A stretch of 64,000 nucleotides of DNA from a virus: positions 1 through 64,000 of IMG/VR virus record IMGVR_UViG_3300025132_000028. One strand, 5' to 3'. How positions within the stretch are numbered: position 1 is the stretch's first letter; each line of letters opens with the position of its first letter. This document shows positions 1 to 64,000 of the stretch, piece after piece. Under the pieces are notes generated by a model. It searched no databases. It was not told the origin of the DNA and saw nothing but the letters and a program-made list of their open reading frames with translations. Position numbers and translations under genes: made by a program.

Positions 1-10
1 GGGAATTTTC

Positions 11-205
11 ATGAAAACTAAACGTCAAATCAAACTATCCGTGTTAATGGACAAACTATGTGACCTCGGATGGGAATACACTTGTAATAGAATGTCACGC
101 AGCGGTATGCAAACCTATGATGAGATTTTACAATACGTAGGGGCATTGAATTCTAATGAGCATTGGAACGAAGATGCATACATTGACAAACAGTGTGACC
201 ATTAG
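11..205 (+). CDS. early hypothetical protein
   Basis: 64-aa ORF ending exactly at the first repeated promoter module; same strand and size class as the neighbouring early ORFs. Confidence 0.75.
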   Translation: MKTKRQIKLSVLMDKLCDLGWEYTCNRMSRSGMQTYDEILQYVGALNSNEHWNEDAYIDKQCDH

Positions 206-292
206 TGGACAGTTAACAAAGTGGCACATGGGGAGGTTTACACCTCCCTTTGTCGTGTATAATAATAGTATACACAAACAGGTTTCCACAAC
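205..292 (+). promoter_or_regulatory. early promoter module 1 (palindromic box + sigma70-type -10 + leader)
   Basis: GTGGACAGT-TAACAA-AGTGGCAC at 205-227; GGGAGGT/ACCTCCC hairpin 231-248; TATAAT 258-263; leader CAAACAGGTTTCCACA. Confidence 0.8.
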
Positions 293-475
293 ATGTACGC
301 AACTGATCGTTTTAAAATTGACAGAGCACCAGTAGTCGCAGCATCCGATGCAGCAGATGAATTACTTGAAATTTTCAACATGTACCCACAGGAAGATGGT
401 AGTGATGAATACATGGCGGGTCTTTGTCGTGAGTTAGTATCACATTTAAACGAAGCATTAGGAGTAGAAGACTAA
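293..475 (+). CDS. early hypothetical protein
   Basis: 60-aa ORF directly after module 1. Confidence 0.75.
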   Translation: MYATDRFKIDRAPVVAASDAADELLEIFNMYPQEDGSDEYMAGLCRELVSHLNEALGVED

Positions 476-654
476 TGAACAAAAATTACTACATTAAAGA
501 AATCAGAGACTTAAGCAAAAACTATGATGCAGATGCCCAGTCAAAGATACTTGATGAACTTACAGATAAATTCTTTGATGTTAAAGGTATCAAAGAATTA
601 TATGACGTCCTTATGAAGGAAGTATATGGCGACGGAGGATTAAAAGGTTATTAA
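475..654 (+). CDS. early hypothetical protein (59 aa, MNKNYYIKEI...GLKGY; not in ORF track)
   Basis: ATG overlaps upstream stop (TAATG); open to TAA 652-654; fills the gap to module 2. Confidence 0.75.
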   Translation: MNKNYYIKEIRDLSKNYDADAQSKILDELTDKFFDVKGIKELYDVLMKEVYGDGGLKGY

Positions 655-748
655 GTGTGACAGTTAATAAAGTGTCCACTATCACTTGCAACATGCCCCC
701 TTTTATGGGTATAATAGTAGTATAAACAAACAAAGGTTTCCACAAACT
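655..748 (+). promoter_or_regulatory. early promoter module 2
   Basis: GTGTGACAGT-TAATAA-AGTGTCCAC 655-679; TTGCAA 686-691, 18-nt spacer, TATAAT 710-715; leader CAAACAAAGGTTTCCACA. Confidence 0.8.
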
Positions 749-925
749 ATGTCAACATTACATCATGAATCCATATTTGAAGATTGTATGGAACAAGCAA
801 TCACAGAATTCTGTGAATCAAACAAATTAAACAGTAAGATGTTCAATTTGATCAAAGATCATTTAGGTGTTCAATTAGCACTTGATAAAAAAGCAAACTT
901 AATATTTGAAGGGAGGTGTGTATAA
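749..925 (+). CDS. early hypothetical protein (MSTLHHESIF...)
   Basis: ATG 749 follows module 2 leader; the track start at 686 lies inside the promoter. Confidence 0.75.
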   Translation: MSTLHHESIFEDCMEQAITEFCESNKLNSKMFNLIKDHLGVQLALDKKANLIFEGRCV

Positions 926-1098
926 TGATTGAAAAATTCATTGAAGTTCCAAACACGAACATCCGAGAGAGAGTCCAAACGACTTTCGCATATGATTTAC
1001 TTTATGACATGGCACAACAATATGGTCATGCCCAAATCGTATGGTATGCTCTTAATGGTAAAAGAGTCGTTGAAGGGGAGTATACTTCAAATGACTAA
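925..1098 (+). CDS. early hypothetical protein (MIEKFIEVPN...)
   Basis: TAATG coupling with upstream gene; GGAGG at about -12. Confidence 0.75.
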   Translation: MIEKFIEVPNTNIRERVQTTFAYDLLYDMAQQYGHAQIVWYALNGKRVVEGEYTSND

Positions 1099-1327
1099 TA
1101 AAAAGTTTTCACAGTACAAATCATTTAAATCCGAAAGGAGTAATGGTATTAATATTGAGTTGACACAAACTCAATACGATTATCTTTATGAAGTCGTTAT
1201 GTTTGCATATGAAATGGAAGTCCCAGAGCAGAAAGAATGGGACATGCAAACCTTTGATAATATGCTTCATAATGTCACTAATGGTCAATCTACCATATTA
1301 AGTAACAACGTGAGAGGTGTACTGTGA
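1091..1327 (+). CDS. early hypothetical protein (MTNKKFSQY...)
   Basis: ATG 1091 preceded by GGGGAG; 3' part of track ORF 929..1327. Confidence 0.7.
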   Translation: MTNKKFSQYKSFKSERSNGINIELTQTQYDYLYEVVMFAYEMEVPEQKEWDMQTFDNMLHNVTNGQSTILSNNVRGVL

Positions 1328-1411
1328 CAGTTAACAAAGTGGCACAAGGGGGGTTTCTTTTGATCTCCCTATTGTTTATAATAAGTACATAACAAACAAA
1401 GGTTCTCACAC
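1323..1411 (+). promoter_or_regulatory. early promoter module 3
   Basis: TGTGACAGT-TAACAA-AGTGGCAC 1323-1345; TATAAT 1377-1382; leader CAAACAAAGGTTCTCACA. Confidence 0.8.
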
Positions 1412-1648
1412 ATGACCAAAACAGAAAGATTAATTAAAAGAATAAAGGAAGTTGATTCTTTTGAAAACATGGCATACGTTTGCGAAGACTTCGCAACTTT
1501 CATTGACGAAGTAAGCGAGTGGGGAGTAGACCACATTGCCCAAGTTGACTTTGACGATCCAGAGGTTAACGTCCCAATGATGAACGAATTTTTCGCATCA
1601 TTCGGATGCACACCATCAAACCCACATCCAGCAGGGAGGTATGCGTAA
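1412..1648 (+). CDS. early hypothetical protein
   Basis: 78-aa acidic ORF directly after module 3. Confidence 0.75.
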   Translation: MTKTERLIKRIKEVDSFENMAYVCEDFATFIDEVSEWGVDHIAQVDFDDPEVNVPMMNEFFASFGCTPSNPHPAGRYA

Positions 1649-1740
1649 TGGTTGAAACATTTTTAACAATCGGTGTAATCGTCGTATTTGCGGATCTTAA
1701 TGATCGCTTAAGTGAATACATCAGAAATAGGAAGCACTAA
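1648..1740 (+). CDS. 30-aa hypothetical peptide with hydrophobic N-terminus (MVETFLTIGVIVVFADL...)
   Basis: TAATG coupling on both sides, GGAGG upstream. Confidence 0.6.
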   Translation: MVETFLTIGVIVVFADLNDRLSEYIRNRKH

Positions 1741-1892
1741 TGAATTACGACGAAATCCTTAAGTGTTATGATGGTGTAACCGAACAACACGCAAACACGT
1801 CTTTTGAGTTCGGGTTAATGAACGACACCTATTATAACCTATTCAGAGAGCATGATGTGTTAGAGTATGCCACTAAACAAACTGGCACATGA
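1740..1892 (+). CDS. early hypothetical protein (50 aa, MNYDEILKCY...)
   Basis: TAATG coupling; open to TGA 1890-1892, 3' end overlaps module 4. Confidence 0.65.
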   Translation: MNYDEILKCYDGVTEQHANTSFEFGLMNDTYYNLFREHDVLEYATKQTGT

Positions 1893-1950
1893 CCTATACA
1901 CAGTTCATATATAACCCCTTATAATAAGTACATACCACACAGGAGCATTC
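1866..1950 (+). promoter_or_regulatory. early promoter module 4
   Basis: ATGCCACT-AAACAA-ACTGGCAC ending 1888; TATAAT 1920-1925; AGGAG RBS before ATG 1951. Confidence 0.75.
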
Positions 1951-2202
1951 ATGACTTCAACTTATCAAACAACTACAACTGACACAGACTACAACGGTTG
2001 GACTAATTATGAGACATGGAACGCAGCACTTTGGATAGGCAGCGATGAAGGACTTTATGACATCGCCCGCAGAGCGATGGACTGGTCACACTTACTTGAG
2101 ATCTTCAACAACTATGGCATAGACACCACAGGAGACAAGGTAAGATGGGATGACCCATTAATCAACTCATGTGAGATGGATGAGATGCTGGAGGAACTCT
2201 GA
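1951..2202 (+). CDS. conserved phage early protein (YNGWTNYETWN motif family)
   Basis: 83-aa ORF with RBS; YNGWxNYETWNxxLW motif recurrent in phage hypothetical proteins. Confidence 0.8.
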   Translation: MTSTYQTTTTDTDYNGWTNYETWNAALWIGSDEGLYDIARRAMDWSHLLEIFNNYGIDTTGDKVRWDDPLINSCEMDEMLEEL

Positions 2203-2208
2203 TCCTCT

Positions 2209-2339
2209 GGGCATTGGTCAGGCAAGGGTGGGCGACCCCAACGGAACATGCCCTTTATGTGTGGAGACCTCTGACCAAGTAAGACCCATTGTTTGTGAGG
2301 TGAAGTTCTGCCTTTATGGAGCAACAGACAACACCTCAC
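2209..2339 (+). ncRNA. putative structured RNA, family unknown
   Basis: GC-rich non-coding stretch with stems TTGGTCAG 2214-2221/CTGACCAA 2271-2278 and GTGAGGTG/CACCTCAC (2295-2339). Confidence 0.4.
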
Positions 2340-2355
2340 CCTTATATAATACGTT

Positions 2356-2384
2356 AGGGGCAATGGTTATGCCCCTTTCTTATT
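2356..2384 (+). terminator. intrinsic terminator closing the early cluster
   Basis: AGGGGCA-ATGGTTA-TGCCCCT followed by TTCTTATT. Confidence 0.7.
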
Positions 2385-2499
2385 GTGTGTTTAATCGCGT
2401 AGGTACCATCTAACCTACAGAGGTGACAATTCGACCTTTAAATATACTTCAAATGAAAATTTTTTCCGCCATATATAAACTCAGAGAGGGTCGATACAA

Positions 2500-2856
2500 A
2501 TGAACTATAACTATCACGAAGTAATGGAAGTATACAAGAGACCAATGAGTGTCAGGTATATACCACAGATTTTCTGGGTGTTTGTATGCTTGATATCATT
2601 AACGTTATTTCCTACTATCACTCATGCAAATCACTTACCCGTGATGTACGTTCAAGTACCTCAATGGGCAGATGACTGGGCAGTCTGTGCTGTTGATATA
2701 CCTGATGCAAAATGTCATTGGTATGTGATAGCACCTGATAATACATTCGGTGAAGGATTCTCTTGGGAAGATGCACCATGGTTTGATGCAAATGGTCTTA
2801 ATGATGTTGCACCCATGCAAGCATCAACAGTTGTGGAAAAATTACAAAAGAGATGA
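2500..2856 (+). CDS. hypothetical membrane-anchored or secreted protein
   Basis: 118 aa; hydrophobic segment IFWVFVCLISLTLFPTI then Trp/Asp-rich domain with two Cys. Confidence 0.75.
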   Translation: MNYNYHEVMEVYKRPMSVRYIPQIFWVFVCLISLTLFPTITHANHLPVMYVQVPQWADDWAVCAVDIPDAKCHWYVIAPDNTFGEGFSWEDAPWFDANGLNDVAPMQASTVVEKLQKR

Positions 2857-3032
2857 AGCACATTCGCAAAACAGTGATTCAACAAGATCCTCAAACAGGA
2901 GATCTATATGTTACAATTCCAGAAGAAGTCCTTAAAGATCTCACATGGGAAGAAGGAGATGTGGTAGAATGGGAGATGAAATCAGAAGTTGAACTTACTT
3001 GTAAATTTATCGATGAGGAAGAGGATTTGTAA
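2853..3032 (+). CDS. AbrB/MazE/SpoVT-like small DNA-binding protein (59 aa; not in ORF track)
   Basis: MKHIRKTVIQQDPQTGDLYVTIPEEVLKDLTWEEGDVVEWEM...: G-x-L-x-V-x-IP-x(3)-L-x(2)-L-x-W-x-EGD-x-V pattern of swapped-hairpin regulators; ATGA overlap with upstream stop. Confidence 0.7.
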   Translation: MKHIRKTVIQQDPQTGDLYVTIPEEVLKDLTWEEGDVVEWEMKSEVELTCKFIDEEEDL

Positions 3033-3034
3033 TC

Positions 3035-3205
3035 ATGTATAATATTGTTATTAAAGATAAGGTAGTTTATGATCATCTCTCAAACGAAGAAAAAGATAAT
3101 ACACTCAAGATGCTCAAAACAATTATTGATAATAAGTTACTTAATGATTTCAAATACACATTCGATGACATTAAAGTAGAGGAGGTTTATGACTTCGACA
3201 ACTAG
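3035..3205 (+). CDS. hypothetical protein (56 aa, MYNIVIKDKVVYDHLSNEE...)
   Basis: open frame after GAGGA RBS; paralogous motif with 3189 and 4155 ORFs. Confidence 0.7.
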   Translation: MYNIVIKDKVVYDHLSNEEKDNTLKMLKTIIDNKLLNDFKYTFDDIKVEEVYDFDN

Positions 3206-3365
3206 CGTAACATATCACATTTACTTAAACGACAGATGTTTGTTTAAAAATTTAAATCAAGAAGAGTTTGATATAATATGGGGAAGAATATACCGTTCTT
3301 ATTGGGATGGTCTTACATACACAGAATGTCTTGGTGATGTATGTACCGAAGAATCCTCTTATTGA
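3189..3365 (+). CDS. hypothetical protein (58 aa, MTSTTSVTYHIYLNDRCLFKNLNQEEF...)
   Basis: GGAGG RBS, open to TGA 3363-3365. Confidence 0.7.
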   Translation: MTSTTSVTYHIYLNDRCLFKNLNQEEFDIIWGRIYRSYWDGLTYTECLGDVCTEESSY

Positions 3366-3390
3366 CAATGACTACATACTATAGTATGAT
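3362..3390 (+). promoter_or_regulatory. sigma70-type promoter
   Basis: TTGACA 3362-3367, 17 nt, TATGAT 3385-3390. Confidence 0.75.
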
Positions 3391-3412
3391 AATGATGTAA
3401 CCCACTCAAATT

Positions 3413-4177
3413 ATGGCTAAAGGATTTACTGTAAAAGCAAAGACCCCAACTAAGGGCGGAAATAAAAAAGAACCAGAATACGACTACGAAAAAGCAAAAG
3501 AACTGATAAAAGGTAAGGCAGTTGTACTGTGCCTACCTGGTCGTGGTTGTTCATATGCATTCATGAAGAACTTTGTTCAACTATGTTTTGATCTAGTACA
3601 AATGGGAGTGAGTATTCAGATCTCTCAAGATTACTCATCAATGGTTAACTTTGCACGTTGTAAGGTATTAGGTGCAAATGTTCTCCGTGGTCCTAACCAA
3701 ATCCCATGGGACGGCAAACTCAAGTATGATTATCAACTGTGGATTGATAGTGATATTATCTTTAACTCTGCACAATTTCTGCAGTTAGTTCTTATGCAGA
3801 AGGATATTGCTGCTGGTTGGTACATGACCGAAGATGGACGCACAACTTCTGTTGCTCACTGGTTGGAGGAGCAAGACTTCCGTACCAATGGAGGTGTCAT
3901 GAATCATGAAACTGGTGAAAGTATGCAAAAGCGCCGTAAGCCCTTCACGGTGGACTACACAGGATTTGGGTGGGTACTGATCAAAAATGGAGTTTTTGAA
4001 CACGAAGAAATGAAATATCCTTGGTTTGCTCCTAAGATGCAAGAATTTGAGTCTGGAGAGGTACAAGATATGTGCGGAGAAGATGTTTCTTTCTGTCTAG
4101 ATGCGATTGCAGCAGGTTTTGAGATCTACTGTGACCCAAATATCAGAGTTGGACATGAAAAAACAAGAGTTATCTGA
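3413..4177 (+). CDS. GT-A (family 2-like) glycosyltransferase
   Basis: LWIDSD (DxD), VDYTGFGWVLIK..VF, GEDVSFC and VGH motifs typical of GT-A fold proteins. Confidence 0.75.
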   Translation: MAKGFTVKAKTPTKGGNKKEPEYDYEKAKELIKGKAVVLCLPGRGCSYAFMKNFVQLCFDLVQMGVSIQISQDYSSMVNFARCKVLGANVLRGPNQIPWDGKLKYDYQLWIDSDIIFNSAQFLQLVLMQKDIAAGWYMTEDGRTTSVAHWLEEQDFRTNGGVMNHETGESMQKRRKPFTVDYTGFGWVLIKNGVFEHEEMKYPWFAPKMQEFESGEVQDMCGEDVSFCLDAIAAGFEIYCDPNIRVGHEKTRVI

Positions 4178-4325
4178 TAGATATAACGTTTCAATCAAGG
4201 GTGTAGTGGCATGGAAGGATCTTTCAGAGGAAGAAATGTTCAATACTCTTGAAGATCTTGCCATTCAGTACTACGAAAAGGGGCATCCTAACGCAAAAGA
4301 CATTAATGTAGAGGTAATTAAGTGA
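4155..4325 (+). CDS. hypothetical protein (56 aa)
   Basis: ATG 4155 in frame of track ORF 4101..4325; paralogous to 3035 ORF. Confidence 0.65.
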   Translation: MKKQELSDRYNVSIKGVVAWKDLSEEEMFNTLEDLAIQYYEKGHPNAKDINVEVIK

Positions 4326-4435
4326 ATACTATTGAAAGAAAACCGAAAAAAACAAAACAAGGGAAGGGTAGACATACAAAATATGCTGCAAGTTCCCGTA
4401 ATTCCAAGAAAAAGCGTCCTAGAGGTCAAGGATGA
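4322..4435 (+). CDS. 37-aa highly basic peptide (...KPKKTKQGKGRHTKYAASSRNSKKKRPRGQG)
   Basis: GTG start with GAGG RBS, overlaps both neighbours by 4 nt; resembles a small basic protein seen upstream of gp25 in T4-like cyanophages. Confidence 0.65.
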   Translation: MNTIERKPKKTKQGKGRHTKYAASSRNSKKKRPRGQG

Positions 4436-5118
4436 ACCTAATTTGCAATCTTCCTGCCGAAAAAGTTTGGGTACGTAAGGAATATTTGCGAGATCATCAA
4501 GATGGACATGGTGAATATGTAGAGGGCGTCTGGGTTTCGGCAAAATCGATACCTGGTCGCGCTTTTTACTTTGAGACATACCTACCAGAATACGGTGCAA
4601 TGTTCGATAAACTGCCTATTAGTGCATTTGTCAGAGCACCAAAGGCACCAGATCCTGATATGACACTTGAAAATCTCCAATTTTGGAACTGTATGGACTA
4701 TGGAGTCGTGGCAATCAACAAAGGTTTCGTCTCTTCAATGGATTGTGAGGTCTATACAAGAGATCATGGATTCATTAAAGGTCAATATTTGTTTACATTA
4801 GACAATTACCATGCAAATCCAGACGTAGTAGACAATAATGTAAGTGAAGTTCCACAAGAACACAAGTCTCATAACTGCATAGCACTCGAAAATGGGCAGT
4901 TTGCACTGTATCCTAACAATCGGATGCGTCTATATGACCTTTCTATCACTCCTGAGATGCCAAAGAAACCTGATTTTAAGGTTTCTACTATAGAATATCA
5001 AGTTGAGGCAGGAACAGACTGGGGAAGACTGGGAGATACTGATGAATATTTCTGGGAAACAGCAAAAGAGAGGTCAGTTAGCGAGTGGATTGACGAAAAA
5101 AGTGGAGAAATTGAGTAG
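4432..5118 (+). CDS. conserved hypothetical phage protein
   Basis: 228-aa ORF with normal composition; EHKSHN..L.NGQFALYPNNR motif. Confidence 0.8.
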   Translation: MNLICNLPAEKVWVRKEYLRDHQDGHGEYVEGVWVSAKSIPGRAFYFETYLPEYGAMFDKLPISAFVRAPKAPDPDMTLENLQFWNCMDYGVVAINKGFVSSMDCEVYTRDHGFIKGQYLFTLDNYHANPDVVDNNVSEVPQEHKSHNCIALENGQFALYPNNRMRLYDLSITPEMPKKPDFKVSTIEYQVEAGTDWGRLGDTDEYFWETAKERSVSEWIDEKSGEIE

Positions 5119-5144
5119 TTGTAAAAAAAGTTGTCGTTAATACG

Positions 5145-5152
5145 TATAAATA
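5145..5152 (+). promoter_or_regulatory. T4-type late promoter
   Basis: TATAAATA 20 nt upstream of gp25. Confidence 0.8.
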
Positions 5153-5171
5153 AATTTAAAGCTACGATAAT

Positions 5172-5579
5172 ATGCCTATTTCCAATAGGATTACCTCAAA
5201 ATCGTTCAAAGATATCAGTTTTTCATTCACACCTCACCCAGTAACGAATGATTTGCTCGTTGTTAAGAACGAAGATGCAATAAAGACAGCAATTAAGAAT
5301 TGTGTTTTTACACTTCCTGGTGAAAAATTTTTTAATGCACAATTTGGATCGCCAATAAGAGATACTCTGTTTAATTTAATTGATGATGCAACTGCTTCTG
5401 TAGTTTCTGATACAATTAAGAACACAATTCAGTTATATGAAACTAGAGTTAGTAATGTTAGTGTTGAAGTTGAGTCTAGACCTGACCTAAATGCATTTGG
5501 AGTAACAATATTTTATGATATTATTGGGGATTTATCCTCAGCCCAAGCAATTTCGTTCATCCTAGAGGCTACAAGATAA
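5172..5579 (+). CDS. gp25: baseplate wedge subunit
   Basis: FKDIS.SF..HPVT.DL..KNEDAI...PGEK.F...FGS..YE.RV motifs; precedes gp6. Confidence 0.92.
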   Translation: MPISNRITSKSFKDISFSFTPHPVTNDLLVVKNEDAIKTAIKNCVFTLPGEKFFNAQFGSPIRDTLFNLIDDATASVVSDTIKNTIQLYETRVSNVSVEVESRPDLNAFGVTIFYDIIGDLSSAQAISFILEATR

Positions 5580-7471
5580 TGCCATCTAATAAGTTTACAA
5601 ATTTAGACTATGAGGATATTAAATCCTCTATTAAAGACTACCTAAGAGCAAATACCGACTTTACTGGTTTTGACTATGAAGGGTCAAACATGTCGGTTCT
5701 TATCGATACATTAGCATATAACACATATCAGACTGCATTTAACACTAATATGGTTGTTAATGAATCTTTTATAGATTCTGCTACTCTTAGAGAGAACGTT
5801 GTTTCACTTGCTAGAAATATTGGTTATGTTCCTAGATCAAGAACTGCTGCACAAGGTACAATAAGTCTTAGTGTTACTGATCCAAGTAGTGTTATCAATG
5901 GAAATACACTGACTTTAAGAAAGGGTCTAGTTTGTACTGGTGATTCTTCTGGAACAACATATGCTTTTGCCATTCCAGAGGATAGAACAGTAGCAGTTGT
6001 AAATGGAGTTGCTGATTTTGGGCAGTTTGAGGTATATGAAGGAACATTATTATCAAAAGCATTTACAGTTAGTGGTCATAGTGAGCAGAAGTTTGTTTTA
6101 GATAATCCATTTATTGATACATCGACTATTAGAAGTGTTATTTTTAGACCTGGAGAGATTGGAGATGGTAGAAGATATAGATTAGTTGATAATATCGTTA
6201 AAATTACCAAAGACTCTGAAATTTTCCTACTTCAGGAGATTGAAGATGAAAAATATGAAGTTCTTTTTGGTGATGGATTTTTTGGTAAGAAATTAGATCC
6301 AAATACAGATATTAGAATCGATTATATTGTAACTGAGGGTAGAGAAGGAAACGGTGCTCGTAATTTTTCATTTGGAGGAGATTTTTATGATGGTTTGAAT
6401 GTTAGTGTAAATCAGAGCACTCTAACTATCACGTTAACTACCGTTCAAGCCGCTCAGAGTGGCGATGAGATCGAGTCAATTAACTCAGTTAAGTATTATG
6501 CTCCTAGGTTATATTCATCGCAATACAGGGCGGTTTCTGCAACTGATTATGAAGCGATAATTCAGCAAATTTATCCCGATACTGAGAGTGTTTCAGTCGT
6601 TGGTGGTGAAGAGTTAGACCCACCACAATTTGGAAATGTCATAATTAGTATCAAACCAAGAAATGCTAACTTTATTTCTGACTTTACTAAACAACAAATT
6701 ACAACTGAGTTAAAGAAATTTGCTCTTGCAGGAATTAATCAACAATTAGTTGATCTACAAATCCTAACTGTTGAGTATGATTGTTTTGTATATTATAACA
6801 GTAATATATTCAATGATGTATCTACTCTTCAAACAAGAATCAGTAATTCTGTTCAAAAGTATGCTAATTCCTTAGATCTCAATAAATTCGGTGGAAGATT
6901 CAAGTATAGTAAGTTCGTTAATATTGTCGATGATTCTGATAGATCGATTACGTCAAATATTACAAGAATCCAAATGAGAAGAGACCTTCGTGCAGAAATT
7001 AATGTTACGAGTCAATATGAATTATGTTATGGTAACCAATTCCACGTTAATTTAGAAGGTAGGAACATTAAATCCACTGCTTTTAATATCAGAGGAGAAA
7101 GTGCACCTGTTTACTTTAGTGATGAACCAGATGGCAGCACAACCACAGGAAGACTAACTATTGTTAGCGTAGATAGTAATGGTGAAGTTGTTACTATAGA
7201 CGGTAATGCAGGTACAGTTGATTATACGCATGGAGAAGTTCTTATTAATTCAATTTTCATTACTGGAACTTCTTTAAGTCAAAATATTATTGAAATACAA
7301 GCAACTCCAGAGTCTAATGATGTCATAGGATTAAAAGATTTGTACCTCAATGTAGATTTATCTAAAAGTACTATAAATATGATTAAAGATACGATTAGTT
7401 CGGGAGATCAGATTTCTGGAGTATCATATCCAACTTCTTCTAGCTACACTAACGGATCACTAACTCGATAG
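5579..7471 (+). CDS. gp6: baseplate wedge subunit
   Basis: LDY.DIK..IKDYLR...FT..DYEGSNMSVLID.LAYNT, SATLRENVVSLA, FGDG..G, RAV...DY motifs. Confidence 0.95.
   Translation: MPSNKFTNLDYEDIKSSIKDYLRANTDFTGFDYEGSNMSVLIDTLAYNTYQTAFNTNMVVNESFIDSATLRENVVSLARNIGYVPRSRTAAQGTISLSVTDPSSVINGNTLTLRKGLVCTGDSSGTTYAFAIPEDRTVAVVNGVADFGQFEVYEGTLLSKAFTVSGHSEQKFVLDNPFIDTSTIRSVIFRPGEIGDGRRYRLVDNIVKITKDSEIFLLQEIEDEKYEVLFGDGFFGKKLDPNTDIRIDYIVTEGREGNGARNFSFGGDFYDGLNVSVNQSTLTITLTTVQAAQSGDEIESINSVKYYAPRLYSSQYRAVSATDYEAIIQQIYPDTESVSVVGGEELDPPQFGNVIISIKPRNANFISDFTKQQITTELKKFALAGINQQLVDLQILTVEYDCFVYYNSNIFNDVSTLQTRISNSVQKYANSLDLNKFGGRFKYSKFVNIVDDSDRSITSNITRIQMRRDLRAEINVTSQYELCYGNQFHVNLEGRNIKSTAFNIRGESAPVYFSDEPDGSTTTGRLTIVSVDSNGEVVTIDGNAGTVDYTHGEVLINSIFITGTSLSQNIIEIQATPESNDVIGLKDLYLNVDLSKSTINMIKDTISSGDQISGVSYPTSSSYTNGSLTR
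7372..7379 (+). promoter_or_regulatory. T4-type late promoter for gp7
   Basis: TATAAATA inside the 3' end of gp6. Confidence 0.6.
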
Positions 7472-7472
7472 A

Positions 7473-10400
7473 ATGATAAACAAGAGAGTTAAAATAAAAG
7501 ATGTTATTGAGAGCCAACTTCCTCGGTTTGTATTAGAAGATAACCCAAAATTTGCCGATTTTCTAAGACAATACTACATTTCTCAAGAATTTCAAGGTGG
7601 TGCGATTGATCTTGCGGAAAATTTAGATCAATACATCAAATTAGATAATCTGGTTGATAATGTAATTAATCCAGACATTATTTTAGAGAGAGCGTGTACA
7701 TCTACAGACACTGATATTGTATTGTCTAGTTCTGATGGTTTGCCTGATGAATATGGTTTAATAAAAGTTGGTGATGAGATCATAACATATACTGAAAGAG
7801 ATGGTAATACTGTTAAGGGTTGTATTAGAGGGTTTAGTGGTATATCAAAGTATAGAGATGAAAACAACCCTGAAGAGTTAATTTTTGAATCTACAGATAC
7901 ATCTGCTCACGTTTCAGGAGTTGTTGTATTTGATACAACTGGATATACTGCTGCTGATTACTATTATCAGAGTGCCACCATCACTAAAATGTTTGGCATC
8001 ATTCGTGTTAAAGCTAGCGGAACTAGTGGTAGAAGCACTCCCACTACATTCAGACTAGGTATCACGAATATTGATAATGATTTTTACCAATTAAGTAATG
8101 CTAATAGAGATTCAAATGCAAATGATTTAACAACTCTTGGTATTGATTCTTTAGGTTTAAATCAAACTATTGTAATTGATGAAGGTGATACAATTGAGTT
8201 CATTGTAAATGCACAGGGATTCCCTCTTTGGATTCAAAGTACAGGTAATGGATATGATACAACTACAGTTTTAACAACTGGTATTACTAATGGTGGAGCA
8301 AGTACAACTACAACAGTTCAAAATCTTAGTGTAGAATTTTTAAAAGAGTATTATATTAAATTAAAAGAATTATATGCTCCTGGTTTTGAAGATAGAACCT
8401 TAAGTTCAGGTATTAATGTAGGAAATTTCCTCAAAAACGTAAATTCTTTCTATAAAACAAAAGGAACTAGAGAATCATTTAGAATTTTATTTAATGTTCT
8501 TTATGGTAAAAAGGTTCAAGTAGTTGACCTTGAAGATTTTGTTGTCAAATCATCTACTTCTGATTATTTAAGAAGAGCTATTGTTGTTGTAAAAGCGATT
8601 AGTGGAAATCCTCTACTACTTACTGGTCAAACTCTTTATCAAGATTCAGACCCAACTAATGCAGATGTTCAAGTTGCATCTGGTCCTATTTCTGAGGTAG
8701 AAATTTTTACTCGTCAGGGTGAAGAGTTTTATAAAATTCCTCTTTTTGTTGGATTTAACGAACAGTCTTTGGTCTCTGGTGAATTCTTTGTTCCAGGTTT
8801 TACTAAAAATACTCTACTTGCTTCTGCTAATACCAGAGTTATCAACGTAGATAGTACCGTTGGTTTTTCTAGGAGTGGTTCATTCTTTATTGATTCTCTT
8901 GGAATTACTGTAACTTACACTGATAAAAACCTAACTCAATTTTTAGGTTGTTCTGGTTTAACATCTGATCTACCAGTTGGAAGTGAAGTCAGATCTACAG
9001 TTATTGCATATGGTTATGAAGGTGGAGATTCTACTAAAAAGGTAGAAATGAGAATTACTGGAGTTCTCGGAGAGTTTGAGGCTCAAGGAAATAACTATTA
9101 TCTTGATGTTGGTAATGAAATCTATATCAAGAGTATTGGTGAAAACATTTCTCCACCTGCAGATCCATTAACATTACCGACTTATAAACAAAGAATCTTT
9201 AACTCTTGGATCTATAATATTGCAACAAGATATGAAGTAGCTGAAATTACTGGTTCTACATTGTCTGTTTCAGATAAGTTTGATAAGAGTAATTTAAGAA
9301 CAGGAGATTCTGTAGAAATTCTTGCTAGAGGAACAAATACAATTACAACAACCGCTGTTGTAACTGTTATTGATAGCAATACTCTACAATTATCTAATAC
9401 AACAGGAATTACTACTGATAGAAATTGGGATATTAGAAGAGTAATTAGTAGGGCAACTTCTAGTAATGATTTAATTGAATTTGGAAATCAAACAATTATT
9501 TCCAATATTCAAAATGCATATGTTACCAAAAATAAAGTTAATGAGTCCATGTACGTTGCGACTCAAGGTTTACCTTCTTTCTCATTTAGTGTTGATAAAG
9601 TTTTTGTCGATTTTAGAGGACAAGATGTTGGTATTGGTCAAATCGATCAATTAGTATCATTCCAGACAAATTTACCCTTTGTTACAGGTGACGAAATTGT
9701 ATATGAGGCATTATCTGGATCTACTGCCCTAGAGGGATTAGTAAGTGGTACGAGATACTTTATTTGGGTAAATCCAGCTGCTAATAATCAACTAAAACTA
9801 GCAAATGCTAGATCGTTTATTGAAGTTAGTAAATTTATTGAATTAAAAACAGGAACAGGTACACATAGACTAACTCTTGCTTCTCAGTACGGTAAGAATA
9901 TACAACCTCAAAAAATTCTAAGGCAATTCCCATTAAAACCAAGTGTTTCTTCTGGTCTTGCTCAAACCACTTCCTATGGTCCAACAGGAATGTTGATCAA
10001 TGGTATTGAAATACTAAACTATAAGTCAAATGATTACTTATATTATGGTCCTCTTCAATCTGTTGAATTAGTTAGTGGTGGTTCTGATTATGATGTTATC
10101 AATCCACCAAAAATTACAGTATCTAATCCTGGAGTTGGTGGAACAGTTGCTGTAATTAATCCTGTTCTTAGTGGATCTCTAAAGTCTTTATATCTTGAAA
10201 ACAGAGAGTCTTATGATATTGACCAAGTTTTTGGTATCAATATTGAAGGTGGTAATGGAGAAGGTGCTAGTGGTGAAATTACACTGTCTCAAGATTATAC
10301 AGAAGCAAATTTCAATGCTAAAGATATTTTAGCAAATGGTGGTGTTGATATTCCTGCGAATACACTTACTTTTATTGGGGAGCATAATTTTAAAACTGGA

Positions 10401-13400
10401 CAAAAAATTGTTTATAATCCAAATGGAAACCAACCATTAGGTGTTGCAATTACATTAGGTTCTGATGATAATACCCAGTATGATGCTGAAAATACTTTAC
10501 AATCTGGTGTTGCATATTTTGCCAATGTAATTAACACAACTACTATTAAACTTCATGAAACAGAAGATGATGCTAATGCAGGTCTTAGTACTGTTGGTAT
10601 CACAACTTTCAATACTTTAGGTATTCATAAGTTTAGATCTTTTGATTTTAAAAATAAAATTCAAAATATTTCTGTTGTTACTGAAGGTTCTGGATATAAG
10701 AAAAGAACTTATGAAACTAAAACAACAGGTATCAGTACAGGAACTAATTGTTTTATTATAAAACAACATGGTTTCCTAGACAATGAAGAAGTAATTTATC
10801 AAGCAACTAATTCTATTCGAGAATTAACCACAGAAACAAATTATAGGATTATTCGTATAAATGCAGATGCGTTTAGATTAGCTCTTTCTGAAACTGATGT
10901 TAATAGAGGTAGATATATTTTCCTTAGCGATGTTGGTAGTGGTATTCATACTGTTAAATATCCAGATATTACTGCTACTGTTGTAGCATCTATTGGTGGA
11001 ACAACAGTATCCATTCCTTGCGAACCAGATGTAAGAGGTGAGATTATTGGTGCATACTTATCTGAACCTGGATCAAATTATGGTTCTAAAGTATTAAACT
11101 TTGAAAAACCACCTCTAATTACAGTTTCAAGTGGTACTGGAGCACAATTCCAACCATTGATTAGTAATGGAGTTATTACACAGGTTCAAATCATTGGTGC
11201 TGGTTCAAATTATACTTCTGCTCCAGATTTAACAGTTACAGGTCCTACAGGTTCTGGTGCACAACTAAAGGCAAAACTTAATGCAAATGGTAAGGTTTCT
11301 ACAGTTGAGGTAATTTCTGGTGGTTTAAACTACGATGCAGAAGATACAGCTATTGTTGTAAGGTCTGTAGGACAGTCTGGTATTATTGAATCAACAGTAA
11401 GACCATTAACTGTTAATTTGCATGAAAAGTATTCAACAGATGATTTCTTAAATGCTGAGACTCAATATCCAATTCAATATGCATCTTTAGCATATTCTAC
11501 AGATCTTCAAACTGATTTTGGAGATTCTCTTGCACAAAGATCTCCTATTATTGGTTGGGCATACGATGGAAACCCAATTTTTGGTCCTTTTGCAACAAGA
11601 GATCCAAAACAAAACACAGGTATTACAACATATGTTCGTTCTGGATATCAATTAGCGAGTAATCTAGTTCCAAATAGACCAACTGCAGGAGAATATCCCG
11701 CTGGTTTCTTTGTTGAAGATTATAAGTTCATGGGAACTGGTGATCTTGATGTTCATAATGGTAGATGGTTTGTATCTGACGATTTCCCTGATGGAATTTA
11801 TGGATATGTCGCTACCCTTGAAATAGACCCAGGAACTGGTTTACCAAGAGCATCCTTCCCATATTATATTGGAGACACTTATATCGCTCCTAGAGCGTCT
11901 CAGTCCATCTCTCAGGACGATGATATTAATGCATTAGATCTTAGTAGGAATACTTATCCTTACAGATTAAAAAGTCTTAATGCTAGTTACGATTTTGTTA
12001 TCGAAGCTGATGAATTAATTGGACAAGAAGGTGTTATTGATTCTGTCTTTACTGGTGGTGTTGAAGAGTTAGAAATCGTTGAAGCAGGTGATCTTTATAA
12101 AGTTGGAAATACTTTACTATTTGATGAAGAAGGAACTAATGGTAATGGGGTATCTGCACAGGTTTCTTTCATTAAAGGTAAAAGTGTTACTGATTTACAA
12201 AGCACTAATGTTCAATTTGATGAGGTAACTTTCCAAAAAACAGGTGATACAGAAATTACAGGAATTATTCAACCAAATCATGATTTTAACAATGGTGAGG
12301 TTATCGAAATATTTAACACGAATACTGATATTAAAGGTCTTCAAGGATTCCATGTAGTTGGTGTTGCATCAGAAAGAGCTATACTTTTAGATCCAGTTAA
12401 AGCGGGAGCAGTTGGTGTTGTAACTGATCTTATTGTAAGTAGAATACCAGGAAATGTAAGTGGTGGATCTAGTATTAAATTTAGTGATGGTGAAGTTGCT
12501 AAAGTATTAAATGTAATTAAGGGTAAAAATTTAGTACGTATTGAGAGAACAGGTATTGCATCATTTAGTGCTTCTGGTACTATCAGTTATCTTCAAGATA
12601 GATTCACTATTGCTAGTGATGCTCCACAATTTGTATCTGAATTCTTCCCTAAAAAATTCTTTAATCCAAAACAAACAGTTGGTGTAGGTACAACTGTAGG
12701 TAATTATGAGACTCTTAGTTATACAGAAAATAACATTGCCCAAACTAGAGTAGTTGAGCATGGATCTATTTTCTTAAATAAACATCCTTTCTTGGATGGA
12801 CAAAAAGCTTTATTTGTTAAGAAATCAGGTCAACTTTCTCTTGGTGTTGCTACTGCAATTGGTATTGGAACAACAGCTACTCTTGTTGCCGATTCTTTAC
12901 CTAGATCAGGTGTCGAACAAGAAGTTTTCATTATATACAAATCAATCAATACAATTGGCATCAAAACTCAGAAAAATGGTGCTGAATTGTTCTTTACTAG
13001 CGATGGTAGTGACGATGATGGATATTTTGTTCAAGGTATCGGTACAGCAGTAAGAGGATCTGTATTACAACCAACTACAACAGTTACTACAACTCAAGCT
13101 CATGGGTTAAAAATAGGAGATACTGTTAACTTTAATGTAATTGCAAATCAAGAAGTTGGTTTAGGTGCAAGTTCTAGAGTAAGAATAGAACTTAATTCTG
13201 AAGGTTTGATTATTGTTGATTCTCAAGGCATTTCTTCTACTGGCGTTAATACATCGACTAATAGAATTTCTATTTCAGGTAATAATTTTAGAACAGGTGA
13301 TAGAGTTTACTATGAACCTAAATCAGAAGTTATTGGTGGACTAGGAACTGGTAGATATTACATTTACAGAGATTCTCCTGAAAATTTCAGATTATGTGAA

Positions 13401-16400
13401 ACATATGAAGATTCTGTGGCAGATGTCCCCGTTATAGTTTCTTTAACAAGTATTGGTGGTACGAGTCATAACTTTGGTTTAATTAATCCAAAAGTAGAAA
13501 TTCCTAGCAGATCTACAACTGTATTTGATTTACAAAACTATGAGTTAAATGGATATAATTTCAAAATTTATTATGACCAAGGATTTAATAGTGAGTTTGT
13601 AGGAACTGGTCAAAGTACATCTGCTGAAGTTGGTGATGTTCTTGATGCAGAAGATCGTGTAATTAGTATTGGTAACACTTATGCTAGATTAGATGTTAAT
13701 AATAATACCTTCTGTCCTAAGATTCTCTATTATAATGTTACTAAAGATGGAACACCATTAATTCCAGATAATGATGTAAAAGAAAATAATACTATTAAGT
13801 ATGTGGATAGTGCATACACTGGTATGTTTACGATCACTGGTATTGGTACTTCCGCAGTTGGAGTCGGTACTACTACATTTAGTTTTGCGATCGCAAAAAA
13901 TCCAGAGCAAGTTTCTTATGCTGCAACTGAGGGTAGAAGGTTCTATGCTACTGGTGCTGTTGGTCCAGAAGGTCCAATTGATCAGATTAGTTTACTATCC
14001 AGTGGAGAATTCTATAGAAAATTACCAAGATTCTTAGGTGTTGATTCTGAAAATGGTGATAACTCCACTATTAAACCAAAATCAACCAGAATTGGTCAAA
14101 TTAACTCAATTCAGTTAGTAAATGAAGGATTTAACTATTCTTCTGATACTACTTTAAGACCAATTGTTGATGTTCCTACTGTTACTACTATTAGAGACTT
14201 TAATACTGTTGGTACAATTAGTATTTTATCTAATGGTAAGAACTATATTTCTGCTCCTAAGTTAGAACTTGTTGATAGATTTGTAGGTACAAAAGTTCCT
14301 GGTGCTAATATTGTTGCAAGAATTAATGAAAACTCAGGTTCTATTGTAGATACAGAAATTGCAGCTAATCCTGTAGGTCTACAAAATAGAGAGTATAGGT
14401 TATATTCAGTTAATAATACAAACGGTATTGTCATCACAAAATCAGAATCTAACCCAACTAGAAGTGGTATTGTAACATTTACAATTTCTACTCCTGTTCT
14501 TGGGTTTAGTTCTCCTCCATTTGCTGTTAATGATGAAGTTTGGATCGAAGGTTTTTCAAAAGATTCTGGTTCAGATGGTTATAACTCATCTGATCATCTA
14601 TACAATTTCTTAAAAGTTAATAATGTTGTAACAACTAATCCATTCTCCTTTGAAGTTGATTATTCAAATTACACATTTAATGTTGGTTTGGGTGTTAGTG
14701 ATACTCAAAACTTCTCTCGTGTTATTGGTAAAGAAGAACTACCTACATTTAGTATTGGTTTACAACAAGCTTCATTTGATAAAAATGAAAAACTACTTGT
14801 AAATAATGCAGAGACTGATTTACAAGTTATCTCTTTTGATGCAACTGCTGAAAATATTAAGTTTGTTGGTACTGCTCCTATTGTTCCTGATGATATTATC
14901 ATTGGAGCAAAGAGTGGTAGTCAAGCAAAAGTTGTAGAAATCTTAAGATTTGATGGTGTTTACAGTGTAGAAGCTGAAACAGATAAGACTATTGAAGGAA
15001 CATCTGATTCTGGAAAACTAAATTCAAGTGCTCAAGTTATCCAAGATAATAATTATTATCAGAATCTTTCATATACACTTAAAACTGAAGTCTCTTATGA
15101 AGATTGTATTGATGCGGTAAACAACAGTGTTCACCCAACAGGTCTTAAAAACTTTGTTGATAGTCAGTTAGTAACTATTGGTAAGAATGCTGGTATTCAA
15201 ACTTCTACTACTGTTACTAATGCTACAGTAGATCTTGTTGAAGAAGTAAGAGTTGATGATCAATATTATTTTGATATAGGTAGAGATGTTAATATTGCAA
15301 CTAGAAGTGAGGTAGAACTCAGTAATGAGATTGAATTGGAAAATGCAAAATTATCTGACTATTTTGAATCTATTACAAACAGAGTTCTAAACATTGACGA
15401 TATTTCAAGTCAGTTTAGTAATATTAGTAATCCAAACACTTTGGATCTATTTGAAAATATTTACAGATATCCATTTAACTTTATCTCAAATAGATTCCTT
15501 GTTCAAATTACTAGTGAAGATCGTAGAGATTTCCAAGTTTCTGAAATTACTATTCTTCAAGATGGAACTAATACTTACTATGCAGAACCAACCTTTAAGA
15601 AATTACATAGTACACCACAAGAAATAGGAACTCTTGAAGGTTCTGTAGACACAGAGAATTCACAAGTTCGTTTAAGATTCTTCCCTGCTGATCCATTTGA
15701 TAAAAATTATGATATTAAAGTTCTAAATCAGTTTTATAATACTGAATCAACACTGACTGGTATTGGTACCACTGCGTTTGGTTTTGCTGCTCTAATGGGT
15801 TCTGATGCTGAAATTGGACCTTCTACATCTAAATCTTTTGTTTCTGTTGCAGCAACAAACTTTGATTATCTACATTCTCAAGTTGAAGTAGAAACTGTAT
15901 CTTCTGGTCAAAAAGAGACCATGTTTGTTGAACTGAAAGCAATTCATGATGGAAATGATAGTTATATGTCTGAATATAATATCATTCTTTCTGATGGTTC
16001 TTTTGGTGGTACTAACGCAGGTGCATTTGGTACATTTGGAACTACTTATGATCCTAGTGGTAATAACTTTAGTATTGAATTTTATAATGCTAGACCTTCT
16101 GAGTTTGTAAACTTAAAAGCAAGAACATTAGGTTTTGGTAATACTACTGGAACTACTAACAGAGACTATAGATTCTTAGCAACAGGAATGATTCCTAATA
16201 ACGAAAGATCTGCTCAGTATTATACTGAATATCAGACTGTTGGTGTTGGATCTACCGCAAACTTTGCTGGTATTAAGAGTGATATTCAGTCCGTAAACCA
16301 GTGTACAATGGTTGTTGGATATGGAAGGACAGTATCTGCCTTCCAGTATATGTTCTTGAATGACCAACTTGGTGATTCTCTATACTTCTCGGAATATCCC

Positions 16401-19400
16401 GTATTATCGGTCGGTAATACGACGGGTCTGGGAACGGTATTTGCCAAATATGATGGTGAAAAGGCTGTTCTTGTGTTTACACCTGAGGCAGGTATAAATG
16501 ACAAAATGTTCATGAGAACATTTAATGAAGTCCTTTACTTAGAACTTGAAAGAAATATTGTAAATCCATTGGAATATGGAGCAGTTGTTGAAGAAACTTT
16601 CAATACTACTTACACAGGTTTGAATTTCAGAAATATCTTTGAATTCCCAATGTTGTGGAATGGATATCCAATTTTCTCTAAAACATTTAATCCTTCTAAT
16701 ACTTCTGCACTTAATCTTGCTACTGGTCAATTTACTATTAAAAATCACTTCTTTGCAAGTGGTCAAGAATTAGAATATCTCCCTGGTGGAACATTTGTTG
16801 GTGTTGTCACAGCACCAATGACTCTTGCAAACGGAAATCCTCTACCATCTCCAGTTTACGCAATTAAAGATAATGAAGATCAGTTTAGAATCGGTCTCAG
16901 CACGGTAGCTGCCTTAGCTGGTATTGGAACTACTTTAGGATCTGTTGGTGCAGGTAATCTTCACGAATTTGATTCAACTGGTAAACTATCCAGATCTCTT
17001 ATTGCGATTGATGGTCTTGTTCAAAAACCACTTACTTGGTCACCAATTACTAGGACTCTAGAGAATAATACAACTCTTTCTGGTTCTAGTCTTGGTCTTG
17101 GTAAAACTTCCACATTTATGGCAGTTTCTGGTATTTCATCTATTGTTCTTGGTGATTTATTTGAGATTAATGATGAATTTGTACTTGTTGAAGCTGTTGG
17201 TGTTGGAACAACTACTACTGATATTAATTCTAGTGGTATTGGTACAATTAACTTATGTAAGATTCAACGTGGTTCAGTAGGAACAGCAGCATCGTTCCAT
17301 GCTAATGGTTCAATAATTCAAAAATACACTGGTTCTTATAACTTCTCTAGAAATAATATTTTCTTCACTGGTGCTCCTAATGGTGGTAAATCTTCTGATG
17401 AAGCATCTACAACTGGTATACCAGAAGCAGGATCTAGTTTTAATGGAAGAGTTTATTTGAGAAAAAATTATGATTCCAATAAAATCTTTGATGATATTTC
17501 TGGTCAGTTTACTGGTATTGCAAAAACATTTACTCTTAGATCTGAAGGTGAAGATATAACTGGTATTGGTAGTGAAGGTGGTTTTGGTATCTTCTTTGTG
17601 AACAATATGTTCCAAAAACCACAAACTCCAAATAACTTTAATGCAAACCTATTCATTAGAGAAACTGGTGGTCAGACTGATCTAACTTTCACTGGTATTC
17701 TTAATGAAAGTGGAGATCCTATTGTTTCTGCAACAGATATTAACCAAAATGGTTTACCTAGAGGTGGTGTTGTTGTTACTTTAGGTTCTAGCGAAGGTAA
17801 AGGATTTGCAAACCTAGGTAATCCATCTATTGGTGCTTCTATCAACCATGCAGGTGAAGTTTATAAGATTCTGACTGCACCAACAACTCAAGGAATGAGT
17901 AGCATTACCAATTATGTCTACGATCATACTATAGGACTTTCTACAGTTACAACCTCACAAGCACATGGATTAGAAGCAGGTGATAGTATTGATTTTGTAG
18001 GTATTGGATTTACTTGTGTACCAACTAAATCTGGAATTACTACTGGTGTCTTCCCATATACTAGAGGTCAGAAGAAGACTGTGGTTGACTTCCTTTATGA
18101 TAATAAAACTGGAATGGCAACAGTAACCACTCTAGAAAGATTTGGTATTTTAGAAGTAGGTGAGGAAGTATTCTTCAATGGTATTGGTTTCACATGTATT
18201 GGTCAAAAGTTTGCTCAAATCAGTCAGAAAGCTGGAATTACAACCACTCTCTTCCCTTGTAGAGCAGGTATTGCTAAGACTATCTCTGCCTTTAATTATG
18301 ATAATCAGTCTGGTATTGCTACTATTACTTTGGCAACTCCTCACAGATATGTGGAAGGGGAAAGACTCTTTATTGAAAATCTTAACTTAAAGTGTGGATA
18401 TGGTGCTAACATTACTAATGCCATCTATGACGCACCAACAGGTCTTACAACAATAACTACAGCAACTCCTCATAAATTCTCCAAAGGAGATAAGGTTAGA
18501 TTGCAGGGTCTTGAATTCTCTTGTGCTGGATATGGAATAACATTTGCTATTTCTACCTTTGAATATAATAATTCTACAGGTATTACTACGATTACAACTC
18601 CTAGTCCTCATGGAGCACTACCTGGAGAACAGATAAAATTAACTGGTCTTGGATTTACATGTCCAAAAGTTAATGTTGGAACACCTATTGGATTTACTTA
18701 TGAACCTTTAACTGGTCTTTCTACAGTCACATTTGCTTCTAATCATGGATTAACAAATGGTGATAAAATCTCCATTGGTGCAAGTAGTATTGTATTTACA
18801 TGTACTTTAGATGGTGGTGCTACAACTCATCCATATCCTCGTCCTACAGACTTTGCATATAATAAGTATCTACCAATTTCAGGTGTAACTACAAATTCAT
18901 TCCAAGTTAATGTTGGAACTGGTGGTACAGGTACATTCCCACATACCTTTGTTAGTGCAACTACAAATGCGATTAAAACTCTTAACTATCTTGGAGTAAC
19001 AACTTCAACATTCCCAGATGGTACACAGGGAAATCAATTCAGAGTTACTAAAGTTCTTTCTCCAACCAAGATTCTAACAAATGTTGGTATAACTTCTATT
19101 CCTCATGTTTATACTGAAGGTGGTGAGGTACAGGTTGGTGTTACATCTCATATCTACCCAACTGGTAAATATGGATTTGAATTTATTGTTTCTAGCACAC
19201 CAACTAGAAATAAGTTCAGAGTTAACGTAGGACCTTCCACAATTGCTCACACTTATGTAAGTGGTGGTACTGCACTTCTTGGATTAAGTACAACCATATA
19301 TCCATCATCGCAATCAGGTATTGGTCACAGTATAACTGACTTTATTTACGATAATACTACTGGTCTTTCTACTATTACTGTTGCAAGAAATTCTATACCA

Positions 19401-22400
19401 TTTGCATTGGGTGATAGAGTCAACTTTGCTGGTTTAGGATTTACATGTCCTAGTGGTTTTGCTGGTCTAACATCAACTATTTTCCCACAATCATTAGGAA
19501 GAAAATATAATATTGGAACAGTTTTCTATAATAATGCTACTGGTCTTGCTACTGTAACCACAACTGCTGCTCATGATTTTAAAGTAACAGATAGTCTAGA
19601 TTTACAAAATCTTCTCTTTAATTGTTCTTCAGCATATGCTGGCGTAACTACTCATAGATTCCCAGATTATGTTGACGAACCTAATAGATCTTACAGAGTT
19701 CTAAGAATAGTTGATCCAAATACAATCTGGGTTGATGTTGGTGTTTCTACAATTGTTCACACATATAACCTTGGTAGACATACATGGGTAGGAGGAACAG
19801 CAAGTAATGCAGTTCAGTCTGGTGGTAATTATGTACATACATTCTTATCTGCTGTAACAAATGGAGTTACAAGTGACGTTGGTAATTTACCAAACCCAAT
19901 TACAAACGTAGCATATACTCCTAACACAGGTAATATGGTAATTACCTCTGCTACTCATTTATTAACAACTTCTAATACACTTACCATCGCTGATAACGCA
20001 TTGTCCTTCACATGTACAATGGATGGAAATACAGCAACGAAGACTTATCCAAGATCTACTGACCCTGTATCTGGACAAACTATTACTATTACAGGAACAA
20101 CTACTAATACTATTACAATTAACGTTGGAGCATCACCTATTGTTAATCATGATGTAACAAATGCTACTTATGACAACGATACAGGTGTAATGGTCTTAAC
20201 TATTGGTGCCCATACTCTAACAACTGGAACCAGTATTAAGATAGCAAACGGAGCATTGAGTTTTACATGCGAGGACGATAATAATGTAACAACTAAGACT
20301 TATCCTCGTGCTAGTGACCCTTATTATGATACTGCAATTAACATTGATGCAGTAGGGGCAGATACTATTACATTAAATGTTGGAATTAATACTCGTGGTA
20401 CAGTTTCTGCAATTAAGAAAACTGGTCCTTATGAAGTAACCAGACTTCTTGCACCTAGACCATATGATGTAACTAATGCCATCTATGATCCTGTTGTAGG
20501 TATCATGACTGTTACTGTTGGTAATGGACATGGTATTTCTGTTGGTGAAACTGTTGATATTGGAACTAATGCATTAACATTTACCTGTGATATGGATTCC
20601 ACAGGTTCTCAAAAAACATATCCAAGAAATTTAATTAAAACCTTTACAGCAACTAATGCCATCTATGATCCTGTTGTAGGTGTAACAACTATAACTGTTG
20701 CTGGTCATGGCATGGATGATGGATGTTGGGTCAAATTAGCAGATGAATCATTATCATTCATATGTGGTTATGGTGTAACTACTCATATATTTGTATCTGC
20801 AACAACTAATGCTGTTAATGTCCAGAGTGGTGCAGAATCTGGAAATGAAAAGACCCCTAACGCAGCAACTTATAATGCATCAACAGGTCTTCTTACATTA
20901 GGATTTGCAGCTGCTCATGGAATGTCAACTAGTGATACAATTACTCTTGATTTCAATTCATTAACATTTACTTGTGCTGCAGATTATCATGCAACAACCC
21001 ACACATATCCTCGTGTTACTGATCCTATTGCAGGAGTAACCACTGCTGTAACTGTTACATCAGGAACTGAGTTTACACTTAATGTTGGAGATTCTCTAGG
21101 AAGTAAGAGTGCAAAATCATATCCACGTTCTAGTGATCCTATTAGTGGAGAATGGATACAAGTTTCTAATACTACAACAGATACTTTTGAGATTCAGTCT
21201 TTATCTGACAATTCTACCCCATCTACAAACATAGATGCACATACATTTACATCTGCTGTAACAGGTGGTATTACACATAAAGTAGATAAATCATTCGAGC
21301 AACCAGTTTCAGTTGTTGGCGTTGGAAATACTACCATCGATCTTCAAGTTGGTAGATCACCGATAGTTAATTTCAACGTAACTAACGCTACATACGAACC
21401 AACAACAGGTGTTATGGAGTTGACTATTGGTTCTCATGCTTTTGCAGTCGGTCAACATATAAAATTAGCAGATAACTCAATATCATTTACTTGTACTTTA
21501 GATGGTAACACTTTAGTCAAGTCATATCCTCGTGCTAGTGGTACTGGTATCAATGCTGGTACTCCAGATTATGCATATCAGAAATCTTTAGAAATTAGTG
21601 CAGTAACCTCAACGACTATTACTATCAATGTCAACTCTAGTGTAGGTCTTTCTTCTATCAGTGACTTATCTGCTCATACATTTGATAGTGCAACTGCAGG
21701 CGCTGTTATTGCAGGTGGTAACTATGCACATACATTTGTTGGTGTTGCTACTGGTGCTATCACAAAAGGTGGTCCTAGATTCAACTGTAACGTCGGTATT
21801 ACCACTTACAAACACAACTATACACCTTCAATTGGCGTTGGTGAAGTAAGAAAACAGAACTTTGGTGGTGTAGATGATACCTTTATCGTAACTGGTATTG
21901 TCGGTAAGAAGTCGTTTACAATTGATGCTGGTATTTCAACTTATACTCACTTCTACGATGTAGATACAAAAAATGCAATCAGTAAGAAGAAACTAAGGAC
22001 TGATTCATTCATTGTTGATACTATTTACAGTGATAGGTCATTTAGAACTAATGTAGGGGTTTCTTCATATCGTCACGTATACGATCCAAAACCAAGTAAA
22101 GAACCTGGTGGTATTAGTAGTATTACTGGAATGACATACAACACCTCTACTGGTATTGCAACATTTACTGTTCCTAATCATGGAGCAATTGGTGGTGAAC
22201 TAATCAGTATTTCTGGTCTTGCCTTAACTTGTCCTGGCGGTACAGGTATTACAACTCATATTTTCCCAGATCCTAATGGTTTAAGTAGAAATATTAGCAC
22301 CGCTAATTATAATAATTTCACAGGTATAATGACAGTGACCACTAACGTTGGTCATGGTGTTACATTTGTTGGTCAGTTTGTAAAACTTGAAAATCTTGGT

Positions 22401-25400
22401 TTCGCTTGTACTGGCGGAGCTGGTGGAAGTCATACTTTTGTAAGTGCAGCAACTAGCGCAGTCCAGACTGGTGGTAACTATACACATACATTTGTTCCTC
22501 AATTTGGTTTGACACCAGATACTGCTTTGTATGATCCAGTTACAGGTATAATGACTGTTACTAATCAGCAATTGACTGTATCAGATGCGATTTATGATCC
22601 TGTTAGTGGTGAAATGACATTGACTGTTGGAGTTCATAGATTAACAAATTATGATAGTGTACGTCTTGACACAGAATCAATATCCTTTAGTTGTGTATTT
22701 GAAGGTAAGTTACAAACTAAGGCATATCCAAGATCAAATGGTAATGATTATGTCTATGATAAGGATTTACCAATCATACGTTATACATCTGACACAATTA
22801 CAGTCAATGTTAATGGTGGAAAAGGTGCTATCAGTCATGCTGTTCCTCATACCTTCATGAGTGCTACTTCAAAGGGTGTTAAAGTTAATCATGGATTAAG
22901 AAATGGTGATTATATTAAGTTTGATGATTATGCAGTAACATTTACATGTAATAAAGATGGTAATGCAACTCTTCATCCATATCCAAGACCTACTGATCCT
23001 CTTAGTGGTACATTTACACAGGTTACTGTTGTTGATGAGAACAAATTTAGTGTAGGAGTATTAACAGTTACACCTTCCACAGATACTTCAGTTCATACAT
23101 TTGTATCTGCTCTTGAGGGTGGTATTAAGAAAGAAGTAATTAATAGTGGCGGTGACCATCCACATACATTTGTTGGTACAGCAACTAGTGCAATCCAATC
23201 AGGTGGTAATTATGTTCATACATTCTTATCTGCTGTAGCAAACAGTGTTACCTCAAATGTTGGTAATTTACCTAATGCAGTAACAGATGTAGTATATACA
23301 CCTTCCAGTGGTGATATGGTAATTACTTCTGCTGCTCATTTATTAACTGGATCAAATACAATTTCTATTGCTAATAATGGATTATCCTTTACCTGTACAA
23401 TGGATGGCAATACAGCGACTAAGACATATCCTAGATCAACTGATCCTATTTCTGGAATTGCAACTGCTATTACAGCAACAACCACAGATACATTTACAAT
23501 CAACGTTGGTGCATCACCTATCGTAAATCATGATGTTACGGATGCAACTTATGATGCAGCGACAGGTGTGATGGTACTAACAATAGGTGCTCATACATTA
23601 CCAACTGGAACAAGTGTTAAGATTGCTAATGGTTCACTACCATTTACTTGCACAATGGATGGTAATACATCAACGAAGAATTATCCAAGATCTACTGATC
23701 CATTCTATGATACTGCTGTTGGTATTGCTTCGACAACCAGTACTACAATCACACTTAATGTAGGTAAATCTCCTATTCTCCCATTTGATGTTAGTGCTGC
23801 AACTTACGATGCTGCTACAGGTGTAATGGTAGTAAACATTGGTGCTCATACCTTAAAAACTGGAACAAGTGTTAAAATTAATGAAAAATCATTACTATTC
23901 ACATGTTCACAGGATGATAATGCAACAGTTCATGCATATCCTCGTTCAACTACTGCTTCTCTTACCGCAACAACTGGCACAGTTTATGATCCTGTTGTAG
24001 GTATCATGACCATCACCACTCCTGCTGCTCATGGAATGAAAAATGGTGATGAAGTTAAATTTGCTGATGGTGCGGTTTCATTCTCATGTCAATATGGTGT
24101 AGGTTCAGCACATACATGGGCTGGTGGAACAGTAACTGATGCTGTTACAATTACTGTTGGTCCTGTCCAGACAAAACATGATGTAACTAATGCCACATAT
24201 AATCCTGCAACTGGTGTTATGGTATTTACCATTGGGGCACATAGTTTCACAACTGATGACTTAGTAGAAATTGGTGCTGAGAAGTTTGCATTTACTTGTA
24301 CTGCTGACGGTAACGTCAAGACTAAGTATTATCCTCGTGCAACTGATCCTGCATATAATACTCCTCTATTAATTACTGCTGTAGACCAAGCTGGTGGAAC
24401 AATCACAGTTAATGTTGGTGCTACTAGTGGAACTGTGGCAACCGCATATCCTCGTTCTACTGATTTCATTAGTAATAGGTGGGTTGAAATTTCTAATGTA
24501 ACCACAAAAACATTTGATGTCCAAGTATTAGATGTAATCCCTTCTACAAATACTGATGCTCATACATTTGTATCTGGAGTTACTAATGGCATCACATTCA
24601 AACGTGCAAAAGACCCATACTATAATACTTCTGTTGCTATTGCTGCTACAACTAGTGATACAGTCAGTTTAAATGTTGGTGTATCAACTATCGTAAATTA
24701 TAATGTTTCTGATGCGAGTTACGATCCAAATTCAGGTAAAATGGTACTTACCATTGGTTCTCATGACTTAGATGTAGGAACAAGTATCAAGATAGCAGAT
24801 AACTCACTCACATTTACATGTGATAAAGATAATAATGCGACTCAGCATAGTTATCCTAGAACTCTTATAGAGACTAAAACTGTAACTGATGCTAATTACG
24901 ATCCTACTACTGGTATGATGGTACTTACTGTTCCTAACCACGGATTTGAGAATGGTAGGCAAATTAAGTTAGCAGATAATTCATTAACATTTACTTGTAC
25001 TCTTGATGGAAATACTACAAATAAAACTTATCCAAGACCAACTGATCCTTTCAGTGGTAAGTGGATAAAAGTACAAAACGTCACTACAAATACTTTTGAA
25101 GTACAAACATTAGCAACTGTACCTTCCACAAACGTTTCTGTACATACATTTGTAAGTGCAACTGATGAAGGTTTATCACATAAGAGAGATCCATTCTATG
25201 ATAATAATATTAATATTGAGGCAAGAACTCCAAATACTATTACTGTTAATATTGGTGCAACTCCAGATCTTCAGCAGAGTACTGGATTAACAGGACCAAC
25301 ATATTTCACTGATGTTCCTATCACTGGATTTAACTATACTAACGCTACTGGTGTTACAACTATAACCGCAGTTGGTCATGGACTAACAACAGGTGAAAAT

Positions 25401-28400
25401 GTAAAACTATCTGGTATTGCTTTGACATGTACTTCTGGTATGAAAACATATCCAGATGGTGGAACAGGATTCTTCTTCGGAGTAACTAACGTTATTGATG
25501 CTAATACTTTCGTAACAAACACAGGTATCTCAACTATAGTACACACATATGTCAGTGGTGGTAATGTAAGAACTGGTGTTACAAGTGACAAGTTCCCTAA
25601 TCCTCAAGGTTCATTTAGTAAGATTGCTAATTTTGAATATAACAATATGACTGGTTTGGCAACAGTAACAACCAATGGTTTCAATCAACTTGGAACTGGG
25701 CAGTTAATTAACTTTGAAAATATCCATATGCTTTGCCCAATTGGTAGTGGTACTACACATGTATTCCCACAAGATACTGGAACAGTTGTTAATATTAGTA
25801 ACTTCCAATATGATAATCAGTCTGGTATTGCGACCGTTACTACCGCAACCAACCATAATTTTGTCCGATTTAAGAAGGTTAGATTGCAGGGTATGACCGT
25901 ATCATGTGCATATGGTTCTAAGACTTATCCAGATAAGCAAACTGACTTTGAATTAACGACTATTGTTAACTCAACAACATTTGTAACTAATGTAGGAGTA
26001 TCAACTCTTGCTCATACATATGTTTCTGGTGGTACTGCAGCAGAAGTTAAATTTGCTGGTCCTTACACAGTTAAGGAAAGAATTGACAGAAATACATTCA
26101 CTGTTAATGTTGGTGTTTCTACTTACGTCCATACTTATGATCACTCTGGTAGAGTATCTCCTGTAAGATATACTGGACCTTATGAAGTACTTGCTATTAC
26201 TAATAGTAAGGAATATACCATCAATGTTGGAAGATCTCCAATTGCTCATACTTACACTGGTGGCGGTACATCCAAACCACAACAATACACTGGTCCTTAT
26301 AAGATAATTGCTGCACCTGACGCAAATACATTAAGAGTAAGAGTTGGTATTTCGACTTATCAACACTTCTACGGTAGTGGAGGTATGATTGCTAGGTTAC
26401 GCTCTGGTATTGCTGAGAAGAAACTAAATCCAGGTCCATTTAGAGTTAAAGATGTATATTCTGCTACTGAATTTACTACTGACGTTGGTATCTGTACATT
26501 TAAACACTTCTATCACTCTGGTGGTAAAGTTGGTAAGGTTAATCAATTCTTCCCTGGTAGTGGATTCTATGGAAATAATGTTCCAGTAACAGTAGTTCCT
26601 GAAAATGGTGTTGGAAGTGGTTTAACAGTTACTACTACAGTTGGTTTTGGTGGAAGTCTTGTTCCTTCTCTAGATTATGTTGGAACTGGATTTACTATTG
26701 CTCCAAGGTTAGAAACTCCTGGACCAGCTTATGATGATCTCCCAGTTAGAGGTCTCTTTAGACTAGGTATTGGTCAGACAACTGCTACTGGTATTGGATT
26801 ATCTGTAACTTTAAATGTTGGTGGTATTAGTACTAGTGGTGTTGCATCAGAAACAAGTGGCGTTAAAAACTTTACAATTGGAAACAGAGGATATGGTTTC
26901 CAACTCAATGATAAAGTTAGTCCTGTTGGTTTAGTAACCGCTGCGAAAATCCTTGCTGGATCTAAGACCGTTGGTTACACAACTGAAACTGAACCATTTG
27001 AACTTACAGTTATTGATACATTCTCTGATACTTTCTACGGATGGCAATTCGGTCAACTTGATTATATTGATGATATTACTTCATTACAAGATGGTGTAAC
27101 AAAGAGATTCCCACTATTCCAAAATGAGCAGTTAGTCAGTTTTGAGAAAGCAGATGGAACACCTATTAGTTTCCCATCACTTCTTATCATCTTTATTAAT
27201 GGTGTTCTTCAAATTCCAAACAAAGATTACATATTTGAAGGTGGTACTGCATTTGAATTCACAAGTCCTCCACAAGAGGCAGACCAAGTTACAATTTACT
27301 TCTATAGAGGTAGTAATGATGATGTTAATACTGTTAACGTAGTTGAATCCATTAAAATTGGTGATGAATTAATCTTAATTAAACCAGTTGGTGTTTCTAC
27401 TGTTCCAGATCAAGACCCAAGAGTTGTTAATGAAATTGTTGCATCTGATATTCTTGCAACTAACTTATACTCTCTACAGGGTATTGATAACAACTTCAAG
27501 AGACCTGTTGTTTGGAGAAAACAAAAAGTTGATAGAACTGTTGATGGACGTATTATTCCTAAGACTCGTGAAGCACTAGAACCACAAATCTATCCAACAG
27601 CAAGAATTATTGGTTCTGCATCTACAACTCAAGATTTCCTCTTCCTTGATAATGCTAGTTTGTTTAACTATGAAGCAGTGACTCCATCTACCAACTTCGA
27701 TGGTATCATTACTCAAGGAGAAGATCCAGTTGTAGGTATTCTAAGTGTTGGAGTAAATGCTGGTACAATTTCTACAATCACTGTTATCAATGGTGGTTCT
27801 GGATATACTGGAATCGTAACAATTTCCATATCCAATCCACCTGATATCACGGTTGGTTTTGGAACAACTGCATTAGCAACTGCAATTATTTCCAACGGTG
27901 CAGTTATTGGTGCAAATATCACCAATGCTGGTAGTGGATATGGAACAAGTGCATATGCGTTATTACCAACTCCACCTGTAAGTATTGAAAGTGTTTCATT
28001 AATACCAACTGTAAATGGTTATGAAGGTGATATTATTGGAATTGCAACTGCCACTGGAATTGGTACCAATCTCAGCGTCAAGTTTACTTTAGATCTTCCA
28101 AATTCTCCATCAGATACTCTTAGAGATGGAATGAGAATATTTGTTAACAATACTAATGTTGGTTCAGGTGTAACTTCTATTGATACCAACAACTCTCAAG
28201 TAATTGGTATTGGAACAACTGCTTGTGATAACATCTTTAAGGTTCACCAAGTTCAGTATGATGCAGGTAACGGAATCATAACCGCTTTCTGTAATATTGA
28301 TTCAAATTCAAATACTTCTGGACTTAATACTGTTGGATTTGCATACACTAATGTCGGTTTCTACAGTTGGGGAATTGTTACTGGATTTAGTAGAGGAACT

Positions 28401-28514
28401 GCTCCAATTGCAATAAATGTTGATGGAAATACGTTCTCTGTTGGTCTCGGATCATACCCACTTTTCCAGAGAAGAGGGTTTGGTTTAAGGGGTACTGGAG
28501 GAATCACAAAATAA
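7473..28514 (+). CDS. gp7: giant baseplate wedge initiator-like structural protein (7013 aa)
   Basis: between gp6 and gp8; N-terminal QLP.FV....PKF..FL.QYY.SQE and FY.TKGT..SF.ILF..LYG; SPIIGWAYDGNPI.GP (YHYH-like); QDNNYYQNLSY..K...VHP.G; central repeat region. Confidence 0.85.
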   Translation: MINKRVKIKDVIESQLPRFVLEDNPKFADFLRQYYISQEFQGGAIDLAENLDQYIKLDNLVDNVINPDIILERACTSTDTDIVLSSSDGLPDEYGLIKVGDEIITYTERDGNTVKGCIRGFSGISKYRDENNPEELIFESTDTSAHVSGVVVFDTTGYTAADYYYQSATITKMFGIIRVKASGTSGRSTPTTFRLGITNIDNDFYQLSNANRDSNANDLTTLGIDSLGLNQTIVIDEGDTIEFIVNAQGFPLWIQSTGNGYDTTTVLTTGITNGGASTTTTVQNLSVEFLKEYYIKLKELYAPGFEDRTLSSGINVGNFLKNVNSFYKTKGTRESFRILFNVLYGKKVQVVDLEDFVVKSSTSDYLRRAIVVVKAISGNPLLLTGQTLYQDSDPTNADVQVASGPISEVEIFTRQGEEFYKIPLFVGFNEQSLVSGEFFVPGFTKNTLLASANTRVINVDSTVGFSRSGSFFIDSLGITVTYTDKNLTQFLGCSGLTSDLPVGSEVRSTVIAYGYEGGDSTKKVEMRITGVLGEFEAQGNNYYLDVGNEIYIKSIGENISPPADPLTLPTYKQRIFNSWIYNIATRYEVAEITGSTLSVSDKFDKSNLRTGDSVEILARGTNTITTTAVVTVIDSNTLQLSNTTGITTDRNWDIRRVISRATSSNDLIEFGNQTIISNIQNAYVTKNKVNESMYVATQGLPSFSFSVDKVFVDFRGQDVGIGQIDQLVSFQTNLPFVTGDEIVYEALSGSTALEGLVSGTRYFIWVNPAANNQLKLANARSFIEVSKFIELKTGTGTHRLTLASQYGKNIQPQKILRQFPLKPSVSSGLAQTTSYGPTGMLINGIEILNYKSNDYLYYGPLQSVELVSGGSDYDVINPPKITVSNPGVGGTVAVINPVLSGSLKSLYLENRESYDIDQVFGINIEGGNGEGASGEITLSQDYTEANFNAKDILANGGVDIPANTLTFIGEHNFKTGQKIVYNPNGNQPLGVAITLGSDDNTQYDAENTLQSGVAYFANVINTTTIKLHETEDDANAGLSTVGITTFNTLGIHKFRSFDFKNKIQNISVVTEGSGYKKRTYETKTTGISTGTNCFIIKQHGFLDNEEVIYQATNSIRELTTETNYRIIRINADAFRLALSETDVNRGRYIFLSDVGSGIHTVKYPDITATVVASIGGTTVSIPCEPDVRGEIIGAYLSEPGSNYGSKVLNFEKPPLITVSSGTGAQFQPLISNGVITQVQIIGAGSNYTSAPDLTVTGPTGSGAQLKAKLNANGKVSTVEVISGGLNYDAEDTAIVVRSVGQSGIIESTVRPLTVNLHEKYSTDDFLNAETQYPIQYASLAYSTDLQTDFGDSLAQRSPIIGWAYDGNPIFGPFATRDPKQNTGITTYVRSGYQLASNLVPNRPTAGEYPAGFFVEDYKFMGTGDLDVHNGRWFVSDDFPDGIYGYVATLEIDPGTGLPRASFPYYIGDTYIAPRASQSISQDDDINALDLSRNTYPYRLKSLNASYDFVIEADELIGQEGVIDSVFTGGVEELEIVEAGDLYKVGNTLLFDEEGTNGNGVSAQVSFIKGKSVTDLQSTNVQFDEVTFQKTGDTEITGIIQPNHDFNNGEVIEIFNTNTDIKGLQGFHVVGVASERAILLDPVKAGAVGVVTDLIVSRIPGNVSGGSSIKFSDGEVAKVLNVIKGKNLVRIERTGIASFSASGTISYLQDRFTIASDAPQFVSEFFPKKFFNPKQTVGVGTTVGNYETLSYTENNIAQTRVVEHGSIFLNKHPFLDGQKALFVKKSGQLSLGVATAIGIGTTATLVADSLPRSGVEQEVFIIYKSINTIGIKTQKNGAELFFTSDGSDDDGYFVQGIGTAVRGSVLQPTTTVTTTQAHGLKIGDTVNFNVIANQEVGLGASSRVRIELNSEGLIIVDSQGISSTGVNTSTNRISISGNNFRTGDRVYYEPKSEVIGGLGTGRYYIYRDSPENFRLCETYEDSVADVPVIVSLTSIGGTSHNFGLINPKVEIPSRSTTVFDLQNYELNGYNFKIYYDQGFNSEFVGTGQSTSAEVGDVLDAEDRVISIGNTYARLDVNNNTFCPKILYYNVTKDGTPLIPDNDVKENNTIKYVDSAYTGMFTITGIGTSAVGVGTTTFSFAIAKNPEQVSYAATEGRRFYATGAVGPEGPIDQISLLSSGEFYRKLPRFLGVDSENGDNSTIKPKSTRIGQINSIQLVNEGFNYSSDTTLRPIVDVPTVTTIRDFNTVGTISILSNGKNYISAPKLELVDRFVGTKVPGANIVARINENSGSIVDTEIAANPVGLQNREYRLYSVNNTNGIVITKSESNPTRSGIVTFTISTPVLGFSSPPFAVNDEVWIEGFSKDSGSDGYNSSDHLYNFLKVNNVVTTNPFSFEVDYSNYTFNVGLGVSDTQNFSRVIGKEELPTFSIGLQQASFDKNEKLLVNNAETDLQVISFDATAENIKFVGTAPIVPDDIIIGAKSGSQAKVVEILRFDGVYSVEAETDKTIEGTSDSGKLNSSAQVIQDNNYYQNLSYTLKTEVSYEDCIDAVNNSVHPTGLKNFVDSQLVTIGKNAGIQTSTTVTNATVDLVEEVRVDDQYYFDIGRDVNIATRSEVELSNEIELENAKLSDYFESITNRVLNIDDISSQFSNISNPNTLDLFENIYRYPFNFISNRFLVQITSEDRRDFQVSEITILQDGTNTYYAEPTFKKLHSTPQEIGTLEGSVDTENSQVRLRFFPADPFDKNYDIKVLNQFYNTESTLTGIGTTAFGFAALMGSDAEIGPSTSKSFVSVAATNFDYLHSQVEVETVSSGQKETMFVELKAIHDGNDSYMSEYNIILSDGSFGGTNAGAFGTFGTTYDPSGNNFSIEFYNARPSEFVNLKARTLGFGNTTGTTNRDYRFLATGMIPNNERSAQYYTEYQTVGVGSTANFAGIKSDIQSVNQCTMVVGYGRTVSAFQYMFLNDQLGDSLYFSEYPVLSVGNTTGLGTVFAKYDGEKAVLVFTPEAGINDKMFMRTFNEVLYLELERNIVNPLEYGAVVEETFNTTYTGLNFRNIFEFPMLWNGYPIFSKTFNPSNTSALNLATGQFTIKNHFFASGQELEYLPGGTFVGVVTAPMTLANGNPLPSPVYAIKDNEDQFRIGLSTVAALAGIGTTLGSVGAGNLHEFDSTGKLSRSLIAIDGLVQKPLTWSPITRTLENNTTLSGSSLGLGKTSTFMAVSGISSIVLGDLFEINDEFVLVEAVGVGTTTTDINSSGIGTINLCKIQRGSVGTAASFHANGSIIQKYTGSYNFSRNNIFFTGAPNGGKSSDEASTTGIPEAGSSFNGRVYLRKNYDSNKIFDDISGQFTGIAKTFTLRSEGEDITGIGSEGGFGIFFVNNMFQKPQTPNNFNANLFIRETGGQTDLTFTGILNESGDPIVSATDINQNGLPRGGVVVTLGSSEGKGFANLGNPSIGASINHAGEVYKILTAPTTQGMSSITNYVYDHTIGLSTVTTSQAHGLEAGDSIDFVGIGFTCVPTKSGITTGVFPYTRGQKKTVVDFLYDNKTGMATVTTLERFGILEVGEEVFFNGIGFTCIGQKFAQISQKAGITTTLFPCRAGIAKTISAFNYDNQSGIATITLATPHRYVEGERLFIENLNLKCGYGANITNAIYDAPTGLTTITTATPHKFSKGDKVRLQGLEFSCAGYGITFAISTFEYNNSTGITTITTPSPHGALPGEQIKLTGLGFTCPKVNVGTPIGFTYEPLTGLSTVTFASNHGLTNGDKISIGASSIVFTCTLDGGATTHPYPRPTDFAYNKYLPISGVTTNSFQVNVGTGGTGTFPHTFVSATTNAIKTLNYLGVTTSTFPDGTQGNQFRVTKVLSPTKILTNVGITSIPHVYTEGGEVQVGVTSHIYPTGKYGFEFIVSSTPTRNKFRVNVGPSTIAHTYVSGGTALLGLSTTIYPSSQSGIGHSITDFIYDNTTGLSTITVARNSIPFALGDRVNFAGLGFTCPSGFAGLTSTIFPQSLGRKYNIGTVFYNNATGLATVTTTAAHDFKVTDSLDLQNLLFNCSSAYAGVTTHRFPDYVDEPNRSYRVLRIVDPNTIWVDVGVSTIVHTYNLGRHTWVGGTASNAVQSGGNYVHTFLSAVTNGVTSDVGNLPNPITNVAYTPNTGNMVITSATHLLTTSNTLTIADNALSFTCTMDGNTATKTYPRSTDPVSGQTITITGTTTNTITINVGASPIVNHDVTNATYDNDTGVMVLTIGAHTLTTGTSIKIANGALSFTCEDDNNVTTKTYPRASDPYYDTAINIDAVGADTITLNVGINTRGTVSAIKKTGPYEVTRLLAPRPYDVTNAIYDPVVGIMTVTVGNGHGISVGETVDIGTNALTFTCDMDSTGSQKTYPRNLIKTFTATNAIYDPVVGVTTITVAGHGMDDGCWVKLADESLSFICGYGVTTHIFVSATTNAVNVQSGAESGNEKTPNAATYNASTGLLTLGFAAAHGMSTSDTITLDFNSLTFTCAADYHATTHTYPRVTDPIAGVTTAVTVTSGTEFTLNVGDSLGSKSAKSYPRSSDPISGEWIQVSNTTTDTFEIQSLSDNSTPSTNIDAHTFTSAVTGGITHKVDKSFEQPVSVVGVGNTTIDLQVGRSPIVNFNVTNATYEPTTGVMELTIGSHAFAVGQHIKLADNSISFTCTLDGNTLVKSYPRASGTGINAGTPDYAYQKSLEISAVTSTTITINVNSSVGLSSISDLSAHTFDSATAGAVIAGGNYAHTFVGVATGAITKGGPRFNCNVGITTYKHNYTPSIGVGEVRKQNFGGVDDTFIVTGIVGKKSFTIDAGISTYTHFYDVDTKNAISKKKLRTDSFIVDTIYSDRSFRTNVGVSSYRHVYDPKPSKEPGGISSITGMTYNTSTGIATFTVPNHGAIGGELISISGLALTCPGGTGITTHIFPDPNGLSRNISTANYNNFTGIMTVTTNVGHGVTFVGQFVKLENLGFACTGGAGGSHTFVSAATSAVQTGGNYTHTFVPQFGLTPDTALYDPVTGIMTVTNQQLTVSDAIYDPVSGEMTLTVGVHRLTNYDSVRLDTESISFSCVFEGKLQTKAYPRSNGNDYVYDKDLPIIRYTSDTITVNVNGGKGAISHAVPHTFMSATSKGVKVNHGLRNGDYIKFDDYAVTFTCNKDGNATLHPYPRPTDPLSGTFTQVTVVDENKFSVGVLTVTPSTDTSVHTFVSALEGGIKKEVINSGGDHPHTFVGTATSAIQSGGNYVHTFLSAVANSVTSNVGNLPNAVTDVVYTPSSGDMVITSAAHLLTGSNTISIANNGLSFTCTMDGNTATKTYPRSTDPISGIATAITATTTDTFTINVGASPIVNHDVTDATYDAATGVMVLTIGAHTLPTGTSVKIANGSLPFTCTMDGNTSTKNYPRSTDPFYDTAVGIASTTSTTITLNVGKSPILPFDVSAATYDAATGVMVVNIGAHTLKTGTSVKINEKSLLFTCSQDDNATVHAYPRSTTASLTATTGTVYDPVVGIMTITTPAAHGMKNGDEVKFADGAVSFSCQYGVGSAHTWAGGTVTDAVTITVGPVQTKHDVTNATYNPATGVMVFTIGAHSFTTDDLVEIGAEKFAFTCTADGNVKTKYYPRATDPAYNTPLLITAVDQAGGTITVNVGATSGTVATAYPRSTDFISNRWVEISNVTTKTFDVQVLDVIPSTNTDAHTFVSGVTNGITFKRAKDPYYNTSVAIAATTSDTVSLNVGVSTIVNYNVSDASYDPNSGKMVLTIGSHDLDVGTSIKIADNSLTFTCDKDNNATQHSYPRTLIETKTVTDANYDPTTGMMVLTVPNHGFENGRQIKLADNSLTFTCTLDGNTTNKTYPRPTDPFSGKWIKVQNVTTNTFEVQTLATVPSTNVSVHTFVSATDEGLSHKRDPFYDNNINIEARTPNTITVNIGATPDLQQSTGLTGPTYFTDVPITGFNYTNATGVTTITAVGHGLTTGENVKLSGIALTCTSGMKTYPDGGTGFFFGVTNVIDANTFVTNTGISTIVHTYVSGGNVRTGVTSDKFPNPQGSFSKIANFEYNNMTGLATVTTNGFNQLGTGQLINFENIHMLCPIGSGTTHVFPQDTGTVVNISNFQYDNQSGIATVTTATNHNFVRFKKVRLQGMTVSCAYGSKTYPDKQTDFELTTIVNSTTFVTNVGVSTLAHTYVSGGTAAEVKFAGPYTVKERIDRNTFTVNVGVSTYVHTYDHSGRVSPVRYTGPYEVLAITNSKEYTINVGRSPIAHTYTGGGTSKPQQYTGPYKIIAAPDANTLRVRVGISTYQHFYGSGGMIARLRSGIAEKKLNPGPFRVKDVYSATEFTTDVGICTFKHFYHSGGKVGKVNQFFPGSGFYGNNVPVTVVPENGVGSGLTVTTTVGFGGSLVPSLDYVGTGFTIAPRLETPGPAYDDLPVRGLFRLGIGQTTATGIGLSVTLNVGGISTSGVASETSGVKNFTIGNRGYGFQLNDKVSPVGLVTAAKILAGSKTVGYTTETEPFELTVIDTFSDTFYGWQFGQLDYIDDITSLQDGVTKRFPLFQNEQLVSFEKADGTPISFPSLLIIFINGVLQIPNKDYIFEGGTAFEFTSPPQEADQVTIYFYRGSNDDVNTVNVVESIKIGDELILIKPVGVSTVPDQDPRVVNEIVASDILATNLYSLQGIDNNFKRPVVWRKQKVDRTVDGRIIPKTREALEPQIYPTARIIGSASTTQDFLFLDNASLFNYEAVTPSTNFDGIITQGEDPVVGILSVGVNAGTISTITVINGGSGYTGIVTISISNPPDITVGFGTTALATAIISNGAVIGANITNAGSGYGTSAYALLPTPPVSIESVSLIPTVNGYEGDIIGIATATGIGTNLSVKFTLDLPNSPSDTLRDGMRIFVNNTNVGSGVTSIDTNNSQVIGIGTTACDNIFKVHQVQYDAGNGIITAFCNIDSNSNTSGLNTVGFAYTNVGFYSWGIVTGFSRGTAPIAINVDGNTFSVGLGSYPLFQRRGFGLRGTGGITK
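17904..26540 (+). repeat. 28 nested copies of a ~85-95-aa beta-rich domain within gp7
   Basis: N-half Y[DN]xxTGxxTxTxxxH..G..[VI]....L.F[TS]C; C-half ..V.....F.[VI]NVG.S...H.[YF]..[GA]; counted by hand. Confidence 0.85.
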
Positions 28515-28518
28515 TGAG

Positions 28519-28526
28519 TATAAATA
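28519..28526 (+). promoter_or_regulatory. T4-type late promoter
   Basis: TATAAATA upstream of gp8. Confidence 0.8.
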
Positions 28527-28563
28527 ATAACTAGATCCAATGTGTTTTAATTTTTAGAAAGCA

Positions 28564-30120
28564 ATGCCCGCTATAGTATCAGACCAATTCAGGATCCTAA
28601 ACGCAGCCAATTTCGTGTCTGATGTTTCAGATTCAAATAATTCGTATTATGTCGTTCTTGGACTCGCGAACCCAACTCAGGTTGGTTTTGGTAGGAGTTC
28701 CAATTGGGATAATTCAACCCCGTATCCAGTAGATGATTTTAATTATTCTAATCATGTTCGCGATACCATGCTTTTTGGTAAGAAAATTACCAAAGACAAT
28801 ATCAGAAGATTGATTAGAAGAGTTGACTGGACGCAAGGTACAATTTATGAAATGTACCGACACGATTACAGTATTCAAGCTCCATCTCCTGTAACCAACT
28901 CTACTAGATTATATGATGCGAACTATTATGTAATGAATTCAGACTTCCAAGTTTATATTTGTTTACAGAATGGTTCTTCAGGTATCAATACTGTTGGTAA
29001 TCAATCTCTTGATGAACCAACTTTTACTGATCTTGAACCATCTAAAGCGGGTAATAGTGGAGATGGTTATGTTTGGAAATATATGTATACTGTCTCACCT
29101 GGAGACATCATTAAGTTTGATACATTAGAATACATCCCGATACCAAATGATTGGGAAACGGTTACGGGTCCTGTTGCATCTGTTAGAGATAATGGAAACT
29201 CGGATGTAAACCTGAACCAAATTAAAACAGTTTATATTGAAAAACAAGGTGCGGGATATGGTATTGGGCAAAACCAACCCGTTGATATTCTTGGCGATGG
29301 AACAGGAGGAAAGGCAGTTCTATCTGTAGATTCTTCAGGTAAAGTTACTAGTGCTACTGTATCATCTGGTGGTAGTGGTTATTCTTTTGGTATTATTGAT
29401 TTATCTTCAATTAATACTGGATCTATTACTGACAGAGCATTCTTAATTCCAATCATCCCACCAACAAAAGGACATGGTTTTAATGCATATAATGAATTAG
29501 GTGCTGACAAAGTTTTGATTTATGCTCGTTTTGACGACATTGGTGATTTCCCAACTTCTACAAAATTTGCACAAGTTGGTCTACTTAAGAATCCACTTTC
29601 TGTTGGTTCAACATCTGTACAGTCTTCAAATTCATTTAGTTCTACAAATGCGATCGTCTTAAATACAATTTCTGACGTCACGCAAATTTCAGTAGGATCT
29701 AAAATTTCTCAAACTATTGGTACTGGTGTTACTGCCTTTGGATGGATAACATCTTTTGACAATACAACAAATGTTGTTAGATACGCTCAAGATAGATCTT
29801 TATACTTTAATCAGTCTACAACAAATCAAGAAGATGACCCATTTGCTTCTCGTCAATCTTTTATAAAACATGCTTTTACAAGTGCTGTAGCGAACATCAC
29901 GATTGGTTCTGCAAGTTGCACAATCAACACAGGATTTACTGGTATTAATACAGTAGGTACTTCAGGTGCTCTAGTCGATCTTGGAATTAACTTCACAAGT
30001 GGTCTTTCTGGTCCAGAAATTGAAGTTTCATCTGGTGAGCTTATATATATTGATAACAGGCAAACCGTTTCGAGGAACCTGAGACAAAGAGAAGACGTAA
30101 AAATCGTACTGGAATTCTAA
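28564..30120 (+). CDS. gp8: baseplate wedge subunit
   Basis: AIVSDQFRILNA, RR.DW..G..Y.MYRHDY, YYVMNS...VYICL, DGY.WKYMY, C-terminal Q.EDVKIVLEF. Confidence 0.92.
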   Translation: MPAIVSDQFRILNAANFVSDVSDSNNSYYVVLGLANPTQVGFGRSSNWDNSTPYPVDDFNYSNHVRDTMLFGKKITKDNIRRLIRRVDWTQGTIYEMYRHDYSIQAPSPVTNSTRLYDANYYVMNSDFQVYICLQNGSSGINTVGNQSLDEPTFTDLEPSKAGNSGDGYVWKYMYTVSPGDIIKFDTLEYIPIPNDWETVTGPVASVRDNGNSDVNLNQIKTVYIEKQGAGYGIGQNQPVDILGDGTGGKAVLSVDSSGKVTSATVSSGGSGYSFGIIDLSSINTGSITDRAFLIPIIPPTKGHGFNAYNELGADKVLIYARFDDIGDFPTSTKFAQVGLLKNPLSVGSTSVQSSNSFSSTNAIVLNTISDVTQISVGSKISQTIGTGVTAFGWITSFDNTTNVVRYAQDRSLYFNQSTTNQEDDPFASRQSFIKHAFTSAVANITIGSASCTINTGFTGINTVGTSGALVDLGINFTSGLSGPEIEVSSGELIYIDNRQTVSRNLRQREDVKIVLEF

Positions 30121-30129
30121 TCTGAGACA

Positions 30130-33100
30130 ATGCCACAAAGAACCAATTTAAATATTAATCCATATTATGACGATTTTGACGCAGAAAACAATTACTATAG
30201 GGTATTGTTCAAGCCTGGTTTTCCAGTTCAGGCTAGAGAATTAACTACATCTCAATCTATTCTTCAGAATCAGATTGAGAAATTTGCTAGACATACTTTC
30301 AAAGATGGATCTGTTGTAATACCTGGTGGAGTTAGTTATGATTTTGATTATCAATCAATTCAGATTGAATCAACTTTCCTTGGTTTGAATGTTGGTGATT
30401 ATATTACATCTTTTATAGGAAAAGAGATTAGAGGTCAACAAACAGGTCTTGAAGCAAAGATTGTAAATGTTCTTCTTTCTTCGCAAACATCGAGTGGTAA
30501 TATTACTCTTTTCATAAAATATACTTCTGGTACATCTGGTAATCAAGTAGGTGCTTTCCAAGACGGAGAGACTTTAATTACTGAAGAAAACGTTGTATAT
30601 GGAAATACAACTATTTCTAGTGGAAACACTTTTGCAGTTACTATTGCAACTAATGCAGCACAAATAGGTTCTGCTGCTCACGTAGATGCTGGTACTTTCT
30701 TCTTCAGAGGTTATTTTGTTGATGTTAAAAAGCAAACAGTAGTTTTAGACGAAGCCGACGATACCCCTTCATACAGAGTTGGTCTTCAAATTAGTGAAGA
30801 GATTGTAAACGCAAAGCAAGATAATACTTTATATGATAATGCAAAGGGTTTTACTAACTTTGCTGCTCCTGGTGCTGATAGATTTAAAATCCAAACTACT
30901 TTAGTTAAAAAGAGTCTTACTGATCTTAATGACTCAAGTTTTATTGAACTCTTAAGAGTTGACGAAGGTGTACTTTTAAATGTACCCAATAAACCAGCGT
31001 ATTCTGTTATTAAAGATTATATTGCTGAAAGAGATTTTGAGAGAACTGGTAACTTCTTCGTTGAACCTTTTGATATTACTTTCCATGAGTGTTTGAATAA
31101 TAGAAGAGGTAATAATGGTCTGTTTTATGATAATCAAGTAACTGATGAAGGTGCTGTTCCTTCTAACGATTTAGCTTGTGTTTCTGTAGGTTCTGGTAAA
31201 GCATATGTAAAAGGTTATGATATTGATAGACCTGTTGCAACAATTTTAGATATTCCAAAACCAAGAACAACTCGTAAAATTGAAGATGCTTTTGTTCCAT
31301 ATAATCTAGGTAGTCAAGTTCAAGTAAATAATGTTTATGGACATCCTGCAATTAAGAGAGAAGTTCAATTATACAGTCAAAGATTAGGTGCTAATGGAAC
31401 TACTCTTGCGGGTGAAAGAATTGGTGATTGTAGGTGCTATTCTTTTAATTTAACTTCTGGAGAATACTTATCTCCTAAAACTCCATTTACTTTATTTGTT
31501 TATGATGTAACATTATATCAGAAGTTACATCTTGCTAATCCTCTCAGTGCTGCTCAACTTCCTGCTGGTGCATATATTACAGGTCAATCTAGTGGTGCAT
31601 CTGGATATGTAACCGCAGCTGGTACTGGAAGTGCCAAAGTCTTTGTAAGAGATACAAGTGGAACTTTCATCCAAGGTGAAACAATTTATATTAATGGCAT
31701 TAAAGAGAATGCTAGAAAAACTTTAGATGTAAGAGTATATGATAGTACTGATGTAAAATCTGTTTATCAACAAGCTTCTGCATTAGGTCTACAGGCAAAT
31801 TTCTATGGTGATGTACTTTTAGTAGGTCAACCTGTTCCTGGATTTAAAGAAACAGACCAATTTAATATTACTGCTGCTGGTAAAGTATCAATTAACAGTA
31901 AAACTCTTACTGGTATTAAAACAGATTCTTTACTCGCTGTTCAGCAAGTTGGTTTTACAACAACCACTTTGTATAGAGTAAAAGATATTGCAAAAACTGG
32001 ACTTGAAGTTACTATAGAAGCAACCACAGATGTTGTTGGAATTACTACTGGTGCTCTTCCTGCAGCGAATATTACATCAACAATTATTGCTTTTACACCT
32101 ATTGTACAAAATATTAATCAGGATGAGATGTATGTTTCTCTTCCACAAAGTGATGTTGCTACAGTAGATTTACAAAATTCAAGTCTTGAGTTTCATACCC
32201 AACTTACTGCATTAGCAACTAATGGTTCTGGTGAAATGACAATCACTAATACCAGTGGTGTTCAAGGTGCTTTATTTGAAGCATTTGATGAAGAAAGATA
32301 TAGTATTGTTTATTCTGATGGTGTTATTGCAACAATATCATCAAATAAATTTGAATATAACAGTGGTTCAAATACAATCACAATTAAAGGTTTAAGACAA
32401 TCTCAAACTAACGTTGTTGCCAATGTTGTGATGAAGAAACCTCAGTTTAAGGCAAAGAGTAAGGTTGTTAATCGATCACAAGTTGTAAATATTACTAGAT
32501 CTGCAAATAAACAATCTGGATCTACAGCAAATAATAGTTTAAATGATGGTTTGTCATTTAGTACGTTTTTTGGAACTAGAATTCAAGATAAGAAAATTTG
32601 TTTGAATTATCCAGAGGTTATTGAAGTTCTTGCTATTCATGAATCTTTTGATTCTAATGCACCTACATTCGATAAACTAAATCTCACTTCTGTAGAAAAT
32701 GTACAGACTAGTGCTATTATTGGTGAAAGTATTATTGGTAATGATAGTAAAGCAATTGCAAGACTTGTAGCAAAACCTGGTGCTGCTCAAGTAGAGTTTG
32801 TATATTTAACTGATGCTAGATTTATTCTTGGGGAAGATATTTCTTTTAATGAGAGTGATATTGTTGCAAGTATTGATAGTATTGTTAATGGAAGTTATAA
32901 AGATATTACTTACAGATATTCATTAAGTAATGGTCAAGAACATGCGTTCTCAAACTATGCTTCTCTTAGTCGAAGTGCTAGTAGTGGTCAACCTCCAACT
33001 AGACAGTTAAAAGTTGTATTTGATTATTACTCTGTTCCTTCTGGTGATGATGGTGATGTTGTAACTGTAGATAGTTACCCACAGTCTGTGTTTAGAGGAT

Positions 33101-36100
33101 TGATCCCAGATATGGAGTCTGAACGGGATGGTTCTACTACTGGTGGTACAAACGTCTTAGACTTTAGACCTGCTGTTGCCATATACGATCCAGCAACTGC
33201 ATCAGCACCTCCATTTAGTTTTGCATCTAGAGACTTTGGTGCTCTTAATAAACCAGCTCTACCTCTAGCAGTTGGGGAAGGATCTTTAGTAAGTTTTGAA
33301 TATTACTTATCAAGAAAAGATAAACTATTCTTGAATAAAAATGGTGATCTATCTATTGTTCAAGGTGTGCCTGGTGAAGGTGAACCTGACGATTTAGATG
33401 CTGACCATATGTTATTGGGTACTATCAGTTTACCTGCATATACAGATGAAACTGATTCTATTGATATTGATTTAGAAAACCCAAGAAGATATACTTTTGC
33501 TGATATTGCTAAATTAGATAATAAAATTAGTGCTCTTGAAAATTCAGTTACTCTTTCTATGTTAGAAGAGGAAACAAAAAACGTTGACATTAGAGATGCA
33601 ACTGGTAAAGCACGTTTCAAAAATGGTTTCTTTGCTGATAATTTCCAAACTAGTGAACAAATTGATGATGACCACCCAGATAATAAGTGCGAACAGACCG
33701 ATGAAGGTAGCGGTACAATTACACCATTACCATCAAACGCATCTTTAAAAACATTAATTGTAACTAAAGATGAAACAACATCTGCTACTTACGATAGTAC
33801 AACTGATTATGACCTTTTAGATGATAATGTTGTTAAGAGGGGTGACCTCTTGATGCTTAAGTATGAAGAGAAAGAGTGGGTAAAACAACTTGCAGCAACT
33901 GGTGTAAGTAATATTAACCCATTTAATGTTATTACATGGGCAGTTGCAATTACACTAAAACCTGATATTGATAGTTGGTCTAGAAAAATTCAAACTCAAC
34001 AAACTGTAAAGATTAAAGGTAAACAAAAAACAGTAAAGGTTGTTACTAAGCGTTATAAGTGGGTTCGTACTGGTTACTGGTGGGGCTGGTGGGGTCGTTG
34101 GCGTTGGTATTGGCGTCGTTATAGATGGAGATGGTGTCATTGGAGTTGGGGGTACTACTGGTATCGTCGTGGTTGGAGATATGGATGGAGATGGCGTTAC
34201 GGTTACTACAGATATCGTTGGAGATACGGCTATTGGGGCTGGTGGGGCTGGGGCAACCGTTGTATGCGTCGAGTTGCTACTTACACTACTACTTACAAGA
34301 AGGTTGATGTACCAACACCAACGCCTGCAGATAAGGTCGAGAAGATCAAGTCGCAAGCAGAAGAGTATATGCGTTCTAGAAACGTACTTGTTGATGCACT
34401 GTCTTGTAAACCAAAGACTAGGTATTACCACTTCTTTGATGGAAGTAATACTTTGGATATTGTACCAAAACTTCTTGAAATCAAGAATGTTACAGCAGCA
34501 TTCAAAGTTGGTGAAACTGTAATTGGTAAGAGTGGGAAAGCAAGAATTAAGTTCAGAGTTTGTACACCTAACCATAAGAGAGGTAAGTATAACAAACCAG
34601 ATAGAACTTATAGCATAAACCCATACAATACTGCACAGAATATTCCTACGACATATTCTAAGTCTTCGACAGTCTTAAACGTAGACGTCGCTTCGATGGC
34701 GGAGGAAGCACAAGGTTCATTCAGTGGATATGTTGTTAATGGCATGTTACTGACTGGTCAACAGTCTGGTGCGACTGCAAAGGTAAGTCAGATTCGTTTG
34801 GTTTCTGATAAGTTTGGTGATATTCAAGCAACGTTCTTTATCAGAGATCCTCTTGCAAATCCTGCACCTCCAAACAGATTTAAGACAGGTACTAAGCAAT
34901 TTGTTCTTAATACTGATATTAACAACACTAAAGCAGTTCCTGGATCTACCAAGATCTCTTCAGGACAAGCAGATTATAAGTCTACTGGTGTTATTGAAAC
35001 TTGGAGAACGACAAAGTATAAGGTTTACTTCCATAGAGACCCTCTTGCACAGTCGTTTACAACAGATGCTAGTGGTGTATTCCTTACTAGTCTTGACGTT
35101 TGGTTCTATACTAAGGATGAAAAACTCCCAGTATTCCTTGAAGTCAGACAAATGCAGTTGGGTATTCCAACCAGAAATGTTTTAGAATATTCTGAAGTAA
35201 AACTTGATCCAGACCAAGTTACATTGGTTCCTGACACTGGTGCATCTGCAGGTAATAACACTTATAAGACCACATTTACATTTAAGTCTCCTGTATTCTG
35301 TTCTCCAAACACTGAATTCTGTGTCGTTCTCTTGTCTGAGTCTGATTCTTATGAAGTCTTCCTTGCAAGGATGGGTTCTAAGACACTCAACTTTAAGGCA
35401 CTAGGATTAGGTCAGAACTCTCAGCACAGTAAACAGTGGGGTGCTGGTTCTCTATTCAAGTCTCAGAACGGTTCTATTTGGACTCCAACTCAGGAAGAAG
35501 ATTTAACATTCAGACTTAAGAGAGCAAACTTTACAGCTACCTCTGGTACTGTTTATATGCACAACCCAGATCTTGATGTAAGTAATAATTACATTAGAAG
35601 ACTCGATCCCGATTCTTTCCAAGTCGTTTCTAGATCTGTAACTGTTGGTATTGATACAGTCACAAATGGAACTACCATGGCAGGTATTCTTACTACTGGT
35701 AGGAAAATTGGTGAAGCAACTTCTTCTGAAGGTGGTACTTCTGGTAAGTCTTATGTCTTTGGTACTATTGAAAGTACTGGTGGTCCTATTGACCTAACAT
35801 TTGGTTCTTACGCAGGTATTTCTACAGTTGCTATTGGTGGTACTGATTACATCGATGGTCAATATAATAATGTTGATCTGTTCGCTGTTACTGGTAATGG
35901 AGTTGGTGCAAAAGCAAACCTCTTTGTTGAAAATGGAAACGTAACTGCTGCTGGTGCAACTATTGTAGATGCAGGACATGGTTATACTGTGGGTGATATT
36001 ATCGGTATTACAACTGCTGATGCTGGTGGTGCTGGTTCTCAATGTCAATTGTCAATTGAAGCAACTAGTGGTGTTGATAGATTATTCCTAGAAGATGTAC

Positions 36101-37566
36101 GTGGTAACACTTTTGTTACTAGTGAAAAACTTGTTTACTTCAATGATTCTGGAACTAGAGTAGCACTTGCAAACACGACAATTACATTGTCCGCAAGAAC
36201 TGGTCCTACCTCTAATGAAGGTGACATGATAATTGTTTATCTTCCAAATCATGGAATGTATAGTGGATCTAACAAGATTACTATTAGTGGATGTAAGGAT
36301 CTTGCAGATGCAACACAACTATCTGCTGATGTTACTTCTACTAGCACGGTAATTTCTGTTGCTTCTACCATGGGTTATGAAACATTTGAAGGAATGCCAG
36401 TAAGTGCAACAAATCCAGGTTATGTATTAGTTGACGATGAACTTATTTCTTACACTGGTATTGGTGCGGGAACATTAACTATTGGTACTAGAGGTGTTGA
36501 TGGTACAGTTTCTACTCCACACACTAACGGAGAAGAAGTTGACCTGTATGAACTACAAGGTGTATCTCTCAGAAGAATTAACACAACTCATGACATTGAC
36601 CCTTATGAGTTTGATATTGATAACTTCTATATCAGAATTCAGAGAGATCAAAATGGTACAACCAGAAATGATGATGGAACATTGGTTAATGCTCCACTCC
36701 TAAGTTTCGCTGATAGTGGAGCTGCTGGTGGTGATGAAATCGATACCACAACTAACTTGTTGTACTCTAGCATCAAACCTAACTACAGAGTTATTAAACC
36801 TACTGGTAAGACTTCTGTTACTGCACAAGCCAGAACAATCACAGGTACAAGTCCAAGTGGAAATGAAGTCTCTTATGTAGATAAGGGTTATGTAAACATT
36901 GATCTTGGTAATGTTAATGAGTTTAGAGATGTAAGAATGATTGCTTCTAAAGTTAATGAAGACACATATAACACTGAACTATTCAGGAATAAGTCTTTCA
37001 CAACTGCGATCACATTACAAACAACAGATACAAATGTATCTCCAACTATTGACTCAACGGTTGGTGCAACTGAATTTGAATTCTTTAGACTTAATGATCC
37101 AGTCAATAATTATGCCCTAGATGGTCGTGTTAACATTGCTGGTGAAGATCCACATGCATCCGCATACGTAAGTAAGAATGTTTCGCTTGAGAATGAATCA
37201 CAAGCACTAAAAGTGATTATTGAAGCATACAGAAGTGACACATCTGATTTCCGTGTTGCATATCAACTCCAAACAAGTGCTGAAGGTGGTGCTGCTCCAT
37301 GGCGTCTCTTCCCTGGTTTTGATAACTTGAAAGACACTGATGGTAACGGATTAGGTGATGAAGTTATTACTCAATTGAATAATAACGGTAAGCCAGATAG
37401 AAAGATCAGAGCATCTGCTCCTTTATCTGATGAATTCATCCAGTATGAGTTTAATGCTCAGAACTTAACTGAATTCACAGGATTTAGAGTCAAGATTATG
37501 ATGTCTGGTACAAATGCTGCTGATCCTCCAAAGTTCAGATCAATCAGAGCGATTGCATACACATAG
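30130..37566 (+). CDS. large virion structural protein, VrlC/DUF4815-like (2478 aa)
   Basis: N-terminal N.NPYYDDF....YYRVLFKPG.PVQARELT..QSILQ.Q, APGADR, GKAYVKGY, DPLAQSF, GSLFKSQN...W. Confidence 0.85.
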   Translation: MPQRTNLNINPYYDDFDAENNYYRVLFKPGFPVQARELTTSQSILQNQIEKFARHTFKDGSVVIPGGVSYDFDYQSIQIESTFLGLNVGDYITSFIGKEIRGQQTGLEAKIVNVLLSSQTSSGNITLFIKYTSGTSGNQVGAFQDGETLITEENVVYGNTTISSGNTFAVTIATNAAQIGSAAHVDAGTFFFRGYFVDVKKQTVVLDEADDTPSYRVGLQISEEIVNAKQDNTLYDNAKGFTNFAAPGADRFKIQTTLVKKSLTDLNDSSFIELLRVDEGVLLNVPNKPAYSVIKDYIAERDFERTGNFFVEPFDITFHECLNNRRGNNGLFYDNQVTDEGAVPSNDLACVSVGSGKAYVKGYDIDRPVATILDIPKPRTTRKIEDAFVPYNLGSQVQVNNVYGHPAIKREVQLYSQRLGANGTTLAGERIGDCRCYSFNLTSGEYLSPKTPFTLFVYDVTLYQKLHLANPLSAAQLPAGAYITGQSSGASGYVTAAGTGSAKVFVRDTSGTFIQGETIYINGIKENARKTLDVRVYDSTDVKSVYQQASALGLQANFYGDVLLVGQPVPGFKETDQFNITAAGKVSINSKTLTGIKTDSLLAVQQVGFTTTTLYRVKDIAKTGLEVTIEATTDVVGITTGALPAANITSTIIAFTPIVQNINQDEMYVSLPQSDVATVDLQNSSLEFHTQLTALATNGSGEMTITNTSGVQGALFEAFDEERYSIVYSDGVIATISSNKFEYNSGSNTITIKGLRQSQTNVVANVVMKKPQFKAKSKVVNRSQVVNITRSANKQSGSTANNSLNDGLSFSTFFGTRIQDKKICLNYPEVIEVLAIHESFDSNAPTFDKLNLTSVENVQTSAIIGESIIGNDSKAIARLVAKPGAAQVEFVYLTDARFILGEDISFNESDIVASIDSIVNGSYKDITYRYSLSNGQEHAFSNYASLSRSASSGQPPTRQLKVVFDYYSVPSGDDGDVVTVDSYPQSVFRGLIPDMESERDGSTTGGTNVLDFRPAVAIYDPATASAPPFSFASRDFGALNKPALPLAVGEGSLVSFEYYLSRKDKLFLNKNGDLSIVQGVPGEGEPDDLDADHMLLGTISLPAYTDETDSIDIDLENPRRYTFADIAKLDNKISALENSVTLSMLEEETKNVDIRDATGKARFKNGFFADNFQTSEQIDDDHPDNKCEQTDEGSGTITPLPSNASLKTLIVTKDETTSATYDSTTDYDLLDDNVVKRGDLLMLKYEEKEWVKQLAATGVSNINPFNVITWAVAITLKPDIDSWSRKIQTQQTVKIKGKQKTVKVVTKRYKWVRTGYWWGWWGRWRWYWRRYRWRWCHWSWGYYWYRRGWRYGWRWRYGYYRYRWRYGYWGWWGWGNRCMRRVATYTTTYKKVDVPTPTPADKVEKIKSQAEEYMRSRNVLVDALSCKPKTRYYHFFDGSNTLDIVPKLLEIKNVTAAFKVGETVIGKSGKARIKFRVCTPNHKRGKYNKPDRTYSINPYNTAQNIPTTYSKSSTVLNVDVASMAEEAQGSFSGYVVNGMLLTGQQSGATAKVSQIRLVSDKFGDIQATFFIRDPLANPAPPNRFKTGTKQFVLNTDINNTKAVPGSTKISSGQADYKSTGVIETWRTTKYKVYFHRDPLAQSFTTDASGVFLTSLDVWFYTKDEKLPVFLEVRQMQLGIPTRNVLEYSEVKLDPDQVTLVPDTGASAGNNTYKTTFTFKSPVFCSPNTEFCVVLLSESDSYEVFLARMGSKTLNFKALGLGQNSQHSKQWGAGSLFKSQNGSIWTPTQEEDLTFRLKRANFTATSGTVYMHNPDLDVSNNYIRRLDPDSFQVVSRSVTVGIDTVTNGTTMAGILTTGRKIGEATSSEGGTSGKSYVFGTIESTGGPIDLTFGSYAGISTVAIGGTDYIDGQYNNVDLFAVTGNGVGAKANLFVENGNVTAAGATIVDAGHGYTVGDIIGITTADAGGAGSQCQLSIEATSGVDRLFLEDVRGNTFVTSEKLVYFNDSGTRVALANTTITLSARTGPTSNEGDMIIVYLPNHGMYSGSNKITISGCKDLADATQLSADVTSTSTVISVASTMGYETFEGMPVSATNPGYVLVDDELISYTGIGAGTLTIGTRGVDGTVSTPHTNGEEVDLYELQGVSLRRINTTHDIDPYEFDIDNFYIRIQRDQNGTTRNDDGTLVNAPLLSFADSGAAGGDEIDTTTNLLYSSIKPNYRVIKPTGKTSVTAQARTITGTSPSGNEVSYVDKGYVNIDLGNVNEFRDVRMIASKVNEDTYNTELFRNKSFTTAITLQTTDTNVSPTIDSTVGATEFEFFRLNDPVNNYALDGRVNIAGEDPHASAYVSKNVSLENESQALKVIIEAYRSDTSDFRVAYQLQTSAEGGAAPWRLFPGFDNLKDTDGNGLGDEVITQLNNNGKPDRKIRASAPLSDEFIQYEFNAQNLTEFTGFRVKIMMSGTNAADPPKFRSIRAIAYT

Positions 37567-37571
37567 ACTAT

Positions 37572-37600
37572 AAAAGACACCTAAATATAGGTGTCTTTTT
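37572..37600. terminator. perfect 12-bp hairpin (probably bidirectional terminator) with a late-promoter core at its apex
   Basis: AAAAGACACCTA-AATA-TAGGTGTCTTTT; CTAAATA at 37581-37587. Confidence 0.65.
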
Positions 37601-37609
37601 AATAATAAA

Positions 37610-38071
37610 ATGTCATCACCTGATCCTGACTTATCAGCTTTTAATGAATTTGCCTTTCAAACTATCTTGGATCAATACCAAGAAGATGAAATTTGGAAGA
37701 TGTATAAAGATCAGCAAAAACTTGATGATCAATTAAAAGAGGAAGAAAAAGAAATTGAATACATTGAAGAAGCAAGAGAAGGCGATGAGGAATTTTCTTT
37801 AATGAATTTTACTGAAGAATTTGATATCAGACCAGTAGCAGATAATCCTGGTCTTTATAAAGATATGAGTACTGGTGCAGTTTTAAATATGGACAATACT
37901 GCTTTTAAGATGTATCAAACTAACAAAATAAGATCTGAAGCAGTCCAAAGAAAACAAGAAGAGACAAATGAAAAAGTTTCTAAAATGGATCTTGAAGTGG
38001 AAGAAATGAAAGGAGATCTTAAAGAATTGAAAGGTTTAATTAGAGATTTGATAAAAGGACTAAATAACTAA
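37610..38071 (+). CDS. hypothetical protein with C-terminal coiled coil
   Basis: 153 aa; PGLYKD.STGAVLN motif and heptad-rich C-terminus. Confidence 0.8.
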   Translation: MSSPDPDLSAFNEFAFQTILDQYQEDEIWKMYKDQQKLDDQLKEEEKEIEYIEEAREGDEEFSLMNFTEEFDIRPVADNPGLYKDMSTGAVLNMDNTAFKMYQTNKIRSEAVQRKQEETNEKVSKMDLEVEEMKGDLKELKGLIRDLIKGLNN

Positions 38072-38091
38072 ACGGTATATATTTTTTTCTG

Positions 38092-38430
38092 ATGGCAGCA
38101 GTTTACAATAAAAATATTGTTATTAATACTGGTTCAACTTTCAATGAGACCTATAACTTAAGAAATCCAGATGAGACTTCTTACAGTTTAGTTGGTGCTG
38201 GAATGAGTGGTATTTTGAAAAAACATCCTGGTGCTAGTTCTGGAGTTGGTTTTGCAATGACTTCTACTGATCTTGCAGGAGGAGAATTAAAATTGACAAT
38301 GACCTCAACAGATACTAACAAATTAAAAGAAGGTCGTTACAGATATGATGTTTTGGTCACAGAATCTGGTGGAGATAAAGTCCATATTATAGAAGGTTCA
38401 GCAATGGTAAGAGCAGGAGTAACCACATGA
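38092..38430 (+). CDS. small virion structural protein (BppU N-terminal-like Ig fold)
   Basis: N..I..G.TF..T..L, T..LK.GRY.YDVLV...IEG...V..GVT; ACTAAATA late promoter at 38059-38066. Confidence 0.7.
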   Translation: MAAVYNKNIVINTGSTFNETYNLRNPDETSYSLVGAGMSGILKKHPGASSGVGFAMTSTDLAGGELKLTMTSTDTNKLKEGRYRYDVLVTESGGDKVHIIEGSAMVRAGVTT

Positions 38431-38564
38431 CTTATACTCAAAAAATAATTGTTCCTAAAAACGGAGAAGTAGATACAAAGTTAATTAAAACCTCTACTGC
38501 CCAGAAGGTAAGCGTTCTAAATAATAATAATAAAGATAATATTGACATTACTATAAGCGGGTAA
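38427..38564 (+). CDS. hypothetical protein (45 aa, MTYTQKIIVP...)
   Basis: ATGA overlap, GGAG RBS, ends 2 nt before gp13. Confidence 0.5.
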   Translation: MTYTQKIIVPKNGEVDTKLIKTSTAQKVSVLNNNNKDNIDITISG

Positions 38565-38566
38565 AT

Positions 38567-39409
38567 ATGGCAAAACCATCTACCAGAGAAGGATTTAAAG
38601 ACTATTGCCTAAGGCAATTGGGTGCTCCTGTATTAGAAATCAACGTTGATGATGACCAACTAGATGATTTGGTGGATGATGCTTTGCAGTTTTGGCAAGA
38701 GAGACATTTTGATGGAACGGAAAGTCAATATTTAAAATATAAGATTACACAAGATGATATTGATAGAGGAAAGGCAAGGGTTGGAAATCAAGGTGCAGGT
38801 ATTACTACAACAACAGATAGTGCTACTATTGTTGGAAGTAGTGTTGGTTTTAACTTTGAAGAAAATAGTAACTTTTTAAAAATTCCAGATGATGTTATCG
38901 GAGTAAATAAAGTATTCAGATTTGACAGTAGTACCATTTCTAGTGGAATGTTCAGTGTTAAATATCAATTATTTTTAAATGACATTTATTTCTTAGGTGC
39001 TAGTGAGTTATTAAGTTACTCTATGGTCAAGAGTCACTTGGAGACTATTGATAGGTTACTTACAACTGATAAGCAAATAAGATTCAATAAAACTCAAGGA
39101 AAACTTTATATTGATATTGAGTGGAATAATGCAACTCCAGATGATTATATTATTATTGATTGTTACAGAGCACTTGATCCATCAACCAATCAGTTAGTTT
39201 GGAATAATTATTTCTTAAAACGATATGCCACCGCATTGATTAAAAGACAATGGGGTCAAAACTTAATTAAATTTCAAGGTGTAAAACTTCCTGGTGGTAT
39301 TGAATTAAATGGCAGACCAATATATGATGATGCTGAAAGAGAACTTACTGAATTGAGACAGGCAATGATTAGTGAATACGAACTTCCACCTTTTGATCTT
39401 ATCGGATAA
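38567..39409 (+). CDS. gp13: neck protein
   Basis: AKPSTR...DYCLR.LGAPVLEINVDDDQ..D, KRQWGQNL.KF.GV.LPGG..LNG. Confidence 0.95.
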   Translation: MAKPSTREGFKDYCLRQLGAPVLEINVDDDQLDDLVDDALQFWQERHFDGTESQYLKYKITQDDIDRGKARVGNQGAGITTTTDSATIVGSSVGFNFEENSNFLKIPDDVIGVNKVFRFDSSTISSGMFSVKYQLFLNDIYFLGASELLSYSMVKSHLETIDRLLTTDKQIRFNKTQGKLYIDIEWNNATPDDYIIIDCYRALDPSTNQLVWNNYFLKRYATALIKRQWGQNLIKFQGVKLPGGIELNGRPIYDDAERELTELRQAMISEYELPPFDLIG

Positions 39410-40794
39410 TGGCACTCAATCCCTTTTTTATACAAGGTTCATCTGGAGAACAGAACCTTGTACAAGATTTAATCAACGAACAGTTGAGGATGTATGGTAT
39501 TGATGTAACCTACATTCCAAGGAAGTTTGTAAATAAACAATCAATTATAGAAGAAGTACAATCATCAAAATTTGATGATAATTTTACCATTGAAGCATAT
39601 TTGCAAAACTATGATGGGTTCCAAGGTAATGGAGATATTCTAACAAAATTTGGAATCACTCTAAAAGATGAAGTACAATTAATTATTTCTAAAGAGAGGT
39701 TTACTGATTTTATCCGTCCATTCATGGATCAGATGGATGATGATGAAGTTGAATTTTTTGATACCCCTAGAGAGGGAGATTTAATATACTTCCCACTTGG
39801 GAAAAAGTTATTTGAGATCAAGTATGTAGAAGTAGAAAAACCATTCTTCATGCTTCGTAAAAACTACGTTTTTGAACTTAGATGTGAACTCTTTGAATAC
39901 GAGAATGAGGTTCTTGATACTGGTATTGATTCTATTGATAAGACAGTTCTTGACGAAGGATTCATCACCACATTAAACATTGTAGGAAATGGAAGCACTG
40001 CTCTAGGAACTGCAAGTACAACTACTGGTTATGTTGGTCAAGTATTCTTACAAAATGATGGATATGGATTTACTAGTACTCCTTTAGTAACATTCACTTC
40101 TCCTCCAGTTGGATTTACAACTGCTACTGCTGTTGCAATCACAACTACCATGGGAACATTACGAGCGGTAGAAGCAATCAGATTGACAAATGCTGGTTAT
40201 GGATATAGTGAAAAACCAACCATCTTTATCACAGGTGGTGGTGGATCTGGTGCAATTGCAACCTGTACTTTTGTGGTTGGATCTGGAACTTCCTTCGGTG
40301 TTGGAGAAATTACTGTTGGAACATCAGGAACTCAATATGCTGCTTCACCAACTGTTGCTATTGGAACTGCTCCAGCTGGTGGAGTTGATGCAACTGCATT
40401 TGCAACTCTTAATTCCAGAGGTCAGGTTAATAATGTATACATTACCAATGCAGGTACTGGATATACCGAAGCACCTTCTGTAACCTTCTCTGGTGCTCCT
40501 CAGAACGGTTCTGGCAGTTATGTATACAATGAACTAGTTACTGGGCAATCAAGCAATACAACAGCAAGAGTTAGGGAATGGGATGCAACCACTAATGTTC
40601 TTAAGGTTGGTATTGTTACTGGAACCTTCTATGATGGAGAAACAGTTGTTGGTTCTGCGTCTTCTGCTACATATACTGTGAGAACATATACTTTTGAAGA
40701 TACTTACGATGCTTTCAATGAAGGTGATGTCTTTGAGACAGAGGCAGATTTAATCGTAGATTTCTCTGAAAGAAACCCATTTGGTGATTTCTAA
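39409..40794 (+). CDS. gp14: neck protein with inserted G.GY...P.V repeats
   Basis: ALNPFF..GS..EQNLVQDLINEQL.MYG, P.EGDLIYFP, ELFEY, C-terminal DFSE.NPFG. Confidence 0.92.
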   Translation: MALNPFFIQGSSGEQNLVQDLINEQLRMYGIDVTYIPRKFVNKQSIIEEVQSSKFDDNFTIEAYLQNYDGFQGNGDILTKFGITLKDEVQLIISKERFTDFIRPFMDQMDDDEVEFFDTPREGDLIYFPLGKKLFEIKYVEVEKPFFMLRKNYVFELRCELFEYENEVLDTGIDSIDKTVLDEGFITTLNIVGNGSTALGTASTTTGYVGQVFLQNDGYGFTSTPLVTFTSPPVGFTTATAVAITTTMGTLRAVEAIRLTNAGYGYSEKPTIFITGGGGSGAIATCTFVVGSGTSFGVGEITVGTSGTQYAASPTVAIGTAPAGGVDATAFATLNSRGQVNNVYITNAGTGYTEAPSVTFSGAPQNGSGSYVYNELVTGQSSNTTARVREWDATTNVLKVGIVTGTFYDGETVVGSASSATYTVRTYTFEDTYDAFNEGDVFETEADLIVDFSERNPFGDF

Positions 40795-41648
40795 TGTTAG
40801 GACAGTATTACTACCACGAAATCTTAAGAAAAACAATTATTGGTTTCGGAACTTTATTTAATAATATTCAACTACGCCATCAAGATGCTGCTGGTAAGGA
40901 TATTAGTGCGATCAAAGTTCCCCTAGCATATGGTCCTGCACAAAAATTCTTGGCAAGAATTGAGCAAGGTAAAACAAACGAGAGAGACATTGCAATTACT
41001 TTACCACGAATGTCATTTGAAATGACTGGTATTGAGTATGATGCAACAAGAAAAACAGGAATTACTCAAACATTCAAAACCACTATGAAATCTAGTGGTG
41101 ATATGAAAAAGGTATTCATGCCTGTTCCTTATACTCTTAGTTTTTCATTATCAATTTTTACAAAATTGAACGATGATGCTTTACAAATTATTGAACAGAT
41201 ATTACCTTATTTCCAACCAAGTTTTAATATTACAATAGATCTAGTAAGTTCTATTGGAGAAAAAAGAGATATTCCAGTTACATTAAACAATATTAGTTTT
41301 TCTGATGAATATGAGGGAGACTTTACAACTCGTAGAGCACTCATTTATACATTGACTTTTTCTGCAAAAACTCAACTCTTCGGTGCAATCGCAGATTCTC
41401 CAGATGGAATCATCAAGAAGGTTATGGTCGATATCTACCAAGATACAAATACAAGGACTGCAAGAAAGAGTGTCAGATATACAACTACACCAAAAGCGAA
41501 GAAAGATTACGACAACGACGGAGCGATTACTGCTGCCGATGATCCATTAGTTGAAGCTGGTGATGACTTTGGATTTAATGAAAGTACATCAATTTATTTG
41601 ACTCCAACTAAATATAGTCCAAGTGAAGGTAAGGATGTTGACGGATGA
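40794..41648 (+). CDS. gp15: tail sheath stabilizer / tail terminator
   Basis: YYYHEI.RK.II.FGTLFN, VPLAYGP.QKFLAR, LPRMSFE, QI.EQILPYFQP. Confidence 0.95.
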   Translation: MLGQYYYHEILRKTIIGFGTLFNNIQLRHQDAAGKDISAIKVPLAYGPAQKFLARIEQGKTNERDIAITLPRMSFEMTGIEYDATRKTGITQTFKTTMKSSGDMKKVFMPVPYTLSFSLSIFTKLNDDALQIIEQILPYFQPSFNITIDLVSSIGEKRDIPVTLNNISFSDEYEGDFTTRRALIYTLTFSAKTQLFGAIADSPDGIIKKVMVDIYQDTNTRTARKSVRYTTTPKAKKDYDNDGAITAADDPLVEAGDDFGFNESTSIYLTPTKYSPSEGKDVDG

Positions 41649-42073
41649 TGAAAGATAATAAATTTGACCAAATTAATGAAGCATTAGATACATCAATTGA
41701 ATCTAGTATTACTGAGATTCAGAAAGATGCTGTGCCAGTTCCTAAACAAGAAACAAATGATGTAGGTAAAGATTATGAATACACTAGAGGTAACTTGTAT
41801 TCTTTAATTGAAAAGGGACAAGAAGCACTCAACGGAATCATGGAACTAGCAGCAGAGAGTGACAGTCCTAGAGCATATGAAGTTGCTGGTCAAATTTTAA
41901 AAAGTGTTGGTGACACTACAGATAAACTTTTAGATTTACAAAAGAAATTGAAAGATATTGAGGAAGATACTGGAAAACCAATAGGTGGTAATATAACTAA
42001 TAATGCTGTTTTTGTTGGGTCAACTACAGAGTTACAGAAATTGTTAAAGAAAGGATTACTAAATAATAAGTAA
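41645..42073 (+). CDS. gp16: terminase small subunit
   Basis: DYEYTRGNLYSLIEKGQEA..G, PRAYEV, NNA.FVGST.ELQK. Confidence 0.93.
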   Translation: MMKDNKFDQINEALDTSIESSITEIQKDAVPVPKQETNDVGKDYEYTRGNLYSLIEKGQEALNGIMELAAESDSPRAYEVAGQILKSVGDTTDKLLDLQKKLKDIEEDTGKPIGGNITNNAVFVGSTTELQKLLKKGLLNNK

Positions 42074-42090
42074 CTGTTCTATCATTTACG

Positions 42091-43011
42091 ATGAGATTAG
42101 ATGAAAACAAAAGTGGTGATAGTTCTTTGCGTGACTGGTTTAGCAAGAGTCGCTCTTCTGATGGTACCCCTGGTTGGGTTCAAATGGGCGGTAAATACTC
42201 AGGAAAACCCTGTGCTAAACAACCAGGACAAAAGACTAAACCAAAATGCGGATCTTCTAAGATGAAGAGCAACCTTAATAAAAAGGAAGAGGATTCTGCT
42301 TTTCGTCGTAAGAACCGTCAAGATCCTAACCCAAATAGAAAAGGTAAGGCAAAGAACGTAGCAACAGAACAAATGAAAACATTTAACACATTTTTTGAGG
42401 GCAAGAAAGATGCCTGTTATACGAAAGTAAAATCTCGTTATTCAGTTTGGCCAAGTGCTTATGCAAGCGGTGCACTTGTCAAATGCCGAAAAGTTGGTGC
42501 AAAGAATTGGGGAAATAAAACTAAGAAAGAAGAATTTGAAGGTACAACGACCTTTGCTAAATTCCAATCAGAATGTTGGAAAACGCATAAAAAAGTAGGA
42601 ATGAAAATGAAAGGAGGCAAGTTGGTAAATGATTGTCGCCCTAAGAATGAAGAAGTTACTAACGAAGCGAAAAATTGTTGGAAAGGTTATGAGAAAAAAG
42701 GATCCCAAAAACTATTCGGAAAAACGTACAACCGCTGTGTAAAAAAAGAGGAGACAACTAATGTCGAAGAAGGAGCAGCATGGACAAAAAAGTCAGGACA
42801 AAGTAAGTCAGGAGGACTTAACGAAAAAGGCAGAAAAAGTTACGAACGCGAAAATCCTGGATCTGACCTTAAAGCACCTAGCAAGAAGGTTGGAAACAAG
42901 CGTAGGTCATCATTCTGCGCTCGAATGAAAGGAATGAGAAAGAGACAGAAACCATCTAACAATACAGGTGATGATAGATTATCTAAGTCACTCAGAGCAT
43001 GGAACTGTTAA
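42091..43011 (+). CDS. basic multi-module protein, putative internal head polyprotein
   Basis: 306 aa; Lys/Cys-rich modules separated by acidic E-rich linkers; ACTAAATA late promoter at 42058-42065. Confidence 0.7.
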   Translation: MRLDENKSGDSSLRDWFSKSRSSDGTPGWVQMGGKYSGKPCAKQPGQKTKPKCGSSKMKSNLNKKEEDSAFRRKNRQDPNPNRKGKAKNVATEQMKTFNTFFEGKKDACYTKVKSRYSVWPSAYASGALVKCRKVGAKNWGNKTKKEEFEGTTTFAKFQSECWKTHKKVGMKMKGGKLVNDCRPKNEEVTNEAKNCWKGYEKKGSQKLFGKTYNRCVKKEETTNVEEGAAWTKKSGQSKSGGLNEKGRKSYERENPGSDLKAPSKKVGNKRRSSFCARMKGMRKRQKPSNNTGDDRLSKSLRAWNC

Positions 43012-43012
43012 G

Positions 43013-43522
43013 ATGAAAAGTTTTCAACAGTTTATGGCAGAGGGTAACCCTACTACCCGTATGATGCAGAAGTCTCAGACACAACAGACTGGTAACATTA
43101 GTGCCGATCGTGGAACTAATGAAAAAGCAAACAGAGTAAAACGTAAAGGTCTCGAAACAGATTTAAAGAAGAAAGGAATTGGATACAAAAAGGGAGTTGG
43201 TGAATATAAATATTCATCAGGAGAAGGTACAGGACGTGAGGTTTCATACCAAACAAGTCCTAAACCAGGAATGTCCAAACGTCGTTTTGGAAAGGTCATG
43301 CGTCGTCTCGGTAGAAAGCATGGTCAAGAGTCTGTAATTACAAAGGATAAAAACAAACCTGCAAGATTACATGACACCGAATCTAAAAAACCTAGTCCCT
43401 CCTTTGGTATAGGTAAATCAAAACCAGGTAAGAATCCTTCTGGTATGGGTCAAACTTCTGGCACAAAAGTTAGAAGTGGAAAACTAGGTAAAACTAATAA
43501 ACCTGCATTTCATTATAATTAA
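43013..43522 (+). CDS. putative internal head protein with capsid-targeting N-terminus
   Basis: starts MKSFQQFMAE, resembling the T4 internal-protein targeting sequence MKTYQEFIAE; very basic. Confidence 0.7.
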   Translation: MKSFQQFMAEGNPTTRMMQKSQTQQTGNISADRGTNEKANRVKRKGLETDLKKKGIGYKKGVGEYKYSSGEGTGREVSYQTSPKPGMSKRRFGKVMRRLGRKHGQESVITKDKNKPARLHDTESKKPSPSFGIGKSKPGKNPSGMGQTSGTKVRSGKLGKTNKPAFHYN

Positions 43523-43523
43523 C

Positions 43524-43598
43524 ATGCCTATTTTTGTTATTGCTGTAGTGCTCATTGTTACAACAGGAGCATTTATAAGATATTATGACCCCCATTAA
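43524..43598 (+). CDS. 24-aa hydrophobic peptide (MPIFVIAVVLIVTTGAFIRYYDPH)
   Basis: exactly fills the gap before gp17. Confidence 0.45.
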   Translation: MPIFVIAVVLIVTTGAFIRYYDPH

Positions 43599-43601
43599 AC
43601 T

Positions 43602-45257
43602 ATGAGTGAGAATGTATATCTTGGTAATCCAAATCTAAAAAGAGCAAATACTCAAATTCAATTTACTGAGGATCAAGTTGTTGAGTTCCTCAAATGTAAA
43701 GATGATCCTGTATATTTTGCTTTAAATTATATAAAGATTGTTTCTCTTGATGAGGGAGAAGTTCCCTTTAAGATGTATGCTTTTCAAGAGAAGTTGGTAA
43801 AAAGATTTCATGCGAATAGATTTAACATCTGTAAGATGCCACGACAGACAGGTAAGTCTACAACTTGCGTGTCGTATCTCTTACACTATGCTCTCTTTAA
43901 TGCCAATGTTAATATTGCTATTCTGGCAAACAAAGCATCAACTGCAAGAGATCTACTAAACAGATTACAATTTGCATACGAAAAACTGCCCAAATGGATG
44001 CAGCAAGGAATCCTTGTGTATAATAAAGGTTCCATGGAATTGGAGAATGGATCTAAAATTATCGCAGCATCTACGTCTGCATCTGCTGTTCGTGGTGGAT
44101 CTTATAATATCATATTCTTAGACGAATTTGCGTTCATCCCGAATCATATTGCTGAACAATTCTTTGCATCTGTTTATCCTACTATTTCTTCTGGTAAAAA
44201 CACCAAAGTAATTATGGTATCTACCCCTCACGGGATGAATCATTTTTACAGATATTGGCATGATGCTGAAAGAGGAGAAAATGAATATGTACCTACTGAA
44301 GTTCACTGGTCAGAAGTACCAGGCAGAGATGCTGTATGGAAAGAGCAAACAATCAAGAACACTTCTGAATCACAGTTTAGAGTTGAGTTTGAATGTGAAT
44401 TCTTAGGATCTGTTGATACCTTAATTGCACCATCAAAACTGAAAACGATGGTTTATGAAAATCCATCCACACAAAATGCTGGTTTGGATGTATATGAACA
44501 ACCTAAAGACAATCATGATTATATGATTACAGTTGACGTTGCAAGAGGTGTTGGTTTTGACTACTCTGCATTTGTTGTAGTTGATATTACTGAGTTTCCA
44601 CATCGTCTTGTAGCAAAATATAGAAATAATGAAATCAAACCTATGTTGTTTCCAAATATTATTTGGCAAGTAGGAAAGAATTACAATAACGCATACATCT
44701 TATGTGAGGTAAATGATATTGGTGATCAAGTTGCATCAATAATTCAATATGATCTTGAGTATCAAAATCTTCTTATGTGTTCTATGAGAGGTAGAGCAGG
44801 TCAAGTTGTTGGACAAGGTTTCTCTGGTAAGAAGACTCAACTAGGTGTAAAAATGTCCAAGACAGTAAAAAAAGTTGGATCATTAAACCTTAAGACAATG
44901 ATTGAGGGTGATAAAGTTATCATTAATGATTATGATATCATCTCAGAACTTACTACATTCATATCTAAAAGCAATTCATTTGAGGCAGAAGAAGGATGTA
45001 ATGATGACCTTGCTATGTGTCTTGTAATATATGCATGGTTAGTTGCCCAAGATTATTTTAAAGAACTTACCGATCAAGATGTTCGTAAAAGGTTATATGA
45101 AGAACAGAAAAATCAAATTGAACAGGACATGGCACCATTTGGTTTTATAGATGATGGTTTAGACAGTGATACATTTGTAGATGCAGAAGGAGACCGATGG
45201 AATAAAGCTTCAGATGAATATGGCGAAAGATCATATATGTGGGATTATCTTTCTTGA
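43602..45257 (+). CDS. gp17: terminase large subunit
   Basis: YLGNPNLK, PRQTGKST (Walker A), IIFLDEFAF (Walker B), STP.G.NHFY, DVARG, NDDL.M nuclease motifs. Confidence 0.97.
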   Translation: MSENVYLGNPNLKRANTQIQFTEDQVVEFLKCKDDPVYFALNYIKIVSLDEGEVPFKMYAFQEKLVKRFHANRFNICKMPRQTGKSTTCVSYLLHYALFNANVNIAILANKASTARDLLNRLQFAYEKLPKWMQQGILVYNKGSMELENGSKIIAASTSASAVRGGSYNIIFLDEFAFIPNHIAEQFFASVYPTISSGKNTKVIMVSTPHGMNHFYRYWHDAERGENEYVPTEVHWSEVPGRDAVWKEQTIKNTSESQFRVEFECEFLGSVDTLIAPSKLKTMVYENPSTQNAGLDVYEQPKDNHDYMITVDVARGVGFDYSAFVVVDITEFPHRLVAKYRNNEIKPMLFPNIIWQVGKNYNNAYILCEVNDIGDQVASIIQYDLEYQNLLMCSMRGRAGQVVGQGFSGKKTQLGVKMSKTVKKVGSLNLKTMIEGDKVIINDYDIISELTTFISKSNSFEAEEGCNDDLAMCLVIYAWLVAQDYFKELTDQDVRKRLYEEQKNQIEQDMAPFGFIDDGLDSDTFVDAEGDRWNKASDEYGERSYMWDYLS

Positions 45258-45487
45258 TGGAATTTGATTTAGATGAGAACCTGTCATTAGGTCATTTGTT
45301 ACTTTCTGATAGACAGTGTAGGACTTGTAGACAGACAAAAAATTTAGTTGATGGGTTTTATCGTACTAGGAAAGATAGAGGACCAGTTGAATCATCATAC
45401 TCATATGAATGCAAAAAATGCACTATTGAAAGGGTAAAGAACAAAAAATTGACAACTAATGAAAGGTGGCAATATCCTGACTGGTAG
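45257..45487 (+). CDS. small zinc-finger protein
   Basis: CRTC...FY...YECKKC, C-terminal W.YPDW; TGATG coupling with gp17. Confidence 0.75.
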   Translation: MEFDLDENLSLGHLLLSDRQCRTCRQTKNLVDGFYRTRKDRGPVESSYSYECKKCTIERVKNKKLTTNERWQYPDW

Positions 45488-45527
45488 TAAGTTCACGCTA
45501 AGTTTCCCCTGTGTAAAGGTTCAAAAC

Positions 45528-45535
45528 AATAAATA
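45528..45535 (+). promoter_or_regulatory. late promoter (AATAAATA)
   Basis: TAAATA core upstream of gp18 RBS AAGGAG. Confidence 0.65.
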
Positions 45536-45572
45536 TTTCTAGACTATTTCTGAGTACGCCAAGGAGTAACAA

Positions 45573-47828
45573 ATGGGCTATCTAAACTTAGCATCTCCAG
45601 GTATTCTGGTTAGAGAAGTTGACTTGACCACTGGTAGAGTGGATGCAACTTCTGATAGTATCGGAGCGCTATGTTCGCCTTTTGCAAAAGGTCCTGTAAG
45701 CCAAGCAACACTCATCGAGAGTGAGCAAGATTTGCTCAACATTTTCGGATCTGCATACAGTGCAGATAGACATTATGAGCATTGGATTTCGGCTTCTTCA
45801 TACCTTGCATATGGAGGTGCATTACGTGTTGTCAGAGCTGACGGCACTGCACTAAAGAATGCATGTGCTGACGATACACCAGGTATTGCCTTTACGGGGA
45901 CTGCTATTAAAATTAAAAACGATCTGGATTTTGAATCGACTGGATATCTAGAAAACGGTATTAGTGGTGTTTCTTTCGTTGCACAAACACCAGGTACATG
46001 GGCAAATAACGTAACTATCTGCGTTGTTGACGGTCAAGCCGATCAACAAATGACTGGTATTAATACAACACAGTTTGCATCTGTCGTTGGTGTTGGTACT
46101 ACACAAAGTGTAAGAGTAACACACTCTCTACAAGTTGGTTATGGTGTAACACAAGCAGTTCCTGCTAACACAGTTCTTGCTGGTGCTGGTTCTACATCAC
46201 TATTGGATGGATTTTTCAAAGGTGTTATTACTGGTATTAGTAGTGCTAAAGGTGGTACTGTTGATGTTAAATTCCATTCTCATGTTTCTACAGCAGGTAC
46301 TGAAACTGAGGTAGATTACACGCCAACTGGTATCTATAGATTTGGAGATACTGGATCACTTGCTTTCCATACTGTTGACGGTGTAACAATCGGTGTTACT
46401 ACGTTAACTAATTCGGATGTTGCTTATGGTACTACTTCTTATACTGGCGAGAACGATTGGTTTGATAACCAATACGTAGGTATTGATAATAATAACTTTA
46501 AGTGGAACGCTGTAGCAGATCGTCCTGGTACTTCTCAGTATTGTTCTGAGAGAAACTCCAGACATGACGAAATGCACATCCTTGTCATTGATGACAAAGG
46601 TTTAATTACAGGTGTTCCTGGTCAAATTTTAGAGAAGCACTTTAATCTTTCCAAAGCAAAGGATGCAACTTCTTCTGTTGCAACACCTTCATGGTATAGA
46701 AAGTATCTTGTCGAAGATTCAGATTACATCTTCGGTGGTAACCAACCTGTTGGTGTTACTACTTCTAGTTTCCAGAAAGATAAGTTTGAGCAAGACAGTG
46801 ACGTTAACTGGAACCAAGATGCACAAGACATCAGTTTTGCTGGTAGAGGTGCTTGGAAGGTTGTAATGTCTAAGGGCGTTAACTACGCTGCATCTGGTTT
46901 AACTGGTGAATTTGCTGCTTCAGTTGGCAACATCTATGCTGGTTATGAATTGTTTGAGAATCCTGAAGAGATTGAAATTAACTTCCTCATCATGGGTTCT
47001 GCGAACTACAGCAAAGAAGGTGCTGCTGCAATTGCAAACAAACTAATTGAAGTTGCAGAATTAAGAAAGGATGCTGTTGCATTCATTTCTCCTTATAGAG
47101 GTGCATTCTTAACAGACGATGCCCTCAACCCAACATCTGAGATCTTAGCTAAGATCACAGGATACTATGCTCCTGTCACATCATCATCTTTCGCTGTTCT
47201 TGATTCTGGTTACAAGTATACCTTTGACCGTTTCAACAAAGAGTTTAGATGGGTTCCAATGAACGCTGATATCGCTGGTCTTTGTGCTAGAACTGATATC
47301 AATAACTTCCCATGGTACTCACCTGCTGGTACTTCCAGAGGTGCGATCCTTAACGCTGTTAAACTTGCGTTCAATCCTGGCAAGAGAGCAAGAGACGAAC
47401 TTTATTCTAATAGAATTAACCCAATCACCTTTAATCCAGGTGGCGGTATCATTCTATTTGGTGATAAGACTGGTCTTGCTAAAGCATCTGCATTCGACAG
47501 AATCAACGTCCGTCGTTTGTTCATCTTCCTAGAGAAGGCGATATCAGCTGCTGCTAGAGATCAACTCTTTGAGTTCAACGATGATATTACAAGAACAAAC
47601 TTTGTAAATATCATTGAACCATTCTTACGTGATGTTCAGGCAAAGAGAGGTATTAGTGACTTCTTAGTTGTTTGTGATGAAACTAACAACACTCCTGACG
47701 TTATTGATCGTAACGAATTTATTGCAGACATATTCATTAAGCCTGCACGTTCCATCAACTTCATCGGTCTTACATTCGTTGCTACTAGAACTGGCATCTC
47801 GTTTGAAGAAGTCGTTGGTAGAGTTTAA
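45573..47828 (+). CDS. gp18: tail sheath protein
   Basis: LASPG..VREVDLT, PWYSPAG..RG, FDRINVRRLF, IKPARSINFI.L.FVATRTG. Confidence 0.97.
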   Translation: MGYLNLASPGILVREVDLTTGRVDATSDSIGALCSPFAKGPVSQATLIESEQDLLNIFGSAYSADRHYEHWISASSYLAYGGALRVVRADGTALKNACADDTPGIAFTGTAIKIKNDLDFESTGYLENGISGVSFVAQTPGTWANNVTICVVDGQADQQMTGINTTQFASVVGVGTTQSVRVTHSLQVGYGVTQAVPANTVLAGAGSTSLLDGFFKGVITGISSAKGGTVDVKFHSHVSTAGTETEVDYTPTGIYRFGDTGSLAFHTVDGVTIGVTTLTNSDVAYGTTSYTGENDWFDNQYVGIDNNNFKWNAVADRPGTSQYCSERNSRHDEMHILVIDDKGLITGVPGQILEKHFNLSKAKDATSSVATPSWYRKYLVEDSDYIFGGNQPVGVTTSSFQKDKFEQDSDVNWNQDAQDISFAGRGAWKVVMSKGVNYAASGLTGEFAASVGNIYAGYELFENPEEIEINFLIMGSANYSKEGAAAIANKLIEVAELRKDAVAFISPYRGAFLTDDALNPTSEILAKITGYYAPVTSSSFAVLDSGYKYTFDRFNKEFRWVPMNADIAGLCARTDINNFPWYSPAGTSRGAILNAVKLAFNPGKRARDELYSNRINPITFNPGGGIILFGDKTGLAKASAFDRINVRRLFIFLEKAISAAARDQLFEFNDDITRTNFVNIIEPFLRDVQAKRGISDFLVVCDETNNTPDVIDRNEFIADIFIKPARSINFIGLTFVATRTGISFEEVVGRV

Positions 47829-47850
47829 TTTTAATCCCAGGTAAACAACA

Positions 47851-48477
47851 ATGGCACACAGAGGGCAACAAAATTCGATTGCTACCAAATCTAGGACAAT
47901 CGATGACTTTAAACAAAGACTAATTGGGGGCGGTTCAAGAAGCAACCTATTTGAGGTTGTTATGAACTTCCCTGAAGGAGTTGTAGGAGCTGATGTTACG
48001 GATATCGAACTTAAGTCTCGTTTCCTTATCAAAGCAGCACAACTTCCCGCATCCAATGTCACACCAATCGAAGTACCTTTCAGAGGAAGAACTCTGAAAG
48101 TTGCTGGTGACAGAACATTTGATGCATGGACAGTCACAGTAATTAACGATACTGATTTCGCACTTCGTTCTTCTTTTGAGAGATGGATGAACTTTATTAA
48201 TAAGGTATCCGATGCTTCAGGTAGAGTAAATCCTGAAGATTACCAAGTAGACGCTTGGATTCATCAACTTGGTAGAGCAGATGTTTCACCTAATGGTGAG
48301 CAACCAAGTTCTGACTCATTACCTATTCTAAGAACGTATCATTTCTATAATATCTTCCCAACTCAGGTAGCACCTATCGAAGTTTCTTATGAAACAACCG
48401 ATACTATCGAAGAGTTTACTGTTGAATTACAAGTTCAGTGGTGGGAAGCAGGTGGAAATGGCGGATCTGTAGAGTGA
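47851..48477 (+). CDS. gp19: tail tube protein
   Basis: GG.R.NLFEV, PFRGR.LKVAGDRTF..WTVTVIND, IEEFTVE. Confidence 0.96.
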   Translation: MAHRGQQNSIATKSRTIDDFKQRLIGGGSRSNLFEVVMNFPEGVVGADVTDIELKSRFLIKAAQLPASNVTPIEVPFRGRTLKVAGDRTFDAWTVTVINDTDFALRSSFERWMNFINKVSDASGRVNPEDYQVDAWIHQLGRADVSPNGEQPSSDSLPILRTYHFYNIFPTQVAPIEVSYETTDTIEEFTVELQVQWWEAGGNGGSVE

Positions 48478-48483
48478 TAAATA
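48476..48483 (+). promoter_or_regulatory. late promoter (GATAAATA)
   Basis: TAAATA core upstream of gp20. Confidence 0.65.
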
Positions 48484-48514
48484 GTTAAACAGTAGTCACA
48501 AGTTTAACTATAAA

Positions 48515-50119
48515 ATGGCGAAACTATTTGGTTTTTCAATTGAAGACAAAAAGGGCGATAAAAAGCCTAAAGGCGTAGTCTCCCCTGTCCCCGAAAATAA
48601 CGAGGACGGGGTTGATTACTATATGAGTAGTGGCTTTTATGGTCAGTATGTAGATATTGAGGGTGTCTTTAAAAATGAACAAGACTTAATGCGTAGATAT
48701 CGTGAGATGGCGTTACACCCAGAGTGTGACAATGCTATCGAAGATGTTGTAAATGAAGCAATTGTTTCAGACTTAAACGATTCTCCAGTTGAAATTGAGT
48801 TATCTAATCTTAATGCTAGTGAACCACTAAAGAAAATTATTAGAGAAGAGTTCAAATATATTAAAGATCTTCTATCATTTGATAAGAAGTGTCATGAGAT
48901 ATTCCGTAATTGGTATGTTGACGGAAGAGTTTATTATCATAAGGTAATTGATTTAGATAAACCTTCAGAAGGAATTAAAGAAATCAGGCACATGGATGCC
49001 ATGAAAGTGAAATATATGAGAGTCCTTAAAAAAGAAAAGGGCAATGAGTTGCAAATTGCACAAAATTATGTGCCTGGTAGAAATAATACAATAGCTTTAA
49101 AAGATCCTCAGATCGATGAATTTTTTGCATTTAGTCCTGATAGGAAAGCATATAGTTCAAACGCACAAAAAACAGTCAAAATTGCACCCGATGCTGTAAC
49201 CTATATCACATCTGGATTAGTAGATAGAAATAAACATTTAACACTATCATATCTTCATAAAGCAATCAAGGGTCTTAATCAACTTCGCATGATCGAAGAT
49301 GCACTTGTTATCTACAGATTATCAAGAGCACCCGAAAGAAGAATTTTCTACATTGATGTTGGTAATCTTCCAAAAGTAAAATCTGAGCAATACCTCAGAG
49401 ATGTTATGAATCGTTATCGTAACAAATTAGTTTACGATGCAAACACTGGTGAGATTCGTGATGATCGTAAGCACATGAGTATGCTTGAAGATTTCTGGTT
49501 ACCTCGTCGTGAAGGTGGTAGAGGAACTGAAATCTCTACACTTCCTGGTGGTCAAAATCTTGGAGAACTTGCTGACATTGAATATTTCCAAAAGAAACTA
49601 TATCGTGCACTGAATGTTCCTGAGTCTAGAATTGCTGGAAGTGGTGATGGTTTTAATCTTGGTAGAAGTTCTGAAATTCAAAGAGACGAATTAAAATTCA
49701 ACAAATTTGTTGGACGTTTGAGAAAGAGATTTAGTAATGTATTCCTTGATCTTTTAAAGACACAATTAATTCTAAAAAATATTGTTACTCCAGATGACTG
49801 GGAGGTTCTATCTGAGCATATCCAGTTTGATTACTTAAAAGATAATCATTTCTCTGAACTAAAAGAGAATGAAATGATTACTTCTAGAGTAACATTAGCA
49901 TCTCAAGTAGAACCATATTTGGGTAAGTACTATTCTGTTGAATATGTTAGACGCCATGTTCTTCATCAAACTGATGAAGAAATTAGAGAGATTGATAAAC
50001 AGATTGATCAAGAAATTGAAAATGGAATTCTTCCTGATCCTAATGCTCCAGTCGATGAAATGGGTAATCCCATAGAAGGTGGAGGGGAAGAAATTAACCC
50101 CGAAGGTGGGGAAATATAA
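48515..50119 (+). CDS. gp20: portal vertex protein
   Basis: YRLSRAPERRIFYIDVGNLPK, EDFWLPRREGGRGTEI.TLPGGQNLG. Confidence 0.97.
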   Translation: MAKLFGFSIEDKKGDKKPKGVVSPVPENNEDGVDYYMSSGFYGQYVDIEGVFKNEQDLMRRYREMALHPECDNAIEDVVNEAIVSDLNDSPVEIELSNLNASEPLKKIIREEFKYIKDLLSFDKKCHEIFRNWYVDGRVYYHKVIDLDKPSEGIKEIRHMDAMKVKYMRVLKKEKGNELQIAQNYVPGRNNTIALKDPQIDEFFAFSPDRKAYSSNAQKTVKIAPDAVTYITSGLVDRNKHLTLSYLHKAIKGLNQLRMIEDALVIYRLSRAPERRIFYIDVGNLPKVKSEQYLRDVMNRYRNKLVYDANTGEIRDDRKHMSMLEDFWLPRREGGRGTEISTLPGGQNLGELADIEYFQKKLYRALNVPESRIAGSGDGFNLGRSSEIQRDELKFNKFVGRLRKRFSNVFLDLLKTQLILKNIVTPDDWEVLSEHIQFDYLKDNHFSELKENEMITSRVTLASQVEPYLGKYYSVEYVRRHVLHQTDEEIREIDKQIDQEIENGILPDPNAPVDEMGNPIEGGGEEINPEGGEI

Positions 50120-50122
50120 ATA
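50115..50122 (+). promoter_or_regulatory. T4-type late promoter
   Basis: TATAAATA. Confidence 0.75.
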
Positions 50123-50160
50123 AATATTAGGATTATAATTTTTATATAAAAAATCAAACT

Positions 50161-50451
50161 ATGAAACCTACTGCTGAACTAACTGATATGTTGACTGGCG
50201 GAACTTCTAATACAGAGGTTGCTGACAAGATCAAAGAGCTTTTGTACGCAAAAGCAGCTGAAAAAGTTGACGCTTTCCGTCCTCAAGTTGCCGATACTTT
50301 TTTTGGTCAACCTGAGCAAGAGGAAGAGGGTGAAGCAAGTGCTGAGGTAGAAACTGAAGTTGGCGATGAATCCGAAACTCAAGTAGATGTCGAAGCAAGT
50401 GCGGAAACAGATACTGAAGAAACCGTAACCGATGAAGAGGAAAAAGAATGA
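50161..50451 (+). CDS. small acidic prohead core protein (gp67-like by position)
   Basis: 96 aa, highly acidic tail, directly after gp20. Confidence 0.6.
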   Translation: MKPTAELTDMLTGGTSNTEVADKIKELLYAKAAEKVDAFRPQVADTFFGQPEQEEEGEASAEVETEVGDESETQVDVEASAETDTEETVTDEEEKE

Positions 50452-50717
50452 CTCAACGAGTTAATCTAATTGCAAATGAACAGGCATCGCCAACAACCGC
50501 AGGTACTGCAAGCAGTATCAGTAAAGCAACTTGTGTAAGACTTTACAACCAGACTGGTGCTGATGTTGTTGTTAATGTGAGTGCCACTGTTGGTGCAGCA
50601 AGTACAAATCAATTTACTATGTCAGCAGGTAGGACTGAATTTTTGGAAAAACTATCTACCGATGTTATTTTTACAGGTTCTGCAATTAAAGCAGCAAAGG
50701 TAGGATTTACAAACTAA
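50448..50717 (+). CDS. hypothetical (probably virion) protein
   Basis: 89-aa beta-rich ORF between gp20 and gp21. Confidence 0.75.
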   Translation: MTQRVNLIANEQASPTTAGTASSISKATCVRLYNQTGADVVVNVSATVGAASTNQFTMSAGRTEFLEKLSTDVIFTGSAIKAAKVGFTN

Positions 50718-50722
50718 GAACC

Positions 50723-51370
50723 ATGAAACTAATTAGAGAAGAAATCGAAAATGTAGAAGTCGTAACTGAAGAAGTTAACGGTAAAAAGAAACTACATATC
50801 GAAGGTGTTTTCCTACAGGGTGAAATCAAGAATCGCAATGGACGTATGTATCCAATGAATGTTCTTGATAAAGAAGTATCACGTTACAACGAAGGTTTTG
50901 TAACGAAAGGTCGTGCACTTGGAGAATTAGGGCATCCTGATGGTCCTGTTGTAAACCTTGATCGTGTTTCTCATAAGATTACCTCTCTTGTAAAAGAGGG
51001 TTCAAACTATATTGGAAAGGCGAGAATACTTGATACTCCCATGGGAAAAATAGCAGCTTCTCTTTTAGATGAAGGAGTAAAACTAGGTGTTTCATCTCGT
51101 GGTATTGGTTCTTTAGTCAAGCAAGAAAGTTGCAGTGTAGTCGGTGATGACTTCATCCTTGCAACTGCTGCTGATATAGTAGCAGATCCTTCTGCTCCTG
51201 ATGCTTTTGTTAATGGAGTAATGGAAGGAAAAGAGTGGGTTTGGGAAGGTGGTTCTATTCGCGAAGCAGCTGCTGAAAAGGCAAGAATTGCTATCGAGAA
51301 TGCAGTAACCCAACGAGAATTAGAAGAACAGAAACTCTCAATGTTCAATAATTTTCTCTTAAATCTATAA
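50723..51370 (+). CDS. gp21: prohead protease
   Basis: MKLIREE, NRNGRMYP, ALGELGHP, GVSSRG.GS, DIVADPSAPDAFV. Confidence 0.96.
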   Translation: MKLIREEIENVEVVTEEVNGKKKLHIEGVFLQGEIKNRNGRMYPMNVLDKEVSRYNEGFVTKGRALGELGHPDGPVVNLDRVSHKITSLVKEGSNYIGKARILDTPMGKIAASLLDEGVKLGVSSRGIGSLVKQESCSVVGDDFILATAADIVADPSAPDAFVNGVMEGKEWVWEGGSIREAAAEKARIAIENAVTQRELEEQKLSMFNNFLLNL

Positions 51371-51374
51371 ACTC

Positions 51375-51382
51375 TATAAATA
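51375..51382 (+). promoter_or_regulatory. T4-type late promoter
   Basis: TATAAATA upstream of gp22. Confidence 0.8.
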
Positions 51383-51435
51383 AGTATAGATTAAAACAAT
51401 TTTGTAACAATTTTGTTTTTGTCGGAGAGTAAACA

Positions 51436-52533
51436 ATGTCCGTTGGTAACCAATTAAAAGAAATGGCAGAAAGCGTAGTAACCAAAGGGGCACAATCTGC
51501 AGAACCTATGCAGAAGACCCCCAATTATGTCCCAGGTCAGGCATCTGTAGAAGATCTTGGCGGGCCATCCCCAGAAAATTACAAACCAGATGATGATTCA
51601 GCTAAACTGAAGACTCCATCTGCTGTTGTCGCAAAACCACCAGGAAAACCAGGTGCTAAGGCAGATTCTATGCCAAAAGCTCCTGATTATGCACCTGGTA
51701 AAGGTGGCGCTGACAGTTACAGCACTGGTAGTGGTAAAGCAAAGACTAAGGTTGAAGAGACCGAAGTTGAAGGTGATGTAGTTGAAGAAGAAAAAATCGA
51801 AACTACTGGAGATATTAATATCGATGTCACCGACGACATTAATGCAATGTTTAATGGTGAAGAACTCTCCGAGGAATTCAAAGGTAAAGCAGCAACAATT
51901 TTTGAAGCTGCTGTTCGTGCTAAAGTTAACGAACTTGCAGAGTCTATCGAAAAGCAGTATGCAGATGCAGCTGCTGAAGAAGTCACTGAGTTCAAGACTG
52001 AACTAACAGAAAGAATTGACAGCTACCTTGAGTACGTTGCCAATGAATGGTTCAGTTCTAATCAACTTGCAGTTGAGCACGGACTCAAAACAGAAATGAC
52101 TGAATCATTCCTTAAAGGAATGAAAGGTCTATTTGAAGATCATTATGTATCCATCCCTGAAGATAAATATGATGTACTTGAGGCTTTAAGCGTCAAGTTA
52201 GATGAAATGGAAACAAAACTCAACGAGCAGATTGAAGCTAACGTCACACTTCACTCAAAACTATCTGAGTCTACTAAGGCTGAGATCGTAAGTGAAATAT
52301 CCCGTGGTTTAGCTGAGTCTCAAAAAGATAAACTCGCCTCTCTTGCAGAAGGTGTTGAGTTTGAGAGTGAAAAACAATTTACAGAGAAGTTGAATACTAT
52401 TAAAGAATCTTATTTCTCTAACGGTACAACTACTCAAATTAGTGATCAGGCAGAGGTACCCTCATCGGATAAAGGGGAAACCGCATCTATGTCTGCTTAC
52501 ATCAGAGCACTAGGTAAGTACTCTGGAAAGTGA
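51436..52533 (+). CDS. gp22: prohead core scaffold protein
   Basis: LSEEFK.KAATIFEAAV, YL.YV..EW...N.LAV, IKESYF. Confidence 0.93.
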   Translation: MSVGNQLKEMAESVVTKGAQSAEPMQKTPNYVPGQASVEDLGGPSPENYKPDDDSAKLKTPSAVVAKPPGKPGAKADSMPKAPDYAPGKGGADSYSTGSGKAKTKVEETEVEGDVVEEEKIETTGDINIDVTDDINAMFNGEELSEEFKGKAATIFEAAVRAKVNELAESIEKQYADAAAEEVTEFKTELTERIDSYLEYVANEWFSSNQLAVEHGLKTEMTESFLKGMKGLFEDHYVSIPEDKYDVLEALSVKLDEMETKLNEQIEANVTLHSKLSESTKAEIVSEISRGLAESQKDKLASLAEGVEFESEKQFTEKLNTIKESYFSNGTTTQISDQAEVPSSDKGETASMSAYIRALGKYSGK

Positions 52534-52577
52534 TTTTTATATGATTATACAAACTCAAACATCTCACATTCTCTAAA

Positions 52578-54008
52578 ATGTTAGGCAATGCCAATTACTT
52601 AGAGGAGAAGTGGGCTCCTCTTCTCGACGCTGAAGGCGTTGAGAAAATCTCAGACCCACATAGAAGAGCAGTTACTGCTGCTATTCTAGAGAACCAAGAA
52701 AAAGCACTTAAAGAAGAAGCAGGCTTGCTACAAGAAGCACCTACTTCTGGTTTTGGTGGTGCTCTTTCAGGTGGTGCAGACTTTAAAGGTGGTGCACTTA
52801 CTTCTACTGGTTCACCCACCGCAGGTTTCGACCCAGTTTTAATTTCATTGATCAGAAGATCAATGCCAAACTTGGTTGCTTATGACCTTGCTGGTGTTCA
52901 ACCAATGAACGGTCCTACAGGACTTATCTTCGCAATGAGATCTAAGTTCGTTAATGACGACGGTACACTAGGTAGCGAAGCATTATTCAACGAGCCAGAT
53001 ACAACCTTCTCTGGTTTATCAACCGCTAAGGGACAAACACTTGGTGCAGACTACACTGGTGCTACTGATGGTGGCGCTGCTGTTGGTTTCGGTACTACCG
53101 AGCAACAAGGTGCTAATCCTGGTCTTCTTACTCTTAATGCTGACGGCAAGAGCTACAACGTAGGTCAAGCAATGAGCACTGCTGAGGCAGAAGCACTTGG
53201 TGATGCTGGTAACGCTTTCCGCGAAATGTCATTCAGCATCGAGAAAGTTGCTGTTCAGGCACGTTCAAGAGCGCTAAAGGCAGAGTACAGTTTGGAACTA
53301 GCACAGGATCTCCGCGCTATTCATGGTTTAGATGCTGAGGCTGAACTCGCAAATATTCTCTCAACAGAGATTCTTGCTGAGATCAACCGCGAAGTTATCA
53401 GAACCATCTATAAGTCTGCTGAGGCAGGTGCTCAGAACAACGTTGCAACCGCTGGTGCGTTTGACTTAGACGTTGACTCCAATGGTAGATGGTCAGTTGA
53501 GAAGTTCAAAGGTTTACTTTTCCAAATCGAGAGAGACGCTAACGCGATCGCACAAAGAACTCGTAGAGGAAAGGGTAACATAATCCTATGTTCTTCTGAT
53601 GTTGCTTCTGCATTAACAATGGCTGGTGTATTAGATTACACACCTGCACTTAATGCTAACCTTAACGTTGATGACACTGGTAATACATTTGCTGGTACAA
53701 TCAATGGTAAGTACAGAGTATTCATCGACCCATTCTCAGGTGGTCAGAACGCTTCTGGCGCTCAGTACTACGTTGTTGGTTACAAAGGTACTTCACCTTA
53801 TGATGCTGGATTATTCTACTGTCCTTACGTTCCATTACAGATGGTAAGAGCAGTTGGAGAAAACACATTCCAACCAAAAATCGGGTTTAAGACTCGTTAC
53901 GGTATGGTTTCTAACCCATTTGCTGAAGGCGACAATGCTGGTGCAGGTCGTATCTTCGCTGGTGTTAACAGATACTATAGACGTGTACGTGTTGACAACT
54001 TAATGTAA
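52578..54008 (+). CDS. gp23: major capsid protein
   Basis: EKWAPLL, DPVLISLIRR.MP.L.AYD..GVQPM.GPTGLIFAMR, YCPYVPLQ, FQPKIGFKTRYG. Confidence 0.98.
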   Translation: MLGNANYLEEKWAPLLDAEGVEKISDPHRRAVTAAILENQEKALKEEAGLLQEAPTSGFGGALSGGADFKGGALTSTGSPTAGFDPVLISLIRRSMPNLVAYDLAGVQPMNGPTGLIFAMRSKFVNDDGTLGSEALFNEPDTTFSGLSTAKGQTLGADYTGATDGGAAVGFGTTEQQGANPGLLTLNADGKSYNVGQAMSTAEAEALGDAGNAFREMSFSIEKVAVQARSRALKAEYSLELAQDLRAIHGLDAEAELANILSTEILAEINREVIRTIYKSAEAGAQNNVATAGAFDLDVDSNGRWSVEKFKGLLFQIERDANAIAQRTRRGKGNIILCSSDVASALTMAGVLDYTPALNANLNVDDTGNTFAGTINGKYRVFIDPFSGGQNASGAQYYVVGYKGTSPYDAGLFYCPYVPLQMVRAVGENTFQPKIGFKTRYGMVSNPFAEGDNAGAGRIFAGVNRYYRRVRVDNLM

Positions 54009-54030
54009 GCGAGATGCTTATATTTTTCCA

Positions 54031-54058
54031 AGAGACTCCTTAGGGGGTCTCTTTTTTT
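54031..54058 (+). terminator. intrinsic terminator after gp23
   Basis: AGAGACTCC-TTAG-GGGGTCTCT then T run. Confidence 0.85.
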
Positions 54059-54104
54059 GTCAAGATCTCCTGACACTAAATAATGTTACAGGAGGCTAAG
54101 ACAA

Positions 54105-54281
54105 ATGTTACACTTATTAGGTAAAGGAATTCAACCAGAATGGGATGATGAGAAGCATGATAGAGATGAGGTCTTTGCTTTTCTGTGTTACCGTGGAATT
54201 CACTATGCAAAAACTGTTTATATAGATTTTACGATGGAAGGTCCATCTTGGTTTCTAAGAAATCCTAGAAAGGGGGAGTAG
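54105..54281 (+). CDS. small protein with L.YRG..Y motif (DUF4278-like; 58 aa)
   Basis: ACTAAATA late promoter 54075-54082, GGAGG RBS; MLHLLGKG...FLCYRGIHY. Confidence 0.7.
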   Translation: MLHLLGKGIQPEWDDEKHDRDEVFAFLCYRGIHYAKTVYIDFTMEGPSWFLRNPRKGE

Positions 54282-54360
54282 GCATTTCTTTTTATTAAGA
54301 AATACCCGACTAAGTATAAATTTTTTAGTAAATAGTTATGTGTTTAATTCAAAACAATTC

Positions 54361-54513
54361 ATGCATAATCTAATACCACGCAGCGAATTAGACTCGTGGC
54401 AACACAACAGTAGATCAGACGACGAGACGATCAATGACTACTATGAATGTCTAGTTGAATGCGATTCAAGACAAAACGAATGCAAACGAATATGTAGAGA
54501 AATTCTACAATAA
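54361..54513 (+). CDS. 50-aa Cys-rich protein (C-x3-C-x6-C-x3-C)
   Basis: MHNLIPRSEL...DYYECLVECDSRQNECKRICREILQ; TAAATA 54329-54334 upstream and terminator downstream. Confidence 0.75.
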   Translation: MHNLIPRSELDSWQHNSRSDDETINDYYECLVECDSRQNECKRICREILQ

Positions 54514-54517
54514 ATAC

Positions 54518-54542
54518 AGGGGGTCAAGAGACCTCCTTTTTT
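54518..54542 (+). terminator. intrinsic terminator
   Basis: AGGGGGTC-AAGA-GACCTCCT then T run. Confidence 0.75.
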
Positions 54543-54562
54543 ATGTAATGAAATAAAAGACA

Positions 54563-54718
54563 ATGAAAGTCTTAACTCATCCTCTGACGATCTGTAACCT
54601 AATCATAGTAGGGTCTCTCGTCATGATCGAAACATTCCACATAAGATATCACGATAGAGGGTTGACACAATGTGATGGGTCTGTTATAATGAAAGAGTTG
54701 GACGCAACATGGGAGTGA
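54563..54718 (+). CDS. 51-aa hypothetical membrane peptide
   Basis: MKVLTHPLTICNLIIVGSLVMIETFH...; its 3' half overlaps the downstream promoter. Confidence 0.45.
   Translation: MKVLTHPLTICNLIIVGSLVMIETFHIRYHDRGLTQCDGSVIMKELDATWE
54662..54690 (+). promoter_or_regulatory. consensus sigma70 promoter for the manA-like RNA
   Basis: TTGACA 54662-54667, 17 nt, TGnTATAAT 54682-54690. Confidence 0.85.
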
Positions 54719-54875
54719 CTGAATAAACTTACTGGCAACCGCTAGTTAAGGTGATGAGACACAGGTGGTGCTGCTACGAAAGTAGAACCGATCAACCAAT
54801 CGGGTCTCAGGCAATAACGTTTTTACTTCTGTAGTAATGCCCGTTATTTGTTGGTATACAGGATTCCAACCTCCC
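54711..54875 (+). ncRNA. manA RNA: manA-like structured RNA
   Basis: closing stem GGGAG/CTCCC; stems ACTGGC/GCTAGT, TGAGAC/GTCTCA, CTAC-GAAA-GTAG, CCGAT/ATCGG, AATAACG/CGTTATT, GTTGG/CCAAC; resembles the cyanophage manA motif from recollection and lies upstream of a mannose-metabolism gene. Confidence 0.7.
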
Positions 54876-54902
54876 TCCTTTTTTATTATGGTTTGTTTTC
54901 GT

Positions 54903-54926
54903 AGGGTGGTATGACCACCCTTTTTT
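54903..54926 (+). terminator. intrinsic terminator between manA-like RNA and PMM
   Basis: AGGGTGGT-ATG-ACCACCCT then T run. Confidence 0.75.
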
Positions 54927-54932
54927 AATGCT

Positions 54933-55652
54933 ATGAAGAAATTTATTTTTGATGTAGACGGGACTTTAACAGAAAGTCGAAAACCTATGGACATGGGGTT
55001 CATGGCAGAGTTTATAAAGTTTGAATGTAAATTTGATACCTACTTAGTCACTGGAAGTGATAGAGATAAAACAGTAGAGCAAGTAGGACTTGATGTTTAT
55101 AATCGTGCTGTTAGAGTTTTTAATTGTTCTGGAGCAGACATATATGTAAGAGATAAGAATGTTTATAGATCAAAATGGCAACCACCAAGAAGTTTAGTTA
55201 ATTTTCTTAGTGATGAATTAGATTACAGCACCTTTCCACATAAAACAGGTAATCATATTGAACATAGACCTGGTGGAATAAACTTTAGTATTATTGGAAG
55301 GGGTGATAATAGTATGGAATATAGGAAAGAATATGTAAAATGGGATATTAATACTGATGAAAGAATTAGTATTGCAGATAGAATTATAAATGAGTTCCCT
55401 TATTTAAATATTCAGATAGGTGGACAAACAGGATTAGATATATCAGATAATGATAAGAGCCAGATATTAAAATATTTTAGTCCTTTTGATGAAATACATT
55501 TCTTTGGTGATATGATGAAGGAAGGACAGAACGATTATCCTTTAGCAGAGGCACTAAGGGAATGGGGCGGTTATCCGCACTGTGTTAAAAACTGGGAGGA
55601 TACCCGAACCGAACTCAGAAAATATGTGGAACTTGACACACTTATAGTATAG
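54933..55652 (+). CDS. HAD-family (eukaryote-type) phosphomannomutase
   Basis: FDVDGTLT..R, LVTGSD, IE.R.G.INFSI.GR, GGQ.GLDI, FFGD...G.NDYPL. Confidence 0.85.
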   Translation: MKKFIFDVDGTLTESRKPMDMGFMAEFIKFECKFDTYLVTGSDRDKTVEQVGLDVYNRAVRVFNCSGADIYVRDKNVYRSKWQPPRSLVNFLSDELDYSTFPHKTGNHIEHRPGGINFSIIGRGDNSMEYRKEYVKWDINTDERISIADRIINEFPYLNIQIGGQTGLDISDNDKSQILKYFSPFDEIHFFGDMMKEGQNDYPLAEALREWGGYPHCVKNWEDTRTELRKYVELDTLIV

Positions 55653-55666
55653 TGCTATACTAAATA
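55633..55666 (+). promoter_or_regulatory. overlapping sigma70 and late promoters
   Basis: TTGACA 55633-55638, 17 nt, TATACT 55656-55661; CTAAATA 55660-55666. Confidence 0.75.
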
Positions 55667-55669
55667 ACA

Positions 55670-55756
55670 TTACGAGGACTCGAAAGATCGTAACCCTGCG
55701 TAGAAAAATCACCCTTGTCGGGGGTGACATCATCCGCAGGTTTTTTAGTATCTGCG
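55670..55756 (+). promoter_or_regulatory. structured 5' leader of the OMP-like gene
   Basis: TTACGA/TCGTAA stem with GAAA loop; CCTGCG/CGCAGG enclosing TCACCC/GGGTGA; T6 run. Confidence 0.55.
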
Positions 55757-55773
55757 AGACAAGAAAAAAACAA

Positions 55774-56130
55774 ATGATCAAATCAACAATCGCTGCAGTA
55801 GCAGCATCTCCATTCCTATTCGCTGGTGCAGCCTTTGCTGGTCCATACGTCAATTTGGAAGCAACTGGTTCATACCCTGATGGTTCTTATACATCTGGCG
55901 GACTAGAAGCAGTAGTTGGATATGAAGGAGAAACACCTAGTGGAATTGGTTGGTATGTATCTGGTGGTCCTACAGTGACTCACACAGAAACTACTGATGA
56001 GTTCGGTGATGTAGAATTCATTGGATACCTTGGTGGTTCTTATGATAAGTTCTACGGTGAAATCTCAGGTGTAACTGCAGAAGACGATATCGACTGGGGT
56101 GCTAAAGCAGGTGTGAAGTTCACATTCTAA
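55774..56130 (+). CDS. small outer-membrane beta-barrel-like protein
   Basis: signal peptide ending AAFA, alternating beta strands, C-terminal KFTF. Confidence 0.75.
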   Translation: MIKSTIAAVAASPFLFAGAAFAGPYVNLEATGSYPDGSYTSGGLEAVVGYEGETPSGIGWYVSGGPTVTHTETTDEFGDVEFIGYLGGSYDKFYGEISGVTAEDDIDWGAKAGVKFTF

Positions 56131-56165
56131 ATTAGTAGACAATAATACATCTAGATGTTATAATT

Positions 56166-56189
56166 AGGGTGCGACGGCACCCTTTTTTT
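56166..56189 (+). terminator. intrinsic terminator
   Basis: AGGGTGC-GACG-GCACCCT then T run; GATAAATA late promoter follows at 56199-56206. Confidence 0.85.
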
Positions 56190-56221
56190 ATGTTGTCAGA
56201 TAAATAAAAATAAAAGGCGAA

Positions 56222-56761
56222 ATGTCTACGAATCGGTTTTACGCGAAAGAAATACAGAATAGGAATTATTTGTCCCCAGTAGGGTTCAAGTTTGCACTAA
56301 CAAAATATCCTAAAGTTTCTTTCCTAGCAAATAGAGCAACAATACCAAGTATCCAAGCAGGTACTGCTATCCAACCATCCTACCTTAAGGATGTTAATGT
56401 TCCTGGTGATAAACTAGTATATGATGATTTCCAATTAACATTCATTGTGGATGAGAATATGGAAAATTATATGAGTATTCATAATTGGTTAGTTGGATTA
56501 ACATATCCAGAATCAGTACAACAATTTACTGATCAAATTGCTGGTGATATGAAAAATCAATTTAGTGAAGGAACTTTACTTATTCTTAATAGTAGTTTCC
56601 AAACTCAGACACAGGTTAAATTTAGGGAACTATTCCCAATATCACTAACTCCTCTTGAGTTCTTAGCTGATGAAACTGAAACAAACTACTTTACAGCAAC
56701 AGCATCTTTCAAGTATACTATTTACAATATATTCGCAGCGGACGGTAGAACTCCTTTATGA
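56222..56761 (+). CDS. gp3: tail completion / tube terminator protein
   Basis: NRNYLSP.GFKF, PGDKL.Y..F.L.FIVDE..ENY..IHNW, FP.SL..L.F. Confidence 0.88.
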   Translation: MSTNRFYAKEIQNRNYLSPVGFKFALTKYPKVSFLANRATIPSIQAGTAIQPSYLKDVNVPGDKLVYDDFQLTFIVDENMENYMSIHNWLVGLTYPESVQQFTDQIAGDMKNQFSEGTLLILNSSFQTQTQVKFRELFPISLTPLEFLADETETNYFTATASFKYTIYNIFAADGRTPL

Positions 56762-57186
56762 ATCTAAGTGACATTGAAAAGATGTGGGAGAAAGACTCTC
56801 GTATCGATCCAGATAATTTACATACAGAATCTCAAAATATTCCTTCTTTACATGCGAAGTATCATCAACTTCACAATCAATTTGTGCAACTAAAAATTCA
56901 GGCAAAGACTAAGTATGATAATGTTTACTTAGAACGTCATGTTTATTACTCAGGAAAGGCAGATCCAGAGATCTATGAGAAAGAACCTTTCCCGTATAAA
57001 GTTAGAGATAAAGAAGCAATGGACAGATATATGAGGGCAGATGATAAAGTTGCTCTTGCACAACAGAAAATATCTCTCTATGAAATGATCATTAAATACC
57101 TTGAGGATATTATCAAATGTATCCATAATAGAAGTTATCATATCAATAATTCTATTGAGTGGCACAAGTTCCAAGGAGGATTCTAA
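56758..57186 (+). CDS. uvsY: recombination mediator
   Basis: W.KDS.ID...L..ES..IP.LHAKY, Y..AD, R...I.N.IEW.KF. Confidence 0.9.
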   Translation: MNLSDIEKMWEKDSRIDPDNLHTESQNIPSLHAKYHQLHNQFVQLKIQAKTKYDNVYLERHVYYSGKADPEIYEKEPFPYKVRDKEAMDRYMRADDKVALAQQKISLYEMIIKYLEDIIKCIHNRSYHINNSIEWHKFQGGF

Positions 57187-58091
57187 TGGCAACAAGTTTA
57201 GTCACTGGTGGTGCAGGATTTATAGGATCTAATCTAGTGGATAAACTCCTTGAAATGGGACATAAAGTTATTGTTATTGATAATGAATATTCTGATGCTC
57301 ATGATCAGTTTTACTATAATGACAAAGCATATTATGTGAAACAAGATATTTGTAGTTATCAACGCACTAGAATTTTTTATCATGATGTAGATTATGTGTT
57401 TCATATTGCAGCAGAAGCACGTATTCAACCCGCTGTTGAAAATCCCCTTAATGCAGTTAGAATCAATGCTCTCGGTACAGCAACTGTTCTTCAGTGTGCT
57501 CGTGAAGCAGGTGTTAAAAAAGTAATGTATTCTTCTACGTCTTCTGCATATGGTCTTGCCAATGAATCACCTAATGTAGAAACACAACCTAATGACTGTT
57601 TGAATCCATACTCAGTCTCTAAAGTTGCAGGAGAAAATCTATGTAAGATGTATACTGAACTCTTTGATCTTCCTACTGTCATCTTCAGATACTTTAATGT
57701 ATATGGTGAGAGACAACCATTAAGAGGACAGTATGTACCAGTGGTTGGTATATTTTTAAGACAACTTGCAGCAGGTGAACCACTTACTATTTGTGGTGAT
57801 GGAGAACAACGTAGGGACTTTGTACATGTCAGTGATGTTTGTAATGCAAATATAATGGCAGCAATATCAAATCCTGATGAGGATGCTTATGGTCAGATAT
57901 ATAATATTGGTTGTGGTATAAACTATTCAATCAATCAGATTGCTAATATGATTTCTGATAATCAGGTTACTCTTCCAGGTCGACCTGGTGAGTGTAGAGT
58001 TACCCAAGCAAATACTGATAAGGTAAGAAAAACCTTTGGTTGGAAACCACAAGTAGATCTTGAAGATTGGATTATTGCTAATGTTTTTTGA
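57186..58091 (+). CDS. NAD-dependent nucleotide-sugar epimerase/dehydratase
   Basis: VTGGAGFIGS, YSVSK (YxxxK), RYFNVYG, GDG.Q.RDF.HV.D; ATG overlaps uvsY stop. Confidence 0.92.
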   Translation: MATSLVTGGAGFIGSNLVDKLLEMGHKVIVIDNEYSDAHDQFYYNDKAYYVKQDICSYQRTRIFYHDVDYVFHIAAEARIQPAVENPLNAVRINALGTATVLQCAREAGVKKVMYSSTSSAYGLANESPNVETQPNDCLNPYSVSKVAGENLCKMYTELFDLPTVIFRYFNVYGERQPLRGQYVPVVGIFLRQLAAGEPLTICGDGEQRRDFVHVSDVCNANIMAAISNPDEDAYGQIYNIGCGINYSINQIANMISDNQVTLPGRPGECRVTQANTDKVRKTFGWKPQVDLEDWIIANVF

Positions 58092-58539
58092 AAAATTGAG
58101 TTTGGTTACGGGTGGGTTTGATCCTATCCACAGTGGACATATAAGATATTTTGAGAGAGCAAAGGATCTTTCAAACTATCTCGTGGTTGGTTTGAATGGA
58201 GATCCTTGGTTGAAGAGAAAGAAAGGACAGTATTTTCAATGTTGGACTGAGAGAGCAGAGATTGTTAGGAATTTAAATATGGTTGATGCTGTCATATCTT
58301 GGGAAGATGCAGATGACAGTGCCTGTGGTGCAATTGAAAAGTGTTTGGATATTGCTGATACCGTTATTTTTTGTAATGGTGGTGATAGAGGTAAATTTAA
58401 TACACCAGAAACTGATAAGTATGGTGGAGATCCACGAGTACAATTTGAATTTGGTATTGGTGGTGAAGATAAAATGAATAGTAGTTCATGGATTCTTCAT
58501 GGGTATTTTGAAAGACAACGTAAGATATTAGGCATATAA
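58081..58539 (+). CDS. cytidylyltransferase-family (TagD/RfaE-II-like) nucleotidyltransferase
   Basis: TGGFDPIHSGH (HxGH), NGGDR, K.NSSS. Confidence 0.88.
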   Translation: MFFEKLSLVTGGFDPIHSGHIRYFERAKDLSNYLVVGLNGDPWLKRKKGQYFQCWTERAEIVRNLNMVDAVISWEDADDSACGAIEKCLDIADTVIFCNGGDRGKFNTPETDKYGGDPRVQFEFGIGGEDKMNSSSWILHGYFERQRKILGI

Positions 58540-58545
58540 GACCCA

Positions 58546-58553
58546 TCTAAATA
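58546..58553 (+). promoter_or_regulatory. late promoter (TCTAAATA)
   Basis: TAAATA core upstream of uvsW. Confidence 0.6.
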
Positions 58554-58574
58554 ACCATAGATGACATGTGGATT

Positions 58575-60041
58575 ATGTCAAACTTGGTTATTAAAAAGAA
58601 GAACGAAGTATTTTTAGAGATACTTGCCGAACCACACGTCTGTCATGAACTGTCAGATCATTTTACTTTTGAGGTTCCTGGCGCAAAGTTCATGCCTCAG
58701 TATAGAAGTAAGTACTGGGACGGAAAGATTAGATTGTTTGATTCTAGAAAAAATCAAATTTACGTTGGGTTGCTTGATAAACTGGTAAGTTTTTGTAAGA
58801 ATTATGAATACGAATATGAATTTTTAAATAACAAATACTATGGTACTCCCTTTGAAGTCAATGAGAATATCTCATATGAGGGTGTCAAGGATTACGTAAC
58901 ATCAATATCAAAATATAAACCTAGAGACTATCAGATTGATGGCATATATGATGCCTTAAAAAATAATCGTAAACTATTGATAGCTCCAACTGCTTCAGGA
59001 AAGTCGCTGATGATATACGGGATTGTGAGATATTTTGTTGAAAAAAAGCAAAATACTCTGATTGTTGTTCCCACGACTTCCCTTGTAGAACAAATGTATA
59101 AAGACTTTGCGGACTATGGTTGGGATGTTGGTTCATATTGTCACAAGATATATGCAGGAAAAGAAAGAGAAACAGACTCTCAGGTTATTATAACCACTTG
59201 GCAATCAATTTACAAGTTACCTCGTAAATATTTTGAAAGATTTTCTGTAGTGATAGGTGATGAAGCACACCAGTTTAAAAGTAAATCACTGATATCTATA
59301 ATGACAAAACTTGGAAATGCCAAGTATCGTTATGGTTTTACAGGAACTCTTGATGGTACACAGACTCATAAGTGGGTGTTAGAGGGTCTTTTCGGACCTT
59401 CTTATAAAATTATTCGTACTGACGAATTGATGGAGAAAGGTTATCTTGCCAACTTAGATATTAAAATTATTCTACTCAAGCATCCTCCTAAAAAGTTTGA
59501 GGTATTTGAAGATGAAATACAGTATATTATAAAACACGAGCAAAGAAACAACTTCATTAAAAACCTGACATTAGATCTAAAAGGTAATACTCTAGTTCTT
59601 TTCAATAGAGTGGAAGATCATGGTATGCCTCTTTTTGAATTAATAAATAGTAGTACGAGTAATAAAAAAGTCTTCTTCATCTACGGCGGTGTAAATGTAG
59701 AATCTCGTGAGGAAGTAAGAGCAATTGCTGAAAAGGAAGATAATGCAATCATAGTTGCTTCTTACGGTACATTTTCAACTGGTATAAACATTAAAAAACT
59801 GCACAATGTTATCTTTGCTTCTCCTTCTAAATCTAGGATTCGTAACCTTCAAAGCATTGGACGAGTACTTAGGAGGGGAAAAAATAAATCTATGGCAACC
59901 CTATACGACATTGCAGATGACATCAGTTACAAAACAAGAAAAAATTATACACTCAATCATATGATTGAAAGAGTTAAGATTTACTCAGAAGAGAATTTTA
60001 ACTATGATATAGTAAACGTTACTTTAAAAAATAATGGATGA
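58575..60041 (+). CDS. uvsW: SF2 DNA helicase
   Basis: WDGKIRLF, PTASGKS, DEAH, TGT, QSIGRVLR. Confidence 0.95.
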   Translation: MSNLVIKKKNEVFLEILAEPHVCHELSDHFTFEVPGAKFMPQYRSKYWDGKIRLFDSRKNQIYVGLLDKLVSFCKNYEYEYEFLNNKYYGTPFEVNENISYEGVKDYVTSISKYKPRDYQIDGIYDALKNNRKLLIAPTASGKSLMIYGIVRYFVEKKQNTLIVVPTTSLVEQMYKDFADYGWDVGSYCHKIYAGKERETDSQVIITTWQSIYKLPRKYFERFSVVIGDEAHQFKSKSLISIMTKLGNAKYRYGFTGTLDGTQTHKWVLEGLFGPSYKIIRTDELMEKGYLANLDIKIILLKHPPKKFEVFEDEIQYIIKHEQRNNFIKNLTLDLKGNTLVLFNRVEDHGMPLFELINSSTSNKKVFFIYGGVNVESREEVRAIAEKEDNAIIVASYGTFSTGINIKKLHNVIFASPSKSRIRNLQSIGRVLRRGKNKSMATLYDIADDISYKTRKNYTLNHMIERVKIYSEENFNYDIVNVTLKNNG

Positions 60042-60459
60042 CACTTATTACGCACTTATAAAACTGAAGACTGGCGAGGAAATTATCTCTCATATCTTTT
60101 CTGATGATGAGAATGAAGACCCGATTATATGTTTGGGTTCTCCTGTAACAATTGAAATTACTAGCAGATCAAATCATAATGTCTTAAAATTTGAACCTTG
60201 GATAAAGGTTTGTCTTGAAGAAACACTGTTCATAAAACTTAGTGATGTAATTACTATGACTGAATTACCTGAAAACAATTATTATGTACAGTGCTACAAA
60301 GAATACGTCAAGGCGGGTTTTCAGGATGTCAACCTCCCTAACAACCCTAAGAGTAAAACGAGAGGAGTTAAACTCAATAGGACAATGGGTTCTCTTGGCA
60401 CAGTAGAAGATGCAAGAAAGACCCTAGAGAAATGCTTAAGACTTAAATTAGATACTTAA
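60034..60459 (+). CDS. conserved hypothetical protein (Sm-like N-terminus)
   Basis: IKL.TGEEII motif; usual position between uvsW and gp55. Confidence 0.75.
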   Translation: MDDTYYALIKLKTGEEIISHIFSDDENEDPIICLGSPVTIEITSRSNHNVLKFEPWIKVCLEETLFIKLSDVITMTELPENNYYVQCYKEYVKAGFQDVNLPNNPKSKTRGVKLNRTMGSLGTVEDARKTLEKCLRLKLDT

Positions 60460-60486
60460 TATATCCCTCTGAACCTCCACAAGGTT

Positions 60487-60515
60487 ATTGTACATACATT
60501 AAGAACACTTGTCAA
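60487..60515 (-). promoter_or_regulatory. divergent antisense sigma70-type promoter
   Basis: on minus strand TTGACA (60515-60510), 17 nt, TACAAT (60492-60487). Confidence 0.55.
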
Positions 60516-60537
60516 GCTCTGCTTAAAGTGTTATAAT
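60509..60537 (+). promoter_or_regulatory. sigma70-type promoter for gp55
   Basis: TTGTCA 60509-60514, 17 nt, TGnTATAAT ending 60537. Confidence 0.75.
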
Positions 60538-60559
60538 AAAACCATGATAAAGGTAAATA

Positions 60560-61036
60560 ATGCCCAAAGCCAGATCTGAACATTATGTTAATAATAAGCA
60601 ACTCTTAGAAGCACTTATTGTTTACAAAAGCAAAGTAAAAGAAGCACTAGAGAACGAGAAACAAAAACCTCGTATCACGAACTATCTTGGTGAGTGCTTC
60701 TTGAAGATAGCAACACACTTGTCATATAAACCAAACTTTGTTAATTATATGTTCCGTGAAGATATGATTTCTGATGGTATAGAGAACTGTGTTCAGTACA
60801 TCAATAACTTTGATCCTGAAAAGTCAAGGAACCCATTTGCTTATTTTACTCAGATCATCCATTACGCTTTTCTGAGACGTATTCAAAAAGAGAAAAAGCA
60901 GATGGAGATTAAGAATAAAATTTTAGAGAAGACTGGTTATGACCAAGTTTTCAAGGTTGATGATAATGTTTTGAGTAATAGTAAAAGTGATTATAATTCA
61001 ATTAAAGATAATGTGCAGTATAGATTGAAAAAATGA
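60560..61036 (+). CDS. gp55: late-transcription sigma factor
   Basis: HYVNNK, FLKIA..LS.KPNF.NY...EDMI.DG.ENC, NPFAYFTQI. Confidence 0.96.
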   Translation: MPKARSEHYVNNKQLLEALIVYKSKVKEALENEKQKPRITNYLGECFLKIATHLSYKPNFVNYMFREDMISDGIENCVQYINNFDPEKSRNPFAYFTQIIHYAFLRRIQKEKKQMEIKNKILEKTGYDQVFKVDDNVLSNSKSDYNSIKDNVQYRLKK

Positions 61037-62316
61037 ATACTGAATTTAAGAAGATTAAAATTGCTGTAATTGGAACAGGGACAGCAGGTTGTATTCAGAC
61101 TCTTCAGTTCTCTCAAGAATTAAATTTTCAATATTTTGAACTTGATTGGATTTATGATCCAGAAACTCCCATCTTTGGAATTGGAGAAGCAACTACACCT
61201 CACATTCCTCAGATTTTAAGAAGATCTAAATTTAGTACTGATATGCTTTTTAATGAATTAAAAGGTAGTCTTAAGTATGGAGTCAGGTTTTTTAATTGGG
61301 GAAAGAAAAATAAAAGATTTGAACATGACTTTGGGGTAGGTCAATATGGTATTCATATGGATACAAGTGCCTTAAGTACTTTTACATTAAAACATATAGA
61401 AAAAATTGAAGGAACTAACATTAAAGTTGTTCCTGAAAAAGTAGACACTATCGAATCTTTGCCTAGCGGATGTGTTGTCAACGGACGTAATTATAATTTT
61501 GTTGTTGATTGTAGTGGAAATGAACCTTTGTTATACAAAGATGAGTATATAGAATCTGAATTACCTACTGTCGATTCAGCAGTCATCTACAGGAGAATGT
61601 CTGCTGGCAATTGGAATCATACTGTTCACTTTGCTCATGAAAATGGTTGGATGTTTGGTATTCCTTTGAAAGATCGTCAAACTTGGGGATATACTTTTAG
61701 TAGTAAATTTACTACAGAAGAAGAAGCAAGAGAAGGATTACAAAAAATGCTTCCAGATGAAGATGTATCTACAGCAAAATACGTTACTTGGAAACCTCAG
61801 TTTGCATCTTTTTTAATTGATGATAACGGTGTTTATGCTAGAAATGGAAATGCTGCAGGATTCATGGAACCTCTACAAAGTCTCTCTGGTCTTCATACAC
61901 ATCAAATTTCTAAAGTTTTGGTTGACTATGTAAATGATGATGCATCTAAACAAGATGTGAATACTGCTATTATTAGTAGTGAAAAAGAATGGATTGAAGG
62001 TTTAGCATACCATTATCAAATGGGATCTTCTTTTGATAGTCCATTTTGGGATGATGTTTCAGAGAGAGCAAAGAAGTTTTTAGAAAAAGAAAAATGTTCT
62101 GAGAGTGATATTTGGGATATCTACAAAGAAGATCCCAAAGATGTAGAAAGAGTTACATTAGGTTGCTTTGAGATACTTGATTTGGTACAATTGTCTCATG
62201 GTTTAGACACTCCAACTGCAAGTATTTTTGATCCTTGGAAACTTGCTGATCCTGATTTACAAAGTGTAGAATCATTTTGGGGAAGTCAAAACAGTATTGA
62301 GGATTATTTAAAATGA
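61033..62316 (+). CDS. tryptophan halogenase-like flavoprotein
   Basis: GTGTAG, G.GEAT.P, K.GV.F.NW, DCSG, GWMFGIPL, GNAAGF.EPL.S. Confidence 0.8.
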   Translation: MNTEFKKIKIAVIGTGTAGCIQTLQFSQELNFQYFELDWIYDPETPIFGIGEATTPHIPQILRRSKFSTDMLFNELKGSLKYGVRFFNWGKKNKRFEHDFGVGQYGIHMDTSALSTFTLKHIEKIEGTNIKVVPEKVDTIESLPSGCVVNGRNYNFVVDCSGNEPLLYKDEYIESELPTVDSAVIYRRMSAGNWNHTVHFAHENGWMFGIPLKDRQTWGYTFSSKFTTEEEAREGLQKMLPDEDVSTAKYVTWKPQFASFLIDDNGVYARNGNAAGFMEPLQSLSGLHTHQISKVLVDYVNDDASKQDVNTAIISSEKEWIEGLAYHYQMGSSFDSPFWDDVSERAKKFLEKEKCSESDIWDIYKEDPKDVERVTLGCFEILDLVQLSHGLDTPTASIFDPWKLADPDLQSVESFWGSQNSIEDYLK

Positions 62317-63356
62317 ATGTAGCAGTAATTACTGACCAACACTTTGGTGCTCGTAAGAATTCTCAAACTTTCCATAATTATTTTTTAGATTTTTATAATG
62401 AGGTTTTCTTTCCAGAACTAGAAAAACGCAAGATCACAACAGTCATTGACATGGGTGATACATTTGACAATCGCCGTGGCATTGATTTCTGGGCACTTGA
62501 TTGGGCAAAGAAAAACTATTATGATCGTCTTGCTGAGATGGGAATTGAAGTACATACGATCGTTGGTAACCATACCGCTTATTACAAAAATACAAATAAT
62601 TTAACAAGTGTTGGATTATTTTTAAGAGAGTATGACAATATAAAAATTTATCCAGATCCCCAAGAAGTAAGTATTGGTGGTCGTGATATTTTATTTTTAC
62701 CTTGGGTTAATAAAGAAAACGAAAAAGAAAGTTTTGAATGTATCAAAAAGTCATCATCTAAACTTGCAATGGGACACCTTGAACTCAAAGGATTTAAAGT
62801 TAACCATCATGTTGTTATGGAGCATGGTAGTATGGACGTTAACCTCCTTAACAAGTTTGATAAGGTATACTCTGGACATTTTCATACAAGATCAAATAAT
62901 GGAACTGTCTACTACCTAGGCAACCCTTACGAGATCTATTGGAATGATGTAAATGATAATCGTGGTTTCCATATCCTTGATCTGGATACCCTAGAAACCA
63001 CTGCTATCAATAATCCCTTTTCGATGTATAAGCACATCTATTACGAAGATACCCCTAGACAAACTTTTAACTTTAGTAACTATAAAAATAAAATTGTTAA
63101 AGTTATTGTTAGAAAGAAAAGTAGTGAAAAGGATTTTGAGAAGTTCATTGACAAACTCCTCTCAGTAAATGTTTATGACCTTAAGGTTGTTGAAAACTTT
63201 GAGATGATAGATGCAGGTGATATCCAGATTGAAGAATCTGAGAATACTATTTCTATCCTGAGCAAGTATATTGAAGAGTCTGAAGGTGATTTAGATAAGT
63301 CTAACTTGAAGAAACTTATTAATGAGATATATAATGAAGCATGCGAAATAGCGTAA
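62313..63356 (+). CDS. gp47: recombination endonuclease, Mre11/SbcD-like subunit
   Basis: TDQHFG, GDTFD.R, GNH, GHLEL, SGHFH. Confidence 0.95.
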   Translation: MNVAVITDQHFGARKNSQTFHNYFLDFYNEVFFPELEKRKITTVIDMGDTFDNRRGIDFWALDWAKKNYYDRLAEMGIEVHTIVGNHTAYYKNTNNLTSVGLFLREYDNIKIYPDPQEVSIGGRDILFLPWVNKENEKESFECIKKSSSKLAMGHLELKGFKVNHHVVMEHGSMDVNLLNKFDKVYSGHFHTRSNNGTVYYLGNPYEIYWNDVNDNRGFHILDLDTLETTAINNPFSMYKHIYYEDTPRQTFNFSNYKNKIVKVIVRKKSSEKDFEKFIDKLLSVNVYDLKVVENFEMIDAGDIQIEESENTISILSKYIEESEGDLDKSNLKKLINEIYNEACEIA

Positions 63357-63638
63357 ATGTTCCTTCTCATCAATCAAGAACAAAACGTCAATGATGGCGC
63401 TTATTGTGTCTTCGACAAAAAAGGAGAGAAAATATTATTTCTTTTTGAAGAGGTTGACGACGCAGAAAGATATGCTATAATGTTAAATGAGTTTGCAGAT
63501 ACTGAAGTAGAAGCAGTTGAAATAGATAAAGAACCCGCCATAAAAGCTTGTAAGCATCACGGTTACAAGTACGCAATTATATCACCCAATGATATTGTGA
63601 TCCTTCCCTCTCATTATGATCTCGTTTCAGACAATTAA
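63357..63638 (+). CDS. hypothetical protein (DUF3110-like)
   Basis: LFLFEE.DDAERYA.ML motif; between gp47 and gp46. Confidence 0.7.
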   Translation: MFLLINQEQNVNDGAYCVFDKKGEKILFLFEEVDDAERYAIMLNEFADTEVEAVEIDKEPAIKACKHHGYKYAIISPNDIVILPSHYDLVSDN

Positions 63639-64000
63639 ATGGAAAAACTTTCTCTCTACTGGAAATCAATTTACTGAAATAAATTTTCAAAAAAGCGATA
63701 CTACCTTAATTATTGGCACAAATGGTGCAGGTAAGTCCACTGTTTTGGATGCACTTTGTTTCGGTTTGTTTAATAAACCATTCAGAAAGATCTATAAATC
63801 TCAATTAATTAATACCATCAATGAAAAAGATTGTATGGTTGAGGTTGAGTTTTCTATTGGAAGTAGACAGTATCTTGTCAGAAGGGGAATTAAACCATCT
63901 GTCTTTGAGATACACCAAAACGGTAAATGTTTAGATCAACTTGCAAACGCAGTAGATCAACAAAAGTATCTGGAACAAAATATTTTAAAACTTAACTTTA
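63616..64000 (+). CDS. gp46: recombination endonuclease, Rad50/SbcC-like subunit (5' part, truncated by window)
   Basis: MISFQTIKWKNFLSTGN..., IGTNGAGKSTVLDALCF.LF.KPFR (Walker A). Confidence 0.93.
   Translation, partial: MISFQTIKWKNFLSTGNQFTEINFQKSDTTLIIGTNGAGKSTVLDALCFGLFNKPFRKIYKSQLINTINEKDCMVEVEFSIGSRQYLVRRGIKPSVFEIHQNGKCLDQLANAVDQQKYLEQNILKLNF

What the first reader, a model, noticed from the sequence alone, without database searches (positions are those of the whole stretch)
17904..26540. Russian-doll protein: 28 copies of one domain nested like balanced parentheses inside giant gp7
Seen: the repeat is mostly not tandem. It occurs as N-halves (Y[DN]xxTGxxTxTxxxH..G..V....L.FTC) and C-halves (..V.....F.VNVG.S...H.[YF]..[GA]). 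Six N-halves are stacked at 17904-18803 before any C-half; five C-halves are stacked at 25947-26540. Parsing by hand as open/close brackets gives 28 opens and 28 closes, the first opener being closed by the last closer about 2800 aa later. Insertions use several loops: after FTC; between YPR and DP (YPRTLIETKT[domain]HKRDPFY, YPRSTTASLT[two domains]KRAKDPYY); in mid N-half (LYDPVTGIMTVT at ~22527 resumes as NHGLRNGDY at 22887 after a whole domain); some copies look circularly permuted (HTF strand before the N-half). Inference: a single chain folds into a branched tree or antenna of beta domains projecting from the baseplate, grown by repeated domain-into-domain insertion. This would be an unusual way to build and diversify a host-contact appendage.
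Basis: partly seen in the sequence, partly recalled or inferred. Interest (0 to 1): 0.92.

Follow-up and report, generated by a model that had tools for sequence, protein, structure and literature searches.

The report
Nested beta-barrel tree in cyanophage gp7
A 7013-residue baseplate protein of a Prochlorococcus phage carries 28 copies of one small beta-barrel domain, about half of them split open by further copies inserted inside them up to seven levels deep, which is an extreme example of a rare way of building a protein.

Summary
The ORF at window 7473-28514 encodes a 7013-aa gp7 baseplate wedge protein of a T4-like Prochlorococcus myophage. Profile HMMs find 28 N-halves (one split) and 28 C-halves (one split) between residues 3480 and 6353. 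In order they form a balanced bracket word, seven levels deep. All 28 bracket pairs join halves of the same subtype.

Relatives lose or gain whole domains cleanly. Between the same conserved flanks they carry 2 to 28 copies.

Limits: I could not see model coordinates. The outermost pair of each model is not shown. The N1-with-last-C co-fold gave only weak support. A test for matching ancestry of paired halves within a subtype was negative. The antenna shape and host-contact role are inferred.

Recursive self-insertion is already known from cyanobacterial RNA polymerase Si3 (six levels), so this is a new, larger variant in a virion protein, not a new principle. Another first-stage note of this scan covers the same stretch.

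The parts
7473..28514 (+). gp7 baseplate wedge gene, 7013 aa, one open frame
   Evidence: phrog_2885 'baseplate wedge subunit' aligns colinearly along the whole protein. It lies between a gp6-like (phrog_219) and a gp8-like (phrog_438) gene. P-HM1/P-HM2/P-SSM2 gp7 DNA hits.
7473..17909 (+). Host part of gp7 upstream of the array (aa 1-3479). Includes a YHYH domain at aa 1269-1450 and the conserved upstream flank at aa 3400-3473.
17910..18812 (+). Six stacked N-halves N1-N6 (aa 3480-3780). N1 and N2 are each followed by their TT..FP middle element.
   Evidence: six hits, 43-54 bits
18813..19337 (+). Closers C6, C5 and C4, then the middle element of N3 (aa 3781-3955)
   Evidence: The AlphaFold2 model of aa 3649-3936 with VIA-align rows spanning 39..242 and 84..190.
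19338..21857 (+). N7 sub-tree (aa 3956-4795). N7 holds N8, N9, N10, then N11[N12[N13]] and N14 inside its split C-half (pieces at aa 4316-4326 and 4771-4785).
21858..22130 (+). Closers C3 and C2 (aa 4796-4886)
   Evidence: 44.8 and 49.9 bits
22131..22418 (+). Openers N15 and N16 (aa 4887-4982)
22419..22520 (+). Two 'GGNY.HTF' strand units (aa 4983-5016). Role unexplained.
   Evidence: families D4, D6
22521..23180 (+). N17 split in mid N-half by the complete domain N18, then closed (aa 5017-5236)
   Evidence: profile 1-14 and 16-41 flank a 50.6-bit N-half
23181..23285 (+). Two more 'GG..HTF' strand units (aa 5237-5271). Their number varies among close relatives.
23286..23795 (+). Two contiguous tandem domains N19 and N20 (aa 5272-5441). 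Relatives at 92-96% identity have 1 or 3 here.
23796..24710 (+). Three-level nest N21[N22[N23]] (aa 5442-5746). Paralogous to N11[N12[N13]].
   Evidence: AlphaFold2 model; VIA-align rows 52..270 and 109..209.
24711..25277 (+). Two-level nest N24[N25] (aa 5747-5935), inserted between YPR and DP. Conserved colinearly in many loci.
25326..25577 (+). Contiguous type I domain N26 (aa 5952-6035)
   Evidence: Weak PF16190 E1_FCCH hit: E 0.0043, 17.5 bits, cut-off 29.5.
25578..25916 (+). Middle element of N16, then openers N27 and N28 (aa 6036-6148)
25917..26540 (+). Five stacked closers C28, C27, C16, C15 and C1 (aa 6149-6356)
   Evidence: five hits, 50-57 bits; for C1 with N1 (weak support)
26541..28511 (+). 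Host part of gp7 downstream of the array (aa 6357-7013). Matches phrog_2885 positions 3525-4177.

Best explanation
Residues 3480-6356 of gp7 are an array of 28 copies of one ~85-residue six-stranded beta-barrel. The fold is that of the Uba1 FCCH domain and the phage endosialidase beta-barrel, a fold whose two ends lie side by side. The array sits at a single site between conserved parts of the baseplate protein.

Fifteen copies are discontinuous. Their N-half and C-half are separated by one or more complete copies. Most insertions lie in the long loop between the FTC strand and the C-half; one lies in the first hairpin and one in the C-half hairpin. The chain therefore runs outward through N-halves and returns through C-halves. 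Each host barrel is completed only on the way back. Each guest is tied to its host by two linkers, and the chain comes back to its starting point so that the conserved C-terminal part of gp7 can rejoin the baseplate.

The parse gives a tree: root N1; boughs N2 and N15; hubs N7 and N16 with five and seven guests; 13 leaf domains.

Shown here: the element counts, their order, the balance, the subtype concordance, the modelled pairing of the middle domain in two sub-trees, whole-domain indels, and variable copy number at one site.

Inferred: the array grew by repeated duplication and insertion of domains and sub-trees. I also infer that it forms a branched projection at the baseplate periphery that binds host surface glycans multivalently. 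I give about 0.85 to the nested topology and about 0.4 to the adhesion role.
For: Sequence. 28 N-halves and 28 C-halves, one of each split exactly around complete domains. Balanced word, depth 7, 28 of 28 same-subtype pairs. The domain occurs in no other ORF of the window.

Co-fold of N1 plus its middle element (65 aa) with the last C-half (53 aa). Verdict weak support: score 0.43, best of 3 controls 0.01. The mark was reached by 58 of 80 solved complexes and 2 of 110 mismatched pairs, but at 0.60 or under by only 7 of those 80 and by both mismatches that passed. The runs agree in at least 77% of contacts, and the partner's pLDDT is at least 58.

Comparison. P0005 and P0010 lack exactly the inner domain N6-C6 and are otherwise colinear. 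Seven other rows at 33-57% identity (L080, L084-L086, P0076, P0034, P0036, P0050) keep the N N N C C C order. phrog_2885 (4179 positions) is colinear with the whole of gp7, and only about positions 3333-3524 of it lie between its matches to the flanks, where this protein has 2879 aa. Between the two conserved flanks, the 11 proteins or ORFs in which both were found carry 2, 2, 3, 7, 9, 11, 11, 12, 13, 28 and 28 N-halves. Relatives at 92-96% identity have 1, 2 or 3 tandem copies at N19/N20. A 300-nt DNA repeat at 78% identity marks a sub-tree duplication.

Automated parse of 121 giant proteins (the window's own gp7 and the 120 homologues listed). All 23 with equal N and C counts are balanced words, and 113 of 121 never go negative.

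Fold and role. Weak sequence hits to PF16190 and PF12195. The nearest named Atlas cluster is viral E1_FCCH (score 0.91, a lead only). BFVD matches are cyanophage 'tail fiber-like', 'endosialidase', 'baseplate wedge initiator' and 'long tail fiber' proteins. The repeat region also hits PHROGs annotated as tail fiber protein.
Against: No coordinates or contact maps were available. Pairing is inferred only from the first and last aligned residue and the aligned length of VIA-align rows.

pTM is 0.45 and 0.53, so the mutual arrangement of the domains, and hence any rod or antenna shape, is unknown.

The N1/C1 co-fold is only a weak pass. It used shallow alignments of near-identical rows, and it could not tell C1 from any other C-half.

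A Mantel test asked whether the similarity matrix of N-halves matches that of their bracket partners. Within subtype it was negative: r 0.351 against a permuted mean of 0.344, with 8877 of 20000 permutations at least as high. Only 4 of 26 domains have the same nearest relative for both halves.

The first piece of the split C-half scores -2.8 bits.

The automated parse misses 3 of the 28 C-halves in this very protein. Only 23 of 121 proteins come out balanced, and 8 of 121 go negative.

I assigned the subtypes myself.

Nothing here tests location on the virion, glycan binding or host contact.
Confidence: 0.8

Rival explanations
1. N-halves and C-halves are separate small folding units. Runs of N-halves stack on each other and runs of C-halves stack on each other, as a solenoid or tandem sheet. 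The equal counts would then be a by-product of duplicating mixed blocks.
For: Six N-halves and five C-halves do lie in uninterrupted runs. Within a subtype, the halves paired by the brackets are no more alike in ancestry than unpaired ones. The outermost pairs were not seen in either model search.
Against: In the model of the run N4 N5 N6 C6 C5 C4, a contiguous 80-residue barrel aligns over N5...C5 with N6-C6 looped out. The same holds for N22...C22. P0005 and P0010 delete exactly one N-half together with its adjacent C-half. The word is balanced and never negative, and all 28 pairs are subtype-concordant. N1 and C1 raise each other's pLDDT from 31-39 and 34 to about 60 in the co-fold. That comparison is my own reading of the control rows, and the co-fold verdict was weak support only.
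Confidence: 0.06
2. The topology is nested as described, but the array is structural, not a receptor binder. It would be a skirt, spacer or strut at the baseplate periphery that replaces the T4 peripheral proteins, and its copy number would set geometry.
For: The array is embedded in a core wedge protein between conserved flanks. Two-linker tethering suits a stiff strut (inference). No binding motif or enzyme family was found.
Against: Copy number differs even among relatives at 92-96% identity (1, 2 or 3) and spans 2 to 28 between homologues. That pattern is more usual for host-contact parts than for parts that set a fixed geometry (general knowledge, not tested). The fold and the BFVD neighbours are those of tail-fibre-like and endosialidase proteins.
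Confidence: 0.3
3. The halves pair between different gp7 chains of the baseplate (domain swapping), so the array cross-links neighbouring wedges.
For: Unpaired-looking runs of halves at both ends could in principle reach a neighbour. T4 baseplates hold six gp7 copies (recalled, not tested).
Against: The halves are exactly balanced within one chain. Monomeric models already satisfy the middle domains. Inner domains are closed locally.
Confidence: 0.04

Closest known systems
Si3 (SI3) insertion of cyanobacterial RNA polymerase beta' (rpoC2), e.g. Prochlorococcus marinus A2C6T1
   Same: One small beta domain family is inserted recursively into itself. This gives discontinuous host domains and an out-and-back chain placed at one site of a large conserved protein. 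The paper reports eight domains in a six-level recursive architecture, with bifurcating nodes where one host holds several guests (PMC13114784, abstract and passages of sections 2.1-2.3 read).
   Different: Different fold: hybrid-motif domains there, an FCCH/endosialidase-like barrel here. RNA polymerase was not among the 50 rows of either VIA-align search, which does not exclude kinship. Here there are 28 domains, 15 hosts and depth 7, in a virion protein, with copy number varying from 2 to 28 among relatives.
Uba1 FCCH domain (PF16190); beta-barrel domain of phage endosialidases (PF12195; phi92 endosialidase 4hiz residues 257-338)
   Different: Sequence scores are far below the Pfam cut-offs (17.5-21 bits against 29.5; 11.4 against 35). 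In those proteins the barrel is a single guest in a different host, not a host for its own kind.
T4 gp7 baseplate wedge protein and the giant gp7 fusions of cyanomyophages (P-SSM2 orf113, P-SSM4 orf080)
   Same: Same gene position between gp6 and gp8. Same PHROG family end to end. DNA similarity to P-HM1, P-HM2 and P-SSM2 gp7. The very large size and a proposed tail-fibre-like role were noted in 2005 (PMC1079782, one passage read).
   Different: No sequence match to any solved chain for the first 1000 or the last 657 residues. The 2005 passage speaks of a fusion, not of nested domains. None of my six searches found a description of the nesting.
Periplasmic adaptor proteins of efflux pumps (MacA, EmrA, MexA)
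   Different: Those proteins nest three or four different domain types once each, with no repetition of one family and no branching.

Membership tests
gp7 baseplate wedge subunit (phrog_2885; Pfam PF23786) | Colinear match to the family profile over the whole protein | tested here: met
   phrog_2885: aa 278-993 to profile 152-859; aa 1007-2499 to 857-2388; aa 2511-3466 to 2400-3332; the last 657 aa to 3525-4177. E values 4.9e-254, 0, 9.3e-167 and 1.2e-126.
gp7 baseplate wedge subunit (phrog_2885; Pfam PF23786) | Gene lies between gp6-like and gp8-like wedge genes | tested here: met
   phrog_219 at 5579-7471 and phrog_438 at 28564-30120
gp7 baseplate wedge subunit (phrog_2885; Pfam PF23786) | Reaches Pfam's gathering score for PF23786 | tested here: not met
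   20 bits against a cut-off of 27, E 0.00052, aa 313-350 only
gp7 baseplate wedge subunit (phrog_2885; Pfam PF23786) | Sequence similarity to solved T4 gp7 | tested here: inconclusive
   phmmer of aa 1-1000 and aa 6357-7013 against all PDB chains: 0 matches at E <= 0.01. The middle of the protein was not searched.
E1_FCCH / endosialidase beta-barrel fold | About 80 residues superpose on the solved barrel | tested here: met
E1_FCCH / endosialidase beta-barrel fold | Reaches Pfam's gathering score (PF16190, PF12195) | tested here: not met
   PF16190: 21 bits and 17.5 bits against 29.5. PF12195: 11.4 bits against 35.
E1_FCCH / endosialidase beta-barrel fold | Carbohydrate binding, as described for the endosialidase barrel (recalled) | not testable with these tools
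   No binding assay or ligand modelling was done.
Recursive (nested) domain-insertion array, as in RNA polymerase Si3 | Discontinuous domains whose two parts flank complete domains of the same family | tested here: met
   HMM mapping. Split ranges in two models. Clean deletion of the inner domain in P0005 and P0010.
Recursive (nested) domain-insertion array, as in RNA polymerase Si3 | Recursion over several levels without crossing pairs | tested here: met
   Balanced word, depth 7. The structural models support only the middle and inner levels of two three-level sub-trees.
Recursive (nested) domain-insertion array, as in RNA polymerase Si3 | Domains are hybrid-motif (Si3-type) domains | tested here: inconclusive
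   No RNA polymerase chain among the 50 rows listed. Foldseek rows for Thermus RNA polymerase had probability 0.03-0.10.

The most novel reading that the evidence does not exclude
This is the largest and deepest recursive self-insertion array yet seen: 28 barrels, 15 hosts, seven levels. A whole family of giant marine phage virion proteins would use this out-and-back construction to grow double-tethered, branched lectin trees from an internal loop of a core baseplate protein. Host range would then be tuned by adding or dropping whole domains and sub-trees.
Probability: 0.3. Interest if true: 0.85.

Novelty: new variant of a known kind. Interest (0 to 1): 0.68.

Why it matters
Nearly all multidomain proteins string their domains end to end. 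Deep recursive insertion has so far been documented mainly for one cellular enzyme.

Here the same principle appears on a larger scale in an abundant group of ocean viruses. It uses a different fold that no Pfam model recognises at its gathering score. The domain recurs 9-32 times in each of the giant homologues examined.

The architecture explains how a core baseplate protein can carry thousands of extra residues at an internal site and still close its own fold. It also gives annotators a rule for reading these proteins, namely to pair the halves as brackets.

Finally, it points to a variable and probably host-facing part of cyanomyophage baseplates. Giant gp7 'fusions' have stood unexplained since 2005.

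Tried and rejected
Uba1 rows had probability 0.25-0.77.

The Mantel and nearest-relative test of the specific pairing within subtypes was negative. The specific long-range partners therefore rest on topology alone.

An iterated single C-half HMM drifted to type II and lost the type I closers, finding 13 of 28 in the window's protein. I replaced it with two HMMs, which are still imperfect (25 of 28).

One alignment for aa 5442-5951 (A1, 66 rows) was misaligned by MAFFT in its first 270 columns. Offline trials with three MAFFT modes did not cure it, so I folded only aa 5442-5746.

In alignment A4, several rows had their N-half placed under the wrong copy, or a C-half placed under an N-half. For A5 I cut the N-half off L019, L057, L005 and L010 by changing their DNA ranges. 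I dropped L022, which duplicates L019. I also dropped six tandem-domain rows: L075:2305, L004:2407, L042:6802, L038:6796, L058:931 and L078:3202. This removed possible false coupling, but also some true signal for N22-C22.

The two pieces were co-folded as separate chains instead.

phmmer of the two ends of gp7 against PDB found nothing.

Literature. Searches for a description of nested domains in cyanophage gp7 found none. Subscription journals and supplements are outside what I could see.

Papers, and what I saw of each:
- PMC13114784: abstract passage and passages of sections 2.1-2.3, 3 and 4.2.
- PMC1079782: one passage.
- All other papers: search listings only.
- Recalled and not seen: the endosialidase crystal-structure paper and its lectin-like barrel; periplasmic adaptor topology; the Iyer et al. 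papers on RNA polymerase inserts; the copy number of gp7 in T4.

Full report
What is there. The window carries the baseplate and neck module of a T4-like cyanomyophage. The gene order is a gp6-like wedge gene (5579-7471, phrog_219), one ORF of 7013 codons (7473-28514), a gp8-like gene (28564-30120, phrog_438), a 2478-aa protein of unknown function, then neck, terminase and sheath genes. The DNA of the repeat region matches gp7 of Prochlorococcus phages P-HM1, P-HM2 and P-SSM2 over short stretches at 79-87% identity. PHROG family phrog_2885, 'baseplate wedge subunit', aligns colinearly with the whole protein. The 2879-aa stretch in question falls where only about profile positions 3333-3524 lie between the flank matches. 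Pfam names no family for the repeat.

Checking the observation. I seeded an HMM with 27 N-halves found by a loose pattern. It returns those 27 at 40.6-63.4 bits. It also returns two partial hits that together make a 28th: profile positions 1-14 at aa 5017-5030 and positions 16-41 at aa 5137-5162, with a complete N-half and C-half between them. A C-half HMM finds 27 intact closers, one of which was not among its 26 seeds. A type I C-half HMM adds a split closer: positions 17-31 at aa 4771-4785 (11.0 bits), and weakly positions 1-11 at aa 4316-4326 (-2.8 bits). Four complete or nested domains lie between the two pieces. Read in order, the 56 elements give a balanced word that never goes negative and reaches depth 7. 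The first opener is closed by the last closer, 2840 residues on. The halves fall into two subtypes: 12 plus 12 of type I (GLGFTC with NVG.ST..H.Y) and 16 plus 16 of type II (two extra residues before FTC, with YPR..DP). Every one of the 28 bracket pairs joins halves of one subtype, and 0 of 200000 label shuffles reached that. I assigned the subtypes by eye from the alignments. Type II copies are mostly the inner ones, so this number is not a clean probability. The 'permuted' copies (N13, N23) do have an HTF-type strand before the N-half and none after the C-half.

The second model was the nest N21[N22[N23]] (aa 5442-5746, 26 rows, pLDDT 80.8, pTM 0.53). It gives the same picture. FCCH and the endosialidase barrel align with 78-81 residues over model range 52-270, which is N22 to the end of its closing strand. 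Other rows cover 109-209, which is N23 with the strand that precedes it. The boundaries agree with my sequence parse to within a few residues.

The longest bracket. I co-folded N1 with its middle element (65 aa) and the last C-half (53 aa) as two chains. The verdict was weak support: score 0.43, best of three controls 0.01. That mark was reached by 58 of 80 solved complexes and 2 of 110 mismatched pairs, but scores of 0.60 or less were seen in only 7 of those 80 and in both mismatches that passed. The runs agree in at least 77% of contacts, and the partner's pLDDT is at least 58. The test cannot distinguish C1 from other C-halves. A Mantel test asked whether N-half similarities mirror those of the bracket partners. 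Within subtype it was negative: r 0.351 against 0.344 for permuted partners. The specific long-range partners therefore follow from the non-crossing topology, not from direct evidence.

Comparative evidence. The domain is common in giant marine phage proteins. 390 proteins of 3857-12273 aa matched the region, and the 120 listed have 9-32 N-halves each. In P0005 and P0010 the stack is N4 N5 C5 C4. The inner domain, about 105 residues, is missing exactly, and a five-residue linker joins GLGFTC to the TT.IFPDG element. Using the conserved stretches just before N1 and just after C1 as anchors, both were found in 11 proteins or ORFs. These hold 2, 2, 3, 7, 9, 11, 11, 12, 13, 28 and 28 N-halves between them. 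P0005 has 12 openers and 12 closers, and its first opener is again closed by its last closer. Relatives at 92-96% identity have one, two or three tandem copies where the window has N19 and N20. They also differ by whole 19-residue 'GG.Y.HTF' strand units. A 300-nt direct repeat at 78% identity (19794-20093 and 23175-23474) and the colinear paralogy of N11[N12[N13]] with N21[N22[N23]] show that whole sub-trees were duplicated. In the automated parse of 121 giant proteins (the window's own gp7 and 120 homologues), all 23 with equal counts are balanced words and 113 never go negative. The C-half models miss closers even in the window's own protein (25 of 28), so these counts are soft.

How it most likely works. 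The barrel has its two ends side by side, so it can sit in a loop of another copy. Thirteen of the fifteen hosts carry their guests in the long loop between the FTC strand and the C-half: before or after the TT..FP element, between YPR and DP, or after an extra HTF strand. One host is opened in its first hairpin and one in the C-half hairpin. The chain goes out through N-halves and back through C-halves. Each guest therefore hangs on two linkers, and the chain returns to where it left. That return is what an insertion into a core baseplate protein needs if the conserved C-terminal 657 residues are to take their place. The parse gives a tree with root N1, boughs N2 and N15, hubs N7 (five guests) and N16 (seven guests), and 13 leaves.

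I infer, but have not shown, that the array projects from the wedge periphery and binds host surface glycans multivalently. The grounds are the endosialidase-like fold, the cyanophage 'tail fiber-like', 'endosialidase' and 'long tail fiber' neighbours in BFVD, PHROG hits annotated as tail fiber protein, and copy-number variation among close relatives. A purely structural role is a serious rival.

Comparison with what is known. The giant size of cyanomyophage gp7 and a tail-fibre-like role were noted in 2005 as a 'fusion' (PMC1079782, one passage). I found no description of the nesting. The principle itself is not new. A 2026 survey of domain insertions describes eight domains in a six-level recursive insertion in the Si3 region of Prochlorococcus marinus rpoC2, with hosts that hold several guests (PMC13114784). 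The present case uses another fold, has 28 domains and seven levels, lies in a virion protein, and varies greatly between relatives. By sequence the barrel stays far below the Pfam cut-offs for E1_FCCH and End_beta_barrel. I therefore file it as fold-alike, not as a member of either family. As a curiosity, the known cellular example comes from the host genus of this phage. I see no evidence of a link.

Verdict. The nested topology is well supported but not seen directly. The antenna shape and host contact are open. I rate it a new variant of a known kind, with interest 0.68.

Noticed in passing
window 19794-19856, 21699-21761, 22419-22520, 23181-23285 (gp7 aa about 4110-4130, 4745-4765, 4983-5016, 5237-5271): A separate 18-19-residue unit, 'GGNY.HTF.....T.A..', recurs singly or in pairs next to sub-trees (DNA families D4 and D6). 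Its copy number differs among relatives at 92-96% identity. What it pairs with is unexplained.
   Followed up: partly
window 23286-23795 and loci L001, L003, L004: Close relatives carry 3 (L001, L003), 2 (window, P0002) or 1 (L004) tandem copies of the contiguous domain at N19/N20. These are precise 85-residue indels.
   Followed up: yes
window 17670-17891 and 26559-26852 (gp7 aa 3400-3473 and 6363-6460): The flanks of the array are conserved in relatives with only 2-3 domains. The downstream flank carries a G.GF/GSGY-type motif like modules elsewhere in gp7, so the whole array may itself sit inside a further host domain.
   Followed up: partly
window 13077-13136 (gp7 aa 1869-1888): A weak N-half-like hairpin (11.6 bits, 1.2e-05) lies far upstream of the array. 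Three weaker hits are at aa 964, 1040 and 1590.
   Followed up: no
window 11277-11822 (gp7 aa 1269-1450): A YHYH domain (PF14240, E 1.2e-23) lies inside gp7.
   Followed up: no
window 30130-37566: A 2478-aa protein directly after gp8 matches phrog_358 (unknown function) end to end. An earlier first-stage note reports a Trp/Arg/Tyr/Gly-rich insert at 34051-34272. I did not check it.
   Followed up: no
window 39409-40794: The head-closure (gp14-like, phrog_460) protein has a C-terminal part that also hits virion structural and baseplate wedge families, including phrog_2885 positions 711-802. It therefore shares a module with the N-terminal part of gp7.
   Followed up: no
window 4432-5118: A ferredoxin-family auxiliary metabolic gene (phrog_3704, E 3.8e-117) lies just upstream of the baseplate genes.
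   Followed up: no
locus L012 3417-4217: In this relative the counterpart of N21 is a complete contiguous domain, followed by an N22[N23]-like nest. In the window N21 wraps around that nest. Tandem and nested arrangements of the same units both occur.
   Followed up: partly

Follow-up and report, generated by a model that had tools for sequence, protein, structure and literature searches.

Sequence comparison indicates that a 74-residue stretch rich in Trp, Arg, Tyr and Gly, carried by the large baseplate-arm protein VrlC of a marine cyanophage, is an evolutionarily maintained and selected part of this virion protein. The stretch is translated from positions 34051-34272 (+ strand) of the window, which is the whole 64,000-nt stretch of viral DNA analysed here. 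We propose, with a probability of roughly 40%, that this Trp-rich segment is an exposed adhesive tip for the host envelope, by analogy with membrane-active peptides. T4-like cyanophages are among the most abundant marine viruses, and to our knowledge little has been established on how their baseplate attaches to Prochlorococcus or Synechococcus; a composition-selected Trp-rich appendage occurring in several lineages would be a testable candidate for host contact or protein tethering. A literature search on Trp-rich phage baseplate, tail or cyanophage elements found none, the consulted passages on VrlC in cyanophages mention no Trp-rich loop, and the excerpts returned by a search for T4-like cyanophage structures include no baseplate structure.

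The insert and the baseplate arm protein that carries it

The vrlC-like gene (30130..37566, +) is assigned to a 2478-aa baseplate arm scaffold of the DUF4815 family, a functional stand-in for T4 gp7, on the basis of its ORF, Pfam, tblastn and homology to phage 812. Its product matches Pfam DUF4815 (PF16075) in three stretches (E 3.2e-59), its score of 201.2 bits exceeding the gathering cut-off of 30, and tblastn against cyanomyovirus proteins named 'VriC' gives 37-42% identity over 94-95% of the length. Pfam, phage 812 homology and position in the baseplate block all place it among the DUF4815/VrlC arm scaffolds. The block, as read from PHROGs, comprises a gp6-like gene (5579-7471), a gp8-like gene (28564-30120), vrlC and then gp13-, gp14- and gp15-like genes. 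The gp8-like baseplate wedge or arm-segment gene (28564..30120, +; PHROG 438 'baseplate wedge subunit', E 1.8e-148) lies directly upstream of vrlC, and the upstream neighbour is labelled baseplate wedge or gp8 at four of the six named orthologous loci. VrlC takes the place of T4 gp7 in cyanomyophages and pelagimyophages, which have a two-layered baseplate (PMC7029224). By analogy, VrlC would be the scaffold of each of six peripheral baseplate arms, and six copies per virion are expected because of its homology with phage 812 gp117 and T4 gp7.

A recount agrees with the composition given in the sequence-only reading: the insert (aa 1308-1381, the limits drawn in that reading) contains 21 Trp, 19 Arg, 14 Tyr and 11 Gly, besides two Cys and one each of Lys, Val, Thr, His, Ser, Asn and Met. 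With neither Asp nor Glu its net charge is +20, the single His left out. The remaining 2404 residues of the protein hold only eight Trp, and the binomial probability of at least 21 Trp in 74 residues is about 1e-34; nowhere else in the frame of any ORF of at least 100 aa in the window do five or more Trp fall within 30 aa. Translation likewise places the insert in frame in the stop-free 2478-aa ORF, as had been claimed. The DNA repeat noticed earlier was also found again. The 14-nt direct repeat TGGGGCTGGTGGGG, whose first copy (34081..34094, +) encodes W-G-W-W-G and whose second copy lies at 34234..34247 (+), occurs exactly twice in the window and nowhere else in the full record of 72,663 bp, and two matches were reached in 0 of 100 shuffles. 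Further internal repeats include tandem units of 9 and 12 nt and a pair of 18 nt. The G+C content of the insert is 53% vs 36% for the gene, and its codon use is odd, CGT being used 12 times vs 8 times in the remaining gene and GGC five times vs two. The aromatic periodicity of the insert gave a signal at 160 degrees (shuffle p 0.08), and a period-2 pattern, as in an amphipathic strand, was not significant. An ESM Atlas search with the 74 residues returned no usable match, and a scan of the window for a phage-supplied tRNA-Trp detected no tRNA genes.

The insert is genuine and in frame, and is not an artefact of assembly or of frame choice. Six further IMG/VR contigs with 94-96% protein identity carry it with no indels over the 1401 nt compared, five full-length members of the 145-member protein cluster (90% identity) that includes the insert-bearing protein have it at the same length and in the same frame, and Logan contigs from three runs of different studies span it without gaps. 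Within the insert, run X17 has two differences, both of them synonymous. The stretch recurs in 20 runs, which belong to 15 studies (marine, seawater or viral-metagenome). Selection on the reading frame points the same way. The dN/dS of the insert is 0.37-0.41 vs 0.05-0.13 in the flanks, pS of frame 0 within the insert (0.14-0.19) resembles that of the flanks, and in the other two forward frames pS does not exceed pN, an excess of synonymous change being confined to the annotated frame; Arg codons are exchanged (CGT to AGA, AGA to CGC) with the residue kept. It is highly improbable that compensating indels mask a true Gly/Val/Asp-rich frame, or that the true gene runs antisense, even though stops are lacking over the insert in the +1 frame, which is Gly/Val/Asp-rich, and in two antisense frames; these frames are open because the insert is A-poor. 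Some database ORFs do break here: four of the 15 cluster members listed are 1100-aa ORFs starting from M1379, P0289 terminates within the insert and P0290 begins at M1379. These shortened ORFs, however, fit contigs that break within a repetitive, microdiverse stretch, and 27 shorter proteins were found, with none in an alternative frame among the eight inspected. The indel-free contigs and runs, together with the frame-0 synonymous excess, refute the compensating-indel explanation that the sequence-only reading had named as its possible undoing.

Variability and recurrence at the insert site

The insert lies between two conserved anchors, the upstream N-I-N-P-F (aa 1261-1265; 33910..33924, +), whose columns vary little or not at all in alignments A1, A3 and A4, and the downstream M-R-S-R-N (aa 1414-1418; 34369..34383, +), in which R, S, R and N show no variation in A1 or A4. 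Alignment of orthologues between NPFNV..W and MRSRN bears out the earlier suspicion of a hypervariable site: among the matches listed (120 and 150 of 711 and 486 hits), the stretch between the anchors measures 42-170 aa across the family, with a median of 54 in the nearest set. Taking at least four Trp in 15 aa as a Trp cluster, such clusters occur at the site in at least six of 118 anchored loops in the near set and at least one of 40 in the 50%-representative set. The VrlC/'VriC' proteins of the cultured cyanomyoviruses S-SRM01, Sf-CH5, S-T4, S-SKS1, S-SSM7 and ACG-2014f are orthologues with a like gene neighbourhood, but none of the six has a Trp-rich loop, their inter-anchor stretches being rich in Ser, Thr, Asn and Arg and differing in length. 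Searching the named-phage collection at the DNA level with the insert and its surroundings (2.5 kb) gave no match, and, as far as the tblastn comparison shows, the collection contains no member of the five Trp-loop lineages described below.

Trp clusters with net positive charge were found at the site in four other lineages, making five with the window (net charges +20, +6, +5, +3 and +7). In a tree of 66 rows built with the loop excluded, the trait needs four changes; the branches with good support by themselves demand three or more gains or losses. P0003, the sister lineage (69% identical overall), has 31 Trp, 18 Gly, 8 Tyr, 7 His and 6 Arg in 74 residues; with 31 Trp but only 6 Arg, it is therefore Trp, Gly and aromatic content that is kept, and not arginine. 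The expectation that orthologues would carry aromatic-cationic loops accordingly holds for the Trp clusters and their net positive charge in the four other lineages, and fails for arginine. A W6 run is common to P0008 and P0045, themselves 69% identical overall. In P0134 the arms are poly-Thr and the tip is rich in Phe instead of Trp, and other relatives have poly-Thr, Lys-rich or Ser/Asn-rich expansions at the site. A scan of IMG/VR for the pattern encoding YWWGWWG recovered 21 loci, seven of them VrlC (the six known contigs and the P0003 contig); the other 14 are short out-of-frame chance matches, and the scan added no lineages.

Substitutions within the insert keep to a small alphabet. Four haplotypes differ at eight variable sites, and at six of these all states fall within {W,R,Y,G,H}; since 141 of the 474 single-base non-synonymous neighbours stay within this set, the rough probability of six of eight is 0.011, in a direction-free test that assumes no direction of change. 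Between the cores of the window and the sister lineage, 38 of 66 aligned columns are identical and 16 columns are gaps, and the same five residues make up 66 of 74 positions in the window and 70 of 74 in the sister vs 16.8% of the remaining VrlC. These comparisons show that the composition of the insert is kept and its sequence is not, indicating a composition-level constraint.

The insert could instead be a low-complexity expansion that is tolerated and serves no specific binding. TGG-rich units in an unconstrained surface loop would have slipped or been duplicated to produce it, and only stops, frameshifts and misfolding would be selected against. We regard this as unlikely, although several observations are in keeping with it. 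The internal repeats (two copies of the 14-mer, the 9-nt and 12-nt tandem units and the 18-nt pair) are present, the use of CGT and GGC unlike the remaining gene is consistent with amplification of a seed, dN/dS reaches about 0.4, the core is predicted to be disordered, Trp loops are rare among the relatives (matches listed), and the poly-Thr, Lys-rich and Ser/Asn-rich expansions of other relatives at the site are equally odd. Yet seven contigs and three runs at 4-7% DNA divergence show no indels, the repeats notwithstanding, and dN/dS in the insert is still below 1. Two lineages keep the five-letter alphabet at 89-95%, with flanks that are only 68-73% identical, cationic Trp clusters have at least three independent gains or losses, and W6 is retained between P0008 and P0045 at 69% overall identity. 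Moreover, the TGG codon is one base from two stops, and keeping 21-31 of them would be costly.

Other origins and readings of the segment were considered and rejected. A DGR target would show adenine-confined differences, which are absent: five of the 15 differences from L009 are at A on the window strand, the others at T, G or C. Gene conversion among the internal repeats, suggested by clustered changes at 34187-34206, is a weak candidate because the matches are only 10-11 nt long and L012 reaches the same residues via other codons. Readings of the segment as a GW/WG "Argonaute hook" or as an RGG-like nucleic-acid-binding element were set aside as the protein is a baseplate component.

Predicted stalk and proposed adhesive tip

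The insert is hosted by a predicted Ig-like beta-sandwich (aa ~1268-1625; 33931..35004, +; model m4b89c3e4f483, mean pLDDT 78.4), which in the models appears to be nested within an outer second sandwich. Its best structural match is phage 812 chain 9euf_0 at residues 588-776 (Z 10.7, rmsd 2.3, 112 aligned), while Ig, IPT and macroglobulin-like structures match it at Z 6-7.7, a likeness of common fold only. The sequence-only reading had described Lys/Thr/Val-rich, strand-like arms on either side of the insert; such flanks are indeed present, and AlphaFold2 predicts long beta-strands on both sides. The outgoing Lys/Thr/Val-rich arm (aa 1280-1313; 33967..34068, +) is assigned by DSSP to strands spanning residues 47-63 and 65-80 of the model, and its block pLDDT values (96, 90, 77 and 70) drop towards the insert. 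The returning arm (aa 1379-1410; 34264..34359, +), which has a Pro/Thr kink, is likewise assigned to strands, at residues 146-161 and 169-177 of the model, with block values of 51, 74, 74 and 94. The structure output for the arms consists of strand assignments and not of contacts; the two arms may pair as one stalk. AlphaFold2 pLDDT falls below 50 over aa 1316-1379 in the domain model and aa 1286-1408 in the larger model. In the Trp-rich core itself it is 27-46, and no fixed structure is predicted there, neither a hairpin tip nor a knob.

A long two-stranded stalk that projects a functional tip from an Ig-like or beta-rich domain is known from the bovine ultralong CDR H3 (stalk-and-knob) and from viral fusion-protein hairpin tips with aromatic or Gly-rich fusion loops. 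The resemblance of the insert to these is an architectural analogy and not homology, and the bovine antibody matches reflect the common Ig fold only; the bovine knob is a disulfide-rich mini-domain, whereas the insert is a low-complexity Trp-rich segment. Trp/Arg-rich peptides such as indolicidin, tritrpticin and those of the (RW)n type act at the membrane interface, and their interfacial binding serves as the model for the working proposed here.

We propose that a short surface hairpin of the Ig-like domain was lengthened in the window lineage, so that two Lys/Thr/Val-rich beta-strand arms of some 17-23 extra residues each would bear a tip of 65-74 residues in which Trp, Arg, Tyr, Gly and His make up about 90%, with no fixed predicted structure. 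Six such tips, which would be exposed towards the cell, might form a multivalent, sequence-unspecific adhesive whose Trp and Tyr side chains would partition into the host outer-membrane interface or stack on envelope sugars, the positive charge of the tip aiding envelope contact. The baseplate could thereby be held on the cyanobacterial surface in adsorption and sheath contraction. In its most far-reaching form, which we consider possible though doubtful, the proposal is that T4-like marine cyanophages evolved a virion-borne membrane-interface anchor at least three separate times: a very long relative of the (RW)n peptides with up to 42% Trp, set on a beta-ribbon stalk on each of the six arms, which would provide receptor-independent, irreversible adhesion to the outer membrane or its local loosening and take over the job of the T4 short tail fibres.

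Several points weigh against the adhesive tip. Loops at the insert site are not generally cationic, their median net charge being 0 in both sets (matches listed), and the family can do without the feature, since about 95% or more of the sampled relatives have no Trp clusters. The 35 exposed aromatic side chains would be aggregation-prone and may be buried against a virion protein. Cyanobacterial lipid A is without phosphate and the LPS core is without Kdo and heptose (PMC4390846), and a classical contact between Arg and LPS phosphate is therefore a weaker analogy. The comparison with LPS-binding peptides drawn in the sequence-only reading stands as far as the Trp/Arg-rich composition and the net charge of +20 are concerned; it falters on the phosphate-free lipid A and on the lack of conservation of arginine. 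Antimicrobial activity is reported for short peptides rich in Trp and Arg (PMC2937036). The insert resembles these peptides in its clustered Trp, flanking Arg, net positive charge and lack of acidic residues, but they are free and about 6-13 residues long (PMC2937036, PMC11858513), whereas the insert is an internal segment of a 2478-aa structural protein. As an extreme natural segment, with 28-42% Trp over 74 residues, it is of interest for the design of membrane-active peptides, and it informs how an assembled machine tolerates low-complexity aromatic sequence.

Possible docking within the virion and the phage 812 arm scaffold

An alternative that the sequence-only reading had not considered is that the Trp-rich tip docks or tethers a virion protein, either by filling a hydrophobic crevice in a baseplate partner such as a trimeric fibre or a receptor-binding protein, or by bridging to a neighbouring arm. 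This we judge to be rather unlikely; its model is the docking of tripod trimers by the arm scaffold gp117 of phage 812. There, two docking loops of gp117 (28 and 40 aa) fit hydrophobic residues into crevices of the tripod trimer, the longer loop permits a rotation of about 170 degrees, and RBP2 attaches near the elbow domain via an unresolved part of the scaffold (PMC13433997). The host domain of the insert superposes on phage 812 residues 588-776 with 112 residues aligned of a 189-residue span, which means that additional residues are present at this place in phage 812 too. In a profile alignment, phage 812 has about 100 residues, many of them aromatic, between the same two anchors. Burial of the 35 aromatics in a partner would also remove the solubility problem. 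If the insert is a docking element, the docking-loop principle of phage 812 would extend to Gram-negative-type hosts.

Against docking, the core tolerates R-to-W, Y-to-W and W-to-Y exchanges and indels between sister lineages, its non-synonymous evolution is 3-8 times faster than that of the flanks, and it is predicted to be unstructured; with these swaps and indels, the fast evolution and the predicted disorder, a shaped plug fits less well than a fuzzy contact. In most relatives only about 25-30 residues are variable at the site, and their compositions are unrelated (matches listed). The 7013-aa neighbour, compared as a possible partner, has no sequence match in the PDB; the virus record is 38% complete. 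The adhesive tip remains our preferred reading.

The relationship to the phage 812 scaffold itself is well supported. Homology to gp117 (chain 9euf_0) was detected by phmmer with E 2.3e-29 in four stretches that include the N-terminal helices, and Foldseek against 9euf_0 gave E 4.9e-15. In the VIA comparison with the phage 812 arm scaffold, the values were Z 21.7, rmsd 9.9 and 381 aligned, and Z 23.4, rmsd 11.9 and 233 aligned. Phage 812 gp117 (PDB 9EUF and related; DUF4815) shares with the window protein the N-terminal wedge helices, the Ig-like sandwich and an inter-anchor excursion, and in the window vrlC adjoins the gp8-like arm-segment gene. The window protein has 2478 aa vs 1152 aa for gp117, with 22-30% identity over structurally aligned residues, and the phage 812 excursion, unlike the window insert, is not of Trp/Arg low complexity. 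The insert maps between anchors that align to residues ~580-690 of the phage 812 chain and lies within the domain matching 588-776; the main texts on phage 812 give the docking loops without residue numbers. The candidate counterparts of the host domain in phage 812 are the bulge, which has docking loop 2, and the elbow. Post-contraction phage 812 chains align (403-944) with the large model and are absent among the matches of the small domain model. The two nested sandwiches of the window protein fit the wording "double beta-sandwich" used for the phage 812 elbow.

Composition and reading frame of the insert

Translation and residue counts bore out the description of the insert (34051-34272, plus strand), which lies in frame within the 2478-aa ORF at 30130-37566; its 74 residues include 21 Trp, 19 Arg, 14 Tyr and 11 Gly with no Asp or Glu, giving a net charge of +20. 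The other 2404 residues of this VrlC-like protein hold 8 Trp, the binomial chance of at least 21 Trp in 74 residues is about 1e-34, and no second stretch with at least 5 Trp per 30 aa in frame of a long ORF exists elsewhere in the window. The DNA repeat noticed at the similar insert ends was confirmed: the 14-nt TGGGGCTGGTGGGG is present in exactly two copies, close to both ends, which was matched in none of 100 shuffles. The G+C content is 53% in the insert versus 36% in the gene, and codon usage is distinctive, with CGT encoding 12 of the 19 Arg (8 CGT in the remaining gene) and GGC encoding 5 of the 11 Gly (2 in the remaining gene). A 14-nt inverted repeat with 93% complementarity has one arm within the insert (34100-34113) and the second 198 nt downstream (34312-34325), in a Pro/Thr-coding stretch.

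The parent IMG/VR record is 72,663 bp long and rated 38% complete. Six further IMG/VR contigs encode a protein piece that is 94-96% identical, without indels over the 1401 nt compared, and the 90%-identity cluster carrying the insert has 145 members, five of the 15 listed being full length (2478 aa). The insert stretch is present in 20 sequencing runs from 15 studies, and Logan contigs from three runs cross it with no gaps. The dN/dS of the insert is 0.37-0.41 versus 0.05-0.13 for the flanks; its synonymous divergence in the annotated frame (0.14-0.19) is similar to that of the flanks, and in neither of the remaining forward frames is pS above pN. Arg codons have been exchanged with the residue kept (CGT to AGA, AGA to CGC), and both differences within the insert in run X17 are synonymous. 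The possibility raised earlier, that compensating indels conceal a true frame rich in Gly, Val and Asp, does not survive the lack of indels in contigs and runs and the restriction of selection to the annotated frame. An artefactual origin of the insert is essentially excluded.

Two other ORFs overlap the insert, a 206-aa antisense ORF (33955-34575, minus strand) and a 160-aa ORF in the +1 frame (34040-34522, plus strand). The scarcity of A in the insert keeps both open in each of the seven contigs; within the insert they show no excess of synonymous change, and they are by-products of this composition. Several database ORFs break at the insert: four of the 15 cluster members listed are 1100-aa ORFs starting at M1379 (34264), a 99-aa ORF begins at the same Met, and a 254-aa ORF on an 846-nt contig terminates inside the insert. 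None of the eight shorter proteins inspected (27 were found) reads the Gly/Val/Asp frame. These ORFs are probably the product of contig breaks in the repetitive stretch, and some may be real split forms.

A variable loop with recurrent Trp clusters

Two conserved blocks that served as anchors enclose the insert, N-[VI]-N-P-F...D.W on its upstream side and M-R-S-R-N on its downstream side. Among the listed matches of the nearest VrlC proteins, 118 of 121 loops could be anchored, with 48-148 aa between anchors (median 54), the window having the longest; among those of the 50%-identity representatives, many of which are fragments, 40 of 150 could be anchored (42-170 aa, median 109). Long loops are mainly rich in Thr, Ser, Arg and Asn with a median net charge of 0, and a Trp-rich loop is absent from all six orthologues with names. 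Very different low-complexity expansions occupy the same site in the lineages of P0138, P0140, P0206 and P0134, including Lys/Arg runs (e.g. more than 10 basic residues in 20).

A predicted fold of aa 1234-1640 (mean pLDDT 78.4, pTM 0.66) places the loop on an Ig-like sandwich that appears to be nested within a second sandwich. Outgoing strands are predicted at aa 1280-1296 and 1298-1313, with one non-strand residue between them, and returning strands at aa 1379-1394 and 1402-1410; pLDDT by block is 96, 90, 77 and 70 on the outgoing side, 37-46 in the core (aa 1316-1379), and 51, 74, 74 and 94 on the returning side. All of aa 1286-1408 falls below 50 in a larger fold of aa 1040-1850 (mean pLDDT 65). 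In its outgoing arm the window protein is about 23 residues longer than short-loop relatives, and in its returning arm about 17, the core not included. The strand-like arms of the sequence-only reading are thus predicted on both sides; their pairing into a beta-hairpin, which would give a stalk of about 5-7 nm, is what we infer from a fold output of strands rather than contacts.

Trp clusters, defined as at least 4 Trp in 15 aa, are found in six loops among the 118 anchored in the near set, namely those of the window protein, its 95% cluster, the sister lineage P0003, P0008, P0045 and P0091, and in one of 40 in the representative set (P0130). The P0003 core has 31 Trp, 18 Gly, 8 Tyr, 7 His and 6 Arg in 74 residues (net +6), that of P0091 9 Trp in 22 (net +5), that of P0008 8 Trp in 17 between poly-Thr arms (net +3), and that of P0130 14 Trp and 14 Arg in 72 with 7 acidic residues (net +7); P0134 has poly-Thr arms with a Phe-rich tip instead. 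The expected aromatic-cationic loops in orthologues were therefore found, as Trp clusters with net positive charge in four other lineages. On a FastTree tree built from the 420 residues downstream of the loop (66 rows: the six Trp-loop proteins and 64 drawn at random from the 158 other full-length proteins, less four lacking an anchor), the trait needs four changes, and the well-supported branches force at least three.

Four haplotypes from the window lineage vary at 8 of the 74 positions. Six of these positions show only residues from the set {W,R,Y,G,H}, and the other two deviate through a Ser and an Asn of the window itself; of 474 single-base non-synonymous neighbours, only 141 keep this alphabet (rough P 0.011). 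The window and P0003 cores are identical at 38 of 66 aligned columns, with 16 gap columns, versus 68% and 73% identity in the 300-residue flanks, and the alphabet makes up 66/74 and 70/74 of their residues versus 16.8% of the remaining VrlC. These comparisons indicate that core composition is maintained while sequence drifts. The constant elements are Trp, Gly and aromatics with some positive charge, so the proposal of a hypervariable yet compositionally conserved loop holds for length and for Trp, Gly and aromatics and fails for arginine. That the insert is simply a tolerated expansion is unlikely, being weakened by the absence of indels, the retained alphabet and the recurrence of Trp loops.

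Arm-scaffold relative and proposed role

By sequence, the one relative with a solved structure is a DUF4815 protein of 1152 aa in Staphylococcus phage 812 baseplate entries (E 2.3e-29), which is also a structural match (Foldseek E 4.9e-15; VIA Z 21.7, rmsd 9.9, 381 aligned). The insert-hosting domain best matches residues 588-776 of 9euf_0, the phage 812 chain of PDB 9EUF (Z 10.7, rmsd 2.3, 112 aligned); the next structures score Z 6.4-7.7, and only 9euf_0 exceeds the common-fold matches. The N-terminal match and the arm entries holding this chain suggest that it is the arm scaffold protein gp117. The phage 812 study places the N-terminal 176 residues of gp117 in the wedge, describes docking loops whose hydrophobic residues fit into crevices of the tripod trimers, and has each arm reinforced by six gp8-like arm-segment dimers (PMC13433997). 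In a profile alignment the same anchors enclose about 100 residues in phage 812 too, with many aromatics among them; this region would belong either to the bulge, which bears docking loop 2, or to the elbow. By analogy with the phage 812 docking loops, the main rival role for the insert, a rather improbable one, is to dock or tether a second protein of the virion.

The best-supported reading, to which we give a probability of roughly 0.4, takes the insert to be a flexible, exposed tip of aromatic-cationic character, carried on a stalk; each of the six baseplate arms would bear such a tip and stick to the host envelope through it. The Trp/Arg-type composition fits that of membrane-interface and sugar-stacking residues, a likeness that may count in favour of an adhesive tip, as may the location at a hypervariable site, as is usual for host-contact regions; the tolerance of the core to positional swaps and the repeated change of the trait (at least three changes on the tree) also count for it. 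Antimicrobial activity is known for short Trp/Arg-rich peptides (PMC2937036). Counted against an adhesive tip are the lipid A of cyanobacteria, which lacks phosphate (PMC4390846), the lack of Arg conservation and the absence of the feature from most relatives. The DUF4815/VrlC family and its arm-scaffold role are already known; no Trp-rich, composition-selected appendage on VrlC is described in the literature searched, supplements being outside its scope. The insert stands out by its sequence, is common in the sea and lends itself to direct tests; the function proposed for it is our inference.

The vrlC gene and its neighbourhood

The 2478-aa protein matches DUF4815 (Pfam E 3.2e-59), and its closest named relatives are cyanomyovirus "VriC"/virion structural proteins, with which it shares 37-42% identity across 94-95% of the length. 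Marine Synechococcus and Prochlorococcus myoviruses have large terminases that are 80-83% identical to the one encoded here. Genes are arranged in the order gp6-like, 7013-aa ORF, gp8-like, vrlC, two small ORFs, then gp13-like, gp14-like and gp15-like genes, followed by those for terminase and sheath; in cyanomyophages and pelagimyophages T4 gp7 is replaced by VrlC, according to PMC7029224. Flanked by the gp6-like and gp8-like genes of the baseplate, the 7013-aa ORF (7473-28514, plus strand) contains a YHYH domain (aa 1269-1450; Pfam E 1.2e-23) and matches no PDB sequence; it may encode a giant fibre or peripheral baseplate protein. Of the two small ORFs between vrlC and the gp13-like gene (37610-38430, plus strand), one encodes 153 aa and belongs to PHROG 473 (virion structural protein), and the other encodes 112 aa and belongs to PHROG 3304 (tail fibre assembly-like). 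PMC7029224 locates a host recognition cluster between vrlC and gp14, which is almost absent in the window phage. In Synechococcus phage S-SKS1 (HQ633071.1, 118781-126531) a VrlC homologue without an annotated CDS reads as 286 aa in one frame followed by 2169 aa in another; the frame change near the N-terminal part is a frameshift or sequencing error.
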